Shown: one piece after another, positions 1-64,000 of the stretch
How positions within the stretch are numbered: position 1 is the stretch's first letter
Layout: the number at the start of each line of letters is the position of its first letter
Source of the DNA: Verrucomicrobia bacterium UBA6982
Lineage (GTDB): Bacteria > Verrucomicrobiota > Kiritimatiellia > RFP12 > UBA3636
Direction: 5' to 3'
Length of the DNA: 64,000 nt
Assembly: GCA_002448475.1 (NCBI GenBank)
Contig: DJYI01000139.1
Coordinates: 19,732 to 83,731, forward strand
The notes under the pieces: generated by a model
The model's database searches: none
Told to the model about the DNA's origin: nothing
The model's input: the letters and a program-made list of their open reading frames with translations, nothing else
Translations under genes and position numbers: made by a program

Positions 1-1649
1 ACGCGCCGCGCGGCCAGTTCCACCGCTCGCGACTGGATTGCAAGCTGCTCGCGCGTCTGCGCAAGCTCGCGGATGTCCTGCCTGACAGTCGCCTTGAGTC
101 CGTCCTCGGCTTTCTGATAGTCCCGGACGGCGCTTTCGAGCGCGACAAGCGCCGAGCGATATGCGTTGCCCTCCTCCCGGCGGTCGAGAGCGAGGTCGAT
201 CTTGAACGAGCCGGAGGCGGATCCGTCGCGCATCCTGAAACTGGTGTGGTCAACGCCCTGCGCGGCCATGGACGGCGTGGCCGCCGTCCCGACTTTTGCA
301 CTGCCTCCGATCGTGAACTCGGAGCGCAGCGCGTCCTCGGCCACGAGAAGGTGGCGCTGGGCGTCTTCCACGCGGTCGCGCGCGGTCATGACGTCCGAGC
401 GGCGCTCGAAGGCCACGGCAAGCGCCCTGTCTGTGGCGTCCTGGTCGTTTTCAGATAGACTGGAGCCTTCCGCCTGACTGGCACTGTCCGGTTCCGAGAA
501 TCGCCCAACGAGCGTGTGCAGGTCATCCAGATCCTTCTCGCGCGGCTCCACTCGGGCGTCGGGCGGGAGTCCGATTCGCGTTTTGAACGTGTCAAGGGCC
601 GTTTCGTATTTTTGGCACGCCGCGATCCAGTTGGCGCGGGCCGACAGTTCGCTCTGGTGGGCCTGGTCGAAGGCGGCCTTGGAGAGGCGGCTGGCGTCGG
701 ACATCCGGCGCGAGCGCCTTGCCGAATGGACGACCCGGCGATAATGGTCCACCTCGTTTCGGCGCGTCCGTCCCGCCAGCAGGAGCGAAAGATACGAGCG
801 GGCCACATCGGTCACGAACTCGCGTTTGCGCTGCTCGAACTCGCGAACCGCGTAAACCAGATCCCGCTCCGCCTGCGTGAGCGATTCGCGGCGCACAAGC
901 GACCCGGAGCCGCGAAGCAGCGGAATCGAGACGCTCAAGTCGGCCAGGGAACCCCACGCCGTCCTGCGCTTTCCGGATAGCATTCCGGCGATGTTGAATG
1001 CAAGAGAGGCGTCCGTAGAAACGCCGTTTTCAAATGTCCGCCGAATGCCCGGCTTGGCGCTTTCGCCGTGTGATGACGCTCGGGTCCCGTCTTCCGAGCG
1101 CGACGTCTCCGCAGATCCCGTTATCGCTCCGAGGAGCGTGGTGTGGAATTCGTGGCTGGCCACGTCAAGCGCCAGGGCGGCGGCGAAGAGCTTTTCCTTT
1201 GCGGCGCGGAAGTCGGGCGAATTGGCTGCGGCGATGCGAACTGCGTCTTGAAGTCCTATTTCCAGCGTGTTCGTCCCGGAAACCGCGAAGTCGGAGTCCG
1301 CGCCCTCCGCTCCCGGGCGCAGCCGGTCTTCGGCCTTCCAGTAGCGGTTGTCAGGCAGGTCGCGGATTCCGAGTGACGCGGGATCGAAAACCGGCAGCTC
1401 CTGCGCGGTGAGAAGTCGGCGGCGTAGCGTGTCGGATGGAGTTTCGACTTCCAGCGCTTCCTGCGCCGCGCCAGCTACGGCCCGCGCCGATTCGACGCGG
1501 CGAGCGGCAGCGCGATCCGCCTCGTCCCGCCACCCGGCGGCGGAGCGGCACCCTTCCAGCGCAATGACGAACGGAGCGGTTGCCGGCAACACGGCTGCGC
1601 GGAGAAGTCGGAAAAGTGCGTTCGAGAATTTGTTCCGGGAAAATGACAT
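1..1649 (-). CDS. Outer membrane efflux protein (TolC/OMF family), N-terminal ~550 codons; the C-terminus runs off the window start
   Basis: Translating the minus strand by hand in the frame ending at plus 57, 60, ... gives an open frame from the ATG at 1649 down to position 1 with no stop. This ORF is missing from the supplied track because its stop lies outside the window. The start reads MSFSRNKFSNALFRLLRAAVLPATAPFVIALEGC (signal peptide, possibly lipoprotein-like). After it comes ...NTLEIGLQDAVRIAAANSPDFRAAKEKLFAAALALDVA and long Ala/Leu/Arg-rich coiled-coil repeats typical of OMF proteins. All plus-strand ORFs in 166..1662 are antisense to it. Confidence 0.6.
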   Translation of the reverse strand, partial: MSFSRNKFSNALFRLLRAAVLPATAPFVIALEGCRSAAGWRDEADRAAARRVESARAVAGAAQEALEVETPSDTLRRRLLTAQELPVFDPASLGIRDLPDNRYWKAEDRLRPGAEGADSDFAVSGTNTLEIGLQDAVRIAAANSPDFRAAKEKLFAAALALDVASHEFHTTLLGAITGSAETSRSEDGTRASSHGESAKPGIRRTFENGVSTDASLAFNIAGMLSGKRRTAWGSLADLSVSIPLLRGSGSLVRRESLTQAERDLVYAVREFEQRKREFVTDVARSYLSLLLAGRTRRNEVDHYRRVVHSARRSRRMSDASRLSKAAFDQAHQSELSARANWIAACQKYETALDTFKTRIGLPPDARVEPREKDLDDLHTLVGRFSEPDSASQAEGSSLSENDQDATDRALAVAFERRSDVMTARDRVEDAQRHLLVAEDALRSEFTIGGSAKVGTAATPSMAAQGVDHTSFRMRDGSASGSFKIDLALDRREEGNAYRSALVALESAVRDYQKAEDGLKATVRQDIRELAQTREQLAIQSRAVELAARR

Positions 1650-1797
1650 CGCGCCGGAGTAGAACACAACGCGCACTTTCGGTCAACCCGTTTTGGGAGC
1701 CGTTTTCATTAATTGTTGATTCGATTTAGATTTTTCTTGACTTGATTCGTGCGTAGTGCTAGTGTCCCGGCCCGTCGCCGCGCAAGCGGGGGCGTTT

Positions 1798-1874
1798 CGG
1801 AGTGTAGCGCAGACTGGTAGCGCGTTTGGTTCGGGACCAAAAGGTCAAGAGTTCAAATCTCTTCACTCCGACCA
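1798..1874 (+). tRNA. tRNA-Pro (anticodon CGG)
   Basis: A 77-nt cloverleaf read by eye. Acceptor stem CGGAGTG/CACTCCG with the bacterial tRNA-Pro-like C1:G72 pair. D-arm GCGC-AGACTGGTA-GCGC. Anticodon arm TTTGG-TTCGGGA-CCAAA, giving anticodon CGG. T-arm AAGAG-TTCAAAT-CTCTT, discriminator A and an encoded CCA. Confidence 0.85.
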
Positions 1875-1883
1875 TTTCAGACG

Positions 1884-1918
1884 CGGACGTGGCTGGTCCC
1901 ACGTTCGTGTCTTTTTTT
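1884..1918 (+). terminator. Rho-independent terminator downstream of tRNA-Pro, facing the 3' end of the convergent murC-murB gene
   Basis: CGGACGTGG-CTGGTC-CCACGTTCG is a 9-bp stem (one G-U pair) with a 6-nt loop, followed by TGTC and a T7 run. Confidence 0.55.
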
Positions 1919-1978
1919 GCGCGTTGGGATTTGGCGCCAGCAATGGTCCGACGCTAAAACCCGGCTGCGCGGGTAGCG

Positions 1979-4279
1979 TCAGCGAAGTATGCGGACCTCG
2001 GGGGCAAGGCGAATGCCGCTGGAGGCTTCCACGCGCCGGGCCACGATCTCGAAGAGAGCCTCGATGTCCGACGCGGTCGCGCCGGGCCGCGTTGCCACGA
2101 TGTTGCCGTGCCGTTCGCTCACGAATGCGCCGCCAACGGTCAGCCCCTTGCATCCCGCGCGCTCGGACAGCGCGCCGGCGGACGGGGACGGCGGCGGCGG
2201 GTTGCGGAAGGCGCTGCCGCATGAGCGCAGGCCGGTGAAGTCGAATCGCCGCGCGGCGGCGGCGTCCATTGCGGCCGCGACGGAGGCGGGTGTCGCGCGC
2301 GAGAGTCGCAGACGCGCCGACACGGCCACGTGCCCGGCCAGTCCCGGGCATTCGCGATAGCCGGGGTGCAGCGCGGCGCGGTCGAGCCGGACGTCCGCTC
2401 CGTCAGACATTCTAATCGCGCGAACGCTCTCCACGGCGTCGCAAAAGGCTCCGAGGCGCGTTCCGGCGTTCATTGCGACCCACCCTCCGATCCAGCCGGG
2501 GATGCCGGCCATGAATTCCAGTCCGGAGAATCCAAGCGCCCTGCAGTAGTCCAGAAGATGGGGGCCCGGATAGGCGGCGCCGACGTCGATGCGCTCGTTG
2601 TCGTATGGGGCGATGAATGAAAACTCCTCTCCGCGCAGTCGCAGCACCGGGGCGGTGCAGCCAGTGGCGGCGACGAGGGTGTTCGTTCCGGCTCCGACAA
2701 TTTCCGGCTTCATTCCGTCCGCCCGCGCATTGGCCAGGGCGCTTCGCAGTTCCTCCATCGTTTCGACAATGCGTAGGCGCGGCACCGGTGGCGGCGGACA
2801 TGGGCCGTATGCCGAAAGCGCGGGTCGTGGCGGCGGCTCGGATGCGGGCGTCACGGCGGCGAGGCGCGGGGCAAGACTGTTCACGTCGCCGGCTCCAACG
2901 ACAAGGACCAGATCTCCCGGTCGAATGGTCTCGGCCAGATAGTCGAACGCCGAGTCGAGCGAATCGGCCAGGACAGGTGACGCAACCTGAGATTCACTGC
3001 GAAAAGCCGCGTATAGGTCGATGGAAGTTCCGCCCGCCACCGGATCTTCGCTTGCGGCGTAAACCGGGCATAGCACGAGTTCGTCAACGCCGGCGAACGC
3101 TGGCGGGAAGTCGCGCAGAAAGGTGCGAGTCCTCGTGTAGCGGTGGGGTTGGAATACGGCGACGATCCGTTTGTGAGGAACTCCACGCGCGGTTTCGACG
3201 AGTGCCGCTATTTCCGACGGGTGGTGCGAATAGTCGGAAACGACCTCGAACCCGCGGGGCGCGCCGATTCGCTCGAAGCGCCGGGCCGGGAGCGCTGCGT
3301 TTGCTTCAAGCGCGGAAGCGGCGGCTTGGGGGTCGATTCCAGCGCAGACCGCTGCGGCTATGGCGGCGGCGGCGTTGAGCGCGTTGTGGCGACCTGGCAC
3401 TTTCAGGGACACGTGGACGCCAGGCTGGGAAAAGGCCTTCAGCGGGGGAGTGTGGAGAGTAAAGCTCTGGCCTCCGTTCGCCGTTGGCGCCCAGTCGCTG
3501 ATGCGCCAGTCGGCATCGGGCGAAAAACCGAACGACACAAGCCGCTCGTGCCCGGAGCGCCTGGCAAGCGATGCCGCGCGCCGATGATCCGCGCAGAATA
3601 CCACAGGTCCAGTCGTGCGCGCGACGGCCGTGCGGAACACATCTTCAAATTCCGCGACCGAGCGGAACCTGTCCACATGGTCCAGGTCGAGGTTTGTGAG
3701 AACCAGTAGGGCAGGGCGGTAGAGCGCGAGAGTTCCGTCCGACTCGTCGGCCTCGACGACGAGCGATGAATTGGTTCTTCCGGACGCGAAAGGGCCACCG
3801 GCCACGCCGCCAAGGTATGGTGAAGAGCCGCCAATGCACCAGGCGGTGTGTTCCGGGCGCAGCGCGCGAAGAATGGTGGCGAGAAAAGTGGCCGTGGTCG
3901 TTTTGCCGTGCGAGCCGCAAACGGCCATGGTCGGCATTGTTTCGGAAATCGCGGCAAGCGCTTCGCCTCGCGAAAAGACCGGAATTCCGGCGGCGCGGCA
4001 GGTCACGAGTTCAGGCGCGTCATCCCTGACGGCCGGAGTGCGGATTACGAGATCCGGATGACCGGACGCCACGTGAGCCGGATCATGAATCCCGAGGAAA
4101 CTTATTCCAGCTTCTTCAAGCCAAGCGGCGAGCGGGCCGCGCTTTTCGTCGCAACCAGAAACATTCCACCCGCGAGAGTGAAGGAGCCATGCGACACCGG
4201 CCATGCCGACGCCGCAGACGCCGACGAAGTGCGCCTTGCGCGCTTCGCCGACGTCGGACGAGGGAAAGACGGACGGCAT
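1979..4279 (-). CDS. murC-murB: Bifunctional UDP-N-acetylmuramate--L-alanine ligase / UDP-N-acetylenolpyruvoylglucosamine reductase (MurC-MurB fusion)
   Basis: The N-terminal ~470 aa are Mur-ligase-like (GVCGVGMAGVA..., ...CGSHGKTTTATF..., ...EADESDGT...). The C-terminal ~290 aa are MurB-like (GAGTNTLV, ...GLEFMAGIPGWIGGWVAMNAG..., ...RSCGSAFRNP...). I place the start at the internal ATG at 4279 (MPSVFPSS...), which forms an ATGA overlap with the glnS stop. The 55 upstream codons of the ORF are probably not translated. Confidence 0.8.
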   Translation of the reverse strand: MPSVFPSSDVGEARKAHFVGVCGVGMAGVAWLLHSRGWNVSGCDEKRGPLAAWLEEAGISFLGIHDPAHVASGHPDLVIRTPAVRDDAPELVTCRAAGIPVFSRGEALAAISETMPTMAVCGSHGKTTTATFLATILRALRPEHTAWCIGGSSPYLGGVAGGPFASGRTNSSLVVEADESDGTLALYRPALLVLTNLDLDHVDRFRSVAEFEDVFRTAVARTTGPVVFCADHRRAASLARRSGHERLVSFGFSPDADWRISDWAPTANGGQSFTLHTPPLKAFSQPGVHVSLKVPGRHNALNAAAAIAAAVCAGIDPQAAASALEANAALPARRFERIGAPRGFEVVSDYSHHPSEIAALVETARGVPHKRIVAVFQPHRYTRTRTFLRDFPPAFAGVDELVLCPVYAASEDPVAGGTSIDLYAAFRSESQVASPVLADSLDSAFDYLAETIRPGDLVLVVGAGDVNSLAPRLAAVTPASEPPPRPALSAYGPCPPPPVPRLRIVETMEELRSALANARADGMKPEIVGAGTNTLVAATGCTAPVLRLRGEEFSFIAPYDNERIDVGAAYPGPHLLDYCRALGFSGLEFMAGIPGWIGGWVAMNAGTRLGAFCDAVESVRAIRMSDGADVRLDRAALHPGYRECPGLAGHVAVSARLRLSRATPASVAAAMDAAAARRFDFTGLRSCGSAFRNPPPPSPSAGALSERAGCKGLTVGGAFVSERHGNIVATRPGATASDIEALFEIVARRVEASSGIRLAPEVRILR

Positions 4280-6012
4280 CAACCGCCCTTCGCGATTTTC
4301 GCCCAGCTGTCGCGCAGCGTGGCGGTGCGGTTGAACACCGGCGCGCCGGGTTTCGAGTCGATTGGATCCGGAAAGAAGTATCCCAGGCGCTCGAACTGCA
4401 CTGCGCCATCGGCGGGGACCGCTGCGGCAAGCGCGGGTTCGCACAGAGCGGTTGCGTCTTTGCGGGACTCAGGGTTGAGCAGTTCCTTGAAGTCCCGGTC
4501 GGGATCGGCGTCTGGGTTTTCGACAGAGAAGAGTCGGTCGTAGAGCCGAACCGGAAGCGCGAGGGCCGTGGCGGCGTCCGCCCAGTGTATCGTTCCTCGG
4601 ACGGCATGTCCATCTGGCGCGTTGCCGCCAAGCGAGGCCGGATCCCAGGTCCCTCGGATTTCCGTGACATTGCCGTTTTCATCCTCGGAAAAGCCCGTGC
4701 AGGTGAAGAGGCAGGCGTATTTGAGGCGGACCTCGCGTCCCGGGGAAAGTCTGTGGAACTTCTTCGGCGGATCCTTCATGAAGTCCGCGCGCTCGACCCA
4801 GAGTTCGCGTCCGAAGCGCACCTTGCGCGTGCCGGCGGCGGGATCCTCCGGGTTGTTCACGGCGTCGCATTCGTGGGTTTCGCCAGGGGCCATGTTCTCG
4901 ATGACGAGCTTCACCGGATCGAGAACCGCCATGCGGCGCGGAGCGGATTTGTTGAGCTCGTCGCGAACAGCCGATTCAAGGATCCCCACGTCTGTGGTCG
5001 AGATGAACTTCGTGATTCCGACTCCCTCGCAGAAGGCGCGCACCGCGCGCGCCGGATAGCCGCGGCGGCGCAGGCCGCAGAGCGTCGGCATGCGGGGATC
5101 GTCCCATCCGGAGACGAGACCCTTCTCCACGAGTTCGGCGAGCTTGCGCTTGCTCATCACCGTGTAGGAAATGCCGAGACGCGAGAACTCGCGCTGGTGG
5201 GGGCGGATCTTGACGCCTCCGCGCTCGACGAGCATTCCCATTTCGTCCATGCGGTCCACAACCCAGTCGTAGAGCGGGCGGTGGACTTCAAACTCCAGAG
5301 TGCACATGGAGTGCGTTACGCCCTCCAGCGCGTCCTCGATCGGGTGGGCGAAGTCATACATCGGATAGATGCACCACTTTGTGCCGAGATGGTAGTGTGG
5401 CAGTCGGTTGATGCGGTAGAGGACGGGGTCGCGGAAATGGATGTTTGGCGACGCCATGTCAATCTTCGCGCGAAGACAGCATTCGCCGTCTTTGTACTTT
5501 CCGGCTTTCATGTCGCGAAGGCGCGCGAGGTTTTCCTCGGGCGGGGTGTCGCGCCACGGGCTTGGAATGCCTGGCTCGGTTGGAATTCCGCGGTGCTTCT
5601 TCCACTCCTCCTGGGACAGGAAGCACACGTAGGCGCGTCCGGTCTGCACAAGGCGCTCCGCGATCTCATACATCGTGTCGAAGTAGTCGGCTGCGCTGTA
5701 GAAATGCTCGCCCCAGTCGAAGCCGAGCCAGCGGATGTCCTCCTTGATGTTCTCGGCGAACTCGTCGCTCTCCTTCGTCGGGTTCGTGTCGTCGAGACGC
5801 AGGTGGCACTCTCCTCCGAATTTTTCGGCCATGCCGAAGTCGAGGCAAATCGCCTTGGCGTGACCGATGTGCAGGTAGCCGTTAGGCTCCGGGGGGAAGC
5901 GGGTGACCACCTTGCCGCCAGTGCGTCCGGCGGCTACGTCGTCCTCGATCCATTGCTCGAGAAAATGCTTCGGCGCGGCGGAAGGGGCGGCGCCGGTGTC
6001 GTTTTCGCTCAT
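4279..6012 (-). CDS. glnS: Glutamine--tRNA ligase (GlnRS)
   Basis: Class I aaRS with a HIGH motif (PEPNGYLHIGHAK) and a KMSKS-type VMSKR motif. The length (577 aa) and overall sequence are GlnRS-like. Confidence 0.85.
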   Translation of the reverse strand: MSENDTGAAPSAAPKHFLEQWIEDDVAAGRTGGKVVTRFPPEPNGYLHIGHAKAICLDFGMAEKFGGECHLRLDDTNPTKESDEFAENIKEDIRWLGFDWGEHFYSAADYFDTMYEIAERLVQTGRAYVCFLSQEEWKKHRGIPTEPGIPSPWRDTPPEENLARLRDMKAGKYKDGECCLRAKIDMASPNIHFRDPVLYRINRLPHYHLGTKWCIYPMYDFAHPIEDALEGVTHSMCTLEFEVHRPLYDWVVDRMDEMGMLVERGGVKIRPHQREFSRLGISYTVMSKRKLAELVEKGLVSGWDDPRMPTLCGLRRRGYPARAVRAFCEGVGITKFISTTDVGILESAVRDELNKSAPRRMAVLDPVKLVIENMAPGETHECDAVNNPEDPAAGTRKVRFGRELWVERADFMKDPPKKFHRLSPGREVRLKYACLFTCTGFSEDENGNVTEIRGTWDPASLGGNAPDGHAVRGTIHWADAATALALPVRLYDRLFSVENPDADPDRDFKELLNPESRKDATALCEPALAAAVPADGAVQFERLGYFFPDPIDSKPGAPVFNRTATLRDSWAKIAKGG

Positions 6013-6019
6013 TGCGGCC

Positions 6020-7288
6020 TCAGTGCTTGAACGAGCGCTGGCCGGTGAAGACCATCGCCACGCCGTGTTCGTTGCAGCAGTCGATCACATCCCAGTCGCG
6101 CAGTGCGCCGCCGGGCTGGACGATCGCCGTCACTCCTTCGCGGATGCCGACCTCCGCGCCGTCGCGGAACGGGAAAAAGGCGTCGGAGACCATGGCGGAG
6201 CCGGATATGCCGCCGTGCTCGGCCTTCGACATCTCATCGACCTCGGCCTCCTTTTTCCTGCCGTCGTCATCGCCGAACTTGCCGCGCAGCTCGTTGTATG
6301 GCGTCTGCCATTTTTCCCACGCGAACCAGTCCGCGAGTTTGCGATACGCCTTGTCGCGAGCGATCTCCGCCACGCCGACGCGATCCTGTTCGCCGGTTCC
6401 GATGCCGACCGTGCAGCCGTCCTTGACGTAAAGGACGGAGTTGGAGGTGACGCCGGCCTCGACCAGCCAGCCGAACACGAGGTCGTCCATTTCCCGCGCT
6501 GTGGGCTGACGGGCAATCTTGTGGACGGAGCCGTCCTTGCGCGTCACCTCGGCTGGGAGGAAATCCGTCCCCTTGCGTGCGAGCGGCGAGAACGACCACT
6601 GCGCCACGATGCCGCCGTCGATGAGGCTCTTGAAATCGACGAAGCGTTTTGCGGCGAACTCGGAGAGTCGGGCCATGTTGCCTATGCGCATGACGCGCAG
6701 GTTCTTCTTTTGCGCGAAGATGTCCATCACCCCCGGCGCGAACTCAGGAGCCACGACTACCTCGGCGTAGTTCTCGGCGACGAGTTTCGCCGTCTCGATG
6801 TCGCATTCGCGATTCAGCGCTATGCAGCCGCCGAACGCGGCGAGGCGGTCCGCCTTGTTGGCTCGGTAGTATGCTTCCGCCAGAGAGGAGCCGAGCGCCA
6901 CGCCGCACGGGTTGTTGTGCTTGACGATGATCGCGCAGGGTTTTTCCTGGAGGTAGCGCAGAATGTTGAGCGCGTTGTCCGCGTCGGTGAGGTTGGTTTT
7001 GCCTGGGTGCTTTCCCGACTGGAGGAGCTCGGGCTCGGAGGCAAGCGGATTGCCAGGATCGATGGCGCGAACGTCGCCAAGGGCAAGGTTCCCTCCGACT
7101 AGTTTGTAAACGGCCGCTTCCTGTCCGGGATTTTCGCCGTAGCGCAGTCCCTTTCGGACGCCGTCCACGACCCAGCCCACCTTTTCGTAGCGCAGCGTCT
7201 GACGCGAGTCGCCGTCTATGAACGAAATTTCCATCGCGGGCGTGAAATGGTCGTCCATGATGGTCTTGTATGCCTGTTTGAGATCCAT
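6020..7288 (-). CDS. AICAR transformylase-domain protein (PurH C-terminal-type) that lacks an MGS-like IMP cyclohydrolase domain
   Basis: Carries the RYGENPGQ motif (like RYGENPHQ) and ...SDAFFPFRDG...VTAIVQPGGALRDWDVIDCCNEHGVAMVFTGQRSFKH, which is typical of the AICARFT domain. The N-terminal ~110 aa are not MGS-like. I chose the ATG at 7288 (MDLKQ..., preceded by AGGGTGA). The track's start at 7300 is a GTG. Confidence 0.65.
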   Translation of the reverse strand: MDLKQAYKTIMDDHFTPAMEISFIDGDSRQTLRYEKVGWVVDGVRKGLRYGENPGQEAAVYKLVGGNLALGDVRAIDPGNPLASEPELLQSGKHPGKTNLTDADNALNILRYLQEKPCAIIVKHNNPCGVALGSSLAEAYYRANKADRLAAFGGCIALNRECDIETAKLVAENYAEVVVAPEFAPGVMDIFAQKKNLRVMRIGNMARLSEFAAKRFVDFKSLIDGGIVAQWSFSPLARKGTDFLPAEVTRKDGSVHKIARQPTAREMDDLVFGWLVEAGVTSNSVLYVKDGCTVGIGTGEQDRVGVAEIARDKAYRKLADWFAWEKWQTPYNELRGKFGDDDGRKKEAEVDEMSKAEHGGISGSAMVSDAFFPFRDGAEVGIREGVTAIVQPGGALRDWDVIDCCNEHGVAMVFTGQRSFKH

Positions 7289-7339
7289 TGTCGTTGTCAC
7301 CCTGTGAGAGCTGAATGAAAAAGCTGTTTTCCGGCGGTG

Positions 7340-8326
7340 CTACGCCCTGCGGGCTTCGAGCGCCCTGACTATTTCGGGAACGACCTCGTTGAGGTCGCCG
7401 ACGATTCCGATGTCGGCCACTTCGAAGATGGGTGCCGACGGGTCCTTGTTCACGGCCACGATCGTGTCCGAGCTCTGCATTCCGGCAAGGTGCTGGATGG
7501 CGCCGGAGATGCCGAGCGCGACGTAGAGTTTCGGGCATACGGTTTTGCCGGTCTGTCCCACCTGGTGAAGCGGGGAAATCCAGCCCGCGTCCACGGTGGC
7601 GCGCGAGGCGCCGACCGAGCCGCCGAGGGCGTCGGCGAGCTTGCGGACAAGGCCGAAGCCCTCCGGACCGCCGATGCCGCGTCCGCCTGACACTATGACC
7701 TTGGCCTCGGCAAGATTCGCGTCGTCGCCCGCCTCCTTCGTTGCCGACACGCGGTGCATCCGCTCCGGCACGTCCGATATGTCGATGCCCAGTCTCACGA
7801 TCGTCCCGGACGCTCCATCCACCCTTGTGCGCTTGAAGACGTTGGCGCGCACCGTGGACATCTGCGGGCGATGGTTTTCGCAGGTGATCGTTGCCATGAT
7901 GTTGCCGCCGAAGGCCGGGCGAGTTTGGAGGAGAATCTTCTTTTCGGAGTCGAACTCAAGCCCCGTGCAGTCGGCGGTCAGTCCCGTGTGCAGGGCGGCG
8001 GCGACCGTTGGGGCGAGCGAACGCCCGACGGACGTCGCGCCAAACAGGAGTATTTCGGGCTTTTGTTCGCGGACCGCGCGGCAGACCGCCTCGCCGAACC
8101 AGTCGTTCTGGCTGTAGGCGAAGCGCGGCGAATCGGCGACATAGACCTTGGAGGCTCCGTATGCGAAGAGTTCCGGCGCGAGCGCCTCTCCGTTTTCGGA
8201 AAGCAGAAGAGCGCATAGCGTGTAGCCGGACTGTGCCGCCAGTTCGCGGCCCTTTGAGAGAAGTTCGAGAGAGACGTTCTGCAGCGCTCCGTCGCGCTGC
8301 TCTGCGAAAACCCAGATTTCGTTCAT
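7340..8326 (-). CDS. etfA: Electron transfer flavoprotein alpha subunit
   Basis: EtfA-like sequence throughout. The FAD-binding C-terminal half reads ...[15 protein letters not shown]...[31 protein letters not shown].... Confidence 0.85.
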
Positions 8327-8338
8327 TTCGGCGGGGCC

Positions 8339-9127
8339 CTAGACGAGATGTTTTGCTGCGAGGCGCTCAACGAGCGCTTCGGCGACCTGCGACGGCGTTC
8401 CTTCAAGCCGTTCGCGTCCAGTTTTCACCGGCGGTGCGAAGACCTTGGTAACGCGCGTTGGGGAGCCCTTGAGGCCGATAAGTTCGGGATCCGGCGCCAA
8501 GTCCGCAAAGCCCCAGACGGGGATTTGGGCCTTCTTTGCGGCCATTTTGCTTTTGAGCGAACCAATGCGCAGTTCGCCGGCCTCCTTGACTACAGTGAGA
8601 GCGCACGGGCGGTCGATTTCCCACTCCTCGTATCCGTCCTCAGTCGTGCGGATAACCTTGAACGCCTTGTCGCCAAGCGCTTCAACGCTCTTGGCGTAGG
8701 TGAGGACCGGAAGTCCGAGCTGCCAGGCGATTCCAGGCCCGACCTGCGCGGTGTCTCCGTCCGTCGCCTGCTTGCCGAAGAGGACGAGATCGACAGGGCC
8801 GAGCTTTTTGATCGCCAGGGCGAGCGTGTAGCCAGTCGCCCATGTGTCCGCGCCGCCAAATTCGCGGCCGGAGACCAGGACGCCGTCAGTTGCGCCGCGC
8901 GCAAGGCATTCGCGAATTGCGGCCTCGGCTTGCGGCGGCCCCATCGAAACCACTGTGACGGTGGTGCCGGGAATGGCGTCCTTCAGCTTGAGCGCCACTT
9001 CGAGAGCGTTTTCGTCGAACGGATTGACTACGGATGGAACCCCGGCGCGGTTGAGACGGTTCGTGGCCCGGTCGATGGTGACCTTGTCCGAATCGGGAAC
9101 CTGCTTTATGCAAACGACTATTTTCAT
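8339..9127 (-). CDS. etfB: Electron transfer flavoprotein beta subunit
   Basis: MKIVVCIKQVPDSDKV...NPFDENALEVALKLKD... is EtfB-like. The start is placed at the internal ATG at 9127 (cat at 9125-9127). Confidence 0.85.
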   Translation of the reverse strand: MKIVVCIKQVPDSDKVTIDRATNRLNRAGVPSVVNPFDENALEVALKLKDAIPGTTVTVVSMGPPQAEAAIRECLARGATDGVLVSGREFGGADTWATGYTLALAIKKLGPVDLVLFGKQATDGDTAQVGPGIAWQLGLPVLTYAKSVEALGDKAFKVIRTTEDGYEEWEIDRPCALTVVKEAGELRIGSLKSKMAAKKAQIPVWGFADLAPDPELIGLKGSPTRVTKVFAPPVKTGRERLEGTPSQVAEALVERLAAKHLV

Positions 9128-9253
9128 GCGGACTGCGCGTTGCGCGCCGACTCTGGCGCGCGTTGCGCGCCGGATGTTACCAGAACCCCCCCGCGCGGAC
9201 AAGACCGCGTTTTCTTCGCCGGTTTCGGGCACCTTGACGCATCTGGGTTCCGG

Positions 9254-10546
9254 CTAGGAAATGAAGGATTTTGCAAGAATCGGAAGTCCAGGGTCGCGAG
9301 CCCCGAATGTCGCGGCGATGTCGCGCCCTCGCGCCTCGGCGCGAACGACTGCGGCGGCATCGCCTGGAGTGGCGGCGAAACGCGCCGGAGCGCCGCGGGA
9401 CGCCAGCGCGGCGACGAAGTCCTCGGAACGGACGGATCTGTCGGCTGTGCCGCCGGCGTCGAAGACAGGAAGCAGCAGAAGTCGGTCGTCCGGTCGCAAC
9501 GTTGCCGTGAACATTTCAAGCAGATCGTCCCACATCGCGCGCAGAGGCCCGTATCCGTGCGGTCGCCACACGGCAAACAGCCTTTCGGAGCGTTTGCGCA
9601 GGGCGAGCAGGGAGGCGCGGAGCTTCTCAGTGTTGTGCGCATAGTCGTCAACTGCGCGGAGTCCGTCCGCTCGCCGTCCCACAAGTTGCATTCGCCGCGC
9701 AAGGCCGCGGAACGTGGCGAGCGCGGGCGCGAGCGACTCGCGCGCGGCTCCCAGCGCAATGGCCATGCGGCAAGCCGCCGATGCGTTTTCGGCGTTGTAG
9801 GCTCCTGGAAGCGGGACGGCGATCCGCATGCCGTCGAGCGAAAACGACACGCTCCATTCGCCCTCGACAACGTCATGCGCCGGATTCTCTCCGCGCGCAT
9901 CGACGACCGGCCCACGAACGCGCGACGCGAATTCGTCGAAAAGCGCGTGGGTTTCAGCAATCGGAAAATGGTCCGCCGACTCATTGAGAATTATTGCGGC
10001 GGCGGGAGAAAAGGCGAGAAACTGGCGGTTGCTTTCGTCCGCCTCCGCGACCCATGGACCGTTCCCGGCAAGGACCGCTCCGGTGCGCCCCGGCCGCATC
10101 CAATTCACGCACGGTGCGCCGTTCACCACGCGCGGATCCATGCCGCAGCAGCGGAGCAGGTGCCCGAGCATGGCTGTCGTTGTGGATTTGCCGCTGGTTC
10201 CGGCGACCGCCACGAGTCGCCGTCCATCGAAGAGCCGTGCAAGTTCGTCGGCGCGGCGGCTTGATGGGATGTTGGCGCGACGGGCGGCGGCTAGATCAGG
10301 ATTGTCGTCCTCCACCGCAACGCTTGCGACGACGCGGGCGGTAATGCCCGGTCGAATTCCGGAGCCGTCCTGCGGGAAGAATTCGACTCCTTGTGAGCGC
10401 AGGGCCTGAAGCGCCGGAACCGGCGCGGAGGAATCGAGAAATCGGTCCGAGCCGCTCACCGCCTCGCCGCAGTCGAGCAGAGCCTCGGCGAGCGCGGACA
10501 TTCCGGTGCCCGCGGCTCCCACAAGATGGATGACGTTTGGTGGCAT
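9254..10546 (-). CDS. Mur ligase family protein (MurC/Mpl-like; possibly the murein-peptide recycling ligase Mpl)
   Basis: HLVGAAGTGMSALAEALLDCG (Rossmann N-domain), AVAGTSGKSTTTAML (P-loop) and AEADESNRQF (a DESD-like motif). murC is already present as the fusion at 1979..4279. The start is the ATG at 10546 (MPPNVIHL). Confidence 0.6.
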   Translation of the reverse strand: MPPNVIHLVGAAGTGMSALAEALLDCGEAVSGSDRFLDSSAPVPALQALRSQGVEFFPQDGSGIRPGITARVVASVAVEDDNPDLAAARRANIPSSRRADELARLFDGRRLVAVAGTSGKSTTTAMLGHLLRCCGMDPRVVNGAPCVNWMRPGRTGAVLAGNGPWVAEADESNRQFLAFSPAAAIILNESADHFPIAETHALFDEFASRVRGPVVDARGENPAHDVVEGEWSVSFSLDGMRIAVPLPGAYNAENASAACRMAIALGAARESLAPALATFRGLARRMQLVGRRADGLRAVDDYAHNTEKLRASLLALRKRSERLFAVWRPHGYGPLRAMWDDLLEMFTATLRPDDRLLLLPVFDAGGTADRSVRSEDFVAALASRGAPARFAATPGDAAAVVRAEARGRDIAATFGARDPGLPILAKSFIS

Positions 10547-10589
10547 CGCGAAAGCCTGGGAGAAGAGGGTGGGGGAGAGTAGGTTTCGC

Positions 10590-11915
10590 TTACAGAAGAC
10601 CCGACGGCGGGAGGGGACCGACAAGCGGGCGCGCCCAGGAGATGAATGCGGGAGTGACGTCGTTGCCCGACTTGGCAATGAAGGCGTCAGGCATCGAGCG
10701 CGTGTTTTTGGCGACTTTTTCCACGGGAACAGCTACAAATTCCACTGCGTATGCTCGGCCCTGGCGGCGGCGGATCGAAATGGATGCCGCTTCCGCCGGA
10801 GCGCCGGCCGCGGCGCGGGCGAGGGCGTAGCGGACAGCTTCGGCTCCGACCGCGCGCGCCTCTGCGCTGTCGCTTTCGCTCGCCATGCCGGGAAAAGTGC
10901 GCTGAAGGTAGCCGAATGTGTCGGCGCGGACGCGTTTGATTCCGGTCTTTTCCTTCACAAGATGCGCAAGCCAGTCGCCGAGGGACCCGCTGCCAGAGAG
11001 CTGGAGGTTGCCGTGAGAGTCGCGCTCGTTGGAGAACTTCGACGCAACCAGAACCCCGCGGGAGTCTCGAATTCCCTCGCTGGCGGCCACGACGCAGCGG
11101 CCTAGTCTGGAATAGACGGCTTTTACGTCGGAGACGAACTTCTGCGGCGAAAACGCCCTCTCCGGCAGATACACGAGGTGAGGGCCGGAATCGCGCCCCG
11201 TGCGAGCCAGCGCGGAGGCGGCTGTGAGGAACCCGGCGTCGCGCCCCATGACGATGTCAATTTTTACCCCTCCGAGCGCTCGGTTGTCTAGATCGTCGCC
11301 GCGCAGGGCGCAGGCCACGAAGCGGGCTGCCGAGCCATAGCCTGGAGTGTGGTCGTTCTCGAGCAGGTCGCAGTCTATCGTCTTTGGCACGTGCACCACG
11401 CGCAGTGGTGCGCCAGCCTTTGCGGCATGCGCCGCAACGATGCGCGCGGCATCGGCGGAATCGTTGCCTCCGATGTATAGGAACAGCCCAACCTTGCGCC
11501 GCAGCAGCGCTTCAAGAATTCTGGCGCAGTCCTCCTCGGTTGGCTTGTGTCGGCATGAGCCGAGCGCCGCAGACGGAGTGGCGGCCACTGTTTCGAGCCG
11601 TTCGGGGGTGACGCGGCGAAGGTCGATCCAGTCGTCGGAAAGAACGCCGTCAATGCCATGGCGAGCGCCGAGAATGCGTCCGACCGAGGCGCCTGCGTCA
11701 CGTGCGGCGGCGACGGCGCCGACAAGCGACTGGTTGATGACCATTGTTGGGCCGCCGGACTGGGCGATTGCGAGATTCGGAAGATTTTTCACGGTTGATT
11801 CGAGTTGTCGGCGCGCCCCGGGGCGTTGAGCAAAACCGCCCAGTCGTGCCGGGAACGCATCGTAACAGACCGCCCCCAACCGTGCAACGAAAAGGAGAGC
11901 GAATGGTTTGGCCAA
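10590..11915 (-). CDS. 6-phosphofructokinase family protein (probably PPi-dependent)
   Basis: PFK hallmarks are present: SGGPT...N, VPKTIDCDL (like PKTIDND) and MGRDAGFL (MGRxxG). The start is uncertain: 11915 is a TTG, and a GTG at 11792 would give a shorter product starting VKNLPNLAI. Confidence 0.75.
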   Translation of the reverse strand: MAKPFALLFVARLGAVCYDAFPARLGGFAQRPGARRQLESTVKNLPNLAIAQSGGPTMVINQSLVGAVAAARDAGASVGRILGARHGIDGVLSDDWIDLRRVTPERLETVAATPSAALGSCRHKPTEEDCARILEALLRRKVGLFLYIGGNDSADAARIVAAHAAKAGAPLRVVHVPKTIDCDLLENDHTPGYGSAARFVACALRGDDLDNRALGGVKIDIVMGRDAGFLTAASALARTGRDSGPHLVYLPERAFSPQKFVSDVKAVYSRLGRCVVAASEGIRDSRGVLVASKFSNERDSHGNLQLSGSGSLGDWLAHLVKEKTGIKRVRADTFGYLQRTFPGMASESDSAEARAVGAEAVRYALARAAAGAPAEAASISIRRRQGRAYAVEFVAVPVEKVAKNTRSMPDAFIAKSGNDVTPAFISWARPLVGPLPPSGLL

Positions 11916-12064
11916 AACCTGTCCATAGTTTGCTGACTAAACACACATGATTCTGTGCATTTAGTTCGGTGGACTACGTTGAAATAGTCCATTTGTGTTT
12001 TTTTCACAAACTACTTGCATTCCGTCCTGTCTTATGGTAGTGTCCCCGCATCTAGGATACGCCC

Positions 12065-13363
12065 ATGCTGATTGAAGCCACATTCGAAAACCTCCTTTCC
12101 TTTGACAAGCCCACCACCTTCTCCATGGTGGCCGGCAAGATCACGAAGCAACACAAGGACCATGTCAGAAAAGTCGCCGGAACATCTGTGTTGCGAGGGG
12201 CCATTCTGTATGGCGCCAACGCCGCCGGAAAGACGAATGTGATCAAAGCCTTGGCTCTGTTTAACCAAATGCTCTTGACAGGGGATTGCGGAGCGTTTTT
12301 AGGAAACAGGTTTCTCTTGTCGGCAAAGCCTCGTTCTGACATGATGTGCGAACTTGTCGTCAGCAATGCAGAACATGTTTTCCGTTATCATGCCACAACG
12401 GACGGAAAGGCTATTCGCAAGGAATCGCTTTGGTTGATTTCCCCCACAGGCGATGAACTGCTCTTCGACCGATCCAACATCGGTGTCCGGCGCGGTCCAA
12501 TGCTAGACGATCCATGGTACCAATGGCGGACCGTTCAGGACAAAACTCCCTATCTTTCAAAACTCGTTTCCGACGGACTTTTTGAACATCGCAGGCAAAT
12601 TCCGAATTCTGACATCCTGATTGAAGCCGTCATGGCATTGCGGTTCGTAGTCCCGCTGTCCTTCGTTGCCAGCGTCTCAATTGTTCCGATGTTCATCGTA
12701 GGCGGTGCCGGAAGATTCAAGGACTTCCTGAAAGATTTACTCGTCAAAGCCGATGCCGGTATCACAGGCGTGACAGGCATTCCCCTATCCAAGAAGACAT
12801 TGGAAAGCCTGCCGCTTGCGACCGCCATGTCGCGACCTGACATGGATATTCTTATGGGCAGCACGTCCGAGCTTTCCTACGGCTTTTCCTTCAACGGTAA
12901 ATACATAGTCCTGTCACGCTCAAAATCGGGATTCAAGGGCGAAGAGATTCAACTCCAGCATGGGTTGACGACATTTCCTCCAGAGGCGGAATCCGAGGGG
13001 ACGCGTCGACTTGTCGAATACGCACCGCTTTTTCTGTTCCTTCGGGAAACGCCTGCGGCATATCTCGTCGACGAATTCGACAGCCATCTGCACCCCGCTC
13101 TTTCGAAGTTTCTGCTTGAAACGGTGTTTGCAACAGCCCATCCGGAAGCCCAGTTCATCGTTACCGCTCACGACACGACGCTGATGACGCACGACCTTTG
13201 GCGGACGGATGAAATCTGGTTCTCCGAAAAAAGGCAGGACGGTTCGACAGATCTTTACTCGATGTACAACTTCACGCCGCGATTCGACAAGAACCTCGAA
13301 AAGGGCTACCGACAGGGACTCTACGGCGCGGTTCCCTTTCCGGGTGGAGAATGGCGCAGATGA
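12065..13363 (+). CDS. AAA_21/AAA_15-type ABC-like ATPase (AbiLi / OLD-family ATPase-like)
   Basis: Walker A is GANAAGKTN and Walker B/D-loop is AAYLVDEFDSHLHP, followed by the ...VTAHDTTLM... region typical of SMC/OLD-like ATPases. It sits in a low-GC islet and its 3' end overlaps the next gene. Confidence 0.75.
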   Translation: MLIEATFENLLSFDKPTTFSMVAGKITKQHKDHVRKVAGTSVLRGAILYGANAAGKTNVIKALALFNQMLLTGDCGAFLGNRFLLSAKPRSDMMCELVVSNAEHVFRYHATTDGKAIRKESLWLISPTGDELLFDRSNIGVRRGPMLDDPWYQWRTVQDKTPYLSKLVSDGLFEHRRQIPNSDILIEAVMALRFVVPLSFVASVSIVPMFIVGGAGRFKDFLKDLLVKADAGITGVTGIPLSKKTLESLPLATAMSRPDMDILMGSTSELSYGFSFNGKYIVLSRSKSGFKGEEIQLQHGLTTFPPEAESEGTRRLVEYAPLFLFLRETPAAYLVDEFDSHLHPALSKFLLETVFATAHPEAQFIVTAHDTTLMTHDLWRTDEIWFSEKRQDGSTDLYSMYNFTPRFDKNLEKGYRQGLYGAVPFPGGEWRR

Positions 13364-13986
13364 AATCGAGTGCCTCACCGGCGGATCGGCCTCGCATCAC
13401 CGCCACGGTCTACCTCTTCCACGAAGGGGCGACGGAACTCCGCTATTTCCAGGACCTCGCCCGAAATCGCTCCGTGCGCATCGTCCGCCGGGAGAGGAAC
13501 GCCGCTCCGCTCAAGCTTCTTGAAAGCGCGGTCCGGTTCGTCAACCAGAACTGCCGGGCGATTGCGAGAACGACGCCCGATCCGCATGTCTGGGTTGTCT
13601 TCGACGACGATGAGAAACCCGACATCCGCGACGCCGCCGATTGGTTCGTTCGAAACCGCACCTCGATTCCTGACGCCTTCCGCGAGCGCTTCCACGTCGG
13701 CTACATGAAACCCTGCATCGAATTGTGGGGCATGCTCTGCCATCCGAACGGTCGGACTGCCTTCCGCCGTGCCCGCACCCACGTCGAGATGCAACGCGAA
13801 CTGCGCCGCGTCATGCCATCCTACGACCACGACGCCAATCCCTACTTCGACGTAAAGACGATGACTACACTTCCGTTCGCCTGCAAAACAGCCGAAAGCT
13901 GGGAACATACATCCGGTCCTTTTCCCCAATGCATCAACACCTCCTTCTTCGCTGGCATTTACCAGCTTGTTAGAATCATATCGTGA
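13360..13986 (+). CDS. RloB-like (Toprim-like) protein, partner of the upstream ATPase (AbiLii-like)
   Basis: The N-terminus ITATVYLFHEGATELRYF matches the RloB signature (ILIVcEGekTEpnYF-like). The ATG at 13360 forms an ATGA overlap with the upstream stop at 13361-13363. An in-frame ATG at 13351 is an alternative start. Confidence 0.65.
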   Translation: MKSSASPADRPRITATVYLFHEGATELRYFQDLARNRSVRIVRRERNAAPLKLLESAVRFVNQNCRAIARTTPDPHVWVVFDDDEKPDIRDAADWFVRNRTSIPDAFRERFHVGYMKPCIELWGMLCHPNGRTAFRRARTHVEMQRELRRVMPSYDHDANPYFDVKTMTTLPFACKTAESWEHTSGPFPQCINTSFFAGIYQLVRIIS

Positions 13987-13993
13987 ACGTAGC

Positions 13994-14037
13994 TTGCAAA
14001 AGTAAACGCACCTGATTTGGTGCGTTTACTTTTGCAA
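13994..14037. terminator. Perfect 19-bp inverted repeat (TTGCAAAAGTAAACGCACC / GGTGCGTTTACTTTTGCAA) with a 6-nt loop; a candidate terminator or protein-binding palindrome
   Basis: Read directly from the sequence. It lies 8 nt after the RloB-like stop. There is no U-tract on either side. Confidence 0.4.
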
Positions 14038-14203
14038 ACGATGTCAGGAAAAACGGGATAAGCCTGATCAAAAATTATCTTGAACGCCAATTCCGGTGAT
14101 GGTAGAATCCCCGCCGTTGAAGCGATGCTGGAACCTTGTTCCGGCGAATTTTCGTCAGTCTATTTGCGTTTGCGGTCGCACTTTCGAACACACGAGGGCA
14201 TAC

Positions 14204-15172
14204 ATGTCAAGGTTTCTTGATCCAAAGGCGGACGTCACGTTCAAGAAGGTGTTTGGCGAGCACGGGAATCTCGTCATCAGCCTTCTAAACGCCATGCTTC
14301 CCCTCGACGAAGGCAAGCAGGTCGAATCCATCGAGTATCTTCCTCCGGAGCAGGTTCCCCGGACTCCAACTGGCAGGAATTCCATCGTTGACGTCCGTTG
14401 CGAGGAGACAGGCGGGCGCAAGTTCATAGTCGAAATGCAAATGGAGTGGACGCCGGAATTCCAGCAGCGCGTCCTCTTCAACGCCTCCAAGGCATACGTC
14501 CGGCAGATGCGCAAGGGCTCGAAATACCACCTGCTTCAGCCGGTCTATTCGCTCAACTTCATAAACGACATATTCGCCCCCGACCTGCCCGGCTACTATC
14601 ATTACTACCACCTCGTCCACTATCTTCATTCCGACAAGGTGCTTGACGGACTTCATCTCGTGTTCGTTGAACTGCCGAAGTTCAAGGCAAAAAGCCTCGC
14701 TGAGAAGAAGATGCAGGTTCTGTGGCTGCGTTTTCTGACGGAAATCGACGAAAACACCAGAAAAGTCGCCAAGGAACTTCGAGACAATCCGCAAGTCAGC
14801 GAGGCCCTGGACATCGTCGAGGAGTCCGCTTTCAACGACGAGGATCTGGCCGCCTACAACGGGTTCTGGGACCGCGTGAGCCGGGAGGCCACGAAAAAGG
14901 CGAACATGGACCGTGCGTTTGCCGAGCGAGACGCCGCCGTGGCAAATCTCAACGCTGCCGTGGCAAAGCTAGACGCCGCCGTGGCCGACCGCGACGCCGC
15001 CGTGGCAAAGGCGGATGCCGCCGCCGCGAAAGCCGATGCCGCAATAACTAAATTGCTACAGACAGCGCGAAAGCTTAAATCGCGTGGTTTTTCCGACAAA
15101 GACATCGCCGCCATCACGGGCCTTGACGCCGCCACAATCTCAAATCTGTCCAACCTCCATATCCCACAATGA
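14204..15172 (+). CDS. Rpn/YhgA-like PD-(D/E)XK nuclease, putative transposase-like recombination-promoting nuclease
   Basis: The N-terminus MSRFLDPKADVTFKKVFGEH and ...VDVRCEETGGRKFIVEMQ... (the nuclease core) are typical of the Rpn/transposase_31 family. The start is the ATG at 14204. The upstream 36 codons of the ORF are probably not translated. Confidence 0.65.
   Translation: MSRFLDPKADVTFKKVFGEHGNLVISLLNAMLPLDEGKQVESIEYLPPEQVPRTPTGRNSIVDVRCEETGGRKFIVEMQMEWTPEFQQRVLFNASKAYVRQMRKGSKYHLLQPVYSLNFINDIFAPDLPGYYHYYHLVHYLHSDKVLDGLHLVFVELPKFKAKSLAEKKMQVLWLRFLTEIDENTRKVAKELRDNPQVSEALDIVEESAFNDEDLAAYNGFWDRVSREATKKANMDRAFAERDAAVANLNAAVAKLDAAVADRDAAVAKADAAAAKADAAITKLLQTARKLKSRGFSDKDIAAITGLDAATISNLSNLHIPQ
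14927..15052 (+). repeat. Six tandem 21-nt (heptad) repeats encoding DAAVAxx, at the C-terminus of the Rpn-like gene
   Basis: The nucleotide unit is gacgccgccgtggcaaa.... The protein reads ERDAAVA NLNAAVA KLDAAVA DRDAAVA KADAAAA KADAAIT. Confidence 0.6.
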
Positions 15173-15412
15173 ACTTTCTTCTAAAACAGATCGTCACCGC
15201 CTTTCCAGCTGCATTCGCCCATTTTTGTTCCGTTCACCCGTAGGGGCCACTCCTTACTCCCCACGCTTCTCCCTCGTCACTTGCTACGGCTGCAACGTCC
15301 TCCACGTCAGCCTAACCTGTCTGGATTTGACACTTTCACCGTCTCAGTGAATCCTACCGACTGGATCAATCACCATACCGCCGGCACCTCGCTCCGTAGC
15401 CGCGAGCGACGG

Positions 15413-16060
15413 ATGCGGATGTTCGCCGACGCAATCTCGGCGGTAGGGCTTCGCGGTGCGACGATTCTCGACGTCGGCGGAACGCGCGCCTACTGGGAAA
15501 ACTGGGCGCACATGCTCCCGCCCGGCGCCGTCGCTCGGATCGATGTCGTGAACCTGCCGGGACAGATGGGCGATCTTGCGGGTCGGACGCTCGAAATCGC
15601 AGGACTCCCTGTTCGCTTCATTGCTGCGAACTTACTCGACGGCCAATTCCACGCCCTCGACGCGCGCTACGACGTCGTCCACTGCATTTCCGTTATTGAG
15701 CACGTCGGCGACGCCGCCGCGCAGCGCACCTTCGCGGACGCCCTCCGCCGCCTCGGCGACCGTCTCTGGGTCCAGACCCCGGCCAAGGAGTTTCCCCTCG
15801 AAGCGCACTTCCGCCTCCCCTTCTTCGCCTGGTGGCCCCTCCCCCTTCGTGCCTTCTTCAACTGGCGCTTCCGCCTTGGCGTCATGCCCCGCCACCGCTC
15901 CTGGCCCGAGGCCGTCGCCTTCTGCCGCTCCACCCGCCTCCTCACCCGCCGCGCCTTCTCCCGACTCTTCCCCTCCTGCAGCCTCTGGACCGAGCGCGTC
16001 CTCCTCCTCCCCAAGTGCTACGTCGCATCGTCCATTGCCCCATCCGCCCGAATCTGCTAG
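15413..16060 (+). CDS. Class I SAM-dependent methyltransferase
   Basis: ILDVGGTRAYWE is motif I (like LDVGCG), and ...YDVVHCISVIEHV... is the post-II motif typical of MT_11/12. The start is the ATG at 15413 (MRMFADAIS). The upstream 44 codons of the ORF are unlikely to be translated. Confidence 0.6.
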   Translation: MRMFADAISAVGLRGATILDVGGTRAYWENWAHMLPPGAVARIDVVNLPGQMGDLAGRTLEIAGLPVRFIAANLLDGQFHALDARYDVVHCISVIEHVGDAAAQRTFADALRRLGDRLWVQTPAKEFPLEAHFRLPFFAWWPLPLRAFFNWRFRLGVMPRHRSWPEAVAFCRSTRLLTRRAFSRLFPSCSLWTERVLLLPKCYVASSIAPSARIC

Positions 16061-16307
16061 AATCACGCCCCGTGACGCCAATTTCCACCAGCAAGTTCAC
16101 GTTTTCCGACCCTTATCGGGAGGGATGCATCCATGTCGACTCGCGCCACCCCTTCTCCGGCGCCCGCGTCATCCTCGTCGCCGCCGGCTTCTCCCCCAAG
16201 ACCCGCAATCTCGTCCGCCCGAAAAGCGAGACCATGGCATGCCCCTGCGACATTCCGGCTTCGCCCTGCGGATGCTCCATGGTGCCAAGTCTGATCGAAT
16301 AAACTGC

Positions 16308-17624
16308 ATGTCAACATCCCGACCATCATTCTGTTGCTCTTGCGGCGCTTGTGCCTACCTTTCAGGCAATCCAACGGCGCGCATGGTTCCGTCCCGCGAA
16401 GGACCGCGCCCCTGCGTCGACGACTCCTCGCAAGGGGCGCTCGACCATTCGGTCTGTCCGGGCGTCGGCATCGACTATCCGCGCCTCTATGAGGTACACT
16501 ACGGCCGCCATCCCGACAACTGGCTCACCGGCATCGTCCAAAAGGTCCGTACAGGCCATGCCGCCGATCCGACAATCCGCCTCGCCGGCGCATCGGGCGG
16601 CGTCTTGACGCGCGTGCTCCAGTATCTGCTCGAGACCGGGCGCATCGACGGCGCCGTTGTCGCCAAACAGGGTATCCCGTCCCCGATGGAGGCCTCCGCC
16701 GTCATTGCGACGACGCCGCAGGAGGTGCTGGACTGCGCCGGTTCTGTTTACATTCAGGTTCCGATGATTCCAGCCCTCGCCCGGTTCGAGCCCGGCAAGC
16801 GCTATGCGTTTGTCGGCACGCCGGAACAGACAGCCGTCCTCCGAGAGCTCCAGCGCCGCGGAGATGCACGTGCCCGGCAGGTCGCGTTCGTCCTCGGCCC
16901 TTACACGGGCACGGCCCTCTCCCCTCGCGCCCTCGAATACTATCTTCGGTCCAACAAGGTCGCGAAGGAGGATCCCGTAACGTCGGTGCAATGGCGCGCG
17001 GGCAAATGGCCCGGGTATCTGGAGATTCAGACGAAATCCGGCGTCATCCTCCGCTCGCCGAAGGTCTACTACAACTTCCTCATCCCGTTCTTCGTCACCG
17101 ACACGTCACTCCTCTCGCGCGACTTCTGCAACGAGTTCGCCGACCTCGCCGTCGGCGACGCCTGGTCGCCGAAGTTCGAGAACGCCGGCGAGGGCGGCGT
17201 TTCGGTCGTCGTGACGCGCACCCCGGAGATGGAGACGGTCATTGCCGAAATGTGCAACAAGGGCCTTCTCGCGCTTGAAGAGGCCGATCCCGCAAAAGCG
17301 GGCGACATGCACGGCCACATGCTCGACTTCAAGAAACGCGGCGGCTACCTCCGCGGTCGAATGCGTCGCTTCTTCGGCCGCCCAGCGCCGGACTACGGAT
17401 ACCGTCCCGCGCGCATCGCCTTCCCGCGCCGCGCCGTCGAGCTCATCATCTCCTCGGTCTTCTTCCTCTGCCGCTCCGCCCCGGCCCGGTGGATTGTCTG
17501 CCGGATTCCCGAACGCATCCTCGGCCCCTTCTTCAACTGGATGAGGCTCCGTTGGAAGGCACTCTCCCGCCCAACCAAGCGCAAAGGGCTGGCCCAGTAC
17601 GACGTGATCATCACATCCCGCTAG
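16308..17624 (+). CDS. Coenzyme F420 hydrogenase/dehydrogenase beta-subunit-like Fe-S protein (FrhB/FdhB family), the kind that accompanies polysaccharide pyruvyl transferases
   Basis: An N-terminal Cys cluster (CCSCGACAYLS) followed by an FrhB_FdhB-like body. It is the C-terminal part of the 682-aa ORF 15576..17624. The start is the ATG at 16308. In-frame ATGs at 16239 and 16272 are alternatives. Confidence 0.6.
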   Translation: MSTSRPSFCCSCGACAYLSGNPTARMVPSREGPRPCVDDSSQGALDHSVCPGVGIDYPRLYEVHYGRHPDNWLTGIVQKVRTGHAADPTIRLAGASGGVLTRVLQYLLETGRIDGAVVAKQGIPSPMEASAVIATTPQEVLDCAGSVYIQVPMIPALARFEPGKRYAFVGTPEQTAVLRELQRRGDARARQVAFVLGPYTGTALSPRALEYYLRSNKVAKEDPVTSVQWRAGKWPGYLEIQTKSGVILRSPKVYYNFLIPFFVTDTSLLSRDFCNEFADLAVGDAWSPKFENAGEGGVSVVVTRTPEMETVIAEMCNKGLLALEEADPAKAGDMHGHMLDFKKRGGYLRGRMRRFFGRPAPDYGYRPARIAFPRRAVELIISSVFFLCRSAPARWIVCRIPERILGPFFNWMRLRWKALSRPTKRKGLAQYDVIITSR

Positions 17625-17669
17625 CGCCCGCCGCCACCCTTCACATTTCACCCTTCACTCTCCACGCTT

Positions 17670-19277
17670 GTGACCGCAGACTTTCGCCATCTTCTCTCCG
17701 ATTTCCTCCCGCGCATTCTCTCGCAGTGCTGCCGGGATGCGAACAGCCCCGCCTTCGGATGCTTCGACCGAAACTTCTGGCACTACCGAATGCGGGATTT
17801 CGCCTCGATCATCCTCCAACAGGGCGGCTACACGGTCCTGCAGGCCCAACGGGCGCTTCCGGGCGGCCCGCTCACGGAGTCGTTCGCCCGTTCGATCGCC
17901 GCCGGAGCCTGCCGATTCTGGAACCGCCGCGCCGCTCGCCACGGCGCCTTTGAGGAATACTATCCCTGGGAACAGGGCTATCCTCCACTCGCCTTCTCTT
18001 CCCTCGCCGTCGCCAAGATGGTCGCCGCCGGCGTCTGCGCCGCCGGGGACGTCGACCGCGGTCTCCGAAAGGCCGCGCGCCAACTTGCCGCCCGTTTCGA
18101 GCCAAAGGCCGCGAATCAGCAGGTCGCCGGCCTCGCCGCGCTCGCGTGGATTCGAAAAATCCGCCCCGACCTCGTTTCCGACCGCGCCTTCGCCCGCCAG
18201 AAAAAGCGCACGCTCACCCTGCAGACGGACGAAGGATGGTTCTGGGAATACGACGGTCCCGACGCCGGCTACCTTTCCGTCACGATCGACTGCCTCTGGG
18301 ACCTTTTCGACGCCACCGGCGACGCGGATTTCCGCACCTCTGCCGACCGCGCTCTCGCATTCCTCCATCGGGTAATCGCCGTGCCCGGTCGTGCCCCCGG
18401 TATGCTCAACGCCCGCAACACCGACTATGTCGTTCCCTACGGCATTGCCCGCTACCTTAATAACGGAACCGACATCCAGCGTCGCCTCGCCGGGCAGCTC
18501 CTCGCCGCGCTCTACGCCGATCTCCCGTCGCCAGCCCATTTCTTCCGCGCCGTCGACGACCGCTATCTCTGCCACTACATCGGCCACTCCATCGCCAGAG
18601 CCATCCTGGAGCTGGAAAAAGCCGAACGCTCCGCCCCTGATTCGGCCGCGCCCGAAGCGCCAGCCCGCGAAGCCTTCGACCTCCCCCTCGCCGGCTACGT
18701 CTTCCGACCGGGCTTTGACGGCGCCCCCGACCTCTTCCTCGCGCTCAAGAAGGGCGGCTGCCTCCGCGCCTCCCTCGGCGACGCCTCCGCGCTCGACTTC
18801 GGCTGGATTGTCAAGACCGGCAGGAAACAGTTCGTCACGCACTGGTGGAGCCGCGACTGGACCCTCTCCTCCGACGGCGCCTCGTGGACCATTCGCGGCC
18901 CGCTCGCCCCGCACAAGGAGCTCGACTCGACGCCCTTCAAGCACTTCGGCCTCCGCATCGTCTCGTTCCTCTTCGGCAAATCCGTCATCGGACTCCTCAA
19001 AAACGTCCTCATCTTCAAGAAGACGAAGAGCCCCTACGCCTTTGAACGCACCGTTTTCCTCGACGGAGGTGCCGTCCGGATCGAGGACCGCATCGACGGC
19101 CTGACCGGTTCCGAAACCGTCCTTCCCGCGCCCCGCGCCTCCAAGCGCCATGTCGCCTCCGCCGACAGTTTCCACGCCGAGGACGTCGCCCTCTCCCACA
19201 GTTTCGCCGCAAAGAGGGAAACCCGCATGGAGAACGGATCTTTCACCGTATCCACCGCTCTTTCTCGCAATCTTTGA
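17670..19277 (+). CDS. Hypothetical soluble protein (535 aa) in the polysaccharide locus
   Basis: A long ORF with coding-like composition, co-directional with the FrhB-like gene. I recognise no motif. It has a GTG start. Confidence 0.45.
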   Translation: MTADFRHLLSDFLPRILSQCCRDANSPAFGCFDRNFWHYRMRDFASIILQQGGYTVLQAQRALPGGPLTESFARSIAAGACRFWNRRAARHGAFEEYYPWEQGYPPLAFSSLAVAKMVAAGVCAAGDVDRGLRKAARQLAARFEPKAANQQVAGLAALAWIRKIRPDLVSDRAFARQKKRTLTLQTDEGWFWEYDGPDAGYLSVTIDCLWDLFDATGDADFRTSADRALAFLHRVIAVPGRAPGMLNARNTDYVVPYGIARYLNNGTDIQRRLAGQLLAALYADLPSPAHFFRAVDDRYLCHYIGHSIARAILELEKAERSAPDSAAPEAPAREAFDLPLAGYVFRPGFDGAPDLFLALKKGGCLRASLGDASALDFGWIVKTGRKQFVTHWWSRDWTLSSDGASWTIRGPLAPHKELDSTPFKHFGLRIVSFLFGKSVIGLLKNVLIFKKTKSPYAFERTVFLDGGAVRIEDRIDGLTGSETVLPAPRASKRHVASADSFHAEDVALSHSFAAKRETRMENGSFTVSTALSRNL

Positions 19278-19312
19278 TTTTATGTCCGCTCCCGTCTTCT
19301 TCCGCACACGAG

Positions 19313-20449
19313 ATGACTACCATGAGTTTGGCAAGTGACATTTCAATCAATAATGGACAGCCAATGGGAGGCCCTTCCCAGCTGGATGCCACGAGTCGGG
19401 ATGTCAACACACACATTTTTGGAATTGATATACTACGAATCGTAGCCATGCTAATGGTCATTTCCCTGCACATTCTTGAACATGGTAGAGCCTTTGACAG
19501 TCTAGGATCAAGCAATTGGGTCAACAAGCTTGCGCGATGTTTTCGCGCCGAACACTTGTGTGCCGTAGACTTGTTTATGGCGACTACCGGATGGCTCCTA
19601 GTAAAGAAACCGTTTCGTCTCAAAAGATTGTCCGAACTAGCAATTCAAGTTTTCTCCATTTCACTAATCATCCGGATTGTTGCTCTTGTTTTTTTTGAAC
19701 AAAGGGTTTCGTGGTTGTCATTTTTCGCGGATTCCTGGTATTGGAATTGTTACATAACCATTATCCTGCTCTCCCCTATTATCAATATCGGATTGCAAGG
19801 ACTCCATTCCGCATGGAAGAAACAATCCGGATGGATTCTTCTCGCATGTCTTGCCGCATCAATCTATCTCTTACCATTCAAAGTGGAAAAATCATCCCCA
19901 GGATACAGTGTTGTTTGGATGCTGGTATGCTATCTGTTTGGCGCTTGGAGTCGACTGTCTATTGGGATTATTCGGAATTCTGCTACTCGTTGGACCATTG
20001 AAGCCATCGCCTTGTTGCTCCCCATTCTTGCCGTAGGAATTTCATATGGGCTCCTACTGATTGGAGTGAAGGCGTTTTCCCTCGCCGAGCACTATCATTC
20101 CCCACTGATTTTAGGATGTGCCCTTTGTCATTTGCTTTTTTTCACAAGCATTCCAATCACTCGGCTTCCGAAGTTACTCCGTTTGGCAGCAGACGTCTCA
20201 TTTGGTGTCTACCTGATACATGAGAACCCTATTGCTCGAGTCTGGTACCTGAACGATCGGTTCAGTTGCCTTGAAACAAGCTCGTTCTTGGATTTCGTTG
20301 TTTGTATCTGGACTGCTGCGATAATCATCTATCTGTGCTGTGCTGTTTTGGAATTAATTCGGTTTCTCCTTTTCAAACTGTTAGGGCGGACATTATCTGC
20401 GCTCAAGCAATCCTTCCAACCAACAAATCGCTGCTTGCAAACCAACTGA
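19313..20449 (+). CDS. Acyltransferase family 3 membrane O-acyltransferase (paralog 1 of 5)
   Basis: GIDILRIVAMLMVISLHI (the AT3 N-terminal signature) and a multi-TM, Phe/Leu-rich body. It sits in a low-GC segment. The start is the ATG at 19313. Confidence 0.7.
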   Translation: MTTMSLASDISINNGQPMGGPSQLDATSRDVNTHIFGIDILRIVAMLMVISLHILEHGRAFDSLGSSNWVNKLARCFRAEHLCAVDLFMATTGWLLVKKPFRLKRLSELAIQVFSISLIIRIVALVFFEQRVSWLSFFADSWYWNCYITIILLSPIINIGLQGLHSAWKKQSGWILLACLAASIYLLPFKVEKSSPGYSVVWMLVCYLFGAWSRLSIGIIRNSATRWTIEAIALLLPILAVGISYGLLLIGVKAFSLAEHYHSPLILGCALCHLLFFTSIPITRLPKLLRLAADVSFGVYLIHENPIARVWYLNDRFSCLETSSFLDFVVCIWTAAIIIYLCCAVLELIRFLLFKLLGRTLSALKQSFQPTNRCLQTN

Positions 20450-20490
20450 AGTCTGAGAATGTTCACCTCGGACCACATCTAGAAGAAGTT

Positions 20491-20934
20491 ATGCAGACCC
20501 ATGTCATAATGCGCCTTCCCGCCCTCCTCCGCAAACTCTTTCTCTTCCTCGCCGTGGGACTCCCGGCGTTTCTCGTCGCATTCCCGCTCAACTTTCTCCT
20601 CGTCGACCGGTGCGGACTCCCGAAGGCGCTCGCCTACGCGTTCGTCCTCGTCGTCCAGGTCAACATCAACTTCCCGCTCTGCCGCTGGCTCGTCTTCGAC
20701 CCGGCTCCTGAAAAGTCCGTCTGGCAGCAATATGCCGAGTTCATGGGAGCCGTCGCCTTCTTCCGAGGACTCGACTGGCTCTTCTACACGTTCTGCGTCG
20801 AAGCATTCCGATTCCCCCTTGTCATCGCGGGCAAAGACTGCTATTATCTCGCCTACCAGCTTGCCAACGTCGTCATCTTCTCCCTCGCCAAGTTCGTCTT
20901 CTGCCGCCGCGCCATCGAAGGAAGCCGCCCATGA
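20491..20934 (+). CDS. GtrA-like small membrane protein (putative polyprenyl-phosphate-sugar flippase)
   Basis: About 147 aa with 4 TM segments; MRLPALLRKLFLFLAVGLPAFLVAFPLNFLLV... is the GtrA family pattern. Its 3' end forms an ATGA overlap with the next gene. Confidence 0.65.
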   Translation: MQTHVIMRLPALLRKLFLFLAVGLPAFLVAFPLNFLLVDRCGLPKALAYAFVLVVQVNINFPLCRWLVFDPAPEKSVWQQYAEFMGAVAFFRGLDWLFYTFCVEAFRFPLVIAGKDCYYLAYQLANVVIFSLAKFVFCRRAIEGSRP

Positions 20935-21869
20935 AGCTCTTCATCCAGATCCCCTGCCTCAACGAAGAGGCCACGCTTCCGCAGACGCTCGCCGACCTGC
21001 CGAAGCAGATCGACGGCATCGACGAGATCGAGGTGATGGTCGTCGATGACGGCTCGACCGACCGCACTGTCGAGGTCGCACGCGAATGCGGCATAAAGCA
21101 TATCGTATCCCATGGCAGCAACCGCGGCCTCGCCGCCGCGTTCTCCTCCGGCCGAGACTACGCTCTCGCCCACGGGGCAGACATCCTCGTCAACACCGAC
21201 GCCGACAACCAGTACTGCGGCGCCGACATCGCCAAACTCGTCGTCCCGGTCCTTGAAAACAAGGCCGACATCGTCGTCGGATGCCGCCCCATCGTCGACA
21301 ATCCGGAATTCTCCCGCGTCAAGAAGCTCCTTCAGCTCTGCGGCAGCTGGGCGCTTCGCCGCATCTCCAAGACGACCGTCCGCGATGCCCCCTCCGGCTT
21401 CCGCGCCTTCTCCCGGAACGCCCTCTCCCGCATCTTCCTGCACTCCCGGTTCTCCTACTGCATGGAGACGCTCATCCAGGCGGGTACGACCGGCATGCGC
21501 GTTTCCTCGGTCGACATCCGCGTGAATCCCAAGACGCGCGACTCGCGCCTCTTCAAGTCCATTCCCCAGTATCTGCGCAAGACCGGCGGCACGATGCTCT
21601 CGATGTTCGTCCTCTACCGGCCCGGCGCGTTCTTTTCGCTGCTCTCCGCACCGTTCTTCCTCCTCGCCGCAATCCTGGGCTTCCGCTTCCTCCTCCTCGT
21701 CTACGCATTTCCCGCCCCCGCCCGCACCCATCTGCCATCACTCATTCTCCTCGCCATCTCCGCCTTCGCCGGTCTGCTCTGCCTCCTTCTCGCCGTCCTC
21801 GGCTCCCTCCTCGGCGCCAACCGCCGCCTCGCCGAGGAACAGATATACCTTCTCCGGAAAAAGCCATGA
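20931..21869 (+). CDS. Family 2 glycosyltransferase, GtrB-like polyprenyl-phosphate glycosyltransferase
   Basis: The GT-A N-domain reads ...EVMVVDDGSTDRT...VNTDADNQY... (DxD), and there is a C-terminal 2-TM tail, as in GtrB/DPM synthases. Confidence 0.75.
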   Translation: MKLFIQIPCLNEEATLPQTLADLPKQIDGIDEIEVMVVDDGSTDRTVEVARECGIKHIVSHGSNRGLAAAFSSGRDYALAHGADILVNTDADNQYCGADIAKLVVPVLENKADIVVGCRPIVDNPEFSRVKKLLQLCGSWALRRISKTTVRDAPSGFRAFSRNALSRIFLHSRFSYCMETLIQAGTTGMRVSSVDIRVNPKTRDSRLFKSIPQYLRKTGGTMLSMFVLYRPGAFFSLLSAPFFLLAAILGFRFLLLVYAFPAPARTHLPSLILLAISAFAGLLCLLLAVLGSLLGANRRLAEEQIYLLRKKP

Positions 21870-23437
21870 GACTCCGTTTCAACACCGCAGGCCCCTGCAT
21901 CCCCGGACGGCACTACATGCTTCCGGCGCTGGATCGACTTCCCGAGGTCCGCCGCCTCGTCGAGGACGAGGACTACTTCGTCGTCCACGCCCCGCGCCAG
22001 ACCGGCAAGACCACGGCGCTCAACGCCCTCGTCGATGAAATCAACGCCGCGGGCGACAAGGTTGCGCTCTACTGCTCCCTGGAAACGCTCCAGAATGCGG
22101 CCGACCCCGCCCACAGCGCCGAGGCCATCTGCGGGCTGCTTCTCTTCAACGCCCGCCAGACGCTTCCCGACCTGTTTCCCCAGCCCCCGAAGGATGACCG
22201 TGTCCGGGAATCGGGCGGTCTGTATGCGGCGGAGACCATTGCCGTCCGCGAGACGCTTTCCTCCATGGCCCGACAAGCCGCGAAGCCGCTCGTCGTGTTC
22301 TTCGACGAGGCGGACTGCCTCGCCGGGCAGGTGCTCGTCTCCTTCCTTCGCCAGCTTCGCGACGGATATGTCAACCGGACCCGCATTCCCTTTCCCGCAT
22401 CCATCGCGCTTGTCGGCATGCTCGACGTGCGGGACTACAAGGCCCAGATTCGCCCCGACGGCGAGTCGCTCGGACAGATCAGCCCGTTCAACATCATCGC
22501 GGAAGACATCCTGCTTCGCTCCTTCACCGACGCGGAAGTCCGGGCCCTCTACGCGCAGCACACCGAGGCGACGGGCCAGACCTTTGCGCCCGACGCCGTC
22601 GACAAGGCGATGGACCTGACGCGCGGCCAGCCCTGGCTCGTCAACGCCCTCGCCCGGGAATGCGTGGAAAAGATCCACCGGCTCGACTACTCCGCCCCGA
22701 TCACGGCCGAGGATGTCGAAACGGCGAAGGAGTCCATCATCCGCCGCCGCGACACGCACGTGGACAGCCTCATGGAGCGCCTTCGCGAACCACGGGTGCG
22801 GCGCATCGTCGAACCGGTCATCCTTGGGGAAGACCGCGTCGCGTCCGTGAACGACGAAGACTACCGCTTCGTCCTCGACCTGGGGCTGCTGCGCGAAGAT
22901 CGGGGTGCGCTCGTGCCTGCGAACCGGATGTACGCGGAAATCATCGGACGCTATCTCACCCGCGACGTGCAGACGGACATGTTGCAGTCCGTTCCGCAGA
23001 CACCCTGGGCCACGCCGGACGGACTGGACATGCCCGGCCTCATGGCGGCATTCCAGGCGTTCTGGCGCGAAAACAGCGGTGCCGACAAGAGGGTCTGCGA
23101 TTACCGGGAGGCGACCCCTCATCTGATGCTCATGGCGTTCCTGCAGCGCGTTTTGAACGGCGGAGGGCGCATCGTGCGCGAGATGGCCCTCGGTTCGCGC
23201 CGGCTCGACCTCTGCGTCGAATACCGAGGCCGCCGCTACGCCGTCGAGGTCAAGACCTCGAAGAACTTCGCGGGGGAGAAATCGTATGCCCAGCTCGCCG
23301 GCTACCTCGACACCCTCGGCCTCCCGGAGGGCTGGATGGCCGTGTTCGACACCGGTTCCGACAAGCCGTGGAACGAAAAGCTGTACCGCCGCGATGTCCC
23401 CTTCGCGGGAAAGACAATTCATATCGTGGGGCTATAA
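21866..23437 (+). CDS. AAA-like-domain ATPase (PF14516-like N-terminus) with a C-terminal PD-(D/E)XK-like region
   Basis: FNTAGPCIPGRHYMLP...DYFVVHAPRQTGKTTAL fits the AAA_35-like N-terminus and Walker A. The C-terminus ...RRLDLCVEYRGRRYAVEVKTSKN... looks like a restriction-endonuclease-like fold. The ATG at 21866 overlaps the GT2 stop as ATGA. The ORF's upstream 195 codons overlap the GT2 gene and are not expected to be translated. Confidence 0.6.
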   Translation: MRLRFNTAGPCIPGRHYMLPALDRLPEVRRLVEDEDYFVVHAPRQTGKTTALNALVDEINAAGDKVALYCSLETLQNAADPAHSAEAICGLLLFNARQTLPDLFPQPPKDDRVRESGGLYAAETIAVRETLSSMARQAAKPLVVFFDEADCLAGQVLVSFLRQLRDGYVNRTRIPFPASIALVGMLDVRDYKAQIRPDGESLGQISPFNIIAEDILLRSFTDAEVRALYAQHTEATGQTFAPDAVDKAMDLTRGQPWLVNALARECVEKIHRLDYSAPITAEDVETAKESIIRRRDTHVDSLMERLREPRVRRIVEPVILGEDRVASVNDEDYRFVLDLGLLREDRGALVPANRMYAEIIGRYLTRDVQTDMLQSVPQTPWATPDGLDMPGLMAAFQAFWRENSGADKRVCDYREATPHLMLMAFLQRVLNGGGRIVREMALGSRRLDLCVEYRGRRYAVEVKTSKNFAGEKSYAQLAGYLDTLGLPEGWMAVFDTGSDKPWNEKLYRRDVPFAGKTIHIVGL

Positions 23438-23462
23438 GCCAAACACGAAATTGATCACAACC

Positions 23463-24587
23463 GTGAACGCTCCTTCGCACTCTGCCGTCGCTTTTCATCG
23501 GAATTCGAGTCTCGAACTCCTCCGAATCCTCTGCATCCTGCTGATCCTCGCCAATCACTATTCGGTTCTCGGCGGCATTCCGGCACGGGGTTGGCGGGAA
23601 CTGACATGGGGATACTTCTTCGTCCAGTCCATTGGCATGTTCGGTCGAACCGCTTGTTCCGTTTTCGTCCTAATCTCGGGATACTACCTTTCGACGGGAG
23701 TCAAACCTGGCCATTGGAAGAAAGTCATCCCGCTTGCTGCGGAAGCCGTTTTCTATTCTTCCGTCGCCTTCTTCGTTCTATGCGCGCTTGGGTTTCGGAT
23801 GTTCTCGCCGAAAGGGCTCATCCTTGCGTTTGTTCCGTTTTTCGGGCGCAACATCTGGTTTGTGACGAACTATCTCGTCTTCTGGCTCGCCATCCCGTTT
23901 TTGAACCCGATGGTCGCCTCATTGACAAAACGCCAGCACGAAGGGATTCTCGCGTTCTTCGGGGTGTTCTGGTGCATTCTGCCGACGTTCTCGAGCAAAG
24001 CGCTTTCCTTCGGGTGGACCTTCGGAGAACTGGATTTCTTTCTCGTCATGTATCTCGTCGGCGCCTACCTGCGCCGGTTCTCCCCCCATGAACGCTACCG
24101 GAACCGCTGGAACGGCTTTGCCGCGCTCCTGTTCTTCGTCCTCATGATCCTGTCCGTGGCTGGAATGGACTTGCTCGGACTATGGCTTAGGAAGGATGCA
24201 CTCGTCTCCCATGCCGTCCATTTCCTTTCGTTCTATTCCGTCCTTTCCGTCCCTCTCGCCGTGTTCTCGTTCTGTTTTTTCTCCCGGCTCTCGTTTTTGA
24301 ACCACACCGTTGACCGGATCGCGAAATCGGTTCTCGGCATCTACCTTCTCCACATGCAGCTCACACATCTCGATGGCAGAAGATATCCCCGAATGCCCTT
24401 CATGTCGACGACCCGTATCTCCACGCCTTCGCCAAAATCTCCCTGCTGTTTTTCTTCTGTCTTGCCGTTGATTTGTGTCGCCATTATACCGTGGGACATT
24501 TGGGACGAATTCTCTTGCGCAAGTTTCGATTGGCCTGACTATTTCCCGCAACAACCGACATGGACAACTCCCACGACAACAGAATAG
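23463..24587 (+). CDS. Acyltransferase family 3 membrane O-acyltransferase (paralog 2)
   Basis: ...FHRNSSLELLRILCILLILANHYS... and a multi-TM body. There is no in-frame ATG after the upstream stop. Candidate starts are the GTG at 23463 or the TTG at 23451. Confidence 0.6.
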   Translation: MNAPSHSAVAFHRNSSLELLRILCILLILANHYSVLGGIPARGWRELTWGYFFVQSIGMFGRTACSVFVLISGYYLSTGVKPGHWKKVIPLAAEAVFYSSVAFFVLCALGFRMFSPKGLILAFVPFFGRNIWFVTNYLVFWLAIPFLNPMVASLTKRQHEGILAFFGVFWCILPTFSSKALSFGWTFGELDFFLVMYLVGAYLRRFSPHERYRNRWNGFAALLFFVLMILSVAGMDLLGLWLRKDALVSHAVHFLSFYSVLSVPLAVFSFCFFSRLSFLNHTVDRIAKSVLGIYLLHMQLTHLDGRRYPRMPFMSTTRISTPSPKSPCCFSSVLPLICVAIIPWDIWDEFSCASFDWPDYFPQQPTWTTPTTTE

Positions 24588-26440
24588 ACTTCTGGGCAGA
24601 AACCTGGATCGGAGCCGTAGTGCTGATCCTCCTCTCCTGTTCGTTCTTCAGCATCTTTTCCCATCTTCGCTTCGGCGCCTGGATCGGCGGCGGCGCCGCC
24701 ATTCTTTGGACCGCTCTCCGCATCCGCCGCGCTGGCCGTTCCGTCTTCTCCGTTCCCCGCTTCCACGGAATCGGCTGGGGCATTCCGGTTCTGTTCGCGC
24801 TTTGCCTCATTTCGCTCCTGGCCGGACCGCACTGCTTCCTCGACACCTACAGCTACCGCCTTCCGCAGATGTTCTTCTGGCTACAGGAGGGCCATCCATG
24901 GTCCGTGCCTGGGGTGGACATGCGCATCAACCAGATGCCCCACGTCTGGCCGATGCTCTCCGCCGCCTTCTACCTTCCCCTCGGCGAACGGGCCCTCGCG
25001 CTGCCCAACTTCATCGGACTGCTGTTTCTGTCCGCCCTGTTCCGCAAATGGGCCGCCCCAGCCGATGGCCCGAACCCGAAGTCCGACGCCATCGCCCTCG
25101 TCTTCCTCTCCGCGCCCATCTTCCTGATGGGAGCCTCGACGAACGACAATGTCGTCTGCTGCTGCGCCTTTCTCGCTCTTTCGTACCACTTTGCGGCCCG
25201 TCCCGAGACCTCTCTGAGGACCGTCGCCCTCTCCGCTCTCTCCTTTGCGCTCGCCTGCGGCATCAAGCCCCAGTATCTCGCCCTCGCCCCGGTCTGGGCC
25301 GCCTGGTTTTTCTTCGCCCCCTCCCGTCCGTGGCGGACGATCCGGCTCCGGCCGCTCCTCCTACTCGTCCCGCTGCTCGTCCTCTGCTCACCTGTCCCGA
25401 CCCTCGCCGTCAACCGGATCTGCTGGGGTAGTTTCACGCACCCCCGCGTGGAGGAGCGGAACGAGTCCGGGGAAAAGACGATCGCCGTCCCGTCGGAATC
25501 CGAAGCGGACGAGGCTGCGGCGACCGACGGCGAACGGGCAAAACCGTCTGGTGACCGCTTCCGCGGTGAACACGCCTTTTTCACGCTTGGCACGCAACTC
25601 TTCGCCCCCCCCTTCAACCCGCTCTTCGGGATCATGAACCGATGGGTCCAGTCCGGAGGCGATTTCGTCTCGCGGCAGTTCAAGAGAAACGGCATTCGGT
25701 TCCAGCCGCTCGTCATTCCCGAAGTGGCCTCGCTGGAACTGTTCGTTTCCTTCGCGCTCGTCCTCGGCTTGGCGCTCGCTCTCCGGCACCAGGAATTCCA
25801 TCCGGGATTTGTCCTCCCCGTCTTCGCCTTGACAGTTCTAGCTGTCATCTACACCAAAGGTGGCACCCTCGGCCGTTCCTTCTCCGGATTCTTTCTCCTC
25901 TTGTTCCCGGTAGCGATTCCTGCCCTCGCCCGGCTGCCGCGACGCCTCCTCTCCGCCTACTCCGGACTCTGCCTTCTCATTGGAGTCGCCGTCGTCGTCA
26001 CCGACCCGTCGCGTCCGTTGCTTCCTCTCCGTTTCCTTTCCACAAAACTCGCCAACCGCCCCGCGGTCGCCGCGAAACTCGCCGACTACTCCCACTTCTC
26101 CGAGCGACAATTCGCCACCCGTGCCCTTCTGGCCGACATCCCAGCGACCGTAAAAAAAATTGGCATCATCCTGGAGAAAAACTCCCCCTTCGCCGAAATC
26201 TGGCTTCAACGCCCCGGGGTTCACGTCGTTCCCTATGCAGCTCTTCCCGCCCCATCCCGACTCGTCCGTGACGACATCCGCTTTCTCTTCTTCAAGGCTT
26301 CTCATTCCTCGTCCCAGGGAGAACTGACGGACGCCCCCCTCTCCGCCAATTCAGGCATCAAGCTCTTTGCGACCCTCCCCTATGTCTCCTTCACGCACAA
26401 AGGGCCTGAACCATGGCATGTGCTGTATCGAGACCCATGA
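24560..26440 (+). CDS. Polytopic membrane protein (626 aa), candidate GT-C-type glycosyltransferase or polymer-modifying protein
   Basis: About 10-12 predicted TM segments at the N-terminus, with a loop ...LDTYSYRLPQMFFWLQEG... and a C-terminal soluble domain. The family was not recognised. Confidence 0.45.
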   Translation: MDNSHDNRIDFWAETWIGAVVLILLSCSFFSIFSHLRFGAWIGGGAAILWTALRIRRAGRSVFSVPRFHGIGWGIPVLFALCLISLLAGPHCFLDTYSYRLPQMFFWLQEGHPWSVPGVDMRINQMPHVWPMLSAAFYLPLGERALALPNFIGLLFLSALFRKWAAPADGPNPKSDAIALVFLSAPIFLMGASTNDNVVCCCAFLALSYHFAARPETSLRTVALSALSFALACGIKPQYLALAPVWAAWFFFAPSRPWRTIRLRPLLLLVPLLVLCSPVPTLAVNRICWGSFTHPRVEERNESGEKTIAVPSESEADEAAATDGERAKPSGDRFRGEHAFFTLGTQLFAPPFNPLFGIMNRWVQSGGDFVSRQFKRNGIRFQPLVIPEVASLELFVSFALVLGLALALRHQEFHPGFVLPVFALTVLAVIYTKGGTLGRSFSGFFLLLFPVAIPALARLPRRLLSAYSGLCLLIGVAVVVTDPSRPLLPLRFLSTKLANRPAVAAKLADYSHFSERQFATRALLADIPATVKKIGIILEKNSPFAEIWLQRPGVHVVPYAALPAPSRLVRDDIRFLFFKASHSSSQGELTDAPLSANSGIKLFATLPYVSFTHKGPEPWHVLYRDP

Positions 26441-26458
26441 AACCTGCCAAACGAAACA

Positions 26459-28246
26459 ATGAAACCAAAATTCACCCGCCCCTTTGTTTTTTCAATGGCG
26501 CTTCTTGTTGTTTGCGGCGTCCTGTTGTCTCTTTCAAGCTTCCGTGTTTCCGATTCGTTGCTCTGCTTTTCAATTCGCGCCGAACAGTTTTTCCATTTGC
26601 CATCAAACCGGGCTCCCGCCGGATTTCAGTTTTTGAGATTGCTCCGCGCTTCCATTTTTGCGATTCTGTCATGTCTTGTATTTTGGGCAACCCGCAAATC
26701 TTTGAATGAATCCGGACAAACATGCAACTGGCTGGCCAGAGCCATCATTTGCCTAGGTTTTTTCTTGCGATTTGATCTTTGGGCAACCAAGGACTTCTGG
26801 TGCGACACATGGGCGTTGAAGACCGCCATCCAAACGCATTCCGCACTTGAAATCCTGACCGGGCGGTTGGGATTCAACCAGGCGGCGCCTGTCGGTTTTT
26901 CGTTGCTCGAAAAGGCCGTTGGCGTTGTTTCCGGTTATTCCGGAACGGCGATGACTCTTCCGCTGTTGCTGGCCGGATGCGCGTCATTGGCGGCCTTGTC
27001 CCGCGTAACGGAGCGGTGCGGTTCGGTGCGCTGCAAAATGGTGTCGCTGGTCATGCTTTTCGTTTTTGCCGTGAACCCTTCTTTCGTGTATTACAGTGCG
27101 GAACTCAAGCCGTATGGCTTTGATCTGCTTGTTTCGGCACTCGCAGTCTTGCTTGTGATCGATTTCCAGAATGGAGAATCGAGCTGGAAGAAACTTGTCT
27201 GTTTTTCAGCTTTTGCGCCGTGGTTCTCCTTGCCTTCGTTTTTCGTCCTTTTTTCCCTTTATGCCGCATTGGCCTTTTTTTTCTTCTCGGATCACGCGCG
27301 GATTCGATGTCTGGTTCTCTGTGCGGCCATTTCAGGGGCATTGGCGATATTCCCGCTAATCCATGCATTCGCGACCATGCCGGCGGCCATGGACAATGTC
27401 CAAGACTTGTTCGCTCCGGTCACATGGTCCAAAGGAGCTCTTCTATGGTGGACGGGGCGGCTTCTTCATTTTTTCCGCGGTCCGGCATATTTCGGTTTCA
27501 CCTCATGGAGCCTGTTCTCTCCTTTTGCATTGCTGTCATTGATTCCCCTTGGATTGTTTTCGCTCGGGGTGTGGCAGCGAAGACGAGACCCCCTGGTTTG
27601 GATGTCGTTGCTTTGCATCGCTTTCACCTTTTTCGCATCGGCCTGTCACTATTGGAAGATCAATCCGGGTACAAGTTTGACCGGCGGACGCCTTATTCTC
27701 TTTTTGACTCCGTTCGCGTATCTGCCGCTTGCTAGCGGGTTGCACTGGATGGCCACGAAGAATAAAGCCGCCGGAGCCGCGACATGCGCTTTTGCCTTGG
27801 TTTCGGCTTGCTTGTGGTTTTTCCAGCAGACACCCATTTCCTGTCCCATGAACGACATAGCTACACGGGTTACCGTTCAACGAAAGCCGGGAGATATTAT
27901 TCTTTGCGACGAAATCATGCTGCTTGCTCTCATTTCCGAAAACGCCGAGCGGACAATCAAGGCGTCTGAGGACATCTTGATGGTGTATTCCAGCCCGTCA
28001 TATGATGACGTCGAGTTCGCCAGTCTGGACCATTATCTGCCACGACATCGAAGAAAACTGGATTCTGAACGAGAACACGTAGTTTCCCAAATGCTGTCTT
28101 TTTTTTCGGAGGGCGGGCATGCCAGTCTGCTCGTCTACCCGACGCACAAACGAAGTGCCGATATGGCGAATGGCCTTTCTGTGAACTTTTCGAACGACAT
28201 AATTGATGCAGTAATCCGCCCATGGGTCGCATTTGTCCGCCTTTAA
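26459..28246 (+). CDS. Polytopic membrane protein (595 aa) with the same architecture as the upstream gene, a probable paralog
   Basis: A multi-TM N-terminus with a ...DLWATKDFWCDTWALK... loop and a C-terminal soluble domain. It sits in a lower-GC segment. Confidence 0.45.
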   Translation: MKPKFTRPFVFSMALLVVCGVLLSLSSFRVSDSLLCFSIRAEQFFHLPSNRAPAGFQFLRLLRASIFAILSCLVFWATRKSLNESGQTCNWLARAIICLGFFLRFDLWATKDFWCDTWALKTAIQTHSALEILTGRLGFNQAAPVGFSLLEKAVGVVSGYSGTAMTLPLLLAGCASLAALSRVTERCGSVRCKMVSLVMLFVFAVNPSFVYYSAELKPYGFDLLVSALAVLLVIDFQNGESSWKKLVCFSAFAPWFSLPSFFVLFSLYAALAFFFFSDHARIRCLVLCAAISGALAIFPLIHAFATMPAAMDNVQDLFAPVTWSKGALLWWTGRLLHFFRGPAYFGFTSWSLFSPFALLSLIPLGLFSLGVWQRRRDPLVWMSLLCIAFTFFASACHYWKINPGTSLTGGRLILFLTPFAYLPLASGLHWMATKNKAAGAATCAFALVSACLWFFQQTPISCPMNDIATRVTVQRKPGDIILCDEIMLLALISENAERTIKASEDILMVYSSPSYDDVEFASLDHYLPRHRRKLDSEREHVVSQMLSFFSEGGHASLLVYPTHKRSADMANGLSVNFSNDIIDAVIRPWVAFVRL

Positions 28247-28295
28247 CCCCATTGCCATGATCACAAACCACGCGATGACTCCCGACAGAACCAAT

Positions 28296-29555
28296 ATGAA
28301 GGCGCCACGCATTTTGTGTTTCGGCGCCCATCCGTTTCCGACATCAATGCGCCCCGTCGGCTCTTACTTCGACGCCAGGCTTCTTTTCCGCATGACAGGC
28401 GGGAATCTCGGTAATTGCATAATTGGCGAATACGCTCGTAAAACGATTCGCGGACAGTTCACTGACATAACACATTTTCCAGGCCACCTTCCTTTCTCGG
28501 CTGAAGAAGCCAACGAGAGGTTCGATCATGTCTTGATTGTGGCCGCAAACTGGTTCACCTGCAATTGGCTGTCCGATTTTTCAAAAGAGATCAATTGGTT
28601 CCACAACCTTCGAATTCCCGTGACCGTCGTAGGCCTTGGGCAACAGTTGCCAAATGGAGCGGTCTCCCGCGATGATCGTATTCGTTTCGCGAAATCCGTC
28701 CCGGATAGTTTCGTTCGGTTGCTACGCGTCTGGCTCGACCATGGTCCGTCGATTGCCGTCAGAGGAGAGATCTCCCGCGAACTGCTTGCCCATGTCGGAA
28801 TCCGTGCGGTCATCCCGACCGGTTGCCCAACTTGGTTCGTCAACGGCGGCAACCAGCCGGATATCGTCACAAAGGACCATCTCGACCCCCACACCCGCAT
28901 CGCTATCCATGGAACCCTTCGGACAGCGGGAGAGATCTTTCGTCTTTCTTCGTCCCACCAGAACGCCGTTTATGTTATTCAATCGGAAATTCCATTCGTT
29001 CCGTTTTCGGGAAGGCACCCGCCTTCGGGCTGGCGGCTTCCCCTGTTTCTTCGCCACGCTTCCGGCCTGAAGCCGTCTATGATGTCCGGACGCGATCCGC
29101 TGTTTGTCCACTTCTCCCAACTTTCGGACTGGGAGGGTTTTCTTCGGTCCTGCGCATTCTCTTTCGGAAGAAGAATCCACGGAACAATTTGCGCCATCAA
29201 AAACGGCATCCCGGCCGTCATCGTACGGCACGACCAGAGAATCGCTGAGTTCGTCGATCTCTTCCGAATCCCTTCCGTGTCCTCCTCCGACCTGCAACGG
29301 CCCGAGTTCTCGTTGTCTTCGGCATACCAACATGCCGACTTCTCGGACATGAACCGCGCCTATCCCTCGCTTTTGGATCAGTATCAGACTTTCCTTCGGT
29401 CCCATGGTCTTTCGCCGGCATGTAGAACCATTCGGCAAGACCAAAAATCGGAAATCGACTATCCGGCGTTCAGATCCTTCGAGACAAACGTCTTTGAATG
29501 GAAATGGGAGCTGGGGCTAGTGAGGCAAAAAATCAGAAAGCGATTGTGGAGATGA
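28296..29555 (+). CDS. Polysaccharide pyruvyl transferase family protein (CsaB/WcaK-like), copy 1
   Basis: MKAPRILCFGAHPF...TGGNLGNCIIGEYA... follows the PS_pyruv_trans N-terminal pattern (GxGNxGD-like). The start is the ATG at 28296. Confidence 0.55.
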   Translation: MKAPRILCFGAHPFPTSMRPVGSYFDARLLFRMTGGNLGNCIIGEYARKTIRGQFTDITHFPGHLPFSAEEANERFDHVLIVAANWFTCNWLSDFSKEINWFHNLRIPVTVVGLGQQLPNGAVSRDDRIRFAKSVPDSFVRLLRVWLDHGPSIAVRGEISRELLAHVGIRAVIPTGCPTWFVNGGNQPDIVTKDHLDPHTRIAIHGTLRTAGEIFRLSSSHQNAVYVIQSEIPFVPFSGRHPPSGWRLPLFLRHASGLKPSMMSGRDPLFVHFSQLSDWEGFLRSCAFSFGRRIHGTICAIKNGIPAVIVRHDQRIAEFVDLFRIPSVSSSDLQRPEFSLSSAYQHADFSDMNRAYPSLLDQYQTFLRSHGLSPACRTIRQDQKSEIDYPAFRSFETNVFEWKWELGLVRQKIRKRLWR

Positions 29556-29626
29556 GAAACACTTGACACGATGATCTATACCCCCAAGTCCTTCTTGTAA
29601 TTGATATCAACATCTTTGCGAACACG

Positions 29627-30022
29627 ATGAAAACAGGAATCACATTCGGGACATTCGACGTCTTCCACTACGGACATCTTCGAATACTGGAACGATCGCG
29701 CGAACTCTGCGACCGGCTGGTCGTCGGCATCTCCAGTGATGAACTCAATTTCTCGAAAAAAGGGAGAATGCCGTACTACAGCTTTGACGAAAGGTCCCGC
29801 ATCGTCGGTGCTCTCAAATGCGTCGACGAAGTGTTCAAGGAAGAATCTCTTGAACTCAAGGCAGAATACATCAAGCGGTTCAAAGCCGACGTCCTCGTTA
29901 TGGGCGACGATTGGAAAGGCAAGTTTGACTGGGTCATACCCTTGACAGGCTGCGCGGTTTTCTATCTTCCGCGGACACCTGCAATTTCAACAACGGCCAT
30001 TGTCGAAAAAATCCGAAATTGA
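29627..30022 (+). CDS. tagD: Glycerol-3-phosphate cytidylyltransferase (TagD-like)
   Basis: 131 aa, MKTGITFGTFDVFHYGHLRILERS..., carrying the HxGH nucleotidyltransferase motif, with TagD-like size and sequence. Confidence 0.85.
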   Translation: MKTGITFGTFDVFHYGHLRILERSRELCDRLVVGISSDELNFSKKGRMPYYSFDERSRIVGALKCVDEVFKEESLELKAEYIKRFKADVLVMGDDWKGKFDWVIPLTGCAVFYLPRTPAISTTAIVEKIRN

Positions 30023-30094
30023 CCTGAAACTCCCCACTCCAGACCACGGTAGCGCCACCTGCGGATTCTGTGTAACAACTCAAGTCACGCTGAT

Positions 30095-31651
30095 TTAGGC
30101 GGCAGACCGTCTCACCCTGAACAAACGACGAATCCACGCCACGGCGAATCGCCGTTCTTCGTTGTCAAGAACAAACAGTATCGACCCGGTAGCAAGGCTA
30201 GTCGTTGTCGCGAGGCCAACTGCCAAAATACGCCAGACGGACGCCGGCGCCGCGCCCTGCACGGCGAATCCGGCGAGAAAGGCGAGGACGACGACGGCAA
30301 GGAGCGGAGCCACGATCCGGAAACACCAATGCCGCAGGGACATCCCGCAAAGCCGCCAGCCGAAGATGGCCCGTTCCAGCGAGAGCAGCGAGTAGCTGAT
30401 GACGAACGACAGCCCGATGCCGAGAGCCCCCCAACCCGCCTTGACGAACGCATAGACGAAGACGAGCGTCGACAGGGATGTGATGCCCAGGACGAAATTG
30501 AAAAGCCCGATCCGACCCTTTGCGGCAACCATCAGATGCTGTCCGATTCCGAGCTTGTGGCAGATCAACGCACACAGCAGGCAACGGCAGAGCGTCGCCG
30601 TCCCGTCGGGCGGCGTCTCGAGCCAGATGCGGAGAACCTCATCGATCTCCACCACGAGCGGAACCGCGAAAAGGGCAGTGAGGAGCACGGCGAACTTTCC
30701 ACTCCGGAACGCCAGGGCAACGGCGCTGCCGCTATTCTTCGCCCCTTCGGCCGTCGTAACGGCCGGAGCCATCGCGCCGAGAAGCGCAGAGGTGAACGAC
30801 CCCGTATGTGCCGAAATGTGCAATGTGATGCTGTAGGACGCATTCATCGCGGGTCCGAAGAAACGGTTGATGATAAACGCGGTTCCGTTCTTGCGAGCGA
30901 TGTCCCCTCCGCAGCTGAACAACTCCCAGAACGCGTATCGGAAAAGGGGTAGGATCCGCGCGCGGTCGAACATCATGGACGGTCGAACTCGACAATCGCC
31001 GAATGTCCGCCAAGCGCGAAACATCTGGGCGAGCTGGACTGCGATTCCCGGAATCACCAGCATCATCGAATAGCAGACGAGTCGGTCTCCCTGCACGAAG
31101 AGCAGGCGGTACGCAAGCCCCAGCAGGAGCAGCGCCTGAAAAACACCCCAAAAGGCCAGTTCAGAAATGAGCTGTTGCGCCTTGTACATTGAGATGAATG
31201 GCACCGATGCAACCGTGCAGAACAAGCTTGCCATCGACAATCGAAACACCCAAATGCATGCATCAACTCGATCAGGCGGAATCACGAACCAATGGCGGAT
31301 GGCATAGGAGCCGACCGGATAGCCGATAGCGACTAGGACCGCAGGCAGGATGAGATGGATCGAGAGTGCCGCGTTGAACCACCGCTGAACATCTTCGCAT
31401 TCCTCACGCCAGCTTTTTACGCCCGACTTGCCGATCGCATATGCGAGAAACCGCGAGACAGCCAACCCTAGTACATTGTTGAAAACGGAAACGAAAGCGA
31501 TGAAACTTCCGACAAGCGCGAAAAGCCCCAAATCGCGCTCTCCGAGCGCACGAAACACCCATCTGCTCGTAAAGAGAGCGACAAACAGGACGAAAACGGA
31601 TCGCCCATAAGTCGTAATTGTGTTGACAATGATTCGCCGCGTTGCTGTCAT
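30095..31651 (-). CDS. wzx: Wzx-type polysaccharide/oligosaccharide flippase (MOP superfamily)
   Basis: 518 aa with about 14 TM segments, resembling the polysaccharide biosynthesis protein family. It is the last gene of the long minus-strand operon. Confidence 0.7.
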   Translation of the reverse strand: MTATRRIIVNTITTYGRSVFVLFVALFTSRWVFRALGERDLGLFALVGSFIAFVSVFNNVLGLAVSRFLAYAIGKSGVKSWREECEDVQRWFNAALSIHLILPAVLVAIGYPVGSYAIRHWFVIPPDRVDACIWVFRLSMASLFCTVASVPFISMYKAQQLISELAFWGVFQALLLLGLAYRLLFVQGDRLVCYSMMLVIPGIAVQLAQMFRAWRTFGDCRVRPSMMFDRARILPLFRYAFWELFSCGGDIARKNGTAFIINRFFGPAMNASYSITLHISAHTGSFTSALLGAMAPAVTTAEGAKNSGSAVALAFRSGKFAVLLTALFAVPLVVEIDEVLRIWLETPPDGTATLCRCLLCALICHKLGIGQHLMVAAKGRIGLFNFVLGITSLSTLVFVYAFVKAGWGALGIGLSFVISYSLLSLERAIFGWRLCGMSLRHWCFRIVAPLLAVVVLAFLAGFAVQGAAPASVWRILAVGLATTTSLATGSILFVLDNEERRFAVAWIRRLFRVRRSAA

Positions 31652-32979
31652 CGATGTTCGATTGTATGTCTGTTCACACGCATTTGGGATGAAATGGCCA
31701 CAGATACTCTTTCAGCAATCAACTCGAGATGACGCCCAGATTCAATCATTCGAGAAAAAACAAGGAGCTCATCGCGAATTCCCTCTCCGTCGAGAGGATA
31801 AAAGTACCGACGATTGTCAGCCGGATTTTCAAACCGAATTTCAAAATAGTCCGTCTTCCACCATGGTGCCGGCACCACTATGTACCCTTTCGTTCCGGCA
31901 ATGACCAGTTCTCCTTCCGACTTGACGCCTTTCGCCACTGTGGCCGACCCAACAGCCGTAGGGTAAACGAAATCCACTTTTGAAAACACATCGAAATCTT
32001 TCGTGCCAGACGCAAGAAAAGAAGTTTCACATCTGTCTTTCCAATCTGTCCCAAGAATTTGGAAAATGGGAAGCAATGCCGTTGGCCCCCATGCCGTACG
32101 ACTGTTCCATTGTGAACCAGCCATCGTCTTGATTCCACTCGGCATCAAACTTGTACAGGTTGCAGAAACGGACACGACACTGCCGATCTTCCCGGATTTT
32201 AAGAGTAGCAGCAACCTGTTATATGCTGTCGAATACGCCGTTTTGATTGCGTCCATTAGCACCAGTCCGCTTTCCTTTGCCAAAGCGAACAACCTTTGGC
32301 AAGACATTTCGTCCAGGGCAACGGGCGACTCAACAAGGACATGCTTTCCTTTGCGAAAAGCCTGCTCAATGCAAACAGCATGATGCCGAGGATGATTTGC
32401 CAAATAGATGGCATCACAATTATCGAGCACTTGTTGATAGTCTTGAACAAGTTGAACACCGTCCTTTTGCGCCGCATTGACAATGTCATTGTGACTTGTT
32501 AGCGCAACCGAAACGGACAATCCGTCAACGAAAGAACTCTCCGCAAATAGTTTGGCTACTATATTTCCGTCTCCGATGAGACCAAGCCGACAAGACTGCC
32601 GTTTTTCTCGAATTACCGTAGAAGAAACCCCTTCCGTTCTCGGAAGATAAATCACGTCGCAGTATTCTTTCAAGTAGTCGAATTTGCCAGTCCAATCAGA
32701 GCCTAAAACGAAGATATCAATTCCAAGTCGTCGAATGTCATCGATTTTTTGTCCCTCGTATTCTTCTACCAGAATTTCATCGGCGAGGCCAAGACGTTGA
32801 ACGCCCTCAATGCGTTCCACAAGGGACTGCCGCGCATTGATTTTTCCGCGAGTCCGATCATAATTGTCGGAAGTCACTCCAACAATGAGGTAGTCGCCAA
32901 GAGCCTTTGCCCGTTCCAACAGCCGTCTATGGCCATAATGAAGAAGGTCGAATGTTCCGTATGTGATTACTTTTTTCAT
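31648..32979 (-). CDS. Bifunctional TagD-like cytidylyltransferase / Gfo-Idh-MocA NAD(P) oxidoreductase fusion, a candidate CDP-alditol (or CDP-glycerol-derived) synthase
   Basis: The N-terminal 130 aa read MKKVITYGTFDLLHYGHRRLLERAKALGDYLIVGVTSD... and are TagD-like with HxGH. The C-terminal ~300 aa start ...CRLGLIGDGNIVAKLFAE... (a Rossmann GxGxxG, Gfo/Idh/MocA-type). It overlaps the wzx start as ATGA. It lies in a low-GC segment. Confidence 0.7.
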   Translation of the reverse strand: MKKVITYGTFDLLHYGHRRLLERAKALGDYLIVGVTSDNYDRTRGKINARQSLVERIEGVQRLGLADEILVEEYEGQKIDDIRRLGIDIFVLGSDWTGKFDYLKEYCDVIYLPRTEGVSSTVIREKRQSCRLGLIGDGNIVAKLFAESSFVDGLSVSVALTSHNDIVNAAQKDGVQLVQDYQQVLDNCDAIYLANHPRHHAVCIEQAFRKGKHVLVESPVALDEMSCQRLFALAKESGLVLMDAIKTAYSTAYNRLLLLLKSGKIGSVVSVSATCTSLMPSGIKTMAGSQWNSRTAWGPTALLPIFQILGTDWKDRCETSFLASGTKDFDVFSKVDFVYPTAVGSATVAKGVKSEGELVIAGTKGYIVVPAPWWKTDYFEIRFENPADNRRYFYPLDGEGIRDELLVFSRMIESGRHLELIAERVSVAISSQMRVNRHTIEHR

Positions 32980-32986
32980 GTGTTTA

Positions 32987-34027
32987 CTACCTTCCTCCGA
33001 ACAGGACGGCGGATGTTTTCGGCATGGTTCTTTTCAACAGTTCCGCAATGGCGAGGGAAACGGCGAACGCGAAGACGGCGACACCCAGATACGCCACCGT
33101 GCTTCTTCCGGGATGCAAATACGCCTTGACGGGGAGAAGAACGAATTTGTGGACAAGGTAAACGCCGAACGAACTGGAAACAAGCCACTCGGGCCATCGA
33201 CTGTCGCCCATCAGGCCCCAAACGCCGTACAGGGTGAACGGAACGCACAGGAAGCCGAGATGCTCCGCCGCCGGAAGCCCCTTCAAGACGAAGAATGCCC
33301 TGAATACAGCCAGACCGATTCCGACAGTCAGCGAAACGACAGGGGGGGGGGGCTGAAATCCACGATTCCTTTCTGTAGCGCAAGGCCGAGCGAAAAAAAA
33401 GAACAGGCCCAGCACAGGAAAGATTCCGACTCGGGCGAATTCTTCCCATTGCCCCGCGTTCGGCAACGGCCAAAACGGACAGACCGCAGCATAAACGACG
33501 AACAAAAGCAGCAGAAACCATCCTCGGAATTTCTTCAGGCACCAGACGAATGCCGGAGACAAGACCACCAGGATGAACAGCGCCCGTACATACCACAGCG
33601 GAGTCAGATAGGGGCATCGAGTGGGCCACAGACCGATTTGCCTCAACGTCGGAAACGTGAACGACACGGTTCTTCCGTGGAGGAGCGAATGGGCGTTCTT
33701 CCAGAGGAAATTCTCCAGCCAGAACAGCGCATTCCAGAGGACAAAGGGAACGAGAAGCGTTCGGACACGTTTGCCTACGGCTTTCCGGTATCCCTTCCCT
33801 TGCAGACTACGCCCCACCATGTAGCCGGACACGGTGAAGAAGAACGGGACTGCGATCTGCGTCACGCCGTTTTCAAGGATTTCCTCCAGCCACCAGCCGG
33901 TCGTTCCGCGCCCGAAATGCGGACGGCAATGGATGATCACCACGAGGAATGCGCATAAAATCCCCATGTTCCTGATTTTGCGGCTCGCCGCCTCGGTCAA
34001 TGTTCCGCGTTCATTCATTCCTAACAT
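32987..34027 (-). CDS. Acyltransferase family 3 membrane O-acyltransferase (paralog 3); carries the poly-C(11) and T8 homopolymers
   Basis: ...[19 protein letters not shown]... is the AT3 N-terminal signature, followed by a multi-TM body. Its 5' end overlaps the aminotransferase 3' end by 8-17 nt. Confidence 0.7.
33342..33352. repeat. Homopolymeric G(11) on the plus strand, which is C(11) on the coding strand and encodes QPPPP inside the acyltransferase-3 gene
   Basis: Counted directly: a-ggggggggggg-c at 33341-33353. A second T8 run on the coding strand (A8 on plus, 33393-33400) lies 40 nt away in the same gene. Confidence 0.9.
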
Positions 34028-35111
34028 ATCCCAAAACGGCCTTCAAGGCGTTGACGAGCGAATCATAATCCGCCTCTGTAAGGCATCCCATGTGTCCGAC
34101 TCGGAACACTTTGTCTTTCAAATCCCCGCCGTTGGGGCAAATCCAGATGCCGTGTTCGTTCTTGAGTTTGAGGAAGATGTCGAATGCGGACATGCCGTTC
34201 GTAGGGTGGAGCGGCGTCACGGCGTTGCTCAGTCTTTCGCTGACGATTTCAAGAGGCAGGTCCGCGATCTTCGAACGGAAGTATACCGCCATCCTCTTCG
34301 CTTTTGCGACCTCTGCGGCGACACCACCTGCCGCATCAATCGCCTTCAACCGCGCATGGATCTGCAACAGCGTCCCGACGGCGGGCGTGAACGGCGTCTG
34401 CCCCCTCACTTGATTCGCAAGAGCGTCTTTCAGGTCGAAGTAAAGGCACTTCGGGTCGTTCCTGGTGACCCGTTCCAGTGCGCGTGGAGAAAGGACGATG
34501 ACGCTCACCCCCGGAGGACACGCTAGGGCCTTCTGCGATCCGGTAATCATGACGTCCGCGCCCAGCGCCGCCATGTCGAAGTCGTCGCACAGGAACGAGC
34601 TGATGTTGTCGACGATCAAAAGCAGGTCGTTTTCCTTGCAAAAATCAGAAATCAGACGCATGTCGTAGTGTACGCCCGTGCTGGTCTCGTGCTTGTTGAC
34701 CAAAAAGGCCGAATAGGCGCTTTTGCCTTCTCCGCGCCTCCGCGTCTCCGCGTTGGACAAATCGTCTATTGTCAGCGCTTTTCCGGTCTCCAGTTTGATT
34801 TCGTCGTGCGGGATGCCGTGGATTTCGCAGATTTTGCAAAAACGGGCGCCAAAACTCCCGCCATTGACGACCAAAGCCCGGTCCTCCGGCGTGAGCAGGT
34901 TCATCGCGGCCGCTTCCATGGAGGCCGTGCCGGACCCCGTGATGAAGACAGCCCGCGACCCTTCGGGGGCGCCGGCGAACTTCAGCATCAGCCGTTCGTT
35001 TTCCAGCATGACGGAGGAAAACTCCGCCGTTCGGAAATAGGGAACCTGTTCGGCCCCGATGGCAAGGACTTCTCCCGGAGACTGGACCGGACCGACGGTG
35101 AAATTGATCAT
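34011..35111 (-). CDS. Class V aminotransferase (AGXT/PhnW/serine-pyruvate aminotransferase family), PLP-dependent
   Basis: [16 protein letters not shown]... has the TPGP-like start, and ...[18 protein letters not shown]... is the family consensus. The ATG at 35111 forms an ATGA overlap with the upstream stop. The ORF's 149 upstream codons overlap the upstream gene and are not expected to be translated. Confidence 0.7.
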
Positions 35112-36814
35112 GGCTTCGATTCCTCTGCAAGGGCTGCGGAAACCTTCTTTTCCAGGTCGCGATAGACGGACAGGCAGAACGGACCGTCCTCGGCCATGTC
35201 CGTGAACACTTCGAGCAGCACCGCGCCTTCCGGTCCTCGGGCGAATTCGGGAAGAACCTTCGAAAGGCTCTTTTCGTCCGTCGCCGAAAGATATTTGAAA
35301 CCGCATTCTTCCGCCCAGGCCCTGGCTGATCGGCCGTGACGGCATCCGATGTGGCGGTCTACCGTCGGCAGGGAATGGCTTGCTGGCGGGATGTGGAATT
35401 CCGCCGCCCCGCGGTTGTTGACCAGGAAAATCCTCACGTCTTTCGCGCGTTCCCGGATGGCCAGGGCGTTCATTCCGTAGAAGAAACTGAGATCGCCGAT
35501 AACGAGAAACGCCCGCCTTCCGCCGGCCACCGCCTGCCCAAGGAACGTTGGCAGGCATCCGTCGATGCCGAATGCGTTGATGTTTCCTGCGACGCGAACT
35601 CCTTCGGCCAGCGGGAAAAACTGCATCAGCCGAACGGCGTTGAGAATGCTCACATGGACGAGCGATTCCGGTGGAATCATGCTGGCCAGCGCCCCGACGG
35701 CGTAAAACTGCCCGTAGGGAAGCGGTGGCAGGACAGCGGCTTTTTCAAGGCGCTTCCAAAGTTTCAGGTAGCCACCCTCCCGCTTTCCGGTGGAGAGTTC
35801 GGACATCCGTTCGAGGAACGTTTCGACCTGGCACTCGAAAACCGCCGTCTGGCTCTTGAACACGTCACGGACAACGCCTTCCGGATCGATCGACCAATGC
35901 TCGAACTCTCCGCGGTGAGCCTTGAAAAGGTCCTTGATCCTTTCCTGGAAATTGGTGCCGAACGTGATGACGATGTCCGGAAGGACTTCTGCGAAGGTTT
36001 TTGACTTCAACCCCTTGCACACCGCCTCCGCCATGACGAACGTTTCCGTGCGGATGTTTGCGAAATGGTCCCCGAGAACAGGGGCGCGGAACCGTTTGCA
36101 GAAAGCTGACAGAGCGCGTTTTTCCGAAGCCGTCCAGCGGTCGCAGGCGCCGGCGATGACGAGGATGCGGCGCGCTTTTTCCAGGCGCTTCGCGAAATGG
36201 TTCCACGTCCGGCCGTCGTTTTCCCCAACCCAATCCACGAACCGATAGTGTATAGCTTTTCTCCCCTGCCCATCCGCGTTCCACATGGCGTTGGTGTCGC
36301 CGACCAGCGGAAGGTTGACATGGACGGGGCCTGGGCGGTGTCTCCGAAGTTCGACAAGGGCTTCGCTCAGCAATCGGGAAAAGTGCCAGACGTCATCTGT
36401 GTCTTTCAGGACGGGCAGACTCACGCTTTTTTTTGTGACAGACGCAAAAACGGCGGGTTGGTCGATCTTTTGCGTTTCCAGCTGATGGAGGACGTAGGGA
36501 CTTCGGTCCGCCGTGATCGCCAAGACGGGAACATGGGCGAAAAAGGCTTCCGTCATGCCGGACAGGTAGTTTGATGCGGCCGTTCCGCTCGTGCAGGACA
36601 ACCCGACAGGTTCGCCCAGTTCCTGAGCCAGCCCCAGTGCGAAGAAGGCTGCGCTGCGTTCATCCACCACGGAATGGCAGACGAAAAACGGATCGGACTC
36701 GACCGCCGTCACGAACGGGATGTTCCGCATGCCCGGAGACAGCACCAGATGGCGGACCCGGTAGTGCTTCAACGCTGAAACGAGGATGTCGATGGCAAGG
36801 GTGTTTGATGTCAT
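35108..36814 (-). CDS. MenD-family ThDP-dependent enzyme (SEPHCHC-synthase-like), possibly recruited to a non-menaquinone role
   Basis: The N-domain [16 protein letters not shown]...[13 protein letters not shown]...[12 protein letters not shown]...[10 protein letters not shown] is closely collinear with E. coli MenD (VRHICIAPGSRSTPL...DERGLGHLALGLA...TSGTAVANL...LTADRPPEL). The C-terminal ThDP motif is ...[12 protein letters not shown]...[14 protein letters not shown]...[11 protein letters not shown]. Confidence 0.65.
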
Positions 36815-36826
36815 GGAGAAGACCTT

Positions 36827-37726
36827 TCAAGTATTGCCAAAGGTAAAACGGCAATCGTCCTGCGTAAGATTACCGCAGCCGGCCGTCACGTAAAGGATGG
36901 ATCCAAGGACCATTCTGCCAAGCGACGATACGAGAACGACGGCGAGGTTCGCAACCTCGCTCTCCGCAATCAAGCGACCGCCCGGCATGCGAGGACGCGC
37001 AAATGATTTTCCTTTATTCGGTCCGAGAAAGGCTTCCGTCGCGGTGGGGCCAGGGGCGATGCCGTTCACGACGATTCCATATGGAGCAAGTGTTTTCGCC
37101 ATTCCAGGAACCAAGCCGCGCAATGCCCACTTCGCGAGATTGTAGGGGGAGTTTGCGGGACGCAGACTCGACGAAGAGCAGACGACGAGAATGTTTCGGT
37201 TCCCGCACTCGTCGTTCCGCGATATCCAGTCCTCTGCCGCACACTGAGAGAGAAAGTAGGCTCCGCGGAGGTTTGTTTCCATCACTTCGTCGAAATCTTC
37301 CGGCAATGTGCTGCCAAATCTGGCAAAATTGAGACTGCCGGCGTTGTTCACCAAAATGTCAATCCCGCGAAGGCCGCAACACGGGAGCGCATTCGCTTCC
37401 CTCCACTTGTCGCGAAACGACTCGACGCTTTTCATCTCCAATGCAATGCCGCAAACTCTATCTTCGGATGCGGATGTAGCACATTGCGCAAGTTCATCGA
37501 CGCGCCGATTCACGGCGTCACGGTTTCTTCCAGTAATGATGACGTTTCCGCCAGCCGACAATATGGCCTTTGCGGTCGCGAGACCGATTCCTCTGGTTCC
37601 ACCCGTGATCAAAGCGGTTCGCCCCGCCAGCAAATCGGAACGGAACGGTGAAATGCCATCGCCTTCAGGGAGGGGAATCGGCATCTGTTCCATCTCGTTC
37701 TCCGGGTTCATCGTGTCCGAGTCCAT
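36827..37726 (-). CDS. SDR-family short-chain dehydrogenase/reductase
   Basis: TGGTRGIGLA (the Rossmann TGxxxGIG motif), NNAG, ...SSSS... and YxxxK-like (PYNLAK). The ATG at 37726 overlaps the upstream stop. The track start at 37732 is a TTG. Confidence 0.75.
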   Translation of the reverse strand: MDSDTMNPENEMEQMPIPLPEGDGISPFRSDLLAGRTALITGGTRGIGLATAKAILSAGGNVIITGRNRDAVNRRVDELAQCATSASEDRVCGIALEMKSVESFRDKWREANALPCCGLRGIDILVNNAGSLNFARFGSTLPEDFDEVMETNLRGAYFLSQCAAEDWISRNDECGNRNILVVCSSSSLRPANSPYNLAKWALRGLVPGMAKTLAPYGIVVNGIAPGPTATEAFLGPNKGKSFARPRMPGGRLIAESEVANLAVVLVSSLGRMVLGSILYVTAGCGNLTQDDCRFTFGNT

Positions 37727-37728
37727 GT

Positions 37729-38826
37729 TCAAAGGCGGTTGAGTGATTCGGAAAGAAAAGCCCGGGACTCATTTCGGACGGCTTCGATCCGCCCGCAGAC
37801 TTCGGCAAAATCCGTCGGCGATTCGTACGCAAAGCCCGTTTCCGCTCTCGGGATGCCGATCCAATCGGCGAGTTCCTCCATTTTCGTATCGCACTGCTCC
37901 CGCGTGAAAACGGAGAACGGTCGCCGGTAGTGGATGGCGAAAATCATTCCGTGGTAGGAATTCGTCACCACGAACTCCGCTTCGCGCACCAGCCCGAGAA
38001 ACTCTTCCACGCCGGCGTCGTATCGCATCTCATGCCCCATTTCGGCATGCGACGCCCGGATGCTGATTTCCACGACCCGCCAGCCGTTCCGTTTTGCCAG
38101 ATCCGACGCGAATGCCGTCATGCGCGGATCGTCACGGCGGGAATAAAGCAACAGGAATGGTTCCTTCTTGTTTGGGGATTTCGCGATCAAGTCATAATCG
38201 GACCGGGCCAAAAGCAGCGTGGGATCGCACACGCGCCGGACGGGCACCTCCGTCGCCGTGCGGACCCGGTCCATCAAAGTCGTTTCCCGCAGACCGATTG
38301 CTTTGAAATTCCGCATTCTGGCGTCGAGAACGGGCAGCTGGTCCGGGCGGAAATGAGGTGTTCCGAAACTCGGCGCATAGGCGACGGACCGCCCCTGCAT
38401 CACGGCGTAATTGGCGTAGTATCCGTCGTCCATTCCGAACTCGTCCGGGCAGAAAATCGTGTCGCTCCCGCAAACGAAACCATCAAGGCCCTCACGTTTC
38501 ATGCAGTCGCCGAAATTCGCGGAGGTATATACGCCGACGGAACGAGGGCAGCATTCCCGGTAGAATCGGTCGAACTTGCCATAATTGACACGGATCGCCG
38601 GCATGGACGCCTCGACCATCCGGCGCGAGGCGTCATCCTTGTCCCACATGTTCCGGAACGGATCGAGCGGGTTCTTGTCCTTGAGGATGTCGGGGCAGTA
38701 ATCGATCAGGACGGGTTTGTTTCCCGTCTTTTCGATGGAACGACAAAGCGCCCAGCTCTGCAACGCCGATCCGTAGTTGGTGAAGTTGCAGTGGATGTTG
38801 TAGCTGATGACACCTAAACGTTTCAT
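37729..38826 (-). CDS. Polysaccharide pyruvyl transferase family protein, copy 2
   Basis: MKRLGVISYNIHCNFTNYGSALQSWAL... and ...VVTNSYHGMIFA... (like the TDSYHG motif) match the PS_pyruv_trans family. Confidence 0.55.
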   Translation of the reverse strand: MKRLGVISYNIHCNFTNYGSALQSWALCRSIEKTGNKPVLIDYCPDILKDKNPLDPFRNMWDKDDASRRMVEASMPAIRVNYGKFDRFYRECCPRSVGVYTSANFGDCMKREGLDGFVCGSDTIFCPDEFGMDDGYYANYAVMQGRSVAYAPSFGTPHFRPDQLPVLDARMRNFKAIGLRETTLMDRVRTATEVPVRRVCDPTLLLARSDYDLIAKSPNKKEPFLLLYSRRDDPRMTAFASDLAKRNGWRVVEISIRASHAEMGHEMRYDAGVEEFLGLVREAEFVVTNSYHGMIFAIHYRRPFSVFTREQCDTKMEELADWIGIPRAETGFAYESPTDFAEVCGRIEAVRNESRAFLSESLNRL

Positions 38827-39746
38827 CGGATGTAGCGATCACTTTTCGCCAATTGTGTGGGTCCGAACTTCCAAGCCACGGCTTTGCAATCGCGATGTTT
38901 CGGAATGCGTTGTTCAACAGGGGGAAGCCTCATATAATTTCCAAAACAAATCCGGAGCGTCTCCTCGACTTGAACTGGAACGGGCGCCAGTCGTCCAGCG
39001 AATGGAATGAATCGCTGTTCAGAAAAAGCTGATGTGGGAAAGAAATCTGGAATCTCGTCAATGCGCAACCCAAAAGCGCCGCAAAAACGACTCTGCCCAA
39101 ACGGGACAGACCGGGCGATTCGTTCGGAAATACGGCAACGGTCACCAAGAGAATCAAAACCCGGGAAGAAGATTCCCGCGCATGCACCAATCAATCGGAC
39201 AAGCCGGTGTCGTAATCCCTTTCCTTTTCCATGTGCCAAAAACGAGATTCGCGCACGAAGCATCCTGCGAAGAAACTTCCGTCGAGTTCGGGACAAACTG
39301 GAATCAGGGTAGCCATCCAAAGGAAAAACATCCACGTAAATCCCATGAGGCAGAGTGTGTCCAAGGCGTTGCTCAACCCGGGAAATCACGCTCCGATCCG
39401 TTTCTTGCACTTTTCCGTAGATCTCTGGCATCTCGGGCGTATTCTTCCAATCGATCCACTTCATGTCAGCCGGAAGTTCCTTCTCCGCAATGCAAACAAA
39501 CCGATCATAGTCTCCCCTCGGCATATGGATGTCCAAATCGTCATCCCAAGGAATAAAGCCTCCATGTCGAATTGCGCCAAGCGCAGAACCATACGCAAGA
39601 AAGAACTGAATCCCATGACGGGAGGCGATTTCCGCAATGGCATCGTAGACTCGAAGCATCGCCTCCCAATGGTCGCGAAGGCCGGGGAAAGAAATCGGTT
39701 GAAATGAATCAGACACATATGTCACATCAGTGTTCCTTTCCAGCAA
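38823..39746 (-). CDS. LicD-family phosphotransferase (transfers phosphocholine, or alditol/glycerol-phosphate from a CDP donor), copy 1
   Basis: ...HGIQFFLAYGSALGAIRHGGFIPWDDDLDIHMPRGDYDRF... is the LicD core, with DDD catalytic residues. The start is uncertain: the track's 39746 is a TTG, and an in-frame ATG at 39659 is an alternative. Confidence 0.7.
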   Translation of the reverse strand: MLERNTDVTYVSDSFQPISFPGLRDHWEAMLRVYDAIAEIASRHGIQFFLAYGSALGAIRHGGFIPWDDDLDIHMPRGDYDRFVCIAEKELPADMKWIDWKNTPEMPEIYGKVQETDRSVISRVEQRLGHTLPHGIYVDVFPLDGYPDSSLSRTRRKFLRRMLRARISFLAHGKGKGLRHRLVRLIGACAGIFFPGFDSLGDRCRISERIARSVPFGQSRFCGAFGLRIDEIPDFFPTSAFSEQRFIPFAGRLAPVPVQVEETLRICFGNYMRLPPVEQRIPKHRDCKAVAWKFGPTQLAKSDRYIR

Positions 39747-40923
39747 TAATCTTTCTCACGTTGCGCGCGAAATCACGAGCGAAGACAACTGCTGTGCGAT
39801 GCGCAAACTGCCGAACGAGACATTCGTCATGGGCCAAACTGAGATTAGCAAAAAACGACGAAACACCCACCGCATTCGTCGCCCAAGAACGTTCCGAGAT
39901 CGCGAGGGCCCGGGCGTTACGGCGCATCTCCGTAATACGTTCTGGATCGCAGGCCAAGGATTCCATTGTCTCGGCCAGATGATCCTCGTCAACACTACAC
40001 ATGGGCCAATAGTAACCATCACAACGTGGCTCGTGACTGGCAACACGGACGCACACGCCACTGTCTTCGTCAGGAAATTCATTCATTGGAGGCTCATCTG
40101 GAACAACAACCGGAAGACCGCATGACAATGCCTCGCAGACGGTAAGTCCGATTCCGTCAAGGCGGCTGGGATAGACATAGACATCGCCCAGATGATAGGC
40201 GCCTGGTGCTGGTATCGTTTCTTTCAGAAGTGTCAGACGTCCTGAGAAAAGAAGTTGCTCGACGATTTCGCGCAAATTCGGAAAAGCCGAAAGAATGTCC
40301 TTCTGGGCGTGGACAACAAGTTTTGCGGGAGCCCTAACATGGAAAAATGCCCGCAACAGCAAGTCTGTTCCCTTCCGTTTGGGAGAAAAACCTGCACTGT
40401 GAAAAAAAGTCACCACGCCTGATTCGACGAGCGCCGGCCAGCAGCTGGACGGCTTGAAGAGTTCAACATTCGTCCCCCAAGGAATATAAAGACACTGCGG
40501 ATGCCAGCCGAAAACGGAAGCGTGCCTTTTGGTATTGCAGATCAGTCCGTCGTAAATCGCGAAATCGCGAACCGTGTACTTCGTGTAGTAGTCCACATAG
40601 GCAACGGTTTTCACCCCCAACCGGGTACAGAGTGCCGCCGGCCAAAGCGTCCTTTGCTCGTTGAAGAGAACCGCGGACACCCCGGTTTCCCGAAGCCAAC
40701 GCCGGAAGTCCCGGGGGGAAATGCCGGACCGGTCCGCGTCGGCGGAACGCGCAGCCCAATGGATGCGCGGCCCGTCCCAGTTCGGATCGCCGACGGCAAA
40801 CGCCTCCCCGCCGCGGGCGAAAACGAAAACCTCGTGCCCCGCCCGCTCGAGCACATCACGGTATTGACGCGACACATAGGCCGCACCTCGCTCAAACCAA
40901 GTCGTGACGATGCCGATTCTCAT
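39727..40923 (-). CDS. Family 4 (GT-B) glycosyltransferase
   Basis: MRIGIVTTWFERGAAY... (a GT-B N-domain) and a C-terminal ...CEALSCGLPVVVPDEPPMNEF... (EX7E-like), typical of Glycos_transf_1. Confidence 0.65.
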   Translation of the reverse strand: MRIGIVTTWFERGAAYVSRQYRDVLERAGHEVFVFARGGEAFAVGDPNWDGPRIHWAARSADADRSGISPRDFRRWLRETGVSAVLFNEQRTLWPAALCTRLGVKTVAYVDYYTKYTVRDFAIYDGLICNTKRHASVFGWHPQCLYIPWGTNVELFKPSSCWPALVESGVVTFFHSAGFSPKRKGTDLLLRAFFHVRAPAKLVVHAQKDILSAFPNLREIVEQLLFSGRLTLLKETIPAPGAYHLGDVYVYPSRLDGIGLTVCEALSCGLPVVVPDEPPMNEFPDEDSGVCVRVASHEPRCDGYYWPMCSVDEDHLAETMESLACDPERITEMRRNARALAISERSWATNAVGVSSFFANLSLAHDECLVRQFAHRTAVVFARDFARNVRKIIAGKEH

Positions 40924-42080
40924 GAAAGGACTTCTGTAGCTCCAAATAAGTGCGACTCCACCGCATCGACAATCCGGACTGCTGCTCGACCATCGCCGTA
41001 TGGATTCGCAACGCCGGACATGCGCCGGTATTCATCCAAATCGGACAAAAGTCGTTCGACACCGGAAACAATCAAGTCCTCCTCCGTTCCGACCAGCCGA
41101 CTCGTCCCGGCTGTAACCGCTTCGGGACGTTCAGTCGTTCTGCGCATAACGAGAACCGGTTTTCCGAGACTCGGCGCTTCCTCTTGAACGCCGCCCGAGT
41201 CAGTCAAGACAAGGAAAGAACGTTTCATCAAGGCCACAAACGCCAGATACGGCTGTGGTGGAATCAAATGGACGTTCGAGCGATTGCAACCTACAATGTC
41301 GAAAACCGGCTTCTGGACGTTGGGGTTAAGATGGACAGGATAGACGAAGTGGACGCCTGGGTTGTCGGTTGCGAGACGAACAAGCGCATTGCAGATGTGT
41401 AAAAAACCTTCACCAAAACTTTCTCGACGGTGGCCTGTGACTAATACCATCCTTTCCTTGCCCAAAAACCAATCCGAATCAGAAATCCCCTCAATGACAG
41501 GTGGAGCCTTTTCGACCGTGGAATTTGCGAAAAAAAGAGCATCGATCACCGTGTTCCCCGTCACCATCACCGCGTTCGGGTCTATTCCTTCACGGAGAAG
41601 ATTGGCGTATGCGCTATCCGTTGGTGCAAAGTGAAGCGTTGAAAGACGCGTCGTAAGTACGCGGTTCGCCTCTTCAGGCCATGGGGCGTATAGATTGCCA
41701 GTACGAAGGCCAGCCTCAACATGACCAACGGGAATTCGATGGTAAAATGCAACCAGAGATGCTGCGAAAACAGTAGTTGTATCCCCCTGTACGAGAACAA
41801 AATCCGGCCTCTCGGAAGTAAAGTAACGATCAATCGACTCAATCAGACGCGCAGTTAAACCTGACAAAGTCTGATCAGCCATCATGAGATCAAGATCCGC
41901 ATCCGGCAGAATATCGAAAACCGGCAGAACCTGATCAAGCATCTGTCTGTGCTGCCCAGTTACGCAAACGGAGCCTTCTAGTCGATCACGCTTCCGCAAT
42001 TCGAGAACAACGGGAGCTAGTTTGATTGCTTCCGGTCGCGTCCCGAACACAACGGAAACTTTCTTTTTGGAACTAGACAT
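40920..42080 (-). CDS. wecB: UDP-N-acetylglucosamine 2-epimerase (non-hydrolysing)
   Basis: VSVVFGTRPEAIKLAPV...HVEAGLRTGN...VLTDSGGVQEEAP... are WecB/MnaA hallmarks. The start is the internal ATG at 42080, which overlaps the upstream stop. Confidence 0.85.
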   Translation of the reverse strand: MSSSKKKVSVVFGTRPEAIKLAPVVLELRKRDRLEGSVCVTGQHRQMLDQVLPVFDILPDADLDLMMADQTLSGLTARLIESIDRYFTSERPDFVLVQGDTTTVFAASLVAFYHRIPVGHVEAGLRTGNLYAPWPEEANRVLTTRLSTLHFAPTDSAYANLLREGIDPNAVMVTGNTVIDALFFANSTVEKAPPVIEGISDSDWFLGKERMVLVTGHRRESFGEGFLHICNALVRLATDNPGVHFVYPVHLNPNVQKPVFDIVGCNRSNVHLIPPQPYLAFVALMKRSFLVLTDSGGVQEEAPSLGKPVLVMRRTTERPEAVTAGTSRLVGTEEDLIVSGVERLLSDLDEYRRMSGVANPYGDGRAAVRIVDAVESHLFGATEVLS

Positions 42081-43224
42081 GTCTGAAAATCCTTTCGTAA
42101 AACCTGAAATGGGCGGCAGCAACAACAGAGGGAGACATGTATGAACGAATTCTACTTCGAGCCTCTTCCGCCACAGACATATTGTAGGATTCAGCAAAGA
42201 CTGAGATCAACACTCGGGCTATGGCGGCGGCATCCCGTTGTGGGACAACAGTCGCGTTTCCAAATCGTCGGGCGTTCTCGGCAAGGGCAGTTCCTTCTGC
42301 GACGACACCATGGCACCCACGCATGAGTCCTTCAATCAACTGGTTGCCAAACATCTCTTCAAGCGAGGGAGCAACGATAACGCGACAATGATCAAGAATA
42401 GAAAACAATTCTCGCGAGGAAACTCGCCCGTGCAAAAACAAGGAGTCTCCAAGTACCAAACGCAGATCCCGAAGGCACCTACCAGCGGCTCCCTGTGCAT
42501 TATTCTCGGAAGGATTCCCCATGACGTGCAATTGCAAGTCTGGAATAACCCTAATCACATTTCGCAAAGCATCAACAAGATACTTTACTCCCTTGCGTTC
42601 GTCCATTGTCCCCACATATGCAACCGCATGGCCGGATCGCGGCACGAGGGGTCCGTCGAGCCTGGGTTCGTAGGTGTTCGGGATCAGCGTCAGGTCCAGA
42701 TGCGGATACTGCCTTGCAAGGGCTTCTTTCACATATTCGCTTTTTGCCACGACGAAGCGAGTTTTCCGAAGGACCATGTCCTCACCCCAGCGCAGGAATC
42801 GCTCGTTCCAAGTCGGCGCGCGGCCAAGTGCCGGGAGAATCTGGAAAAATAGCCCCTGAGCCGTGATGCAAAAGGGGAGCCCGGAGCGAATCGCCGCATG
42901 TCCGTAGGCGGCTTCTGTACCATGAGCATGAACCACGGTAGGAGCTAGTATTCGAACGAGACGAGCCATGCGCCAGGCATCAAGCGCATAAAACGTAAAC
43001 TGGCGATAAGGATGAAAGGAGCGGAGGAAATGAACAGGAATCCCCTCGATTTCGCAGTCAAAATCGCAAGTAGCCTTGTGGGCTTGAGATATGATCGAGA
43101 CATCTATCCCAGCCGCTTTCTGCGCAAGGGCGTGATTCAAGACCCACCGACCAGGATGTTGCTTAACTTGCTTACTCCTAATGTCGTCAGGAACTGGGAC
43201 ACTCCCTAGATGGACAATTTTCAT
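42073..43224 (-). CDS. Family 4 (GT-B) glycosyltransferase
   Basis: MKIVHLGSVPVP... plus ...EEMFGNQLIEGLMRGCHGVVAEG... (EX7E). The ATG at 43224 forms an ATGA overlap with the upstream stop. The ORF's 51 upstream codons are probably not translated. Confidence 0.7.
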   Translation of the reverse strand: MKIVHLGSVPVPDDIRSKQVKQHPGRWVLNHALAQKAAGIDVSIISQAHKATCDFDCEIEGIPVHFLRSFHPYRQFTFYALDAWRMARLVRILAPTVVHAHGTEAAYGHAAIRSGLPFCITAQGLFFQILPALGRAPTWNERFLRWGEDMVLRKTRFVVAKSEYVKEALARQYPHLDLTLIPNTYEPRLDGPLVPRSGHAVAYVGTMDERKGVKYLVDALRNVIRVIPDLQLHVMGNPSENNAQGAAGRCLRDLRLVLGDSLFLHGRVSSRELFSILDHCRVIVAPSLEEMFGNQLIEGLMRGCHGVVAEGTALAENARRFGNATVVPQRDAAAIARVLISVFAESYNMSVAEEARSRIRSYMSPSVVAAAHFRFYERIFRHV

Positions 43225-44657
43225 AAGGCGGCATCCCTGTTTTGTCGCTGATACCCGCGAACAACAGCAATCATCAAGGCATAACTCGGATACCACGACA
43301 TTAATGTTTTGGAAGAGTGACCTGATGTATAGGAAAACAATACTGAAACCAAACAAGACATCGCCAAATATATGCAAAACGACGGCAAATAAACCCCCGT
43401 GGTTACAATTTTACAGGCCCGAATCGCATACAAAACCATGTGAGCGGTAAAAACAAACCACAGCAACATGCAAGGCAATCCGAAATCGGCGGCGTAGGCA
43501 TACCAAGTGCTATGCCAGTTTCCCGAAGTGCCATGCCCTTCCCCTGCGACTGTTTCAAGATGGGTGGACAGTCGCCAAACCGTTTCCTCAGTATCCATGG
43601 AAAATCCCTTTCGGCCCAACCATGGATTTTTGCGTATAACGCTCCTGGCATATTCGCGCAATTCCATTCTGAACAGGTCGGACATCCCTCCATATTCTTC
43701 TGATGCCTTGTATTTTGGGAATACAACAGCAAGGGCACGAGTTGCAGATTTTGGAAGCATGTAAAGATGCCCATCACCAGCAACTGCGCACAAAATCACA
43801 ACCGCTCCGAACAACGCCATGCAACACGTGATGAATTTGTCTTTCCCCCTAATGAACGACGCAAAAAACGGAACTACGAGAATCGTTCCAAACGCCCTTC
43901 GCTTGCCAGAAAGAATGGCAAGCGCCGCCGTAAGAATGACAAAGAACAATTTCGGCAACGAATTCAGAATTGTCAAAAGAGGATACCGGGAAAAGACCAA
44001 AGTATAAAGCGTTGCACACGGAACAAGCCAATATCTCACTCTCAGACCATCCCCTGTCAACGCGGAATCATCATTATCCACTTCGTCTAAACCTATGAAA
44101 TTCCGGCACAATGAAAAAAGAACGCCGTAGAAGGTCAAAAAAAACAACATTTTGGCATCGCGTTCAGTAAAACGTCTAGATGCCAAAGCAAAAAACGCAA
44201 GGAACCCGAGCAATATCTGGAGATAGAACCGGCTTCCTATTGTTGAACTGCCGAGAATTGCAAGTCCGGGAGGATTCAAGCAAAATACGAAAAGCATCCA
44301 GCAAAAAGGTGGTATTACCCAGAATGTGTCTTTGTCAATGGAAACGGAAGAATCACGATGGAGCCCGACTCTGATGAAATGAACACAGGAAACGGAAAGG
44401 CACGCCAATTCATTTCTGCTGAAGGGTATTCCGGAAATTGAAGGGGCGAAGAACAAAATGAGCGGATATAAAAGCCAATACTTGTCGTTTAAGGCCAGAA
44501 CAATCCAGGTGAAAACGACAAACGCGGCAGTGATCTTCAAATTAGTTGAAGACCCCGACATTGCAGACTTCACGGCGAAAAGCGCGAAAACCACTAGTGC
44601 CATTCCGAACACCAGTCGCTGAATTCGCTGCTTGTAGGCTGCGGAAGGATTGGTCAT
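43221..44657 (-). CDS. Wzy-like O-antigen/EPS polymerase or O-antigen-ligase-family membrane protein
   Basis: 478 aa with about 10-12 TM segments and a large periplasmic-type loop in the C-terminal half. It sits in an AT-rich segment (~45% GC). It is the first gene of the minus-strand operon. Confidence 0.55.
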   Translation of the reverse strand: MTNPSAAYKQRIQRLVFGMALVVFALFAVKSAMSGSSTNLKITAAFVVFTWIVLALNDKYWLLYPLILFFAPSISGIPFSRNELACLSVSCVHFIRVGLHRDSSVSIDKDTFWVIPPFCWMLFVFCLNPPGLAILGSSTIGSRFYLQILLGFLAFFALASRRFTERDAKMLFFLTFYGVLFSLCRNFIGLDEVDNDDSALTGDGLRVRYWLVPCATLYTLVFSRYPLLTILNSLPKLFFVILTAALAILSGKRRAFGTILVVPFFASFIRGKDKFITCCMALFGAVVILCAVAGDGHLYMLPKSATRALAVVFPKYKASEEYGGMSDLFRMELREYARSVIRKNPWLGRKGFSMDTEETVWRLSTHLETVAGEGHGTSGNWHSTWYAYAADFGLPCMLLWFVFTAHMVLYAIRACKIVTTGVYLPSFCIYLAMSCLVSVLFSYTSGHSSKTLMSWYPSYALMIAVVRGYQRQNRDAAL

Positions 44658-44838
44658 TGGTTCTTGTACAAAATTGCCTATGCCGATTTACGGTCTCATG
44701 ACCTCAAGGCGCTCTGAATACTATGTCATTGCTGTCCTTTTGTCCAGAATTTTCTATTTGACTTTTCGTGCACGTCATTCTAGCATCGGTCATGTGCTGC
44801 CTTACCCATCATCAAAAGAATCTTCGATCGCCACGCAA

Positions 44839-45774
44839 ATGAAGCCCAGCGAAATTGTTCATCGGGGAAGTCCCGCTTCCCTTGCGGTTCTCGTCAACAC
44901 CTGCGACAAGTTCGAAGACTGCTGGAGACCATTCTTTGTCCTCTGGAATAAATTCGGTCTGAAAACGATCAACCACACGGTCTATCTGAACACGGAGCGC
45001 AAATCGTTCGACTCGATGGGTGGTTCCATCCACTCCCTGCGAGTCTGCGATACCAACGACTGGACCGGACCGAAGCCACCGACCTGGAGTTGGTGTCTCG
45101 AAAAGGCTCTCGACTCCATTCCGGAGGATTTCGTCCTCTATCTGCAGGAAGACTACTTTCTGACCGCTCCGGTCAACGAGGCCAGGCTAGCAGACCTTCT
45201 GCGCTGGATGGCCGCTCATCCCGACGCAGGTTGCGTCCGCATCGACTGCGCCGGCAAGTCCACGCCTGGCCCTGAACCCGGTCTTCGGACCTGTGATCCG
45301 AAGTGGTGGTATTTCGTGACCTGCCAAGCCGCAGTCTGGCGCAAGGATGTCCTGCGCGGACTTATTCGCGAGCATGAGGACGCTTGGCAGTTCGAACGGT
45401 GGGCGTCGAAACGCGCGCGAATGATCGGATGCCACTTTTTCGCACTTGAGCCAGAGAGTGGCCTCTGGCCCGCCCAATATCTGAAGACGGGGGTCATTCA
45501 AGGGAAATGGTTTGAACCCGTAGTGCCGCTCTTCCGGAAGCACGGCATCGCGATGGATTTCTCGCAACGCGGGTTCTACGAGGGTAAATACGGGCGGAGA
45601 AACGGCCGTCCTTTCGCATGGCTATTGGCCTTTCTTCTCTATAACGCCAAGGCCTTTGTCTTTCGATACTTTTTGCCATGGTCCAGCTTCCGCGAAATTG
45701 TCGAATTGCGCTTCCATTCGACGATTCCGTCAACGCCACCCCATAATCCAAAGACAGACCAAAGGTTCGCCTAG
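44839..45774 (+). CDS. Hypothetical protein, possibly a GT-A-like glycosyltransferase of an uncharacterised family
   Basis: A coding-like ORF, with its start at the ATG at 44839 (MKPSEIVHRG...). ...FVLYLQEDYFL... looks like a DxD-type motif. The call is weak. Confidence 0.4.
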   Translation: MKPSEIVHRGSPASLAVLVNTCDKFEDCWRPFFVLWNKFGLKTINHTVYLNTERKSFDSMGGSIHSLRVCDTNDWTGPKPPTWSWCLEKALDSIPEDFVLYLQEDYFLTAPVNEARLADLLRWMAAHPDAGCVRIDCAGKSTPGPEPGLRTCDPKWWYFVTCQAAVWRKDVLRGLIREHEDAWQFERWASKRARMIGCHFFALEPESGLWPAQYLKTGVIQGKWFEPVVPLFRKHGIAMDFSQRGFYEGKYGRRNGRPFAWLLAFLLYNAKAFVFRYFLPWSSFREIVELRFHSTIPSTPPHNPKTDQRFA

Positions 45775-45788
45775 TATCTATTGCCTGC

Positions 45789-46826
45789 ATGGAAATCAAA
45801 CACTCGTTCCGGCTCGCCTGGCTTGATGACATCAAGGGATTCGCCATGCTATGCGTGGTGATCCAACACGCCTTTTTGAATCCGCCATGGGGTCGTTACT
45901 TGTTTCTTGGATCAGTCCCTATATTTTTCGTCGCTGCCGGGTTCACGACTACGTCTATGACCTCCGAACAGATTTCAAGAAAAGCAAAACGACTGCTCGT
46001 TCCGTACTTCGTATATGCGGTCGGCCTTGGACTGATCGCCCTCGGTGCTACCTGCTGGAAAAACGGCTCGGGTGCGGACTTCGGCCACCGCATCCTTCTT
46101 CTGCTTTCCGGCATTGCTTATGGAAGACATTCTGTATTCAGAGACGGCAGCGGAATCGGGCTGAATCACTTTGGGATCGCGCCATTATGGTTTCTCCCGG
46201 CTCTTTTTCTTTCGTTTGTCCTGTTGTTCCTCTTCGACAAGTTGCCGAAGTGTCTGCAATTCCCGTATACGATAGGGCTTCTTGCCGGAACGATCCTCGC
46301 AACCCGATTACAAATCTATTTGCCATGGAGCATTGATCTAGCGCCGATCGGAATGTTTCTCCTTGCAACCGGTCGGTTTTTGCGAAAGACGACTGCTCCA
46401 ATTCAAACAGGATTTCCTTTTGTCGATTGTTTTGTATGGCCAGCTTGGGCGTTTCTCGCTCGCACAAATGGTTTTCCGGTTTCGTTTTTCAATGGACAGT
46501 TTGGCTCGCATGGAATGGCAAGCCTCGCCGCTTACGTATTGTTAGCCGTCACTGAATTTGTCCTTCTCGCCAGACTCCTGAACAACACCCACGGAGGGAA
46601 GCTTTTCTTTGTTCCGTTTAGGGCACTCGGGAAGAATTCTCTCGTCTTTCTATGTTTTCAGCTGTTCATCATCAACGCTTGCGAACTGGCATTGGGGAAC
46701 TCGCCGGGGAGTAACATTTCTGTCGGTTTGATCAAAAGTTTGGTCACTATTGTATTCTGCTTGCTCGCTGCGCGTTTGATATTTAGACTTGGAAAAACCG
46801 TCCCTTTCTTCAAATTGCTGGGATAA
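45789..46826 (+). CDS. Acyltransferase family 3 membrane O-acyltransferase (paralog 4)
   Basis: ...LAWLDDIKGFAMLCVVIQHAF... (the AT3 signature) and a multi-TM body. Confidence 0.65.
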   Translation: MEIKHSFRLAWLDDIKGFAMLCVVIQHAFLNPPWGRYLFLGSVPIFFVAAGFTTTSMTSEQISRKAKRLLVPYFVYAVGLGLIALGATCWKNGSGADFGHRILLLLSGIAYGRHSVFRDGSGIGLNHFGIAPLWFLPALFLSFVLLFLFDKLPKCLQFPYTIGLLAGTILATRLQIYLPWSIDLAPIGMFLLATGRFLRKTTAPIQTGFPFVDCFVWPAWAFLARTNGFPVSFFNGQFGSHGMASLAAYVLLAVTEFVLLARLLNNTHGGKLFFVPFRALGKNSLVFLCFQLFIINACELALGNSPGSNISVGLIKSLVTIVFCLLAARLIFRLGKTVPFFKLLG

Positions 46827-46830
46827 TAGC

Positions 46831-47889
46831 ATGAAATCGACCAAAACAACATCATATCGGATCGCCGCTTTCGATGTCTTGCGAAGCATTGCTCTCTTCG
46901 GCATTGTCGCCGTTCATGTCTGCTATTCCTTTCCAGACAATTCGTTCCGCCGCGCCGGGCAGCAACTGGGAGGAACCTTCAACGCTGTATTTCTTCTGTT
47001 GTCTGCTCTTTTGACGGGGTTGGCGAACAAACACATCAAGGAGTCCCCCGCTCGTTTTCTCGCCCGTCGAGCCTTGCGAGTGGGAATTCCGCTTTGGATT
47101 TTTCTTGTGTTTTTTTTCGTTGCCGCCATTGCTTGGACAGACACTACGATCCCGGCTGCAAAGGCCGTGGCCGAGTTCGCATTCCTTGGTTGGCCCGTGA
47201 AACTCCCTGGCCTAGGGCATCTTTGGTTTGTAACGCTCATTCTTCTTTGCTATGCACTAGTCGTTATCCTCGACCACAACCCGGCCCTCTTTGATGGGGC
47301 TCGGAAGGAAGGCTTCATCTTCCTTGCGACCATTACAACATCGTTGCTATTCGACCAGTGGAATATCCCAGCAGTACAAGCCCCGCTTTATCTGTTTTTT
47401 TTCGGTTTCATCTGGAAACACGCGACTGCCATCTTCTCGCTTGCAAAACGATCCATGACCAGAACCGCGTCTGCGATAATCGCGACGGCGGCATTCGTTA
47501 CTTTGCAAATTGGCAGCGCCATAGCATTCCAGCGCGGCTTATGGGACAAATCGCAGATGGGAGCGTATGTTCTGGGGTTGGTCGCGGGAATGTCCTGGAT
47601 CATTTTCGTAATTGGCCTATTGGAACGGGCTTCCATTCCACACATCGTTACGAAACTGTTCTCGACAATCGCGATTATTAGCTATGAGGCATATCTTGTC
47701 CACAACCCGTTCACGCGAATTCCGTTTCCGATCCACAAATCGTTGGGTCTCGACTCGTTCCTGGCCCGCTATTTATTCGTCCTAATCGTCTCTCTGTTAC
47801 TGGCCGGAGCCTTGCATGAAATCGCCACCTACACTCGCACCATCCTTTCAAGGTGGCAAAATCATGCCGGACCTTCACGATTCCCATGA
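46831..47889 (+). CDS. Acyltransferase family 3 membrane O-acyltransferase (paralog 5)
   Basis: ...YRIAAFDVLRSIALFGIVAVHVCY... (the AT3 signature) and a multi-TM body. The start is the ATG at 46831, 5 nt after the upstream stop. Confidence 0.65.
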   Translation: MKSTKTTSYRIAAFDVLRSIALFGIVAVHVCYSFPDNSFRRAGQQLGGTFNAVFLLLSALLTGLANKHIKESPARFLARRALRVGIPLWIFLVFFFVAAIAWTDTTIPAAKAVAEFAFLGWPVKLPGLGHLWFVTLILLCYALVVILDHNPALFDGARKEGFIFLATITTSLLFDQWNIPAVQAPLYLFFFGFIWKHATAIFSLAKRSMTRTASAIIATAAFVTLQIGSAIAFQRGLWDKSQMGAYVLGLVAGMSWIIFVIGLLERASIPHIVTKLFSTIAIISYEAYLVHNPFTRIPFPIHKSLGLDSFLARYLFVLIVSLLLAGALHEIATYTRTILSRWQNHAGPSRFP

Positions 47890-49121
47890 AAAGACACTTT
47901 GGCCAGAAGACCATAATAGCACCTTGCCTTTTTCTCCCACGTAAAATTTCTTTGAACATGTGAAACGGCCGATTTTGACATTTCCGAACGCAAACCCGGT
48001 TCACACAATCTTCGGAATGACTCCGCCATCTTCTCCACGACCTGTTCCTTAGGCCCAACGGATATCCGAAATCCAGCCGATTCCGGCACTTGCGTTGCTG
48101 GCCCACCCCAGTCCAAACATACAACAGGGAGTCCCGCCGCCATTCCTTCCAGACATGCCCAACCGCCAGAATCGTGCATACTTGGATGAACCAAAACGTC
48201 AGCGGAATGCAAATGGCGAAGTGCCACATCACGCGGAAGATTTCCGAGAATGCGAACATGATCGGAAACACCAAGCTTTTTGCAGAGCATCTGCAACTTG
48301 GCTCGCTCCGGTCCATCGCCAATCAATTCAAGTTCAGAATCATTGATGCCAGCTCGGGCGAACGCCTCGACAGCCAAAGCGTACCCTTTCCAGGCAACTA
48401 GTCGTCCCAAGCAAATAAAGCGAAGTCCCTTGTGAAAAACCTTTCCTGCGTCAAGACGCCGGATGTCGGCATTGGACAACGCGGACTCACCCAAGATGAA
48501 AACTTGTGATGAACTGCCACGCACCACACTGCATCTATCAGCAGACACTTTTGTCGTGGCTAGAACAATAGAAGCATTCTTCAGTGTCCCCCTTGTTCCG
48601 GGAGTCCATTCCGAGAAAAATCGGACCAATCCGCGAATTGTTTCAAAAAGACGACCTCGTATCGGCAGACAATTCCGAAGCTGTTTGGGGGTGAACTCAG
48701 CACCGCCGACGGGACCAAGCACATACGGTATCCCGGAATTTGCAAGGCAACTACGTCCCCAATACCTTACAAATGTCACGTGTTGGGCGGCATCAAACCT
48801 TTCCAGCTCATGCAAACGACGGACCTCCTTGCCGGCCATCGCTTGCCAGAACTGGTAGTGGAGCCTGATTTTCCACTCTGTCGGATTTCTCCACACATAG
48901 CGTGCAAAAGGAACTTCAAAAAAATGGAAACGGAGATTGTCCGCAACACGGCCAGCTTTGATTTCCTCTTCTATGTTCGAACGGCATTCCGATTGGGTAA
49001 GAACATGAACTTCGCAGAAAGCCGCCAACGCATTGGCAACGTTCCAACCTACGCCCGGCTCGGAACCGCGTCCTGGCCCACAGGCATAACTGGACAAAAG
49101 GATCTTCAAGCGTTTCGTCAT
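47862..49121 (-). CDS. Family 4 (GT-B) glycosyltransferase
   Basis: MTKRLKILLSSYACGPGRGSEPGVGWN... and ...CLEGMAAGLPVVCLDWGGPATQV... (EX7E-type). Confidence 0.7.
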   Translation of the reverse strand: MTKRLKILLSSYACGPGRGSEPGVGWNVANALAAFCEVHVLTQSECRSNIEEEIKAGRVADNLRFHFFEVPFARYVWRNPTEWKIRLHYQFWQAMAGKEVRRLHELERFDAAQHVTFVRYWGRSCLANSGIPYVLGPVGGAEFTPKQLRNCLPIRGRLFETIRGLVRFFSEWTPGTRGTLKNASIVLATTKVSADRCSVVRGSSSQVFILGESALSNADIRRLDAGKVFHKGLRFICLGRLVAWKGYALAVEAFARAGINDSELELIGDGPERAKLQMLCKKLGVSDHVRILGNLPRDVALRHLHSADVLVHPSMHDSGGWACLEGMAAGLPVVCLDWGGPATQVPESAGFRISVGPKEQVVEKMAESFRRLCEPGLRSEMSKSAVSHVQRNFTWEKKARCYYGLLAKVSFHGNREGPA

Positions 49122-50014
49122 GGTATTGATGGCCCGTGTGACGGATCTTGATCTTGCACGTCAGACGGGAACGATGAAACGGCATCATCTTTCCACCAAG
49201 CTCGAAAAGCGTGGTCGGTGATTCTCTTCTCCGGAGGAGGAGGAGTCATGTAATCGCCGTAAACAGAAGTCAGATACTCCTTCCACCCTGACATGACGCA
49301 TCGGGACTCTCCTTCAAAGGGAACTGTTGCCCATCCCGCATAAATGGAACTCGGAAAAATCTCCCGAATCCCGTACCCCCAAACTGCACAACCAACGAAT
49401 GGTGCTCCTTCAAACGATGTTTGGGACGCTTTCCTGCTGAACAACGGAAGAATCAACCGACTTGGAAGACGACGCACGGCCAACGGAATCAATTTGAAGG
49501 GGAGACAAAGCGAGAGAAACAACTGGCGCCGAAAGGACCGTTTTTTGTTGAATGGAGAGCAGTTCTGAAAAACAAGACACCCCCAAACCACTTTTTTCAT
49601 CCGAATGATTCGGCGAGGCGTTTCGTTATTGTCGGGAAACCCGTCCAAGGGGAAAACATCAAGGAAAACACCAAGTTGCAAATGTCGATATGAATCTTCG
49701 ATCAAGACGGTTCTTTCATCGCAGACTTTCGCAAAGGGGTAACAATACTTGCTGTCATTCTCATGGCAATGGAGCGCATAGCGGTCAGAACGGAACTCAC
49801 GGCAAAACCGTTCGTAATCGGGGCGTGGCATTGCAATGTCAATATCGTCATCCCAAGGAATAAAACCTTTGTGTCGGATTGCCCCGAGAAGGGTTCCACC
49901 ATACAGCGTGTAACGAAGTCCGTTTTTGACGCAGAAGGCATGAACCTCGGAAAGGATGCCTTTCTCAATGTTCTGAATCTCTTGTGTGGAGGAAATCGTC
50001 TTCATGTTCGTCAT
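49118..50014 (-). CDS. LicD-family phosphotransferase, copy 2
   Basis: ...STQEIQNIEKGILSEVHAFCVKNGLRYTLYGGTLLGAIRHKGFIPWDDDIDIAMPRPDYERF... aligns position by position with the pneumococcal LicD N-terminus. The start is the ATG at 50014 (MTNMKT), where the TAA stop of the upstream gene overlaps it by 1 nt. An in-frame ATG at 50074 is an alternative. Confidence 0.75.
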   Translation of the reverse strand: MTNMKTISSTQEIQNIEKGILSEVHAFCVKNGLRYTLYGGTLLGAIRHKGFIPWDDDIDIAMPRPDYERFCREFRSDRYALHCHENDSKYCYPFAKVCDERTVLIEDSYRHLQLGVFLDVFPLDGFPDNNETPRRIIRMKKVVWGCLVFQNCSPFNKKRSFRRQLFLSLCLPFKLIPLAVRRLPSRLILPLFSRKASQTSFEGAPFVGCAVWGYGIREIFPSSIYAGWATVPFEGESRCVMSGWKEYLTSVYGDYMTPPPPEKRITDHAFRAWWKDDAVSSFPSDVQDQDPSHGPSIP

Positions 50015-50862
50015 TAGCTCAAGTAGAGTTTGCCCTCGGTGAAAACACGACTGACAATCAGACAATGTCGCCATCGTCGTCCTATGCGCGCCAGAATGCG
50101 ATAAACGATACGCTCCCTTTTTTGAAGAAACCGAGGAAGTGGATAGTACGATCTTCGAATCTGATCATATTCGGCCCATCTGGTTTCTCTATACACGGTT
50201 GAAACGTTCGAGTCGTGAATCGCGAATGCTCCGATTACGCCGGGCACAAAGTGAAACCTATAACCGGCTTTCGCAAGCCGACAGTAGTATTCGCCGTCCA
50301 TGATGACCTTATAGGACGGATCAAGATAGTGTCCGGAATCAATCGCTCGACGGCGCCAAAAAGACGAACAGGAAGCAATCGTAACAGACGAAACGGCCAT
50401 GACAAAAAACGAGAACCTATGGGAATGCTTGACGCGAATCGGGCACCCATCTTCCGAAACGAAAAGAAAGTCGCCGTAAACAAAATCGGCCTTGGGGTGC
50501 TTTTCGAGGAAGTCGGCGACGAGGGAGAACTTGCCGGGAAGATAGTATTCGTCCGCGTTGAGCCAGGCGACAACGTCGCCCGTGGCGCGGCGAAGGCCCT
50601 TGTTGATCGCGTCGGTCTGGCCCTTGTCGGGCTCGGAAACGTAGGAAAAGGAATAGCGGCCGTCCTTCGCGGCCGGCTGCGCCGCCGCGGAGGTGGCCCA
50701 ATCCTTGAGGATCTGGACGGAGTCGTCGGTCGAGCCACCGTCTATGACGATGTGCTCAATCGCCGGTGCCCCCGGCGCGTCCGCCTGCGCGAGCACGCTT
50801 TCGAGCGCCTTCCTCAGGAAGCGCCCGTAATTGTAGTTCGGTGTAACGATGGAGAATTTCAT
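50014..50862 (-). CDS. Family 2 glycosyltransferase
   Basis: MKFSIVTPNYNYGRFLRKALESVLAQ...IVIDGGSTDDS... is a GT-A DxD N-domain. The start is the ATG at 50862, overlapping the upstream stop as ATGA. Confidence 0.7.
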   Translation of the reverse strand: MKFSIVTPNYNYGRFLRKALESVLAQADAPGAPAIEHIVIDGGSTDDSVQILKDWATSAAAQPAAKDGRYSFSYVSEPDKGQTDAINKGLRRATGDVVAWLNADEYYLPGKFSLVADFLEKHPKADFVYGDFLFVSEDGCPIRVKHSHRFSFFVMAVSSVTIASCSSFWRRRAIDSGHYLDPSYKVIMDGEYYCRLAKAGYRFHFVPGVIGAFAIHDSNVSTVYRETRWAEYDQIRRSYYPLPRFLQKRERIVYRILARIGRRWRHCLIVSRVFTEGKLYLS

Positions 50863-51380
50863 TGCTCGGGAGCCCCCGCCGACACGGGCGATTCGTCCGC
50901 GCCGCAAGGGATGGGGTTTCCGTCCAGCTCCCGCTGGGCGGCGAAAGCGATACGTTGGGCATCCAAGGCGTCGAAGAGGTGTTCGACGGACATTTCGTGA
51001 TAAGGGGAATACAGGAGAAGGATCGTTTCAAGAGGGGCGAACGCTTCAATCTCGCGAAACGAAAGCCCTGTCTTCCACTGGTATTGGGCAAGAGCCCATC
51101 CGGCCCAGAACTCCCGGCTCCGACCGACGACTCCCTTCGGTTTCTCGCGGCGGAATGGGACGCCTGCGTCATCGAGGATTTCCGCCGCGAGCTCCCATCC
51201 TGACTTTCCGCTCACGGTTCCGCTGAGTCCGTTTCCGAAGTCGTCCGAAACGTGCGAGGAAAGAAAGAGACGCCAGAAGTCCCGAAGCTCCATGCCGAAG
51301 AGATAGACCGCGCTCTCCAGCATCGATCCGAGGGCGAGCGAAGCGTCGGAGAGGTACAAGTCACTGTAGGCGGGGATCAT
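50859..51380 (-). CDS. Hypothetical protein, partner of the upstream DUF3990-like gene
   Basis: The start is the ATG at 51380 (MIPAYSDLYL...). It overlaps the upstream gene by 20 nt. I recognise no motif. Confidence 0.4.
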   Translation of the reverse strand: MIPAYSDLYLSDASLALGSMLESAVYLFGMELRDFWRLFLSSHVSDDFGNGLSGTVSGKSGWELAAEILDDAGVPFRREKPKGVVGRSREFWAGWALAQYQWKTGLSFREIEAFAPLETILLLYSPYHEMSVEHLFDALDAQRIAFAAQRELDGNPIPCGADESPVSAGAPEQ

Positions 51381-52032
51381 CCGGACGAATCCTTTCCTGA
51401 AGAATGTTGAGCATGTAGAGTCCGTCCGGATCGAACGGCTGGGCTCGCATCTCGCGGAACTCCCGCCGCGCGTCCGCGTCGCGCCGTTCCCGGGAATCGA
51501 GATAATCGGAGCGGCTTGCCGGTTCCGCCGAAACGAAGGAAAGAGCGCCGAACGCCTTCCGGCTCTTCGCGACGACTTGCAAACCGAGATTGCCGAGCCG
51601 GATCGCCCGCGAAAGGTTGGCATAGGAGAGGGCGCCTGAAAGAAACGTGCGCGCAAAGGAAAAGTAGCTGTCGTCCGCACGATAGCCGACGATGACATCG
51701 GCTTTTGAGTAATCGGGCAGGAACGTCGAAAGAAGATAGTCTCGCGCAGCGGAGGCGATGTCTCCATCGATGTCGAACGTGCGGTTCTCGAGCAGAACGG
51801 CGAGCCAGTGCAACACTGTGAACGACCCATCGGCCAGGTTCAAAACGTTCAATAGGGACAGGTCGAGTTCGTATTGATTGACGAACCCGTCGTGGAGAGG
51901 GGTGACGCTCCACTCGCCGGCAAGAGAACGATCCTCGGTGCAGTAGAACCCAAGCCCGTAGTCGTTGCTTCGCTTGCCGAAGCCGAACACGGGCCTTTCA
52001 ACAACACTCTCGGAACCGTGGAATATCGTCAT
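51361..52032 (-). CDS. DUF3990-like protein
   Basis: MTIFHGSESVVERPVFGFGKRSNDYGLGFYCTEDRSLAGEW resembles the DUF3990 N-terminal consensus (M.LYHGS...DFG.GFY.T....A..WA). The start is the ATG at 52032, preceded by GGAG. Confidence 0.45.
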   Translation of the reverse strand: MTIFHGSESVVERPVFGFGKRSNDYGLGFYCTEDRSLAGEWSVTPLHDGFVNQYELDLSLLNVLNLADGSFTVLHWLAVLLENRTFDIDGDIASAARDYLLSTFLPDYSKADVIVGYRADDSYFSFARTFLSGALSYANLSRAIRLGNLGLQVVAKSRKAFGALSFVSAEPASRSDYLDSRERRDADARREFREMRAQPFDPDGLYMLNILQERIRPDDPRLQ

Positions 52033-52430
52033 TCGGAGGCTCCAAGGGAAACCTCCCTGGACGACGTCCACAGGCCGTGGAGGTTGCAGTAGGCTGTGGC
52101 GTGGAGGGTGCCGGGGACGGTGAGGGAGACGCGGAAGCGGGCGGAGGGCGCGGTGGCGGCGGGGCCGGGCGCGTCGGAGAGGGAGGCGCCGTGCGCCGAG
52201 AAGTCCGCGCGGCCCAGCTCGATCGAGGTGCTGGCGCCTTCGGGGACGAAATGAAGCGCGATCCAGACGATGTGGTGCTGCACCGTGTTCGGATGCGCGA
52301 TCTCCTTGCCGACGTCGACCTCGACGTCGAAGGGGACGCCGGGCTTCACGGACGCCGGGGCGGAGATGACGGGGACGTGCTTTTCCGCCTTCCAATCGGC
52401 GGTCTTGACGGTGGAGGAAAGCGTGTTCAT
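52029..52430 (-). CDS. Superoxide reductase (1Fe-SOR, neelaredoxin/desulfoferrodoxin centre-II type), copy A
   Basis: The Fe-ligand motifs are all present: ...EKHVPVI..., ...HPNTVQHHIVWIAL... and ...CNLHGLW.... The start is the ATG at 52430 (MNTLSSTVKTADW). Confidence 0.75.
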   Translation of the reverse strand: MNTLSSTVKTADWKAEKHVPVISAPASVKPGVPFDVEVDVGKEIAHPNTVQHHIVWIALHFVPEGASTSIELGRADFSAHGASLSDAPGPAATAPSARFRVSLTVPGTLHATAYCNLHGLWTSSREVSLGASE

Positions 52431-52522
52431 TTTTGGATTGTCACCCCTCGTCGGAGCATTTGCCGCCCCGGCGGCGGCAGGGGGTAGAGGTTGATGGTCG
52501 GATGCGTCAAAGGGATGGCGGA

Positions 52523-52551
52523 ATTCTAGCATACTTGAAAAAAAGTTGCAA
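52523..52551 (-). promoter_or_regulatory. Putative sigma70-type promoter of SOR copy A
   Basis: On the minus strand, TTGCAA (-35, 52546-52551), then a 17-nt spacer, then TAGAAT (-10, 52523-52528). The block is conserved upstream of copy B (54755-54782, with a 16-nt spacer). A 13-bp direct repeat CCGGCGGTCGGCC lies just upstream and occurs twice. Confidence 0.4.
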
Positions 52552-52607
52552 CCGGCGGTCGGCCCCTGCCGAACAGCGGGCCGCCCGGCGGTCGGCCCCC
52601 ATCAAGC

Positions 52608-52760
52608 GTCGTCGTTCACTTGGGCGAGAACACTTTCAAGCGCATTCCGGAGGAAGCGCCCGTAGCTGTAGTTCGGAGTGACGATGGAGAATCTCATTGC
52701 GCTGCGGTCTTGACGGTGGAGGAGAGGGTGCTCATGGCGCGCATTCTAGCAGGGAAGGAG
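52608..52760 (-). pseudogene. Chimeric gene remnant: SOR 5' end (13 codons, MSTLSSTVKTAAQ*) joined by an ATGA junction to a GT2 5' end (about 30 codons, MRFSIVTPNYSYGRFLRNALESVLAQVNDDA*), plus a fragment of the SOR -10 region
   Basis: 52625-52700 is about 85% identical to 50790-50865, the 5' end of the GT2 gene and its junction with the DUF3990-partner gene. 52703-52737 resembles the SOR start region 52396-52430. Confidence 0.5.
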
Positions 52761-52793
52761 GCCCGGCGGCGCAACCGGGGGCGGATCGAGAAG

Positions 52794-54095
52794 TCACGGG
52801 CGGAGGGTCGAGAGGGGGCAGACGAGGATACCGTCCTCGGGACGGCGGTAGGCGATGTCGCCTTCGGCGACGACAATCATGCGGAAGGCCGGAGGGGGCA
52901 TGCGGGTCGTGTCGATCTTGGATGCTAGGGATGTAAGGGCGGCGACGCCCTTGGCGATCAGGGAGTCGCCGCCCGTCTTGATCTCGATCAGGCCGTAGTG
53001 CCCGTTTTCGAGGCGCAGCACGGCGTCGCACTCCAAGCCGCTTTTGTCATGGTAGTGGCACAGCGTACCGCCGAGGGCGTCGGCGCAGGTTCGCAGGTCG
53101 CGGATGGCCATGGTCTCGAAGAACAGGCCGAAGGTCGGCATGTCGTTCATGAGTTCGGCCGGGCCCACGCCGAGCGCTGCGGCGGCGATCGAAGGATCGG
53201 AGAAATAGCGCGTGTCCGTCGTCCGGATCGGCGTCTTGCAGCGCAGGTTCGGACACCAGGCCTCGAGATCGTCCGTCGCGAAGATCTTCCGCAGTGCCTT
53301 CAGGTAGGCGTACACGGTGTCCTCCGTCAGGGTGTCGACGTCATTGGCCTTCATGTCATCGCGGATGGCGGCCGCGGACGACTGCGTTCCCTGGAGCCGG
53401 GCCAGGCTACGCATAAGGCGCCGGACCCGGCCGGGATCGCGCAGGGTGCCGTCGACCCGCGAAACGTCGCTGTCGCAGATTGCCGCGAAATACTCCTTCG
53501 CCGGGCCGCGCGCGGCGCTCCCGGACAAGCCGAGCGCGCCCGGCCATCCCCCTCGGCACAGCAGTTCGCAAATGTCCTCGAGATGCCGATCGTTCTTCGC
53601 GCCGGTCGGATCCTCTCCGGCAAACAGACCGGAGAAGGAAACCGAGCCCGTGGACTCGCCGCTCTCCCAAAGGCTCATGGGGCGCATGGACAAGCGAGCG
53701 ATGCGGCCCGTTCCCGTATGGCGGAGGGTCCGGTTCTTTTCGTCCGCTTCGTCCACCGCCGGCGGAACGGCGCTGCCCGTCAGGATGAACATGCCCCGCC
53801 CGCCCTCGTCGACGGCAAACCGGACGGCGTCCCAGAGAAGCGGCACTTCCTGCCACTCGTCCAGAAGATGGGGCGAAGCGCCCTCCAACACCTTGTCGGG
53901 GCGGGCCTCCGCCAGAATCCGGTCGGTCCTTCCCTTGACCGGATCGCCGAAACAGACCTCGCTTTTCGCGATTTGCCGGGCCGTTGTCGTCTTCCCGCAC
54001 CATTTCGGACCCTGCACGAGAACGGCACCCATGTACGACAACTTTTCCGCGAGAAGAATGTCCGCAACGCGTTTTCTGTAGGTTTCCGCTTTCAC
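52794..54095 (-). CDS. AAA+ ATPase of the DUF4143-containing (AAA_14-like) family
   Basis: Walker A is VLVQGPKWCGKTTTARQ, and there is a C-terminal DUF4143-like region. The GTG start at 54095 is preceded on the minus strand by TTGACA, 17 nt, then CAGAAT. Confidence 0.65.
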   Translation of the reverse strand: MKAETYRKRVADILLAEKLSYMGAVLVQGPKWCGKTTTARQIAKSEVCFGDPVKGRTDRILAEARPDKVLEGASPHLLDEWQEVPLLWDAVRFAVDEGGRGMFILTGSAVPPAVDEADEKNRTLRHTGTGRIARLSMRPMSLWESGESTGSVSFSGLFAGEDPTGAKNDRHLEDICELLCRGGWPGALGLSGSAARGPAKEYFAAICDSDVSRVDGTLRDPGRVRRLMRSLARLQGTQSSAAAIRDDMKANDVDTLTEDTVYAYLKALRKIFATDDLEAWCPNLRCKTPIRTTDTRYFSDPSIAAAALGVGPAELMNDMPTFGLFFETMAIRDLRTCADALGGTLCHYHDKSGLECDAVLRLENGHYGLIEIKTGGDSLIAKGVAALTSLASKIDTTRMPPPAFRMIVVAEGDIAYRRPEDGILVCPLSTLRP

Positions 54096-54134
54096 AAGGG
54101 TGGATTCTGGGTCATTTTCCTGAATTTGTCAAGC

Positions 54135-54249
54135 CATTCGGTAATTTGGCGAATTTTCGTTAGGCAATCTGGCGCCATTCCGTTAGGCAATCTGGCGCCA
54201 TTCCGTTAGGTAATTTGGCGACGTTTCGTTAGGTAATTTGGCGACAGAT
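54135..54249. repeat. Tandem array of a 23-bp unit CGTTAGG(C/T)AAT(C/T)TGGCG(C/A)C...: four full copies plus one degenerate copy
   Basis: Read directly. The full copies are at 54158-54180, 54181-54203, 54204-54226 and 54227-54249, with a degenerate copy at 54135-54157. The array sits immediately upstream of the putative -35 of the DUF4143 ATPase gene. Confidence 0.8.
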
Positions 54250-54264
54250 GGGCGGGCTTTTTTC

Positions 54265-54657
54265 CTAATCCACCGCGAGCGCCGAGGCGCTTGTCCACAG
54301 GCCGTGGAGGTTGCAGTAGGCTGTGGCGTGAAGGGTGCCTGGGGCGGAGATGCAGACGCGGAAGCGGGCGGAGGGCGCGGTGGCGGCGGGGCCGGACGCG
54401 TCGGAGAGGGAGGCGCCGTGCGCCGAGAAGTCCGCGCGGCCGAGCTCGATCGAGGTGCTGGTGCCTTCGGGGACGAAATGAAGCGCAATCCAGACGATGT
54501 GGTGCTGTGCCGTGTTCGGATGCGGAATCTCCTTGCCGACGTCGACCTCGACGTCGAAGGGGACGCCGGGCTTCACTGACGCCGTGGCGGAGATGACGGG
54601 GACGTGCTTTTCCGCCTTCCAGTCGGCGGTCTTGACGGTGGAGGAAAGTGTGTTCAT
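54265..54657 (-). CDS. Superoxide reductase (1Fe-SOR), copy B
   Basis: Nearly identical to copy A (MNTLSSTVKTADWKAEKHVPVISATASVKPGVPFDVEVDVGKEIPHPNTAQHHIVWI...CNLHGLW). Confidence 0.75.
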   Translation of the reverse strand: MNTLSSTVKTADWKAEKHVPVISATASVKPGVPFDVEVDVGKEIPHPNTAQHHIVWIALHFVPEGTSTSIELGRADFSAHGASLSDASGPAATAPSARFRVCISAPGTLHATAYCNLHGLWTSASALAVD

Positions 54658-54829
54658 TTTTGGATTGCCACCGCTACGCTCGGCGTGACATTCGCCGCCC
54701 CGGCGGCTGAAAGGTGTAGAGGTTGATGGTCGGATGCGTCAAAGGGATGGCGGAATTCTAGCATACTTGAAAAAAGTTGCAACCGGCGGTCGGCCCCTGC
54801 CGAACAGCGGGCCGCCCGGCGGTCGGCCA

Positions 54830-56050
54830 CTACCGAACTAGAGGGAGCCGCTTTGATACGGTGCAGCGGACCATGGTGGGGGAGAGATCGAACTTCGGTG
54901 GTGGGTTGCCGTTGTCTGCCAAATGCTGGCGGGCGAGACCGATGCCGCGTCCAAATTGCTGGACGTATCCCCAGGTCTTGAGAATGGTGGCTAGGTTCGG
55001 GTTGCGATAGTCGGCATAGCCGGGAACGCCGAAGGTCTCCGACGTGACGGTTCCATACGGTCCGCCGGGGTTGGAAATTTCCACGCGATCGTCAAACCAG
55101 TCCACGCGGACCGGCGCATTGGTGTGTTCATAGGTCCGATGCAGGACGGCGTTGTAGAGCAATTGCTGCAGGGCGACCATCGGATAGTCGGGCCGAACAA
55201 TATGCGTCGGACCGGATTCCACGTCCCACGCGATGCGGTTGTGGGCCGCCATTTTCGCCTCTGCGGTCTGAAGCATGGCCTTGAGCGGGCCGCGGCAGTC
55301 CAGTTCGTCAACGACCGGTGCCGCGCGATCCGTCCCGGAGAAGCGGAGGAACTGGACCCTGGCTCCGGGGAGATGCCATTGGGGATCCTTTCCCAGGGCC
55401 AGCAACCCGGAAAGCGTTGGTCGCGTATCCTCCGGCGAAACGATCATCCGGCAGGAGGCAAGTTTCTCTTCGTAGCTGCGGCCGTTCGCGGAGAGGATCT
55501 CCGGCGCAAACGCTACCGGGAGAAACTCGTCCTCGAACGCCGCACGGGAGAGGTCGGCCAACGAGGCCGCCACAACCGGACAGAGGTCGAACGGAAGGTT
55601 CTTCCAACGCCTTTTCTCGGTGAGCGTCCGCTCCTCCTGAACTGTGGCGACGCCACGACGCGGCCCGATCCGAATCCATGTGCGCCCGTCGAACTTCACG
55701 GGCGGAATGTCCGACGGCTCGACAACGACAACGACCATCTCGGCACCGAGAAGAATCCGTTTCTCGACAAGGATCGACGGAGACGGTAGAATGCGACCAT
55801 CGGTCTTCATGTCCGAAACGTCGCGCAAAAGCTCGTCCGTCACGGCCAAGCCGGACGGCGAACCGTCGTCGTTCGCTCCGATGAAGAGGACGCCGGGGTG
55901 ATTGTGGCCCGGGAGGTCGTTCGCAAACGCGCATACCGCCTCCCGCGCCTTTGTCGCGACATCGCGCGAGAAGGAAGACTTCCTCTCGGCGGCGTCGGAC
56001 TCAAGGTCCCTGAGACGGGCCAGCAGTTCTGCGTCGGACAGTGAACTCAT
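54830..56050 (-). CDS. AlbA_2 (Schlafen-like divergent AAA) + HATPase_c_4 domain protein, usually annotated as a putative transcriptional regulator or 'RecG-like'
   Basis: MSSLSDAELLARLRDLESDAAERKSSFS...AVCAFANDLPGHNHPGVLFIGANDDG... is the AlbA_2-type N-domain. The C-terminus ...LLYNAVLHRTYEHTNAPVRVDWFDDRVEISNPGGPYGTV... is HATPase_c_4-like. The start is the ATG at 56050, 28 nt after the SNF2 gene. The ORF's 249 upstream codons overlap the SNF2 gene and are not expected to be translated. Confidence 0.6.
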   Translation of the reverse strand: MSSLSDAELLARLRDLESDAAERKSSFSRDVATKAREAVCAFANDLPGHNHPGVLFIGANDDGSPSGLAVTDELLRDVSDMKTDGRILPSPSILVEKRILLGAEMVVVVVEPSDIPPVKFDGRTWIRIGPRRGVATVQEERTLTEKRRWKNLPFDLCPVVAASLADLSRAAFEDEFLPVAFAPEILSANGRSYEEKLASCRMIVSPEDTRPTLSGLLALGKDPQWHLPGARVQFLRFSGTDRAAPVVDELDCRGPLKAMLQTAEAKMAAHNRIAWDVESGPTHIVRPDYPMVALQQLLYNAVLHRTYEHTNAPVRVDWFDDRVEISNPGGPYGTVTSETFGVPGYADYRNPNLATILKTWGYVQQFGRGIGLARQHLADNGNPPPKFDLSPTMVRCTVSKRLPLVR

Positions 56051-56078
56051 GCGGGGCGGATAATAGCAGAAGTGGGCG

Positions 56079-58901
56079 CTACTGCCAAGAAAGGCGACAG
56101 TTTTCGACGAAGGCTCGGGCGGAGCGGATCGGATCCGGGATGTCGCGGGAAAACACAGACGCCTCCAGAATGCGCTCAAATTCGGGGCGAAGATCAAGTT
56201 CGGCGACGGCGGACTGGAAGTCCTCGGAAGAAACGGGCGCGACGGAATCCGACTCCGGAACTGCGCCGAGCGCTTGGCGCGCGGCGCCTGCGGCGAGTGC
56301 CACGGCCTTGCGCAGCGCGGCCTGGCCTTCCCCCGCGAACCCGCCGCCAACAAGAAGTTCTCCCATTTTGAGGAGGCGTTCGGTTTCGGAGTCGGCCCTT
56401 CTGGCAGCCGCGACGCGGCGCGCGGCCGCAGCCTTGGCCGCATCGGCCGGTTCGCGGACAAACACCGGCTTCGCGACATCGGAGCGGAACTGGATGACTC
56501 CCAAATCGCGGAGCCGTTCGATGATCGCCCAGGTTTCCGGGGAGACAATCTCCACAGCAGAGTCAGGCAGCGCCGTTCCGTGGGTTCCGGCGATCCGTCG
56601 GGCCGCCTCGGTCTGGTCGATTCCGGAGCCGACGAAGACGGCGGCGGTCGGCGCACGGTCGGCGGCGTCCCCGGAACGGCCGAGCAGGAGGCGCTCGACG
56701 CCGGGACATTCCGCCGCGATTTCCGCGCGAAGCCGCTCGTCCGGCGGGATGACCGGCTCGGTTCGAGGCGAAGGATCGGGGCGGACCTTGACAGCATCGC
56801 CCATCACGGAGGCAAGGCGCTGCATGAAGGCGCTTTCCTTCCTGCGTCCCTTAGCCTCCTCGGCGTCAAGTCGCTCGAAGTCGGCGGCGTCGCCCTGCGC
56901 GTCAAGAACGAAATCGGCCAGCCCCTGCTTGAAATCTAGCGTCTGGAGCATACGCTCCTCTATCGTTCCGGCGGCGACCATGTTCACGACAAGGACATCG
57001 CGCTTCTGGTGCTTGCGCCAGGCGCGGGCAATCCGCTGTTCGAGGCGGGCCGGATTCCACGGAAGATCGAGGTTTACGACAACGCTCGCTACCTGAAGGT
57101 TCAGGCCCACGCCGCCGGACTCCGAGGCGAGGAACACCCGGCACTTCGGATCCTCCTTGAAGCGACGAATTTCCTCCCGGCGGCGCCTCTGCGGAATCTG
57201 GCCGGTGTGGAGAGCGAAGCCGATGTCCTTCGCCTCGAGCCTGGCGGCGAGCAGATCAAGCATGCGGGTCCATTCGGAGAACACAATGACCTTGCGAGAA
57301 GGTTCGTCGGCGAAGATGTCGTCAAGGACCTCCTCGAATTCGTCCAGTTTTGGCGAGTCGCGGATTTCGGGATCCATGATATAGCAGGAATCGCAAAGCA
57401 TTCTCATCATCGCAAGTTCCCTCTGGAGACGCTCCTGCTCCTTCGGGGAAAGCGGACGCTTCCTGCTTAGCGCGTAAAGGGTCGCGACCTCGTGCAGGTG
57501 CTCGTCGTAGCGACGCGACTGCTCCGGCGTCATCGAAGTCTTGTAGGTTTTCGACATGCGGCCTGGAAGTTCGTCCTCGACTGCTGACTTGCGACGGCGT
57601 AAAAGGATGCCCGAAACCGCGTCATGGAGTTCCGCGAGATCCTTCATGCCCGTGTTGTGGCCATCTTTGTCAAAGGAGTAGAAGCGCCTGTTGAAGCGAA
57701 AGAGACTGCCGAAAAGGGTAGGATCGACGAATTCGACCAGAGAATAGAGCTCGTCAATGCGGTTCTCCAGCGGCGTGCCGGTCAGGACGAAGGCGTATGG
57801 GGAGGACAGGGCCTTCAAGTTGCGGGCGGTCTTTGTCTTCCAGTTCTTGATGCGCTGGGCCTCGTCGAGAATGACAAGGTCGGGCTTCAACGTGTCGTTG
57901 ATCTCCTTCCAGTCGCGGATTGCCTGCTCGTAGTTCGCGACAAGAAAGAACGCCGCCGTTTTCGCGTAACGTTCGAGACGTGCGGCGCGAGCGCCGAAGA
58001 GCAGTTCGACCGTCGCATCGGAAAAGAGCCGGATCTGATCGTCCCATTCGCCTTTGAGAGAGGCCGGCACGATTACGAGAACATGGCGGACATCGGCGGC
58101 CTCGCGAAGAAGAAGCGCCGCCGCGATCGCCTGAACGGTCTTGCCGAGGCCCATTTCGTCGGCAAGGATGGCGCGCCCCTTGCGGGCGAGATGCAAGGCG
58201 CCGTCCTGCTGATATGGGAAGAGAGATTTCTTCAGGAACGGCCAGCGGGTGTCGGTGCCCTGATCGTCGCGGAATTCGTCGACGGCTCGAACGAGCGCCT
58301 CGCGGCGTGTCAGGTCCGCCAGGTGGCGTCGAATTTCATGCGAAACGCGAACAGAACCTGGACGGACGGCATTCAACCTGTCGCAGGCGCGGAGAAAAAC
58401 GTCCAGACCGGCGGCGGAGGCGTCGCGGAGCGTCCCGTCGGCGGCGCAATGGCGCGCCAGGGCGCGCCGCGTCTCCGGCGGCAGGGTAGGGGACAGGATG
58501 AGAACCGGGACATGCCGTGGGCGGCGTATGAACACCTCTGCGGCTGTCGATTGGCGGGACTTTCCGCACTTGCGCGCGGCAACCTTCAGGACACGTTCGA
58601 TGTGCTTGCATGTGCCGAGACCGTTCTTGACGAAATCCGGGCAATTGCATGTATTGATCGGTTCGTCAAGCGAGCGCAGTTCGACTCTGTAGGCGGCGGT
58701 TCGGTGATCTGCGGCCGGGTGAGACACCTCGTAGATGCCAAACCCGCCGGACACGTCGACGGCCCTGACCTTCATGGGCTCGGCCGCCGCCCGTTCCCGC
58801 CGCTTGCGTATTTCCTCCGCGTCCGTAGTCGCCCAGCTATCGAGCTTGGGCACCTTGGCGCGGGAGGGCGATGCTCCGTTTTTCAGTTGCTGTGTCTTCA
58901 T
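56079..58901 (-). CDS. SNF2-family helicase with an N-terminal SWIM zinc finger (YwqA/RapA-like)
   Basis: The SWIM finger is CNCPDFVKNGLGTCKHIERV. The SNF2 motifs include ...ILADEMGLGKTVQAIAA... (motif I), ...DLVILDEAQRIKN... (DEAQ box, motif II) and ...VFLASESGGVGLNLQVASVVVNLDLPWNPARLEQRIARAWRKHQ... (motifs V-VI). Confidence 0.8.
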   Translation of the reverse strand: MKTQQLKNGASPSRAKVPKLDSWATTDAEEIRKRRERAAAEPMKVRAVDVSGGFGIYEVSHPAADHRTAAYRVELRSLDEPINTCNCPDFVKNGLGTCKHIERVLKVAARKCGKSRQSTAAEVFIRRPRHVPVLILSPTLPPETRRALARHCAADGTLRDASAAGLDVFLRACDRLNAVRPGSVRVSHEIRRHLADLTRREALVRAVDEFRDDQGTDTRWPFLKKSLFPYQQDGALHLARKGRAILADEMGLGKTVQAIAAALLLREAADVRHVLVIVPASLKGEWDDQIRLFSDATVELLFGARAARLERYAKTAAFFLVANYEQAIRDWKEINDTLKPDLVILDEAQRIKNWKTKTARNLKALSSPYAFVLTGTPLENRIDELYSLVEFVDPTLFGSLFRFNRRFYSFDKDGHNTGMKDLAELHDAVSGILLRRRKSAVEDELPGRMSKTYKTSMTPEQSRRYDEHLHEVATLYALSRKRPLSPKEQERLQRELAMMRMLCDSCYIMDPEIRDSPKLDEFEEVLDDIFADEPSRKVIVFSEWTRMLDLLAARLEAKDIGFALHTGQIPQRRRREEIRRFKEDPKCRVFLASESGGVGLNLQVASVVVNLDLPWNPARLEQRIARAWRKHQKRDVLVVNMVAAGTIEERMLQTLDFKQGLADFVLDAQGDAADFERLDAEEAKGRRKESAFMQRLASVMGDAVKVRPDPSPRTEPVIPPDERLRAEIAAECPGVERLLLGRSGDAADRAPTAAVFVGSGIDQTEAARRIAGTHGTALPDSAVEIVSPETWAIIERLRDLGVIQFRSDVAKPVFVREPADAAKAAAARRVAAARRADSETERLLKMGELLVGGGFAGEGQAALRKAVALAAGAARQALGAVPESDSVAPVSSEDFQSAVAELDLRPEFERILEASVFSRDIPDPIRSARAFVENCRLSWQ

Positions 58902-59038
58902 TGTCTGTGGCCGATTATTGACAATTGCGGTCTAAGCGCAAGGAAAATCGTGAATCTGGGTGGGATAAAAAAAGCGTAGTTGCGAATTTTACGTATCGAA
59001 CTTTACGCAACGCAAAAGAAGTGCTAGTATTCGGCCTC

Positions 59039-60166
59039 ATGAAACCGAACAACCCCTTTCTTGTGCGCGGATACGCCGGTCCGGAATGGTTCTGTGATCG
59101 CGAGAACGAAACAGCAAAACTCGTTTCGGCGTTTGAAAACGACCGTGACGTGACTCTTGTGGCCCCTCGGCGATACGGGAAAACAGGACTTATCAGGAAC
59201 GCTTTCCAATGTCTAGACGATCAGATTCCCAAAATTTACATTGATGTGTTCCAAACACGAACTCTGGCCGACTTCACGGCTCTGTTTGCTTCCGCCGTGG
59301 CCGATGCAATGGACACAAAGTTCGAGCGGGCGGTTGCCGCCGCAGCGTCCTTTTTCAGGAGCTGTCGTCCATCGATTACCGTTGGACCTGACGGAAATCC
59401 AAAGATTTCGTTCGACATTTCTCCTTCGCGGACTGAAGAGACGCTTTCCGAAGCATTCGCCTATTTGGCAAAACGCGACAAACGCGCCATTATCGCCATT
59501 GATGAATTTCAACAGGTGCTGGACTATCCCGGCCAGAGCGCCGAAGCGCTTCTGCGATCACAAATTCAGTTTGTTCCGCACATTCGTTTCGTCTTTGCCG
59601 GATCACGCCAACATCTCATGCGAGAAATGTTTCTGTCGCCCAAGCACCCGTTCTATCAAAGCACTGACATCCTTTCCCTGAAGCCAATTGACAAAGACAT
59701 CTATTATTCCTTCGCGGCCCGACACTTCCGCGCCGGGGCAATGAAACTGGAGAAATCAGCGTTTGATGCCATCTATGACCGATTCGACGGAGTGACCTGG
59801 TACCTGCAAATGGTTCTTAATCGTTTATGGGAGGGTCGTCGGGATGTCATGGGTCCCGATGCCGTGGAACCGGTCATTTCGGAAATCATAGAATCGAGAT
59901 CTATGGAATACCATGATCTTCTCCTCTCCCAGACGTCGGCTTCTCAAGCTGTTTTGCGCGCCATGGCGGCGGAAAAAATCGTGGCGGAACCGACGTCCGG
60001 CCAGTTCGTGGCGCATTGTGGACTCCGTGCGACATCCACCGTTGCGTCCGCATTAAAGTCGCTTCGAGATCGAGATCTCGCATATCACACACCTAGGGGA
60101 TGGATTGTCTATGACCGCTTTTTTGGAGAATGGCTGTCTCGGTTCGCTCCCCGCCTCCGCCAATGA
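59039..60166 (+). CDS. Arch_ATPase-type AAA+ ATPase with a C-terminal DUF234-like winged-helix domain
   Basis: ...FLVRGYAGPEWFCDRENETAKL... then Walker A LVAPRRYGKTGL and Walker B AIIAIDEFQQV. The start is the ATG at 59039. It sits in a lower-GC segment. Confidence 0.6.
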   Translation: MKPNNPFLVRGYAGPEWFCDRENETAKLVSAFENDRDVTLVAPRRYGKTGLIRNAFQCLDDQIPKIYIDVFQTRTLADFTALFASAVADAMDTKFERAVAAAASFFRSCRPSITVGPDGNPKISFDISPSRTEETLSEAFAYLAKRDKRAIIAIDEFQQVLDYPGQSAEALLRSQIQFVPHIRFVFAGSRQHLMREMFLSPKHPFYQSTDILSLKPIDKDIYYSFAARHFRAGAMKLEKSAFDAIYDRFDGVTWYLQMVLNRLWEGRRDVMGPDAVEPVISEIIESRSMEYHDLLLSQTSASQAVLRAMAAEKIVAEPTSGQFVAHCGLRATSTVASALKSLRDRDLAYHTPRGWIVYDRFFGEWLSRFAPRLRQ

Positions 60167-60188
60167 AGCGGAGGACGATTCCATGAGA

Positions 60189-61448
60189 TCATGTGGAAGG
60201 AGTGGCGCCGCACGAAGCGTAGATTGCCAGCAGGCGCGCCAGGTTGCGGTCCGGGCGGCAGTCCGAGGTCTCGAAGGCGGCGCGGGCGGCAGTGCCCATG
60301 CGACGAAGTTCGGCGGTGTCGGCGAGGAGGGAGCGAAGGGAGGAGGCGAGCGCGGCGGGGTCGCCGGAGGGGAATAGCCGACCCGTAACGCCGTCCTCGA
60401 CGATTGTGCTCTGCGACACGGAATCAGAAACAAGAGCAGGAACGCCATTTGACATGGCTTCAAGAACCGTCGTCGAGAACTGTTCGTAACAGCGCGACGG
60501 GAGAACGAGCAACTGCGCGACGGCGAGCTCGCGGAGGGCGTCTTCGCGGGGAAGGGGACCGAGGAAGCGGACGGAGTCTACGATGCCGAGGGAGGAGGCA
60601 AGGGCGCGAAGGGATTCATCCTCCGGGCCGGAGCCGACGATGGAAAGGCAACAAGGGTGACGTGGAATGCCGTTGCACAGCAGCGCCCAGGCGCGGAGGA
60701 GGACGTCGACGCCCTTTTCCGGGGAAAGACGACCAAGATAGATTACATGGGCGGCGGGCCCGCCTTCGCTTTTAGCATGCCGCTTTTCGCATGCCGCTTG
60801 CGTCGTGATATTTGTGGCGGTCGGTATTGTCGCAGCAACTGCGTTCGGCTTCACGACGATTTTACTCGCCGGCAGACCCGCCTGGATGAATTTCTCGCGG
60901 GCGAATTCCGTCAGGGCGATGTAACGCGTCACCTTGCGGCGCCAGGTGCCGAGCAGGCGATGGACGATGAGCATCGCGGCCAGCGTGACGGACTGGGAAA
61001 GCGAGCCGCGGTAGCAGCGGCGACAAACGCCGCGCAGCGGCGAACGTCCAAGACAGCTTTCGCAGATCCGGCCGCCGCGGAAAAGGTAGCCGTTCAGGCA
61101 AGTTAGACGGTAGTTGTGGAGTGTCTGGACGACAGGCACGCCTTCTCTGGCGGCGGCGTAGTAGATCGACGGCGAAATCAGCGGAAAGGTATTGTGGCAG
61201 TGAACGACGTCCGGCTTTTCGCGTCGAATGAGTTCCCGGACCTCGCGAAACGTCCGTTGGTTCCATATAGTTCGGATCGCCAGCGAAATTTTCGCTGCCA
61301 GTCCTCCGTTGTCATGTATGTCGGCGTTTGTCTTCTCGTAGCGGACGACCTTGTGCCCGGCATCTTCGAGCATCCGGCACTCGGATTCGAAGACGCTGTC
61401 CTCGCCACCGCGAATGCGATATCGGTTGTGGGCCACGAGAATCTTCAT
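60189..61448 (-). CDS. Family 4 (GT-B) glycosyltransferase
   Basis: MKILVAHNRYRIRGGEDSVF... (a GT4 N-domain) and ...EQFSTTVLEAMSNGVPALVSD... (EX7E). Confidence 0.7.
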   Translation of the reverse strand: MKILVAHNRYRIRGGEDSVFESECRMLEDAGHKVVRYEKTNADIHDNGGLAAKISLAIRTIWNQRTFREVRELIRREKPDVVHCHNTFPLISPSIYYAAAREGVPVVQTLHNYRLTCLNGYLFRGGRICESCLGRSPLRGVCRRCYRGSLSQSVTLAAMLIVHRLLGTWRRKVTRYIALTEFAREKFIQAGLPASKIVVKPNAVAATIPTATNITTQAACEKRHAKSEGGPAAHVIYLGRLSPEKGVDVLLRAWALLCNGIPRHPCCLSIVGSGPEDESLRALASSLGIVDSVRFLGPLPREDALRELAVAQLLVLPSRCYEQFSTTVLEAMSNGVPALVSDSVSQSTIVEDGVTGRLFPSGDPAALASSLRSLLADTAELRRMGTAARAAFETSDCRPDRNLARLLAIYASCGATPST

Positions 61449-61534
61449 GGGACAAACGAACGAGCCAGATTCAGTGTTGGCGAGGAGATTTCGTTGTAAT
61501 GCGGCGGGCTGGAGTCCGCCGCTTCTTTCATTGA

Positions 61535-64000
61535 CTACCGACTCACCCGAGACACGGAAACCGAGGCTGGGTGGCCGTTGAGGTCGAACGAACCTGTCGC
61601 TGCGTCTCCTGCCCCCACCGTAGAGTTGGAGACGGCAAGCTCGATGGCCAGAACCTCGCCCTTCACAAAATCGGCGTTGGACGAAATCGCGGCGGCGGCC
61701 TCGGCGTCGGTCTCCACGGAAAGACTGATGCGGTCGGAAACGTCAAATCCTGACTCCTTGCGCAGAGTCTGCACATGTGAGACGAGCTCGCGAGCAATGC
61801 CTTCCGCCACGAGGTCGGGCGTAAGGGCGGTGTCAAGCGCGACGGTGAGGTCGCCGTCGTTGGCGACGGTGAGGCCTTCGTTCTCGGTGCGCTGGACCAG
61901 CACGTCCTCGGGGAGGAGGGTGATTTCCTCGCCGGGGCCGTCGAGGTGCAAAACCACCCCTTCGCCGGCCTGGAGCCTGGCGATGTCCGCGGCGGAAAGC
62001 GCGGCAATGGCGGCGGCGGCGGCTTTCATGCGCGGGCCGAGCTTCTTGCCGAGGACCTTGAAGTTGGCCTTGGCCGAAAGAGTGACGAAGCGCGATTCGT
62101 CGGAGGCGAACTCGACGGCCTTGACGTCGAGTTCCTCGGCGATGACTGGCGCCATCGGCGCGAGCGCCTCGGCGAAGCCGGGCGCGGCGCAGGCGACGAC
62201 GGCGCGGGCGAGCGGCTGGCGGACCTTGAGGCCCTTCTGCTTGCGCAGGTTGTGGCCGAGCGCGACGGCGCGCTGCGCGGCGGCCATGCGCGATTCGAGC
62301 GCGACGTCGCGCGCGGCGGCGTTCGCCTTGGGGAAGGCGCACAGGTGCACCGACTCGGGCATTCCGGCGCCGCGAAGGTTGCGGTAGATCTCCTCGGCGA
62401 TGAACGGCGTGAATGGGGCTGCGACCTTGCAGAGCTGCACCAGAACGTAGCGCAGCGTGCGGTAGGCGTGGCGCTTGTCCGCGTCGTCCTCCGACTTCCA
62501 GAAGCGCCGGCGCGAGCGGCGGATATACCAGTTGGTGAGGTTCTCGACGAACGCGACGAACGGGCGCACGGACTTCTGCAGGTCGTAGCGGTCCATCGCG
62601 GCGGTGACGTCGGCGACGAGCGTCTCGAGCGAGGAGACGATCCAGCGGTCGAGCTCGCTCGGGGAGTCGGGCGTCTCGAGACTCTCCTCGTGCCAGCCGT
62701 CGACGTTGGCGTAGGTGACGAAGAACGAATAGGCGTTCCACCACGGGATCAGGAGGTCGCGCAGGATCTGGCGCACGCCGGCCTCGCTGAAGCGCAGGTT
62801 CTCGGCGCGTACCACGGCCGAGTTGATCATGTAGAGGCGCACCGCGTCGGCCCCGCAGGAGGAGACGAGCTCCATCGGGTCGGGGTAGTTCTTGAGGTGC
62901 TTGCTCATCTTCTTGCCGTCCTCGGCGAGGACGAGCCCGTTCACGACGACGTGCTTGTAGGGAGACCGGTCGAAGAGGAGCGTGCCGAGAACCATGAGAG
63001 AGTAGAACCAGCCGCGCGTCTGGTCGAGCCCCTCGGCGATGAAGTCCGCCGGGAAGCGCTTGAGGAAGGCCTCCTTGTCGGGGAACGCGAACGGGTAGTG
63101 GACCTGCGCGTATGGCATCGATCCGGACTCGAACCAGCAGTCGAGCACCTCGGGCGTGCGGTGGTAGGTCTTGCCGTCGCGGCGGATGACGATCTTGTCC
63201 ACGAAGTGCTTGTGCAGGTCCGTGACCTTCTCGCCGGAGAGGGCCTCGAGCTCGGCGACGGAGCCGACGCAGATCAGGTCGTTCTCGTCCTCGTCGTTCA
63301 CCCAGATCGGGATGCACGAGCCCCAGAAGCGGTTGCGCGAGACGTTCCAGTCGCGCGCGCCCTCGAGCCAGTTCTCGAAGCGCTTTTCGCCGACGTATTC
63401 CGGCATCCACGCGACTGGCGCGTTGTTCTTCGCGAAGCGCTCGTGCAGGTCCTCCACGCGGATGTACCAGGCGGGGATCGCGCGGTAGATCAGCGGCGTG
63501 TCAGTGCGCTCGCAGAACGGGTAGGAGTGCGTGATCGTGGCCTGGTGGACGAGCTTGCCCTCGGCCTTGAGGCGCTTGATGATGTCCTTGTCGCATTCCT
63601 TGCAGAAGCGCCCGGCGTATTCGGGCACCGTGTCCGTGAACTTGCAGTCCGCGTCGAGCGGGTCGGCCCACGCCTCGACGCCGTTCTCGCGGCAGACGCG
63701 GAAGTCGTCCTCGCCGTAGGCGGGGGCGATGTGGACGAGACCCACGCCGTCGTCCGTCGTAACGTAGTCGTCGTTGAGCACTCGGAACGCGCCGCGGGTG
63801 CGTTCGGCCTCGAAGTAGGGGAAGAGCGGTTCGTAGGTCCAGCCCTTGAGCGCGTCGCCCTTGAAGCGCGCGACGACCTCGACCTGCTCCGCCGGCTTCC
63901 TGAAGACGGCGGGCAGACGCGCCTCGGCCATCACGTAGCACGGGCGCGCCTCGTCCGTGAGGTCGCGCACGACTACGTAGTCGATCTTCGCGCCGGCGCA
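61535..64000 (-). CDS. ileS: Isoleucine--tRNA ligase, C-terminal ~820 codons; the N-terminus lies beyond the window end
   Basis: Class I aaRS with KMSKHL (a KMSKS motif), ...WFESGSMPYAQ..., a CP1/editing region and an anticodon-binding region, all IleRS-like. The frame is open to position 64000. Confidence 0.85.
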   Translation of the reverse strand, partial: CAGAKIDYVVVRDLTDEARPCYVMAEARLPAVFRKPAEQVEVVARFKGDALKGWTYEPLFPYFEAERTRGAFRVLNDDYVTTDDGVGLVHIAPAYGEDDFRVCRENGVEAWADPLDADCKFTDTVPEYAGRFCKECDKDIIKRLKAEGKLVHQATITHSYPFCERTDTPLIYRAIPAWYIRVEDLHERFAKNNAPVAWMPEYVGEKRFENWLEGARDWNVSRNRFWGSCIPIWVNDEDENDLICVGSVAELEALSGEKVTDLHKHFVDKIVIRRDGKTYHRTPEVLDCWFESGSMPYAQVHYPFAFPDKEAFLKRFPADFIAEGLDQTRGWFYSLMVLGTLLFDRSPYKHVVVNGLVLAEDGKKMSKHLKNYPDPMELVSSCGADAVRLYMINSAVVRAENLRFSEAGVRQILRDLLIPWWNAYSFFVTYANVDGWHEESLETPDSPSELDRWIVSSLETLVADVTAAMDRYDLQKSVRPFVAFVENLTNWYIRRSRRRFWKSEDDADKRHAYRTLRYVLVQLCKVAAPFTPFIAEEIYRNLRGAGMPESVHLCAFPKANAAARDVALESRMAAAQRAVALGHNLRKQKGLKVRQPLARAVVACAAPGFAEALAPMAPVIAEELDVKAVEFASDESRFVTLSAKANFKVLGKKLGPRMKAAAAAIAALSAADIARLQAGEGVVLHLDGPGEEITLLPEDVLVQRTENEGLTVANDGDLTVALDTALTPDLVAEGIARELVSHVQTLRKESGFDVSDRISLSVETDAEAAAAISSNADFVKGEVLAIELAVSNSTVGAGDAATGSFDLNGHPASVSVSRVSR

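What the first reader, a model, noticed from the sequence alone, without database searches (positions are those of the whole stretch)
52029..54840. Segmental duplication: two ~93%-identical copies of a superoxide reductase gene with its promoter, bracketing a DUF4143 AAA ATPase
Each copy is about 550 bp and includes the -35/-10 block and a 13-bp direct repeat. They lie as direct repeats about 2.2 kb apart. Between them are the DUF4143 ATPase gene, a chimeric SOR/GT2 remnant and a 23-bp tandem array. Long direct repeats allow recombinational excision or amplification of the enclosed segment. The layout looks like an insertion of the ATPase cassette that duplicated its SOR target region, or an amplifiable or phase-variable unit. 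A duplicated SOR also suggests gene-dosage selection for oxidative-stress defence in an anaerobe.
Basis: seen in the sequence. Interest (0 to 1): 0.65.

Follow-up and report, generated by a model that had tools for sequence, protein, structure and literature searches.

The report
Duplicated SOR gene flanking defence cassette
A rumen bacterium carries two near-identical copies of an oxygen-detoxifying gene because two alternative versions of one hypervariable locus were joined end to end; this is fairly ordinary, but the 23-bp repeat array between them proves to be a universal, apparently undescribed signature of a very common candidate anti-phage gene.

Summary
Two direct repeats (52066-52597 and 54293-54828, 532/536 bp, 93.5% identical) each carry a promoter and codons 1-122 of a 1Fe superoxide reductase (SOR). 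They bracket a DUF4143 ATPase, SOR/GT2 remnants and a 23-bp x5 array. Independent assemblies, including one 39-kb contig from a second strain, confirm the layout, so it is not an artefact.

The ATPase did not duplicate its target: four related loci carry SOR-array-ATPase-GT2 with a single SOR. The locus lies at the edge of a variable glycan cluster in an uncultured Kiritimatiellae lineage. It looks like two alleles joined at conserved SOR and GT2-5' sequences: type I (SOR + ATPase, PADLOC PDC-S01) and type II (SOR + DUF3990 pair, PDC-M42). Recombination scars remain. The copies then exchanged patches of sequence. Both look functional (dN/dS 0.29). I found no clear evidence of present-day excision or amplification.

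The array belongs to the ATPase cassette. An array of exactly 23-bp period lies just upstream of the promoter in 76 of 77 metagenomic homologues and 8 of 8 further homologues from four phyla. Two alphaproteobacterial homologues have period 22. The protein models as AAA+, winged helix and PD-(D/E)XK nuclease. I found no publication describing the array.

The parts
54293..54828 (-). Repeat copy B: long-leader SOR promoter region plus SOR-B codons 1-122
   Evidence: 100% identical in strain L177
54658..54828 (-). P_long(B): two 13-bp repeats (54783-54795, 54816-54828), -35 TTGCAA / -10 TAGAAT (54782-54755), ~105-nt leader with a GCCGCC..GGCGGC hairpin
54265..54657 (-). SOR-B, 130 aa, 1Fe superoxide reductase with the 'type I' C-terminus (..TSASALAVD) that is the commoner of the two tails among the closest homologues
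54134..54246 (-). 23-bp tandem array, 5 units (CGCCAAATTACCTAACGnAAnnn on the gene strand); abuts the -35 of the ATPase promoter; 4 units in L087
54104..54132 (-). ATPase promoter TTGACA-N17-CAGAAT
52794..54095 (-). AAA_14 + DUF4143 ATPase, 433 aa (PADLOC PDC-S01); Walker A GPKWCGKTT; predicted winged helix ~221-297; PD-(D/E)XK motif D357..E371-x-K373
52780..52797 (-). ~18-nt GT2 5' stub overlapping the ATPase stop (GTGA); in L091 this is the real GT2-LicD start
52704..52753 (-). Remnant 'e': short-leader SOR promoter (CCGGTTGC..TGCTAGAAT) plus the first ~32 nt (11 codons) of the SOR coding sequence, of the kind that drives the single SOR in L170/L092/L102/L089
   Evidence: (D7)
52598..52700 (-). 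Remnant 'f+g': GT2 nt 1 to ~103-113 (83% identical to 50778-50865 over 88 nt), ending at the junction with P_long(A)
   Evidence: (D4)
52066..52597 (-). Repeat copy A: P_long(A) (52431-52597; -35/-10 at 52551-52523; 13-bp repeats 52552-52564, 52585-52597) plus SOR-A codons 1-122
52029..52430 (-). SOR-A, 133 aa, 'type II' C-terminus (..TSSREVSLGASE); stop overlaps the DUF3990 start (ATGA)
51361..52032 (-). DUF3990 protein (PADLOC PDC-M42A), first cargo gene of the type II module
50859..51380 (-). 173-aa partner (weak PDC-M42B match); stop overlaps the GT2 start
50014..50862 (-). GT2 glycosyltransferase; its first 88 nt (50778-50865 with the overlap) are shared by all strains. Strains L177, L086 and L181 switch to other glycan clusters after nt 88

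Best explanation
The region is the promoter-proximal edge of a hypervariable surface-glycan gene cluster in an uncultured rumen Kiritimatiellae lineage. In relatives a single SOR gene opens this operon, and the slot between SOR and the first glycosyltransferase (GT2) holds varying cargo. In type I alleles SOR has the canonical tail and is followed by the array-plus-DUF4143 ATPase cassette (PDC-S01), by an unrelated small gene, or by nothing. In type II alleles SOR has an alternative tail and is translationally coupled to a DUF3990 pair (PDC-M42). In the window's lineage a type I unit and a type II unit lie in tandem. They were most likely joined by homologous or illegitimate recombination at the sequences all alleles share: the SOR 5' part and the first ~100 nt of GT2. 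One route would be Campbell-type integration of a circularised [P_long-SOR-DUF3990 pair-GT2 5'] piece into GT2. The joining left a GT2 5' remnant and a decapitated older SOR start between the units. The two ~535-bp repeats have since exchanged short patches by gene conversion. Both SOR genes stay intact, and each promoter drives its own unit. The 23-bp array is not part of the duplication. It is the cis element of the ATPase cassette, probably the binding platform for the ATPase's own winged-helix domain. Shown: anatomy, single-copy relatives, fixation in two strains, mosaic patches, family-wide array. Inferred: order and mechanism of the joining events, and protein binding to the array.
For: Single-SOR relatives: L170, L092, L102 and L091 have GT4 - short promoter - SOR(I) - array - ATPase - GT2LicD; L089 lacks the ATPase; L088 has SOR(II)-DUF3990-172aa-glycan genes. 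Both C-termini are natural variants: tail I is the commoner among the closest homologues, and tail II matches L088 and T. maritima SOR 2amu. Remnant 'e' matches the short-leader promoter of the type I loci at 87-92%. Remnant 'f+g' is GT2 nt 1 to ~113 and is present in L086 and L177 too, so that junction predates the strain split. L177 has the same two-copy layout at 98-99% nt identity but a different glycan cluster after GT2 nt 88. L181 has a third variant. GC falls from 0.60-0.68 (50,500-54,000) to ~0.5 in the glycan cluster. Mosaic: of 61 variable columns in winA/winB/L086, 26 are A=B and 25 are A=L086, in blocks. A177 and winA carry different B-like patches, while B is identical in both strains. 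dS 0.115, dN/dS 0.29. L086 (leader directly followed by GT2 5') versus L091/L177 (leader-array-ATPase-GT2 start) defines array+promoter+ATPase as one inserted unit.
Against: The exact sequence of events cannot be reconstructed. At least three junctions need separate events, and explaining 'e' downstream of the ATPase needs an extra duplication plus deletion, or a donor already carrying it. Patches shared by A and B could come from recombination with other strains rather than from intragenomic conversion. No close relative was returned from the species-representative genome collection (best SOR match 56%). All comparisons therefore rest on metagenome contigs, many of them short. No integrase, att site or circular intermediate was seen.
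Confidence: 0.6

Rival explanations
1. In-situ tandem duplication of one ancestral unit [P_long-SOR-cargo-GT2 nt 1-113] by unequal crossing-over, followed by replacement of the cargo in one copy.
For: Both units start with P_long and end with a GT2 5' piece of the same extent. The junction GT2 nt ~113 | P_long is shared by the window, L177, L087 and L086.
Against: The two SOR tails are both ancient variants. f and l are only 83% identical while the SOR repeats are 93.5%. Material from a diverged allele had to enter in any case. This differs from the best explanation mainly in the order of events.
Confidence: 0.2
2. The ATPase cassette is a mobile element whose insertion duplicated its SOR target.
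For: The ATPase lies exactly between the repeats. The family is extremely abundant and occurs on plasmids. L086 versus L091/L177 looks like an empty versus a filled site.
Against: Four loci hold the same cassette next to a single SOR. The cassette inserts between a leader and the GT2 start codon, not into SOR. No target-site duplication and no array units at the 3' side or elsewhere in the window.
Confidence: 0.05
3. An actively excising or amplifying (phase-variable or dosage-variable) 2.2-kb unit bounded by the SOR repeats.
For: L087 is 2792 bp with its first and last 592 nt identical: one 2200-bp unit closed on itself, with GT2-remnant sequence upstream of a B-type copy. The array is 4 versus 5 units between samples. 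There are gene-conversion patches.
Against: L087's repeat is a mosaic of A-like leader and B-like coding sequence, as expected if an assembler collapsed two copies. No contig joins HATPase_c_4-SOR directly to DUF3990 among 7 + 16 contigs carrying the flanking genes. B is identical and the layout stable in two strains.
Confidence: 0.12
4. Assembly artefact (mis-joined or duplicated contig end).
For: It is a short-read metagenome assembly, and several contigs break at the repeat edges.
Against: The copies differ at ~35 positions and have distinct flanks. All four junctions recur in other runs and assemblers. L177 spans the whole structure in one 39-kb SPAdes contig from another sample.
Confidence: 0.02

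Closest known systems
Cassette switching at capsule / O-antigen loci by recombination in conserved flanks (e.g. pneumococcal cps between dexB and aliA; E. coli O-antigen between galF and gnd); from general knowledge
   Same: A hypervariable, lower-GC glycan cluster bounded by conserved sequence. Strains that are 98-99% identical in the flank carry different clusters, and the switch point is reproducible (GT2 nt 88).
   Different: Here the conserved flank (promoter + SOR + GT2 5') is itself present twice in tandem, with scars between the copies. Candidate defence genes, not glycan genes, fill the slots.
Defence islands / variable hotspots between core genes
   Same: PDC-S01 and PDC-M42 candidates sit side by side, along with an SNF2 helicase and an AlbA_2/HATPase_c_4 protein. 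They are present or absent between close relatives.
   Different: No integrase, att site or prophage/satellite backbone was seen in the ~10 kb examined around the finding. Movement appears to use host homologous recombination.
Concerted evolution of duplicated genes by gene conversion (e.g. tufA/tufB)
   Same: Patchy homogenisation of two copies within a genome relative to orthologues in sister strains.
   Different: Homogenisation stops at the repeat borders because the 3' ends and upstream flanks are unrelated. The copies are only 2.2 kb apart and in direct orientation.
Iterons, operator arrays and transposon-end repeats (plasmid Rep iterons of 17-22 bp; Tn7 22-bp TnsB sites)
   Same: Tandem direct repeats of about two helical turns next to a gene for a winged-helix-containing protein. 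The unit sequence diverges together with the protein.
   Different: The period is fixed at 23 bp (22 in two alphaproteobacterial homologues). The array is upstream of the promoter of an AAA+/PD-(D/E)XK gene, on one side only. No replication or transposition function is known, and binding is untested.
1Fe superoxide reductases (neelaredoxins): T. maritima 2amu, P. furiosus 1do6
   Same: PF01880/TIGR00332 domain, E-K-H, HPN..HH and C-N-x-H ligand motifs, ~125-130 aa.
   Different: Nothing notable. Two paralogues differ mainly in the last 8-11 residues.

Membership tests
1Fe superoxide reductase (class II SOR / neelaredoxin) | Desulfoferrodoxin ferrous-iron-binding domain above curated cut-off | tested here: met
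   PF01880 at 103 and 102 bits (cut-off 22.2); TIGR00332 at 88.6 and 89.5 bits (cut-off 61.9). Both copies pass.
1Fe superoxide reductase (class II SOR / neelaredoxin) | Fe ligands 4 His + 1 Cys, plus the E-K pair | tested here: met
   E16-K17-H18, H46, H52, C115 and H118 are present in both translations. They align to 2amu.
1Fe superoxide reductase (class II SOR / neelaredoxin) | No N-terminal desulforedoxin domain (which would make it a 2Fe-SOR) | tested here: met
   The domain starts at residue ~9. TIGR00320 (dfx_rbo) scores 40-42 bits against a cut-off of 146.9.
1Fe superoxide reductase (class II SOR / neelaredoxin) | Superoxide reduction activity | not testable with these tools
   Needs an enzyme assay.
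PADLOC PDC-S01 (AAA_14 + DUF4143 ATPase-nuclease) | Full-length match to the family model | tested here: met
   PDLC04790 E 2.7e-52, residues 5-430 of 433. Pfam AAA_14 and DUF4143 both above cut-off.
PADLOC PDC-S01 (AAA_14 + DUF4143 ATPase-nuclease) | Walker A P-loop and PD-(D/E)XK catalytic motif | tested here: met
   G29-P-K-W-C-G-K-T-T37, D357, E371 and K373 are invariant in alignments spanning 51-94% identity. The C-terminal fold matches restriction endonucleases and McrC.
PADLOC PDC-S01 (AAA_14 + DUF4143 ATPase-nuclease) | Anti-phage activity | not testable with these tools
   It is described as an unvalidated candidate in PMC12988326.
Target-site duplication by a mobile element | Relatives that carry the element also carry the duplication, and empty sites have one copy | tested here: not met
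   L170, L092, L102 and L091 carry the ATPase with one SOR.
Phase-variable / amplifiable unit | Alternative structures (deletion, circle, higher copy number) in the same population | tested here: inconclusive
   L087's ends are identical over 592 nt, but this is explicable by repeat collapse. No deletion junction was found.
Iteron / operator array bound by the adjacent gene's product | Tandem direct repeats of fixed period adjacent to the gene, conserved across the family | tested here: met
   Best lag is 23 in 75/76 upstream regions versus 6/297 control windows. TRF finds a period-23/46/69 array in 76/77. 8/8 further homologues show period 23: 7 plasmid-borne from cultured bacteria and 1 gut phage-like contig. 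Two alphaproteobacterial homologues show period 22 and one shows none.
Iteron / operator array bound by the adjacent gene's product | The gene product has a sequence-specific DNA-binding domain | tested here: inconclusive
Iteron / operator array bound by the adjacent gene's product | Demonstrated binding and regulatory effect | not testable with these tools
   Needs EMSA, footprinting or reporter assays.

The most novel reading that the evidence does not exclude
The 22/23-bp upstream array is an obligatory part of every PDC-S01 (AAA_14-DUF4143) cassette. It is the DNA track on which the AAA+/winged-helix/PD-(D/E)XK protein assembles, one protomer per repeat. This would couple its own expression, and perhaps its activation, to oligomerisation on DNA. 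If so, one of the most abundant candidate defence genes in prokaryotes is a self-contained protein-plus-cis-element module. The array would also mark one end of the unit that moves between genomes.
Probability: 0.4. Interest if true: 0.7.

Novelty: new variant of a known kind. Interest (0 to 1): 0.5.

Why it matters
The SOR duplication itself is a well-documented example of a known process. Conserved genes at the border of a variable glycan/defence locus act as recombination handles, get stacked in tandem, and then evolve in concert. It is useful for understanding strain variation in gut Kiritimatiellae but is not surprising.

The array matters more. PDC-S01 is reported as the fourth most common predicted defence system across prokaryotes and the single most frequent defence locus in rumen genomes (PMC12988326, PMC13356809). 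It has no validated function or mechanism. A strictly periodic cis element that travels with the gene across at least five phyla gives a concrete, cheap experimental handle: binding, autoregulation and structure on DNA. It also gives a better way to delimit the cassette in genome annotation.

Tried and rejected
1. The genome-contig scan with SOR-A returned no relative closer than 56% identity, so the orthologous locus could not be compared in species-representative genomes.
2. Rfam at gathering and relaxed thresholds found nothing for the array or the leaders.
3. The first AlphaFold run, on a shallow alignment of 74-94% homologues, was unusable (pLDDT 49). It was repeated with a second clade added.
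4. Pfam at E<=10 on the middle and C-terminal segments of the ATPase found no HTH family.
5. A sequence search of the PDB found no solved relative of the ATPase.
6. A sliding-window test for the protein segment that co-varies with the repeat unit gave no discriminating peak. The overall Mantel correlation (r 0.31-0.50, p<=0.0005) shows co-inheritance only, not binding.
7. I considered a Tn7-like transposon reading (AAA+ plus PD-(D/E)XK plus 22-bp end repeats) and set it aside. Units occur on one side only, and no other unit is found in the 64-kb window.
8. I first thought SOR-A had the native 3' end and SOR-B a truncated one. Homologues showed both tails are natural variants.
9. The in-frame upstream extension of SOR-A (167-aa ORF from 52532) was rejected as the real start, because the frame is broken in copy B.
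10. Literature searches for DUF4143, PDC-S01, COG1373, AAA_14 and 23-bp repeats found no description of the array.


Full report
OBSERVATION. The repeat is real. The repeat finder and a pairwise alignment place copy A at 52066-52597 and copy B at 54293-54828, with start-to-start spacing of 2227-2231 nt. Identity is 93.5% with gaps counted. All genes here are on the minus strand. Each copy contains:
- two 13-bp repeats, CCGGCGGTCGGCC (four hits in the window against 0.37 expected);
- a TTGCAA-N16/17-TAGAAT promoter;
- a ~105-nt leader;
- codons 1-122 of a PF01880/TIGR00332 superoxide reductase.

Between the copies lie an AAA_14+DUF4143 ATPase (52794-54095), a 23-bp x5 array (54134-54246) and two short remnants. 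Both SOR genes are complete (130 and 133 aa). Both keep E16-K17-H18, H46, H52, C115 and H118. Over the shared codons dS is 0.115 and dN/dS is 0.29.

SOURCE AND RELIABILITY. Exact-protein look-ups place the window on an 83-kb scaffold whose sample label (SHIW14-1) appears to denote a rumen metagenome. Homologues are named Kiritimatiellae. The four repeat junctions recur in other assemblies and runs: L003, L005, L173-L175 and L178. L177 is a 39-kb SPAdes contig from another sample. It spans SNF2 - HATPase_c_4 - SOR-B - ATPase - SOR-A - DUF3990 at 98-99% identity, with a different glycan cluster downstream. The layout is therefore not an artefact, and at least two strains carry it.

WHAT RELATIVES SHOW. 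The species-representative genome collection returned nothing closer than 56%. Metagenome contigs, however, give the orthologous locus in several states.
- L170, L092, L102 and L091: GT4 - short-leader promoter - one SOR - array - ATPase (94-95% aa) - GT2-LicD.
- L089: GT4 - SOR - small unrelated gene - GT2-LicD, with no ATPase.
- L088: one SOR whose stop overlaps DUF3990, then a 172-aa gene and glycan genes.

So there are two natural allele types. Type I has the tail ..TS[SA]xPIAV[AE]. This is the commoner of the two tails among the closest homologues and is carried by SOR-B. Type II has the tail ..TSxxE[VI]S[LV]xAxx fused to the DUF3990 pair. SOR-A carries it, as do L088, L086 and T. maritima 2amu. 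Loci that carry the ATPase can have a single SOR, so the ATPase insertion did not create the duplication.

JUNCTION ANATOMY, reading the minus strand from high to low coordinates.
(i) The HATPase_c_4 stop is immediately followed by P_long(B).
(ii) SOR-B, array and ATPase are collinear with the type I loci.
(iii) The ATPase stop overlaps an ~18-nt GT2 5' stub (GTGA...). In L091 this stub is the real GT2 start.
(iv) Remnant 'e' (52704-52753) is the short-leader promoter plus the first ~32 nt of SOR, 87-92% identical to the type I promoters.
(v) Remnant 'f+g' (52598-52700) is GT2 nt 1 to ~113. It is 83% identical to the start of the live GT2 at 50778-50865.
(vi) P_long(A) - SOR-A - DUF3990 - 173 aa - GT2 follow, each overlapping the next.

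The f+g | P_long junction is shared by L086, L087 and L177, so it predates their divergence. Strains diverge again exactly after GT2 nt 88: L177 and L086 continue with ORF6N (then epimerases in L177), and L181 continues with a third gene set. GC drops to ~0.5 in the glycan cluster. Every unit thus begins with promoter + SOR and ends with a GT2 5' piece. This is the pattern expected when alleles of one locus are concatenated by recombination in their shared ends. I regard Campbell-type integration of a circularised type II unit into GT2 as the simplest route. A tandem duplication followed by cargo replacement is nearly equivalent. The order of events is inference.

RECOMBINATION BETWEEN THE COPIES. 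In a three-way comparison (winA, winB, orthologous A of L086), 26 variable columns group A with B and 25 group A with its orthologue, in alternating blocks. Adding L177 shows three things:
- B is identical in both strains.
- A differs by 3.6% between them.
- Each A carries different B-like patches.

This is the signature of patchy gene conversion, though import from other strains cannot be excluded. For present-day excision or amplification the only hint is L087. It is a 2792-bp scaffold whose first and last 592 nt are identical. Its repeat is an A/B mosaic of the kind a collapsed assembly graph produces. No contig joins HATPase_c_4-SOR directly to DUF3990. The question stays open.

THE ATPase CASSETTE AND ITS ARRAY. 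PADLOC classifies the ATPase as PDC-S01 (E 2.7e-52). The DUF3990 protein matches PDC-M42A, and its partner matches PDC-M42B weakly. L086 has a ~200-nt leader running straight into the GT2 5' piece. L091 and L177 have leader - array - promoter - ATPase - GT2 start. This defines array + promoter + gene as one inserted unit. The array length differs between samples: 5 versus 4 units.

I then asked whether the array is local or general.
- In 80 metagenome loci encoding homologues of 51-95% identity, TRF finds a period-23 (or 46/69) array upstream in 76 of 77 usable cases.
- Across all 522 kb of those loci, period 23 is by far the dominant tandem period.
- The best self-similarity lag is 23 in 75 of 76 upstream regions, against 6 of 297 control windows.
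- The array always ends just upstream of the promoter, whether sigma-70-like or Bacteroidota-type.
- The unit consensus is nGCCAA[AC]T[TG]nC[C]nAA[TC][GA]AAAAnn, with a variable centre.
- Unit divergence tracks protein divergence (Mantel r 0.31-0.50, p<=0.0005). This shows co-inheritance only.
- Seven plasmid-borne homologues from cultured Bacteroides, Collinsella, Prosthecochloris, Actinomyces and Lentilactobacillus (52% down to 26% identity) and one gut phage-like contig all have best lag 23.
- Two alphaproteobacterial homologues have lag 22, and an Azotobacter one has none.

LITERATURE. DUF4143 is listed only as a PD-(D/E)XK family of unknown function (PMC3424549). PDC-S01 is described as an unvalidated ATPase-nuclease candidate. 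It is reported as the fourth most common defence across prokaryotes and the most frequent single locus in rumen genomes (PMC12988326, PMC13356809). No searched paper mentions an upstream repeat array, and Rfam has no model for it. The library is incomplete, so 'undescribed' is provisional.

VERDICT. The duplication is genuine and old, and it is present in both strains for which the whole locus is assembled. It is explained by stacking of two alleles at a variable glycan/defence border, with later gene conversion. This is a known kind of event and of modest interest. The 23-bp array is the most noteworthy result: a family-wide cis element of PDC-S01 cassettes.

Noticed in passing
window 54134-54246; loci L090-L169, L185-L195: An array of exactly 23-bp period (2.3-8.7 units) lies just upstream of the promoter of almost every AAA_14+DUF4143 (PDC-S01) gene examined: 76/77 metagenome loci and 8/8 further homologues from four phyla. 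Two alphaproteobacterial homologues have period 22 and one Azotobacter homologue has none. Unit consensus nGCCAA[AC]T..C..AA[TC][GA]AAAA.
   Followed up: yes
L177:3629-3818 and 7348-7537; L086:51-240 and 2342-2531; L181:1436-1526 and 2017-2107: A ~190-nt non-coding element with an internal inverted repeat occurs twice per locus at recombination junctions: after SOR(I), and after the GT2 5' piece. The window lacks it, and L170/L092 keep only its first ~50 nt. It may be a small repeated or mobile intergenic element.
   Followed up: partly
window 54830-60166: Between the GT4 gene (60189-61448) and the SOR promoter the window holds ~5.4 kb: an ATPase_2-family protein, a 940-aa SNF2 helicase (matches ZorD/DpdE/DrmD models) and an AlbA_2/HATPase_c_4 protein (matches pAgo-associated models). 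In L089, L170, L092 and L102 GT4 abuts SOR directly, so this is another inserted defence-like block.
   Followed up: partly
window 50859-52032; L086, L088: DUF3990 plus a ~173-aa partner (PADLOC PDC-M42A; weak M42B) is translationally coupled to SOR by an ATGA overlap in three diverged lineages. Its own stop overlaps the next gene's start in the window (GT2) and in L088 (ORF6N).
   Followed up: partly
window 52780-52797; L091:2800-2830; L170, L092, L090: The ATPase stop codon overlaps a GT2 start (GTGA). In L091 this is the live GT2-LicD start. In the window, L170, L092 and L090 only an ~18-20-nt stub remains, followed by other sequence.
   Followed up: partly
window 44000-50500: GC content is ~0.44-0.53 in most 500-nt windows of the glycan cluster (LicD, GT1, acyltransferases, Wzy-like), with one window at 0.60. 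From 50,500 to 54,000 it is 0.58-0.68. The transition lies inside the GT2 gene, close to the nt-88 switch point between strains.
   Followed up: partly
window 52452-52478 and 54684-54706: Both long leaders keep a GCCGCC(N2-5)GGCGGC hairpin although the flanking leader sequence is the most diverged part of the repeat. It may be a regulatory element. There is no Rfam match.
   Followed up: no
window 14925-15042: A 21-bp (42-bp) tandem repeat, about 5 copies, consensus GACGCCGCCGTGGCAAACCTC. Not examined.
   Followed up: no
L087 (2792 bp): This scaffold's first and last 592 nt are identical, closing one 2200-bp SOR-ATPase unit on itself. That is compatible with a circle, a tandem copy or a collapsed repeat.
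   Followed up: partly

Follow-up and report, generated by a model that had tools for sequence, protein, structure and literature searches.

A multi-event rearrangement scar of superoxide reductase and glycosyltransferase gene heads in a Kiritimatiellia-like bacterium

A stretch of about 175 bases (~52779..52602) in the window, that is, the whole 64,000-nucleotide piece of contig DJYI01000139.1 that was analysed, is a real, reproducible rearrangement scar that arose in several events and is ordinary in kind. It lies on the minus strand, as do all genes of the region. With a probability of roughly 70%, it is best described as non-coding debris of two gene heads, consisting of a superoxide reductase (SOR) promoter with 11 SOR codons and of about 33 codons of a family 2 glycosyltransferase (GT2), left by multiple events at an insertion hotspot. 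It is, in other words, a pseudogene-like scar, and its annotation as two small genes is to be avoided. The scar marks a busy site of insertion and exchange between a conserved SOR gene and the first GT2 gene of a polysaccharide locus. This site varies from strain to strain in its candidate anti-phage cargo and in the downstream polysaccharide gene sets, with the SOR gene being duplicated and homogenised by gene conversion. Knowledge of it helps to read strain variation in poorly known gut Kiritimatiellia-like bacteria.

Read 5' to 3' on the minus strand, the locus comprises an AlbA_2/HATPase_c_4 gene (stop at 54830), repeat B with SOR_B, 23-nt tandem repeats (TR), an ATPase gene, the remnant, and repeat A with SOR_A, followed by a DUF3990 gene, the gene of a 173-aa protein, GT2, LicD, GT4, and the remaining polysaccharide locus (Table 1). 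The identity between repeats A and B begins at 52597/54828. Repeat A opens with a hairpin (52594..52549; fold of -39.9 kcal/mol, z -2.6) and a T-run (52545..52539), then carries a promoter found by a promoter scan (TTGCAA-17-TGcTAGAAT, 52551..52523) and a leader of ~92 nt, while repeat B has TTGCAA-16-TGcTAGAAT and a leader of ~95 nt. The ATPase block holds 4.7 copies of the 23-nt repeat (54246..54140) and a promoter of its own (TTGACA-17-CAGAAT, 54132..54104). Genes overlap by ATGA at both SOR_A/DUF3990 and 173-aa/GT2. The DUF3990 protein matches the PADLOC model PDC-M42A (2e-33), the 173-aa protein has no Pfam match, and an SNF2 helicase encoded upstream matches ZorD/DpdE-like PADLOC models. 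DUF3990 is a member of the Pfam ADP-ribosyltransferase clan (PMC7955679).

Table 1. Features of the remnant and its surroundings, in window coordinates.
Feature	Coordinates	Strand	Remarks
p'	52743..52779	-	Native SOR promoter, displaced copy; similar to those of the L088, L084 and L089 SOR genes
s'	52694..52735	-	SOR stump: ATG and 11 SOR codons, then AQ and stop; minus-strand ORF MSTLSSTVKTAAQ plus stop (52735..52694)
J2	52698..52703		Joint of SOR stump and GT2 stump, 1-6 nt upstream of the GT2 ATG
g'	52602..52697	-	GT2 stump, 31 codons and stop; minus-strand ORF MRFSIVTPNYSYGRFLRNALESVLAQVNDDA plus stop (52697..52602)
J1	52597..52601		Joint of GT2 stump (codon ~33) and start of the 0.53-kb SOR repeat
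Repeat A	52066..52597	-	Hairpin, promoter, leader and most of SOR_A; 94-95% identical to 54293-54828
SOR_A	CDS 52430..52029	-	PF01880 match
Repeat B	54293..54828	-	Hairpin, promoter, leader and most of SOR_B; starts 2 nt past the AlbA_2 stop
SOR_B	CDS 54657..54265	-	PF01880 match
ATPase cargo block	52794..54246	-	PADLOC PDC-S01, 2.7e-52
DUF4143/AAA_14 ATPase	54095..52794	-
DUF3990 cargo pair	50859..52032	-	DUF3990 52032..51361; 173-aa protein 51380..50859
Present full-length GT2	50014..50862	-	First ~85 nt (50778-50862) are the head resembled by g'
LicD	50074..49118	-

The initial annotation had read the remnant as a chimera of an SOR start and a GT2 start, and both homologies are present. Without gaps, g' aligns with the GT2 head at 83% over 88 nt (52613-52700 against 50778-50865). 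By blastn in the 64-kb window, 85.7% identity is obtained over 77 nt (52624-52700 against 50789-50865; E 2e-13), which is well above chance and bears out the roughly 30 GT2 codons at about 85% nucleotide identity that had been proposed. Over codons 1-27, g' shares 82.7% of its nucleotides with the present GT2 of the window and 74-89% with the GT2 heads of five related contigs (L084, L085, L086, L088, and L089). On the SOR side, both SOR genes resemble 52704-52735 over their first 32 nt, at 91% (52399-52430) and 88% (54626-54657), with a 20-nt exact core (E 1e-5), and s' is identical to the SOR of L085 at 27 of 27 nt. The two ORFs overlap in the sequence ATGA. The first, s', is not a superoxide reductase gene, as it keeps 11 SOR codons only and the PF01880 domain with its iron ligands is absent. 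The second, g', is a GT2 (PF00535) pseudogene fragment by homology to the GT2 N-terminus, and is too short to function, with 31 codons against the 282-583 aa of intact homologues. It ends ahead of the EHIVIDGGSTD segment, and the DxD motif and catalytic region are missing.

That the similarity arose by chance, or that the remnant is an assembly chimera formed across the 0.53-kb SOR repeats, is hardly credible. The sequence is GC-rich, and such repeats do break or cycle short-read assemblies: contig L001 ends in the 5' end of the ATPase gene soon after SOR_B, and the ends of L087 are identical. Breaks or cycles of short-read assemblies at the SOR-GT2 site should be expected. Nevertheless, the E value of the g' match speaks against chance, both J1 and J2 lie outside the repeat, and assemblies of different samples (an 83-kb scaffold, a 39-kb contig, and a 32-kb contig) agree on the order. 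The arrangement of the remnant recurs in independent metagenome assemblies (L002/L092 at 99.985% identity, L094 at 100%, L093 at 98.3%, and L087 at 96.8%) and is, thus, not an assembly artefact of the window.

The promoter copy p' carries a -35 element TTGCGC (52774..52769; CCGGTTGCGC) and an extended -10 element TGCTAGAAT (52751..52743), located 7 nt from the ATG. Its spacer measures 20 nt in the window vs 17 nt in L087 and L093, the extra CGC being specific to the strain of the window. Promoters of the same layout precede the SOR genes of three relatives, whose SOR proteins are 81-86% identical: TTGCCA-17-TGCTAGAAT-8 nt-ATG in L088 (88.7% identical to the remnant over 53 nt, E 5e-10), TTGCCC-17-TGCTAGAAT-7 nt-ATG in L084 (87% over 54 nt), and a promoter of that type in L089 (84.6% over 52 nt). 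The two full SOR genes of the window, unlike p', have a leader of 88-93 nt. Given this difference between a short -10-to-ATG distance and the long leader of its neighbours, p' keeps the promoter type of the relatives and not that of the adjacent SOR genes. A fragment resembling an SOR -10 element had been noted earlier at this place; the element is there, but it belongs to a whole native short-spacer SOR promoter rather than to a piece of the neighbouring long-leader promoters. The position of the -10 element only 7-8 nt from the ATG, together with the lack of a Shine-Dalgarno sequence, suggests a leaderless transcript.

Relatives of this locus consist of metagenome contigs only, many of them short. 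A scan of GTDB species representatives with the SOR gave a best match of 57% identity and no usable orthologous locus, and the source names of homologous proteins, at 61-69% identity for the SOR and ~75% for the ATPase, point to a probably Kiritimatiellia-like bacterium. In L085, a GT2::LicD fusion starts 4 nt after SOR, and in L084 the order is SOR-23S_rRNA_IVP-GT2::LicD. L088 and L089 show GT4-SOR-23-nt repeats-ATPase-85 nt-intact GT2 (a 583-aa fusion and a 301-aa protein, respectively), their SOR-repeats-ATPase part being 88% identical in nucleotides to the SOR_B-repeats-ATPase part of the window, and L083 shows SOR-DUF3990-172aa. Judged from these gene orders, the basic layout of the lineage is SOR, a short spacer X, GT2(::LicD), and polysaccharide genes. 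On the same footing, the SOR-GT2 gap is a hotspot for small cargo, such as the DUF4143 ATPase, the DUF3990 pair, a PDDEXK_3 gene, and the 23S_rRNA_IVP gene. The earlier reading of the remnant as a recombination footprint is upheld. The accompanying proposal that a DUF3990/SOR/ATPase segment had been inserted into, or deleted from, a glycosyltransferase operon stands in part: to judge from L085, L088, L089, and L083, both the ATPase and the DUF3990 pair were inserted between SOR and the first GT2 of the operon. An intact second GT2 gene in related loci had been given as an example of the ancestral arrangement, but a tandem second intact GT2 is seen in no relative.

The two joints have different strain distributions, which is at odds with the single fusion event first envisaged. 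J1 is carried by the window, L087, L093, and L100, and by the more distant L086 and L091, that is, by at least three strain lineages (L091 was located by scanning JGI metagenomes with the joint sequence). J2 is carried by the window, L087, and L093 only, with its last 7 nt present at the contig end of L100. Its limits are set on one side by L086 and L091, where homology begins 1 nt before the ATG, and on the other by the SOR homology, which stops at ACCGC. In L086 and L091, g' is preceded not by p'-s' but by X, the native SOR-GT2 spacer ending in GAAATAGGAAAATG; the start of X and the post-SOR spacer of L088 agree in 26 of 28 nt, and none of 1000 shuffles was as good. The g' of L086 is a hybrid. 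It follows the window-G type over nt 1-47 (46/47) and the g' type over nt 48-99, with 48/52 matches to the g' of the window and 50/52 to that of L093. GT2 heads, hence, recombine with each other. The idea that J2 is younger than J1, drawn from the absence of J2 in L086 and L091, was withdrawn, since the stump of these contigs is recombinant.

The junction between the two stumps had been taken to be the same caATGA stop/start arrangement as at the start of the present GT2. GCAATGA is indeed found at both 52695-52701 and 50860-50866, but the match does not argue for common descent. ATGA is made up of the GT2 ATG and a second codon starting with A (AAA or AGA), L084 has TCAATGAAATTC without gene overlap, and in L086, L091, and L097 the stump or gene is preceded by AAAATG. 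As ATGA is inherent to the GT2 start and TCAATGAAATTC occurs in L084, the shared junction is weak evidence. It is, with the adjacency of an SOR-DUF3990-173aa-GT2 unit to the remnant and the position of the s' stop within ATGA, just as that of the 173-aa gene's stop, what could be cited for a single deletion or recombination within one such unit, joining SOR codon 11 to the end of the 173-aa gene with ATGA kept. Such an event is unlikely. Beyond the ATGA of GT2 itself, only GCA is shared, 6 of the 10 upstream bases match in GC-rich DNA, and TCAATGA stands in L084 without an overlapping gene. The allele of g' at codons 28-30 differs from the neighbouring GT2, and J1 is left unexplained. Moreover, since X ends in GAAATAGGAAAATG right before GT2 in L097, the TR-ATPase-p'-s' block of L093 sits exactly where X meets the GT2 ATG, as an insertion at this boundary would.

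The GT2 stump differs in allele from the GT2 gene now downstream. Its last codons (AQVND) agree at 10 of 18 nt with the g'' allele of L086/L097, a second type of GT2 stump, vs 6 of 18 nt with the GT2 of the window. With end codons of another allele, g' was not copied from the GT2 now in place. The break of similarity at 50778/52613 corresponds in part to a polymorphic loop of the GT2 gene; g' runs ~15 nt past 52613 to the repeat boundary at 52597, and further on no significant similarity to any GT2 is found. The order SOR-TR-ATPase-intact GT2 in L088/L089 leads g' to be read as the remains of a post-ATPase GT2, so that g' is probably the stump of a GT2 formerly located 3' of the ATPase and cut at codon ~33. 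A search with a 42-aa query, built by fusing g' to the g'' tail of L086, returned no candidates, and no full-length GT2 of the g' allele was found by it. Three further relics were considered and rejected as not significant: a trace of s' between ATPase and GT2 in L088 (equalled by 177 of 1000 shuffles), an origin of the SOR-repeat hairpin from a variable-loop insertion of an L088-type GT2 (759/1000), and the L086 y segment as a relic of the SOR repeat (811/1000). With the latter two discarded, J1 is a true break at codon ~33.

An exact look-up of the 173-aa protein retrieved 23 contigs, with at least four arrangements 3' of its gene (three types of polysaccharide locus and a PDDEXK_3 insertion), three of them with extra GT2 stumps. 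From the SNF2 gene as far as GT2 codon ~28, L093 and the window share 98-99% identity; the order in L093 is SOR_B-X-TR-ATPase-p'-s'-g'|P-SOR_A-DUF3990-173aa-g'', followed by ORF6N and a FnlA-type polysaccharide locus. Its g'' consists of ~45 codons of the L088-type GT2 allele (significant by shuffles), and a g'' of that length lies 3' of the 173-aa gene in L086, L091, and L097 as well. L095 continues from 173aa-GT2 into a third gene set (Hexapep, GLF, and LicD), while L097 and L099 have 173aa-g''-X-[PDDEXK_3 gene]-X-GT2 head, with X duplicated around PDDEXK_3. Homology with the window ends at 50778 (GT2 codon ~28) in L093, L097, L099, and L086. Between the window and L086, identity reaches 99.4% for the DUF3990 gene and 100% for the 173-aa gene, vs ~89.5% for both flanking GT2 heads. 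Near-identical cargo between GT2 heads diverged by ~10% is a sign that the cargo was exchanged recently. Gene conversion is indicated by the mosaic nature of the SOR copies: the leader of L087 is A-type and its coding region B-type, and the SOR_A of the window is B-like at its centre.

From the homologies, joints, strain distribution, hybrid stump, and substitution pattern, an order of events and a recombination mechanism can be proposed. Heads of neighbouring genes recur at the ends or flanks of cargo pieces. Cargo-bearing pieces may have been joined by recombination with homology at one end and an illegitimate junction at the other, or else by tandem duplication (then deletion), and these joining events would carry along or cut off the heads of flanking genes. 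J1 would have formed when the resident GT2 was cut at codon ~33, where the [hairpin/promoter-SOR_A-DUF3990-173aa-GT2...] unit begins. At J2, the SOR head ending 1-6 nt before the GT2 ATG could have hitch-hiked on the ATPase fragment or been left by deletion of a duplicated SOR. Later, unequal homologous recombination and gene conversion would use as substrates the ~90-nt GT2 heads and the SOR repeats of 0.53 kb; in this way, modules may be shuffled and the downstream polysaccharide locus swapped. As to tandem duplication, J1 joins GT2 codon ~33 with the SOR repeat's start, L091 has a head-to-tail joint (173aa-g''-X-g'|P-SOR), and the two ends of L087 are identical; since the cargo of the window's two units differs, a simple duplication in situ does not suffice. 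Also insufficient is a single Campbell-type crossover of a circle [P-SOR_A-DUF3990-173aa-GT2 head] within the GT2 head. This model predicts identity up to the crossover and was rejected: the right-hand GT2 heads are 89.4% identical between the window and L086, with differences from nt 12 onward.

No Pfam match to a transposase or integrase was obtained among the called genes from ~10 kb upstream to ~10 kb downstream of SOR_A, and no inverted repeats were found to flank 52600-52780 or the cargo. A transposable element, MITE, or integron cassette was discarded on these grounds and because the direct repeats, of 88-537 nt, are much longer than target-site duplications. In a more far-reaching interpretation, the SOR and GT2 heads would constitute a recombination scaffold, with portable homology arms and a promoter, by which candidate defence cargo and whole polysaccharide loci could be stacked, amplified, lost, and exchanged at one site without a dedicated recombinase. 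Within it, p'-s' would once have been a leaderless promoter that was captured together with a coupling mini-ORF and re-powered GT2 after the ATPase insertion. This is quite unlikely as a whole. Signs of ongoing activity that would suit it are the 2.2-kb unit of L087, the hybrid stump of L086, and the 100% identical cargo between flanks diverged by ~10%. No genome was found with either ATPase-p-full SOR or p'-s'-full GT2.

Capsule and O-antigen loci switch by recombination in conserved flanks. Likewise, at least three polysaccharide sets follow the SOR_A-DUF3990-173aa-GT2 head in strains that are otherwise 98-100% identical; the difference is that the left crossover zone lies here inside the first ~28 GT2 codons and leaves stumps, not clean replacements. 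Defence-gene integration hotspots are flanked by core genes. The present slot resembles them in hosting different candidate cargo (PDC-S01, PDC-M42A, and the ZorD/DpdE-like SNF2 helicase), but it has no integrase or mobile-element backbone, and the flanking core gene, SOR, is duplicated along with the cargo.

Another likeness is offered by the Rhs, CDI, and T6SS effector-immunity arrays, for which a sequential displacement model with orphan modules has been described (PMC5361080). There, as at this site, modules enter beside a conserved anchor, and displaced pieces persist with a short copy of the conserved head, accumulate, and recombine. The anchors are here the SOR gene and the first ~90 nt of GT2. 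The stumps are 5' heads upstream of an intact gene, in contrast to 3' tips downstream of it, and the cargo consists of candidate defence genes and whole polysaccharide loci instead of toxin tips. In homology-facilitated illegitimate recombination, one end is homologous and the other illegitimate (PMC3240628). This process has been proposed for the sequential displacement of T6SS/Rhs modules (PMC5361080, where de Vries & Wackernagel 2002 and Prudhomme et al. 2002 are cited for it). It yields insertions that truncate resident genes and leave donor-gene stumps, to which g'', s', and g' may be compared; s' and g'' are stumps at the 3' edges of cargo and follow this pattern. For the present locus it is a candidate process, and tandem duplication with deletion would fit equally well.

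The stump differs among close strains only by nonsynonymous changes (0 synonymous and 4 nonsynonymous between the window and L087, 0/4 between the window and L093, and 0/2 between L087 and L093), based on just five distinct events, and the position of its stop codon is the same in all strains. One substitution turns the conserved TPNY motif into TPIY. Between the window and L086, g' is 89.6% identical vs 97.7-100% for the adjacent promoter region and cargo, a divergence 3-4 times faster than that of the adjacent cargo. The nonsynonymous-only changes and the 3-nt insertion in the p' spacer point to decay, as far as so few substitutions can indicate.

The g' stop lies 5 nt before the strong hairpin and T-run. 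A functional element could be envisaged here, with p' driving a leaderless 13-codon ORF and an ATGA-coupled 31-codon ORF as a leader or attenuator ahead of the hairpin and SOR_A promoter, or with p' having formerly been a captured GT2 promoter after the ATPase insertion had separated GT2 from the SOR promoter. Several features would agree with such a role: in L087 and L093, the -35 and extended -10 elements of p' are consensus-like and 17 nt apart; the 7 nt from -10 to ATG suit a leaderless start, as in L084, L088, and L089; both ORFs and the stop position are kept in four strain variants; and that stop is placed as just described. The role is nevertheless very improbable. The g' changes are solely nonsynonymous, even in TPNY, the p' spacer of the window has grown to 20 nt, and g' is kept without p'-s' in L086 and L091. 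The hairpin belongs to the SOR repeat and follows the AlbA_2 gene in repeat B as well, which makes it a terminator of general use rather than a dedicated attenuator; an alternative antiterminator pairing was not seen. For the same reasons, namely a leader ORF that varies nonsynonymously and a repeat-borne hairpin that also stands 3' of the unrelated AlbA_2 gene, a leader-peptide attenuator was rejected. With the remnant regarded as debris, its present activity is most likely limited, at most, to a short, useless transcript ending at the hairpin; the intact p' in L087 and L093 and the kept g' stop may reflect residual expression or use.

A further observation concerns L087, in which identical 592-nt ends enclose a 2200-nt unit, as would be produced by tandem amplification, an excised circle, or an assembler cycle.

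The gap between the superoxide reductase (SOR) genes and GT2, the glycosyltransferase gene that heads the polysaccharide operon, holds a DUF3990 gene and its partner, a 173-aa gene (Table). Between the window and L086, a related contig of a more distant lineage, DUF3990 is 99.4% identical and the 173-aa gene 100% identical; the flanking GT2 heads differ by ~10.5%, and the identity falls sharply, exactly at the 173-aa stop and GT2 start. The near-identity of the pair, together with this abrupt border, suggests a very recent lateral exchange of cargo.

Coordinates of the features discussed
Feature	Contig and positions	Remarks
GT2 (282 aa) and LicD (318 aa)	window 49118-50862	separate ORFs, different frames, 61-nt overlap
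DUF3990 pair	window 50859-52032; L086 995-2168
SOR direct repeat (0.53 kb)	window 52066-52597, 54293-54828	each copy an intact SOR gene with promoter and leader
DUF4143/AAA_14 ATPase gene	window 52794-54095
23-nt tandem repeats	window 54140-54246; L088 1385-1455; L089 1140-1190; L093 3190-3250	consensus GGTAATTTGGCGACATTCCGTTA (plus strand)
5.4-kb block	window 54830-60189	between GT4 gene and SOR_B
Contig with identical ends	L087 1-2792	2792 nt
In-frame GT2 insertion	L088 2960-3050; L089 2700-2790	intact post-ATPase GT2
Additional SOR/GT2 cargo	L084 4165-4560; L085 1145-1534; L097 1572-2000	in relatives

The DUF4143/AAA_14 ATPase, which matches the candidate defence family PDC-S01 (PADLOC), has more than 7,900 homologues at E<1e-60 among a maximum of 8,000 candidates. 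Many of these, at 75-78% identity, lie on ~1.5 kb contigs, as would be expected of a multi-copy gene that breaks assemblies. The 23-nt tandem repeats abut its promoter (TTGACA-17-CAGAAT) directly upstream, and could be operator or iteron-like sites. Their copy number varies, from 4.7 in the window and one fewer in L087, a close strain, to ~2-3 in L088, L089 and L093.

The two copies of the SOR repeat are 94-95% identical in the window, with 100% identity over their opening 59 nt and a 5-nt insertion in the leader of copy B. Set against L086 and L087, they are mosaics of the kind that gene conversion typically leaves, and recombination between them would either remove the ATPase unit or amplify it. 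L087 begins and ends with the same 592 nt (100% identity), which defines a 2200-nt unit composed of the 3' part of the GT2 stump (g'), the SOR promoter region, SOR, repeats, ATPase, displaced promoter (p'), SOR stump (s') and g'; this unit could reflect amplification in tandem, a circle that was excised, or a cycle made by the assembler.

In L084, L085 and L088, relatives with ancestral-type layouts, the GT2 and LicD domains form a single fusion protein of 557-583 aa, and the separate ORFs of the window could have arisen through a frameshift that split the gene, or could represent a true two-gene variant. The ~30-codon GT2 insertion of L088 and L089, located after codon 27 (…AQVESGLDRSGASSSSEHTNDAGRAECDPRSFRVEHIVIDG), includes GC-rich palindromic segments and sits in the variable loop where the GT2 stumps are cut.

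Relatives also carry other small, selfish-looking elements in this SOR/GT2 slot. Among them are 23S_rRNA_IVP genes, which have AT-rich repeated motifs (TTGTGAACA, CAATTGAC) on either side, and a PDDEXK_3 gene lying between duplicate copies of the native SOR-GT2 spacer. Upstream of SOR_B, the 5.4-kb block resembles a further defence-like island that was inserted. It contains an ATPase_2 gene in reverse orientation, a SNF2 helicase of 940 aa (ZorD/DpdE-like, PADLOC) and an AlbA_2/HATPase_c_4 gene; in L084, L088 and L089, SOR directly follows a GT4-like gene.

What the first reader, a model, noticed from the sequence alone, without database searches (positions are those of the whole stretch)
54135..54249. 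Four tandem 23-bp repeats abutting the promoter of the DUF4143 ATPase gene: candidate iteron/operator array
There are four full copies and one degenerate copy of CGTTAGGCAATCTGGCGCCATTC (copies 3-4 are variants with T and A substitutions), immediately upstream of a TTGACA-17-CAGAAT element in front of the ATPase's GTG start. Regular tandem units at helical-repeat-like spacing next to a -35 are typical of iterons or multimeric regulator binding sites. They are unlikely to be a CRISPR array because there are no spacers.
Basis: seen in the sequence. Interest (0 to 1): 0.5.

Follow-up and report, generated by a model that had tools for sequence, protein, structure and literature searches.

The report
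Self-operator repeat array of ATPase-nuclease gene
Five 23-bp head-to-tail repeats sit against the promoter of an uncharacterised ATPase-nuclease gene, and the same kind of array accompanies this very common candidate anti-phage gene family in six bacterial phyla, most likely as the binding site of the protein itself.

Summary
Five 15-nt cores (GCCAAATTACCTAAC or GCCAGATTGCCTAAC, minus strand) lie exactly 23 bp apart at 54136-54242. The last core ends 3 nt before a TTGACA-17-CAGAAT promoter, 8 nt upstream of the GTG start of an AAA_14/DUF4143 ATPase with a PD-(D/E)xK nuclease (PADLOC candidate PDC-S01).

It is not a dispersed repeat. A scan of 185,579 species genomes found only 10 arrays, one per genome.

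The array travels with the gene. Of 106 distinct homologous loci (26-94% protein identity, six phyla), 95 have 23 bp as the best upstream period, and 99 have 22-24 bp. Controls show none. Orientation is fixed in 75 of 77 unit types. Unit sequences differ between loci but are uniform within an array. No neighbouring gene is conserved.

The variable core positions co-vary specifically with residues 238-262 of the ATPase, the predicted helix-turn-helix of a winged-helix domain. No permutation out of 500 reached this value.

Best reading: the ATPase binds its own phased array head-to-tail and autoregulates. Binding and the direction of regulation are inferred, not shown. The neighbouring AlbA_2 protein is not the regulator. 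A replication-iteron reading is unsupported. I found no prior description.

The parts
54136..54242 (-). Array of five 23-bp units. The 15-nt cores lie at 54242-54228 (GCCAAATTACCTAAC), 54219-54205 (GCCAAATTACCTAAC), 54196-54182 (GCCAGATTGCCTAAC), 54173-54159 (GCCAGATTGCCTAAC) and 54150-54136 (GCCAAATTACCGAAT). Each is followed by an 8-nt A-rich, less conserved spacer.
   Evidence: for the window. Searches show homologous arrays upstream of homologous genes.
54104..54132 (-). Sigma-70-type promoter: -35 TTGACA at 54132-54127, a 17-nt spacer, and -10 CAGAAT at 54109-54104. The -35 begins 3 nt after the last repeat core. The -10 ends 8 nt before the GTG start, so the mRNA is probably leaderless or nearly so (inferred).
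   Evidence: promoter scan, 10 of 12 matches, 0.1 expected. The same geometry, with TTGACA-17/18-TATAAT, is seen in L003, L007 and L011.
52794..54095 (-). Gene for a 433-aa AAA_14/DUF4143 ATPase (PADLOC PDC-S01). It has a Walker A motif (G29-T38), Walker B (D79-E80), a predicted winged-helix domain and a C-terminal PD-(D/E)xK nuclease domain with E355, D357, E371 and K373.
   Evidence: Pfam; PADLOC PDLC04790, E 2.7e-52, full length; invariant residues; model and fold matches.
53199..53435 (-). Coding region for the predicted winged-helix domain (residues 221-299: helices 221-233, 241-249 and 258-269, strands 274-277 and 296-299). Residues 238-262 (nt 53310-53384) are the segment that co-varies with the variable repeat positions.
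   Evidence: AlphaFold2 model, pLDDT 74-88 in this region; Fur/PerR/PadR-type winged-helix matches; partial-correlation peak r=0.30, reached by 0 of 500 permutations.

Best explanation
The array is the cognate DNA site of the ATPase encoded immediately downstream.

Proposed mechanism:
1. Each 23-bp unit carries an asymmetric 15-nt core. One ATPase protomer binds each core through its central winged-helix domain.
2. The recognition helix (about residues 258-269) and the preceding helix and turn read the locus-specific positions 6-12. Family-invariant contacts go to A4A5, A13 and A17-19.
3. The units are head-to-tail and exactly 23 bp apart (about 2.2 helical turns). Protomers therefore line up in one direction and can contact each other, probably through the AAA+ domains, giving cooperative and possibly nucleotide-dependent occupancy.
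4. The promoter-proximal core ends 1-3 nt before the -35 hexamer. In Bacteroidota-type loci it sits at a fixed phase before the -7 box. A filled array would therefore control RNA polymerase access.
5. The promoters of the Kiritimatiellae relatives are near-consensus (the window's own -10 is weaker), so the effect is most likely negative autoregulation. This would hold a potentially toxic nuclease at a low, buffered level.

Shown by computation: the anatomy, the conservation, the fixed orientation and period, the absence of any other linked gene, and the HTH-core co-variation. Inferred: physical binding, cooperativity, and the direction of regulation.
For: Array geometry in the window.

The array travels with the gene across unrelated contexts:
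- L001/L014 (94% protein identity), L002 and L003 (75-77%).
- Six plasmid-borne homologs at 26-52% identity in Bacteroides, Collinsella, Prosthecochloris and Lentilactobacillus all have 23-bp-period arrays with different unit sequences.
- Six more at 26-31% identity (Actinomyces, Mycobacterium, Novosphingobium, Rhizobium, Agrobacterium, Spartinivicinus) have 22-23-bp arrays.

Survey and controls:
- Of 106 distinct upstream regions, the best period is 23 bp in 95 and 22-24 bp in 99. The period-23 score is at least 12 in 86. It reaches 12 in none of the downstream, far-upstream or shuffled controls.
- Orientation relative to the gene is fixed in 75 of 77 unit types.
- Positions 6-12 are 80-96% identical within arrays but 28-63% between arrays. 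A4, A5, A13 and A17-19 are conserved everywhere.
- No conserved neighbour: the commonest family occurs in 8 of 106 loci.

Link to the protein:
- Predicted winged helix between the AAA+ and nuclease domains.
- Sliding-window partial correlation of protein distance against core distance gives a single peak at residues 238-262. r=0.30 with n=74. r=0.24 after collapsing proteins more than 85% identical. No permutation out of 500 reaches either value. The N-terminal windows closest to the array give r about 0.07. The spacer positions used as a control give a flat profile.

Promoter phase:
- Cores end 1-3 nt before the -35.
- In Bacteroidota-type loci, the distance from core end to TAnnTTTG falls into classes of 15-16 nt and 37-39 nt, one unit apart.
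Against: There is no experimental binding or expression data.

The co-variation is moderate (r=0.24-0.30). The permutation test does not fully model phylogeny.

Sites upstream of -35 can activate as well as repress.

Some arrays mix two core variants (window units 3-4; L146 alternates two cores). That is unexpected for a single reading head.

Intact arrays persist beside deleted ATPase genes (L005, L009, L012, L013).

Other DUF4143 subfamilies lack such arrays.
Confidence: 0.6

Rival explanations
1. The array is bound by the ATPase, but its main role is not transcriptional control. It would be an assembly or tethering platform where the AAA+-nuclease oligomerises. That oligomer would be stored, licensed or activated there, or used as a reference for recognising similar phased repeats on invading replicons.
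For: It rests on the same binding evidence as the best explanation. Arrays have 3-7 units, more than a simple operator needs. The nuclease catalytic residues are invariant. The family is listed as a defence candidate (PMC12988326). Orphan arrays are kept intact.
Against: The array is phase-locked to the promoter under two different promoter types, which points to transcription. No similar arrays were found in the phage or plasmid collections for this unit. Nothing tested here requires more than autoregulation.
Confidence: 0.2
2. The repeats are operator sites for a different regulator. This could be the neighbouring AlbA_2/HATPase_c_4 protein, or a host global factor.
For: AlbA_2/HATPase_c_4 proteins are putative DNA-binding regulators, and one is encoded 0.6 kb away. 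L001 shows the same order of neighbours: an upstream gene without a Pfam call, SOR, then the ATPase.
Against: The array occurs with the ATPase in more than 100 loci with unrelated neighbours. No neighbour family is present in more than 8 of 106 loci. Unit sequences diversify between loci, which a shared host factor would not allow. The variable positions track the ATPase's own HTH.
Confidence: 0.07
3. The repeats are replication iterons or a partition centromere of an integrated plasmid-like or mobile element.
For: The geometry matches plasmid iterons (own knowledge): 3-7 head-to-tail repeats with a 22-23-bp pitch next to the gene of a winged-helix protein. Some homologs lie on plasmids. In 8 of 106 loci the commonest neighbouring ORF family resembles, on my reading of its sequence, Bacteroides site-specific integrases; it was not scanned against Pfam.
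Against: No Rep, Par or relaxase gene is linked. Contexts are ordinary chromosomal genes and are stable across many samples of one species. There is one array per genome. The protein is an AAA+-nuclease, not a Rep initiator.
Confidence: 0.05
4. The repeats are not a specific protein site. They would be slippage-generated tandem duplication, curved A-tract DNA acting as an UP-like element, or a copy-number (phase-variable) promoter spacer.
For: Spacers are A-rich and A-tracts recur every 23 bp. Unit number differs between close relatives, 5 units here against 4 in L001/L014. Whole-unit identity within arrays is high, which fits recent duplication.
Against: The 23-bp period is kept across six phyla while the sequence changes. 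Core positions are more uniform than spacer positions within arrays. Orientation is fixed. The core co-varies with a specific protein segment.
Confidence: 0.05

Closest known systems
Plasmid iterons and their Rep initiators (for example R6K pi / gamma-ori 22-bp x7, pPS10 RepA 22-bp x4, RK2 TrfA); from own knowledge
   Same: Both have three to seven asymmetric direct repeats, head-to-tail at a 22-23-bp pitch, next to the gene of the winged-helix protein thought to bind them. In both, repeat sequence and protein diversify together, giving orthogonal specificities.
   Different: No replicon context and no Rep fold were found. An AT-rich unwinding element and DnaA boxes were not looked for. The protein is an AAA+ ATPase fused to a PD-(D/E)xK nuclease. 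The array is phase-locked to a promoter in chromosomal loci.
Centromere-operators of plasmid partition systems (ParR-parC of R1, pSK41 parC, TubR-tubC); from own knowledge
   Same: Tandem direct repeats lie immediately upstream of the operon whose product binds them cooperatively, so the site also serves as an autoregulatory operator.
   Different: There is no ParM, ParA or TubZ partner. The unit length and the protein fold differ. This is a single-gene unit.
Archaeal Orc1/Cdc6 with origin recognition boxes
   Same: Both are AAA+ ATPases with a winged-helix domain binding asymmetric boxes next to their own gene. Orc1-DNA structures appear among the Foldseek hits.
   Different: The fold matches are very weak (probability 0.09-0.11). 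To my knowledge ORBs are inverted around an unwinding element, not tandem at 23 bp. No nuclease domain is present there.
PADLOC PDC-S01 / COG1373 (AAA_14 + DUF4143) candidate defence genes
   Same: The window protein matches PDLC04790 over its full length (E 2.7e-52) and has both Pfam domains and the nuclease motif.
   Different: Published descriptions cover only the protein, an ATPase fused to a PD-(D/E)xK domain that remains unvalidated (PMC12988326, PMC13356809, PMC3424549). None that I found mentions an upstream repeat array. Only one clade of the family has it.
Dedicated repressors of defence loci (for example RptR, PMC12255303; BrxR/CapW-type regulators, own knowledge)
   Same: Both involve DNA-binding control of a potentially toxic defence gene at its own promoter.
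   Different: Those are separate regulator genes. To my knowledge they usually bind inverted repeats. Here the effector itself carries the reading head and the site is a phased direct-repeat array.

Membership tests
PDC-S01 / COG1373 ATPase-nuclease (protein) | AAA_14 ATPase domain followed by DUF4143 | tested here: met
   Pfam PF13173 (E 3.6e-11) and PF13635 (E 1.2e-27), both above their curated cut-offs.
PDC-S01 / COG1373 ATPase-nuclease (protein) | Full-length match to a PADLOC PDC-S01 model | tested here: met
   PDLC04790, E 2.7e-52, residues 5-430 against model positions 10-416 of 422.
PDC-S01 / COG1373 ATPase-nuclease (protein) | PD-(D/E)xK catalytic motif | tested here: met
   E355, D357, E371 and K373 are invariant across homologs of 28-77% identity to the window protein. 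The C-terminal domain model has pLDDT above 90 and matches McrC, NgoMIV, NucS, Card1 and HamA.
PDC-S01 / COG1373 ATPase-nuclease (protein) | Anti-phage activity | not testable with these tools
   The literature states that validation is pending (PMC12988326).
Autoregulatory operator array | Sites located at the promoter of the regulated gene, with fixed geometry | tested here: met
   The last core ends 1-3 nt before the -35. In Bacteroidota-type loci the distance to the -7 box is 15-16 nt or 37-39 nt.
Autoregulatory operator array | Sites bound by the product of the adjacent gene | tested here: inconclusive
   The support is indirect: the ATPase is the only linked gene, it has a predicted winged helix, and its HTH co-varies with the core.
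Autoregulatory operator array | Occupancy changes transcription | not testable with these tools
   This needs a reporter assay or RNA-seq.
Replication iterons | Direct repeats of about 17-22 bp at a pitch of about 22 bp, several copies | tested here: met
   Five units at 23 bp. Across the family there are 2-7 units at 22-23 bp.
Replication iterons | Linked Rep initiator gene and location in a replicon origin | tested here: not met
   The adjacent gene is AAA_14/DUF4143. No Rep or Par neighbour family was found. Chromosomal contexts are stable.
CRISPR array | Repeats separated by unique spacers of similar length, with a leader and cas genes | tested here: not met
   The 15-nt cores are separated by only 8 nt of semi-conserved A-rich sequence. 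No Rfam hit, including CRISPR repeat families.
Dispersed repeat / MITE | Many copies at unrelated genomic sites | tested here: not met
   The core occurs only here in the window. The scan of 185,579 species genomes found 10 arrays, one per genome. Five of these abut an intact ATPase gene and two a recognisable remnant of one; three (L005, L006, L012) have no detectable ATPase sequence next to them. No extra or inverted copies lie within +-2.5 kb in 78 loci, except one orphan array.
Transposon ends (Tn7/Mu-type multiple transposase sites) | Inverted sets of sites at both ends and a linked transposase | tested here: not met
   There are 0 reverse-strand core matches in 411 kb from 78 loci, and no conserved transposase neighbour.

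The most novel reading that the evidence does not exclude
The 23-bp phased array is an 'iteron' for an immune effector. The AAA+-winged-helix-nuclease polymerises head-to-tail on phased direct repeats, and this DNA-templated oligomer is the functional state of PDC-S01. The chromosomal array would serve as autoregulator and as a decoy or reservoir. Similarly phased repeats on invading plasmids or phages, such as origin iterons, would nucleate the active nuclease. That would be a defence that recognises repeat geometry plus a short programmable core, with specificity diversified through the HTH.
Probability: 0.15. Interest if true: 0.85.

Novelty: new variant of a known kind. Interest (0 to 1): 0.66.

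Why it matters
PDC-S01 (COG1373, AAA_14 + DUF4143) is reported as the fourth most common defence candidate across prokaryotes and the most frequent single locus in rumen genomes. It has no validated function or mechanism (PMC12988326, PMC13356809).

A conserved cis element predicted to be read by the protein's own winged helix gives the family its first concrete, testable DNA ligand. It comes with a defined geometry: 23 bp, head-to-tail, 3-7 units. It also comes with a candidate specificity code, core positions 6-12 against residues 238-262.

This makes EMSA, cryo-EM, reporter and specificity-swap experiments straightforward. It also explains how a nuclease-bearing single-gene unit could be kept under control when it moves between genomes. 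The array would be a useful annotation marker for this clade as well.

Tried and rejected
- **CRISPR-like array:** rejected. Spacers are 8 nt and semi-conserved, and there is no Rfam hit.
- **Structured RNA or ssDNA element:** rejected. There is no Rfam match and the folding z-score is -0.77.
- **Dispersed repeat or MITE:** rejected.
- **Transposon ends:** rejected. There are no inverted copies and no transposase.
- **AlbA_2 neighbour as regulator:** rejected, because it is not conserved with the array.
- **Similar arrays in phage or plasmid collections:** none found. The only hit was a marginal 34-nt match.
- **Other DUF4143 subfamilies:** the 474-aa and 380-aa paralogs in L002 and loci L141-L144 have no 23-bp array. 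L142 has a 33-bp x2.4 repeat.
- **Sequence searches of the PDB:** nothing useful with the single protein or the profile.
- **First AlphaFold2 run:** with a shallow alignment the model was poor (pLDDT 53). A profile search with A1 added little diversity. A consensus-sequence query supplied the diversity for the second model.
- **Per-column mutual information:** too noisy, dominated by high-entropy columns. I replaced it with sliding-window partial correlation and permutations.
- **Literature:** searches for DUF4143, COG1373, PDC-S01, AAA_14, '23-bp repeats' and guilt-by-embedding found no description of the array. The library is incomplete, so this does not prove novelty.

Full report
**1. What is in the window**

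Tandem Repeats Finder reports a period-23 array at 54140-54246 with 4.7 copies, 85% matches, no indels and score 137. This is the strongest tandem repeat in the 64-kb window. The central 23-mer is present twice exactly, and no match appeared in 100 shuffles. The 12-nt core GGYAATYTGGCG occurs five times at exact 23-bp steps and nowhere else in the window without a mismatch.

The ATPase gene lies on the minus strand (54095..52794, GTG start), so I read the array on that strand. It consists of five 15-nt cores starting at 54242, 54219, 54196, 54173 and 54150:
- GCCAAATTACCTAAC, twice
- GCCAGATTGCCTAAC, twice
- GCCAAATTACCGAAT, once

Each core is followed by about 8 nt of A-rich spacer. Three nucleotides after the last core comes TTGACA (54132-54127), then a 17-nt spacer and CAGAAT (54109-54104). 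This is the only promoter-like site in the 500-bp scan, against 0.1 expected. The -10 ends 8 nt before the GTG, so the transcript is probably leaderless (inference). The array fills most of the 169-nt gap between the stop codon of a desulfoferrodoxin gene (54265-54657, minus strand) and the ATPase start.

**2. The gene**

The 433-aa product has AAA_14 and DUF4143 domains. It matches the PADLOC candidate defence model PDC-S01 over its full length (PDLC04790, E 2.7e-52). Across homologs down to 28% identity the following are invariant:
- Walker A (G29, K31, G34, K35, T36, T38)
- Walker B (D79, E80)
- H126, G128, G130, R131
- a PD-(D/E)xK set (E355, D357, E371, K373)

DUF4143 was already classified as a PD-(D/E)xK family of unknown function (PMC3424549).

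A first AlphaFold2 model from a shallow alignment was poor. A second, from 107 sequences, reached pLDDT 76.7 and pTM 0.78. In that model:
- the AAA+ part is uncertain (pLDDT 42-73)
- residues 221-299 form three helices plus two strands (pLDDT 74-88)
- the C-terminal domain is confident (above 90)

Fold searches gave only domain-level matches:
- Fur/PerR/PadR-type winged helices
- restriction-endonuclease-like nucleases (McrC, NgoMIV, NucS, Card1/Can2, HamA, NucC)
- the archaeal AAA+ protein SSO1545
- very weakly, Orc1/Cdc6

Sequence searches of the PDB found nothing.

**3. It is not a dispersed repeat**

I scanned one genome for each of 185,579 species for two adjacent cores (AAATTACCTAAC-N10-12-AAATTACCTAAC). 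This returned 10 loci with one array each. Seven are labelled Kiritimatiellae, two are unnamed rumen MAGs, and one contig is binned as Faecalibacterium.
- Five carry an intact ATPase gene directly downstream.
- Two (L009, L013) keep the array and promoter next to a recognisable remnant of the gene.
- L005 and L012 have an array with no detectable ATPase sequence beside it.
- One (L006) is unresolved.

**4. The array travels with the gene**

The closest homologs (75-94% identity) sit in different neighbourhoods: SOR-ATPase-GT2/LicD in L001, other ATPases and glycosyltransferases in L002, and an ECF sigma factor in L003/L004. All have two to four 23-bp units with the same core abutting the promoter, TTGACA-17/18-TATAAT in L003, L007 and L011. 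The start codon lies 8-10 nt after the -10.

Distant homologs found by tblastn on plasmids also have arrays, but with different unit sequences:
- Bacteroides ovatus (52%): AAGCCAAACTGCCGAATAATATT x3
- B. uniformis (42%)
- two Collinsella copies (41% and 38%)
- Prosthecochloris (30%)
- Lentilactobacillus (26%)

All six have a 23-bp period. Six still more distant homologs at 26-31% identity (Actinomyces, Mycobacterium, Novosphingobium, Rhizobium, Agrobacterium, Spartinivicinus) have three- or four-unit arrays of 22 or 23 bp.

**5. Survey and controls**

Using an alignment of diverse members I fetched 34 loci from viral contigs and 80 from metagenomes. For every locus with at least 200 nt upstream I scored the best ungapped self-match period between 8 and 45 nt.
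- Of 106 distinct upstream regions, the best period was 23 in 95 and 22-24 in 99.
- The median period-23 score was 28, and it was at least 12 in 86 regions.
- In equal-length regions downstream of the gene, 0.7-1 kb upstream, and in shuffled sequence, no region reached a score of 12, and the best periods were scattered.

Units per array are 2 (4 arrays), 3 (36), 4 (21), 5 (12), 6 (3) and 7 (2). Orientation relative to the gene is the same in 75 of 77 distinct unit types.

Within +-2.5 kb of 78 loci there are no inverted copies. The only extra copies are a second orphan array directly after the stop codon in L118 and a single extra core-like match just after the stop codon in L036.

Clustering of 760 flanking ORFs shows no conserved partner. 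The commonest family, which resembles Bacteroides site-specific integrases on my reading of its sequence, is in 8 of 106 loci. The next, which looks like a type I restriction-modification subunit (also by eye only), is in 5. In one common gut species the identical protein sits in a stable chromosomal context across many samples.

Two other DUF4143 subfamilies lack such arrays. The feature therefore belongs to one large clade of the family.

**6. Anatomy of the unit**

I placed the units in a common register, G1 C2 C3 A4 A5 n6-n12 A13 A14 y r A17 A18 A19 n20-n23, and compared conservation within and between arrays (and 101 without any identity filter).

| Positions | Between arrays | Within an array |
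|---|---|---|
| A4, A5, A13, A17-19 | 80-100% pairwise identity | conserved |
| 6-12 | 28-63% | 80-96% |
| 15, 16, 21, 22 | not reported for this subset | 60-68% (least uniform) |

So there are family-wide contacts, a locus-specific block, and a looser spacer. This is the pattern expected for a site read by a diversifying DNA-binding head.

In Bacteroidota-type loci the distance from the last core to the TAnnTTTG -7 box falls into two classes, 15-16 nt and 37-39 nt. They differ by one unit. In sigma-70-type loci the core ends 1-3 nt before the -35. The array is therefore phase-locked to the promoter under two different promoter architectures.

**7. Who binds it**

The ATPase is the only gene always present. 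To test it directly, I computed three distances for all pairs of 74 loci:
- the distance at core positions 6-12
- the protein distance in sliding 25-residue windows
- the distance in the rest of the protein

I then took the partial correlation of the window distance with the core distance, controlling for the rest of the protein.
- There is a single peak at residues 238-262 (r=0.30). These residues cover helix 2, the turn and the start of the recognition helix in the predicted winged helix.
- The best window outside residues 210-285 reaches 0.15.
- The N-terminal windows, which are physically nearest to the array, give about 0.07.
- The same analysis with spacer positions 20-23 is flat.
- No permutation out of 500 reached the observed peak. 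After collapsing proteins more than 85% identical (n=63) the peak stays at the same window with r=0.24, against a permutation maximum of 0.215.

This is indirect evidence and does not fully model phylogeny.

**8. Mechanism proposed**

- One protomer binds per unit, head-to-tail.
- The 23-bp pitch is about 2.2 helical turns, which is roughly 70 degrees of rotation and 78 Å of rise per unit. Neighbouring protomers could therefore touch and bind cooperatively, possibly under nucleotide control.
- The proximal protomer sits against the -35 (or -33) element and so controls RNA polymerase access.
- Because the promoters of the Kiritimatiellae relatives are near-consensus (the window's -10, CAGAAT, is weaker), I favour negative autoregulation of a potentially toxic nuclease.
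- I put binding by the ATPase at about 0.75. The full statement, including repression, I put at about 0.6.
- A variant that the evidence does not exclude is that the array is also, or mainly, an assembly or tethering platform for the effector (see the rival explanations and the novel case).

**9. Rejected readings**

- **CRISPR:** the spacers are 8 nt and semi-conserved, and there is no Rfam hit.
- **Structured nucleic acid:** the folding z-score is -0.77.
- **MITE or dispersed repeat:**
- **Transposon ends:**
- **AlbA_2 protein as regulator:**
- **Replication iterons or centromere:** there is no Rep or Par gene, and the contexts are chromosomal and stable.
- **Similar arrays in phages or plasmids:** blastn found none.

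**10. Comparison with what is known**

In geometry and logic the closest systems are plasmid iterons with their winged-helix Rep proteins, and the centromere-operators of partition systems (own knowledge). Both have phased direct repeats next to the gene of the protein that binds them, with co-diversifying specificity. This element is not a member of either family, because no linked Rep or Par gene and no replicon context were found.

The protein is a member of PDC-S01/COG1373. Papers that discuss this family describe only the protein and state that validation is pending (PMC12988326, PMC13356809). Searches for DUF4143, COG1373, PDC-S01, AAA_14, '23-bp repeats' and the paper that introduced the embedding approach found no mention of an upstream array. 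The library is incomplete, so novelty is probable but not certain.

**11. Verdict**

- The element is one instance of a previously undescribed cis element found across a whole clade of one of the most abundant uncharacterised candidate defence genes.
- Novelty: a new variant of a known kind.
- Interest: 0.66.

Noticed in passing
window 52066-52597 and 54293-54828; fragments at 52704-52735 and 52613-52700: A direct duplication of about 530 bp (91-100% identity) covers the desulfoferrodoxin gene plus its upstream region and flanks the ATPase and its array. Downstream of the ATPase lie a 32-nt copy of the SOR gene start and an 88-nt copy of the start of the GT2 gene (compare 50778-50865). The close relatives L001 and L014 have SOR-array-ATPase-GT2/LicD contiguous. 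The window therefore carries a later insertion or duplication that brought SOR copy A, a DUF3990 gene (51361-52395) and ORF 50859-51830.
   Followed up: partly
L005 3173-3260 (reverse-complement orientation as printed; 2910-2944 on the minus strand in locus coordinates), L009 3452-3520, L012 2756-2800, L013 1838-1880 (reverse-complement orientation as printed; 692-726 on the minus strand in locus coordinates); L118 about +1311 to +1400 after the ATPase start: These are orphan arrays. In L009 and L013 intact 2-4-unit arrays, with promoter, sit next to heavily deleted ATPase genes: in L013 the N-terminal 20 aa are fused to the C-terminal 79 aa, and in L009 only 27 C-terminal codons remain. L005 and L012 have arrays with no detectable ATPase sequence beside them. 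In L118 a second four-unit array lies directly after the ATPase stop codon with no gene behind it.
   Followed up: partly
L146 3838-4000, and L156, L160, L164: In a common gut species (homologs named Erysipelotrichaceae or Solobacterium), the four units alternate between two core variants, GCCAAATGTAGGAAA and GCCAAATTGCCGAAA. This gives a 46-bp super-period. The window array also mixes two variants (TTACCT and GATTGCCT). I have no explanation for this under a single reading head.
   Followed up: no
Kiritimatiellae loci: window 54095-54109, L003 230-250, L007, L010, L011, L002: The -10 box ends only 8-10 nt before the start codon and there is no Shine-Dalgarno sequence. These ATPase mRNAs are therefore probably leaderless. 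In the window and in L001/L014 the start codon would be GTG, which is unusual for leaderless translation. Firmicutes- and Bacteroidota-type loci have ordinary leaders.
   Followed up: partly
L142 about -71 to +8 relative to the start of a 474-aa-type DUF4143 gene: A different DUF4143 subfamily member has a 33-bp repeat of 2.4 copies (TTTCCGTCCGAAAAGTGTCAAAATGTTAACCGT) upstream. Its relatives L141, L143 and L144 and the L002 paralogs have none.
   Followed up: no
L002 4859-4889, 7333-7365, 8077-8132, 8983-9040: There are many tandem heptamer runs (GGTTTCA / TTTCAGG, up to 8 copies) in intergenic regions of a Kiritimatiellae polysaccharide-gene contig.
   Followed up: no
window 14925-15042: A second tandem repeat in the window has a 21-bp unit, GACGCCGCCGTGGCAAACCTC, in about 5.4 copies (also scored as a 42-bp unit). 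It lies inside ORF 14096-15172 (+), so it is probably a coding repeat.
   Followed up: no
window 54830-60166: The genes next to the ATPase look defence-related. They are an AlbA_2/HATPase_c_4 protein (weak PADLOC pAgo-associated hits), a 940-aa SNF2 helicase (ZorD/DpdE/DrmD-like hits, E down to 1e-63), and a divergent ATPase_2 (PF01637) gene at 58925-60166.
   Followed up: partly
window about 26000-50000: This stretch has lower G+C (0.46-0.59, against 0.62-0.69 elsewhere). Between 43 and 51 kb the ORF translations include glycosyltransferase- and LicD-like proteins and several multi-pass membrane proteins; only the GT2 at 50014-50907 was confirmed against Pfam. It looks like a variable surface-polysaccharide island next to the ATPase locus.
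   Followed up: no
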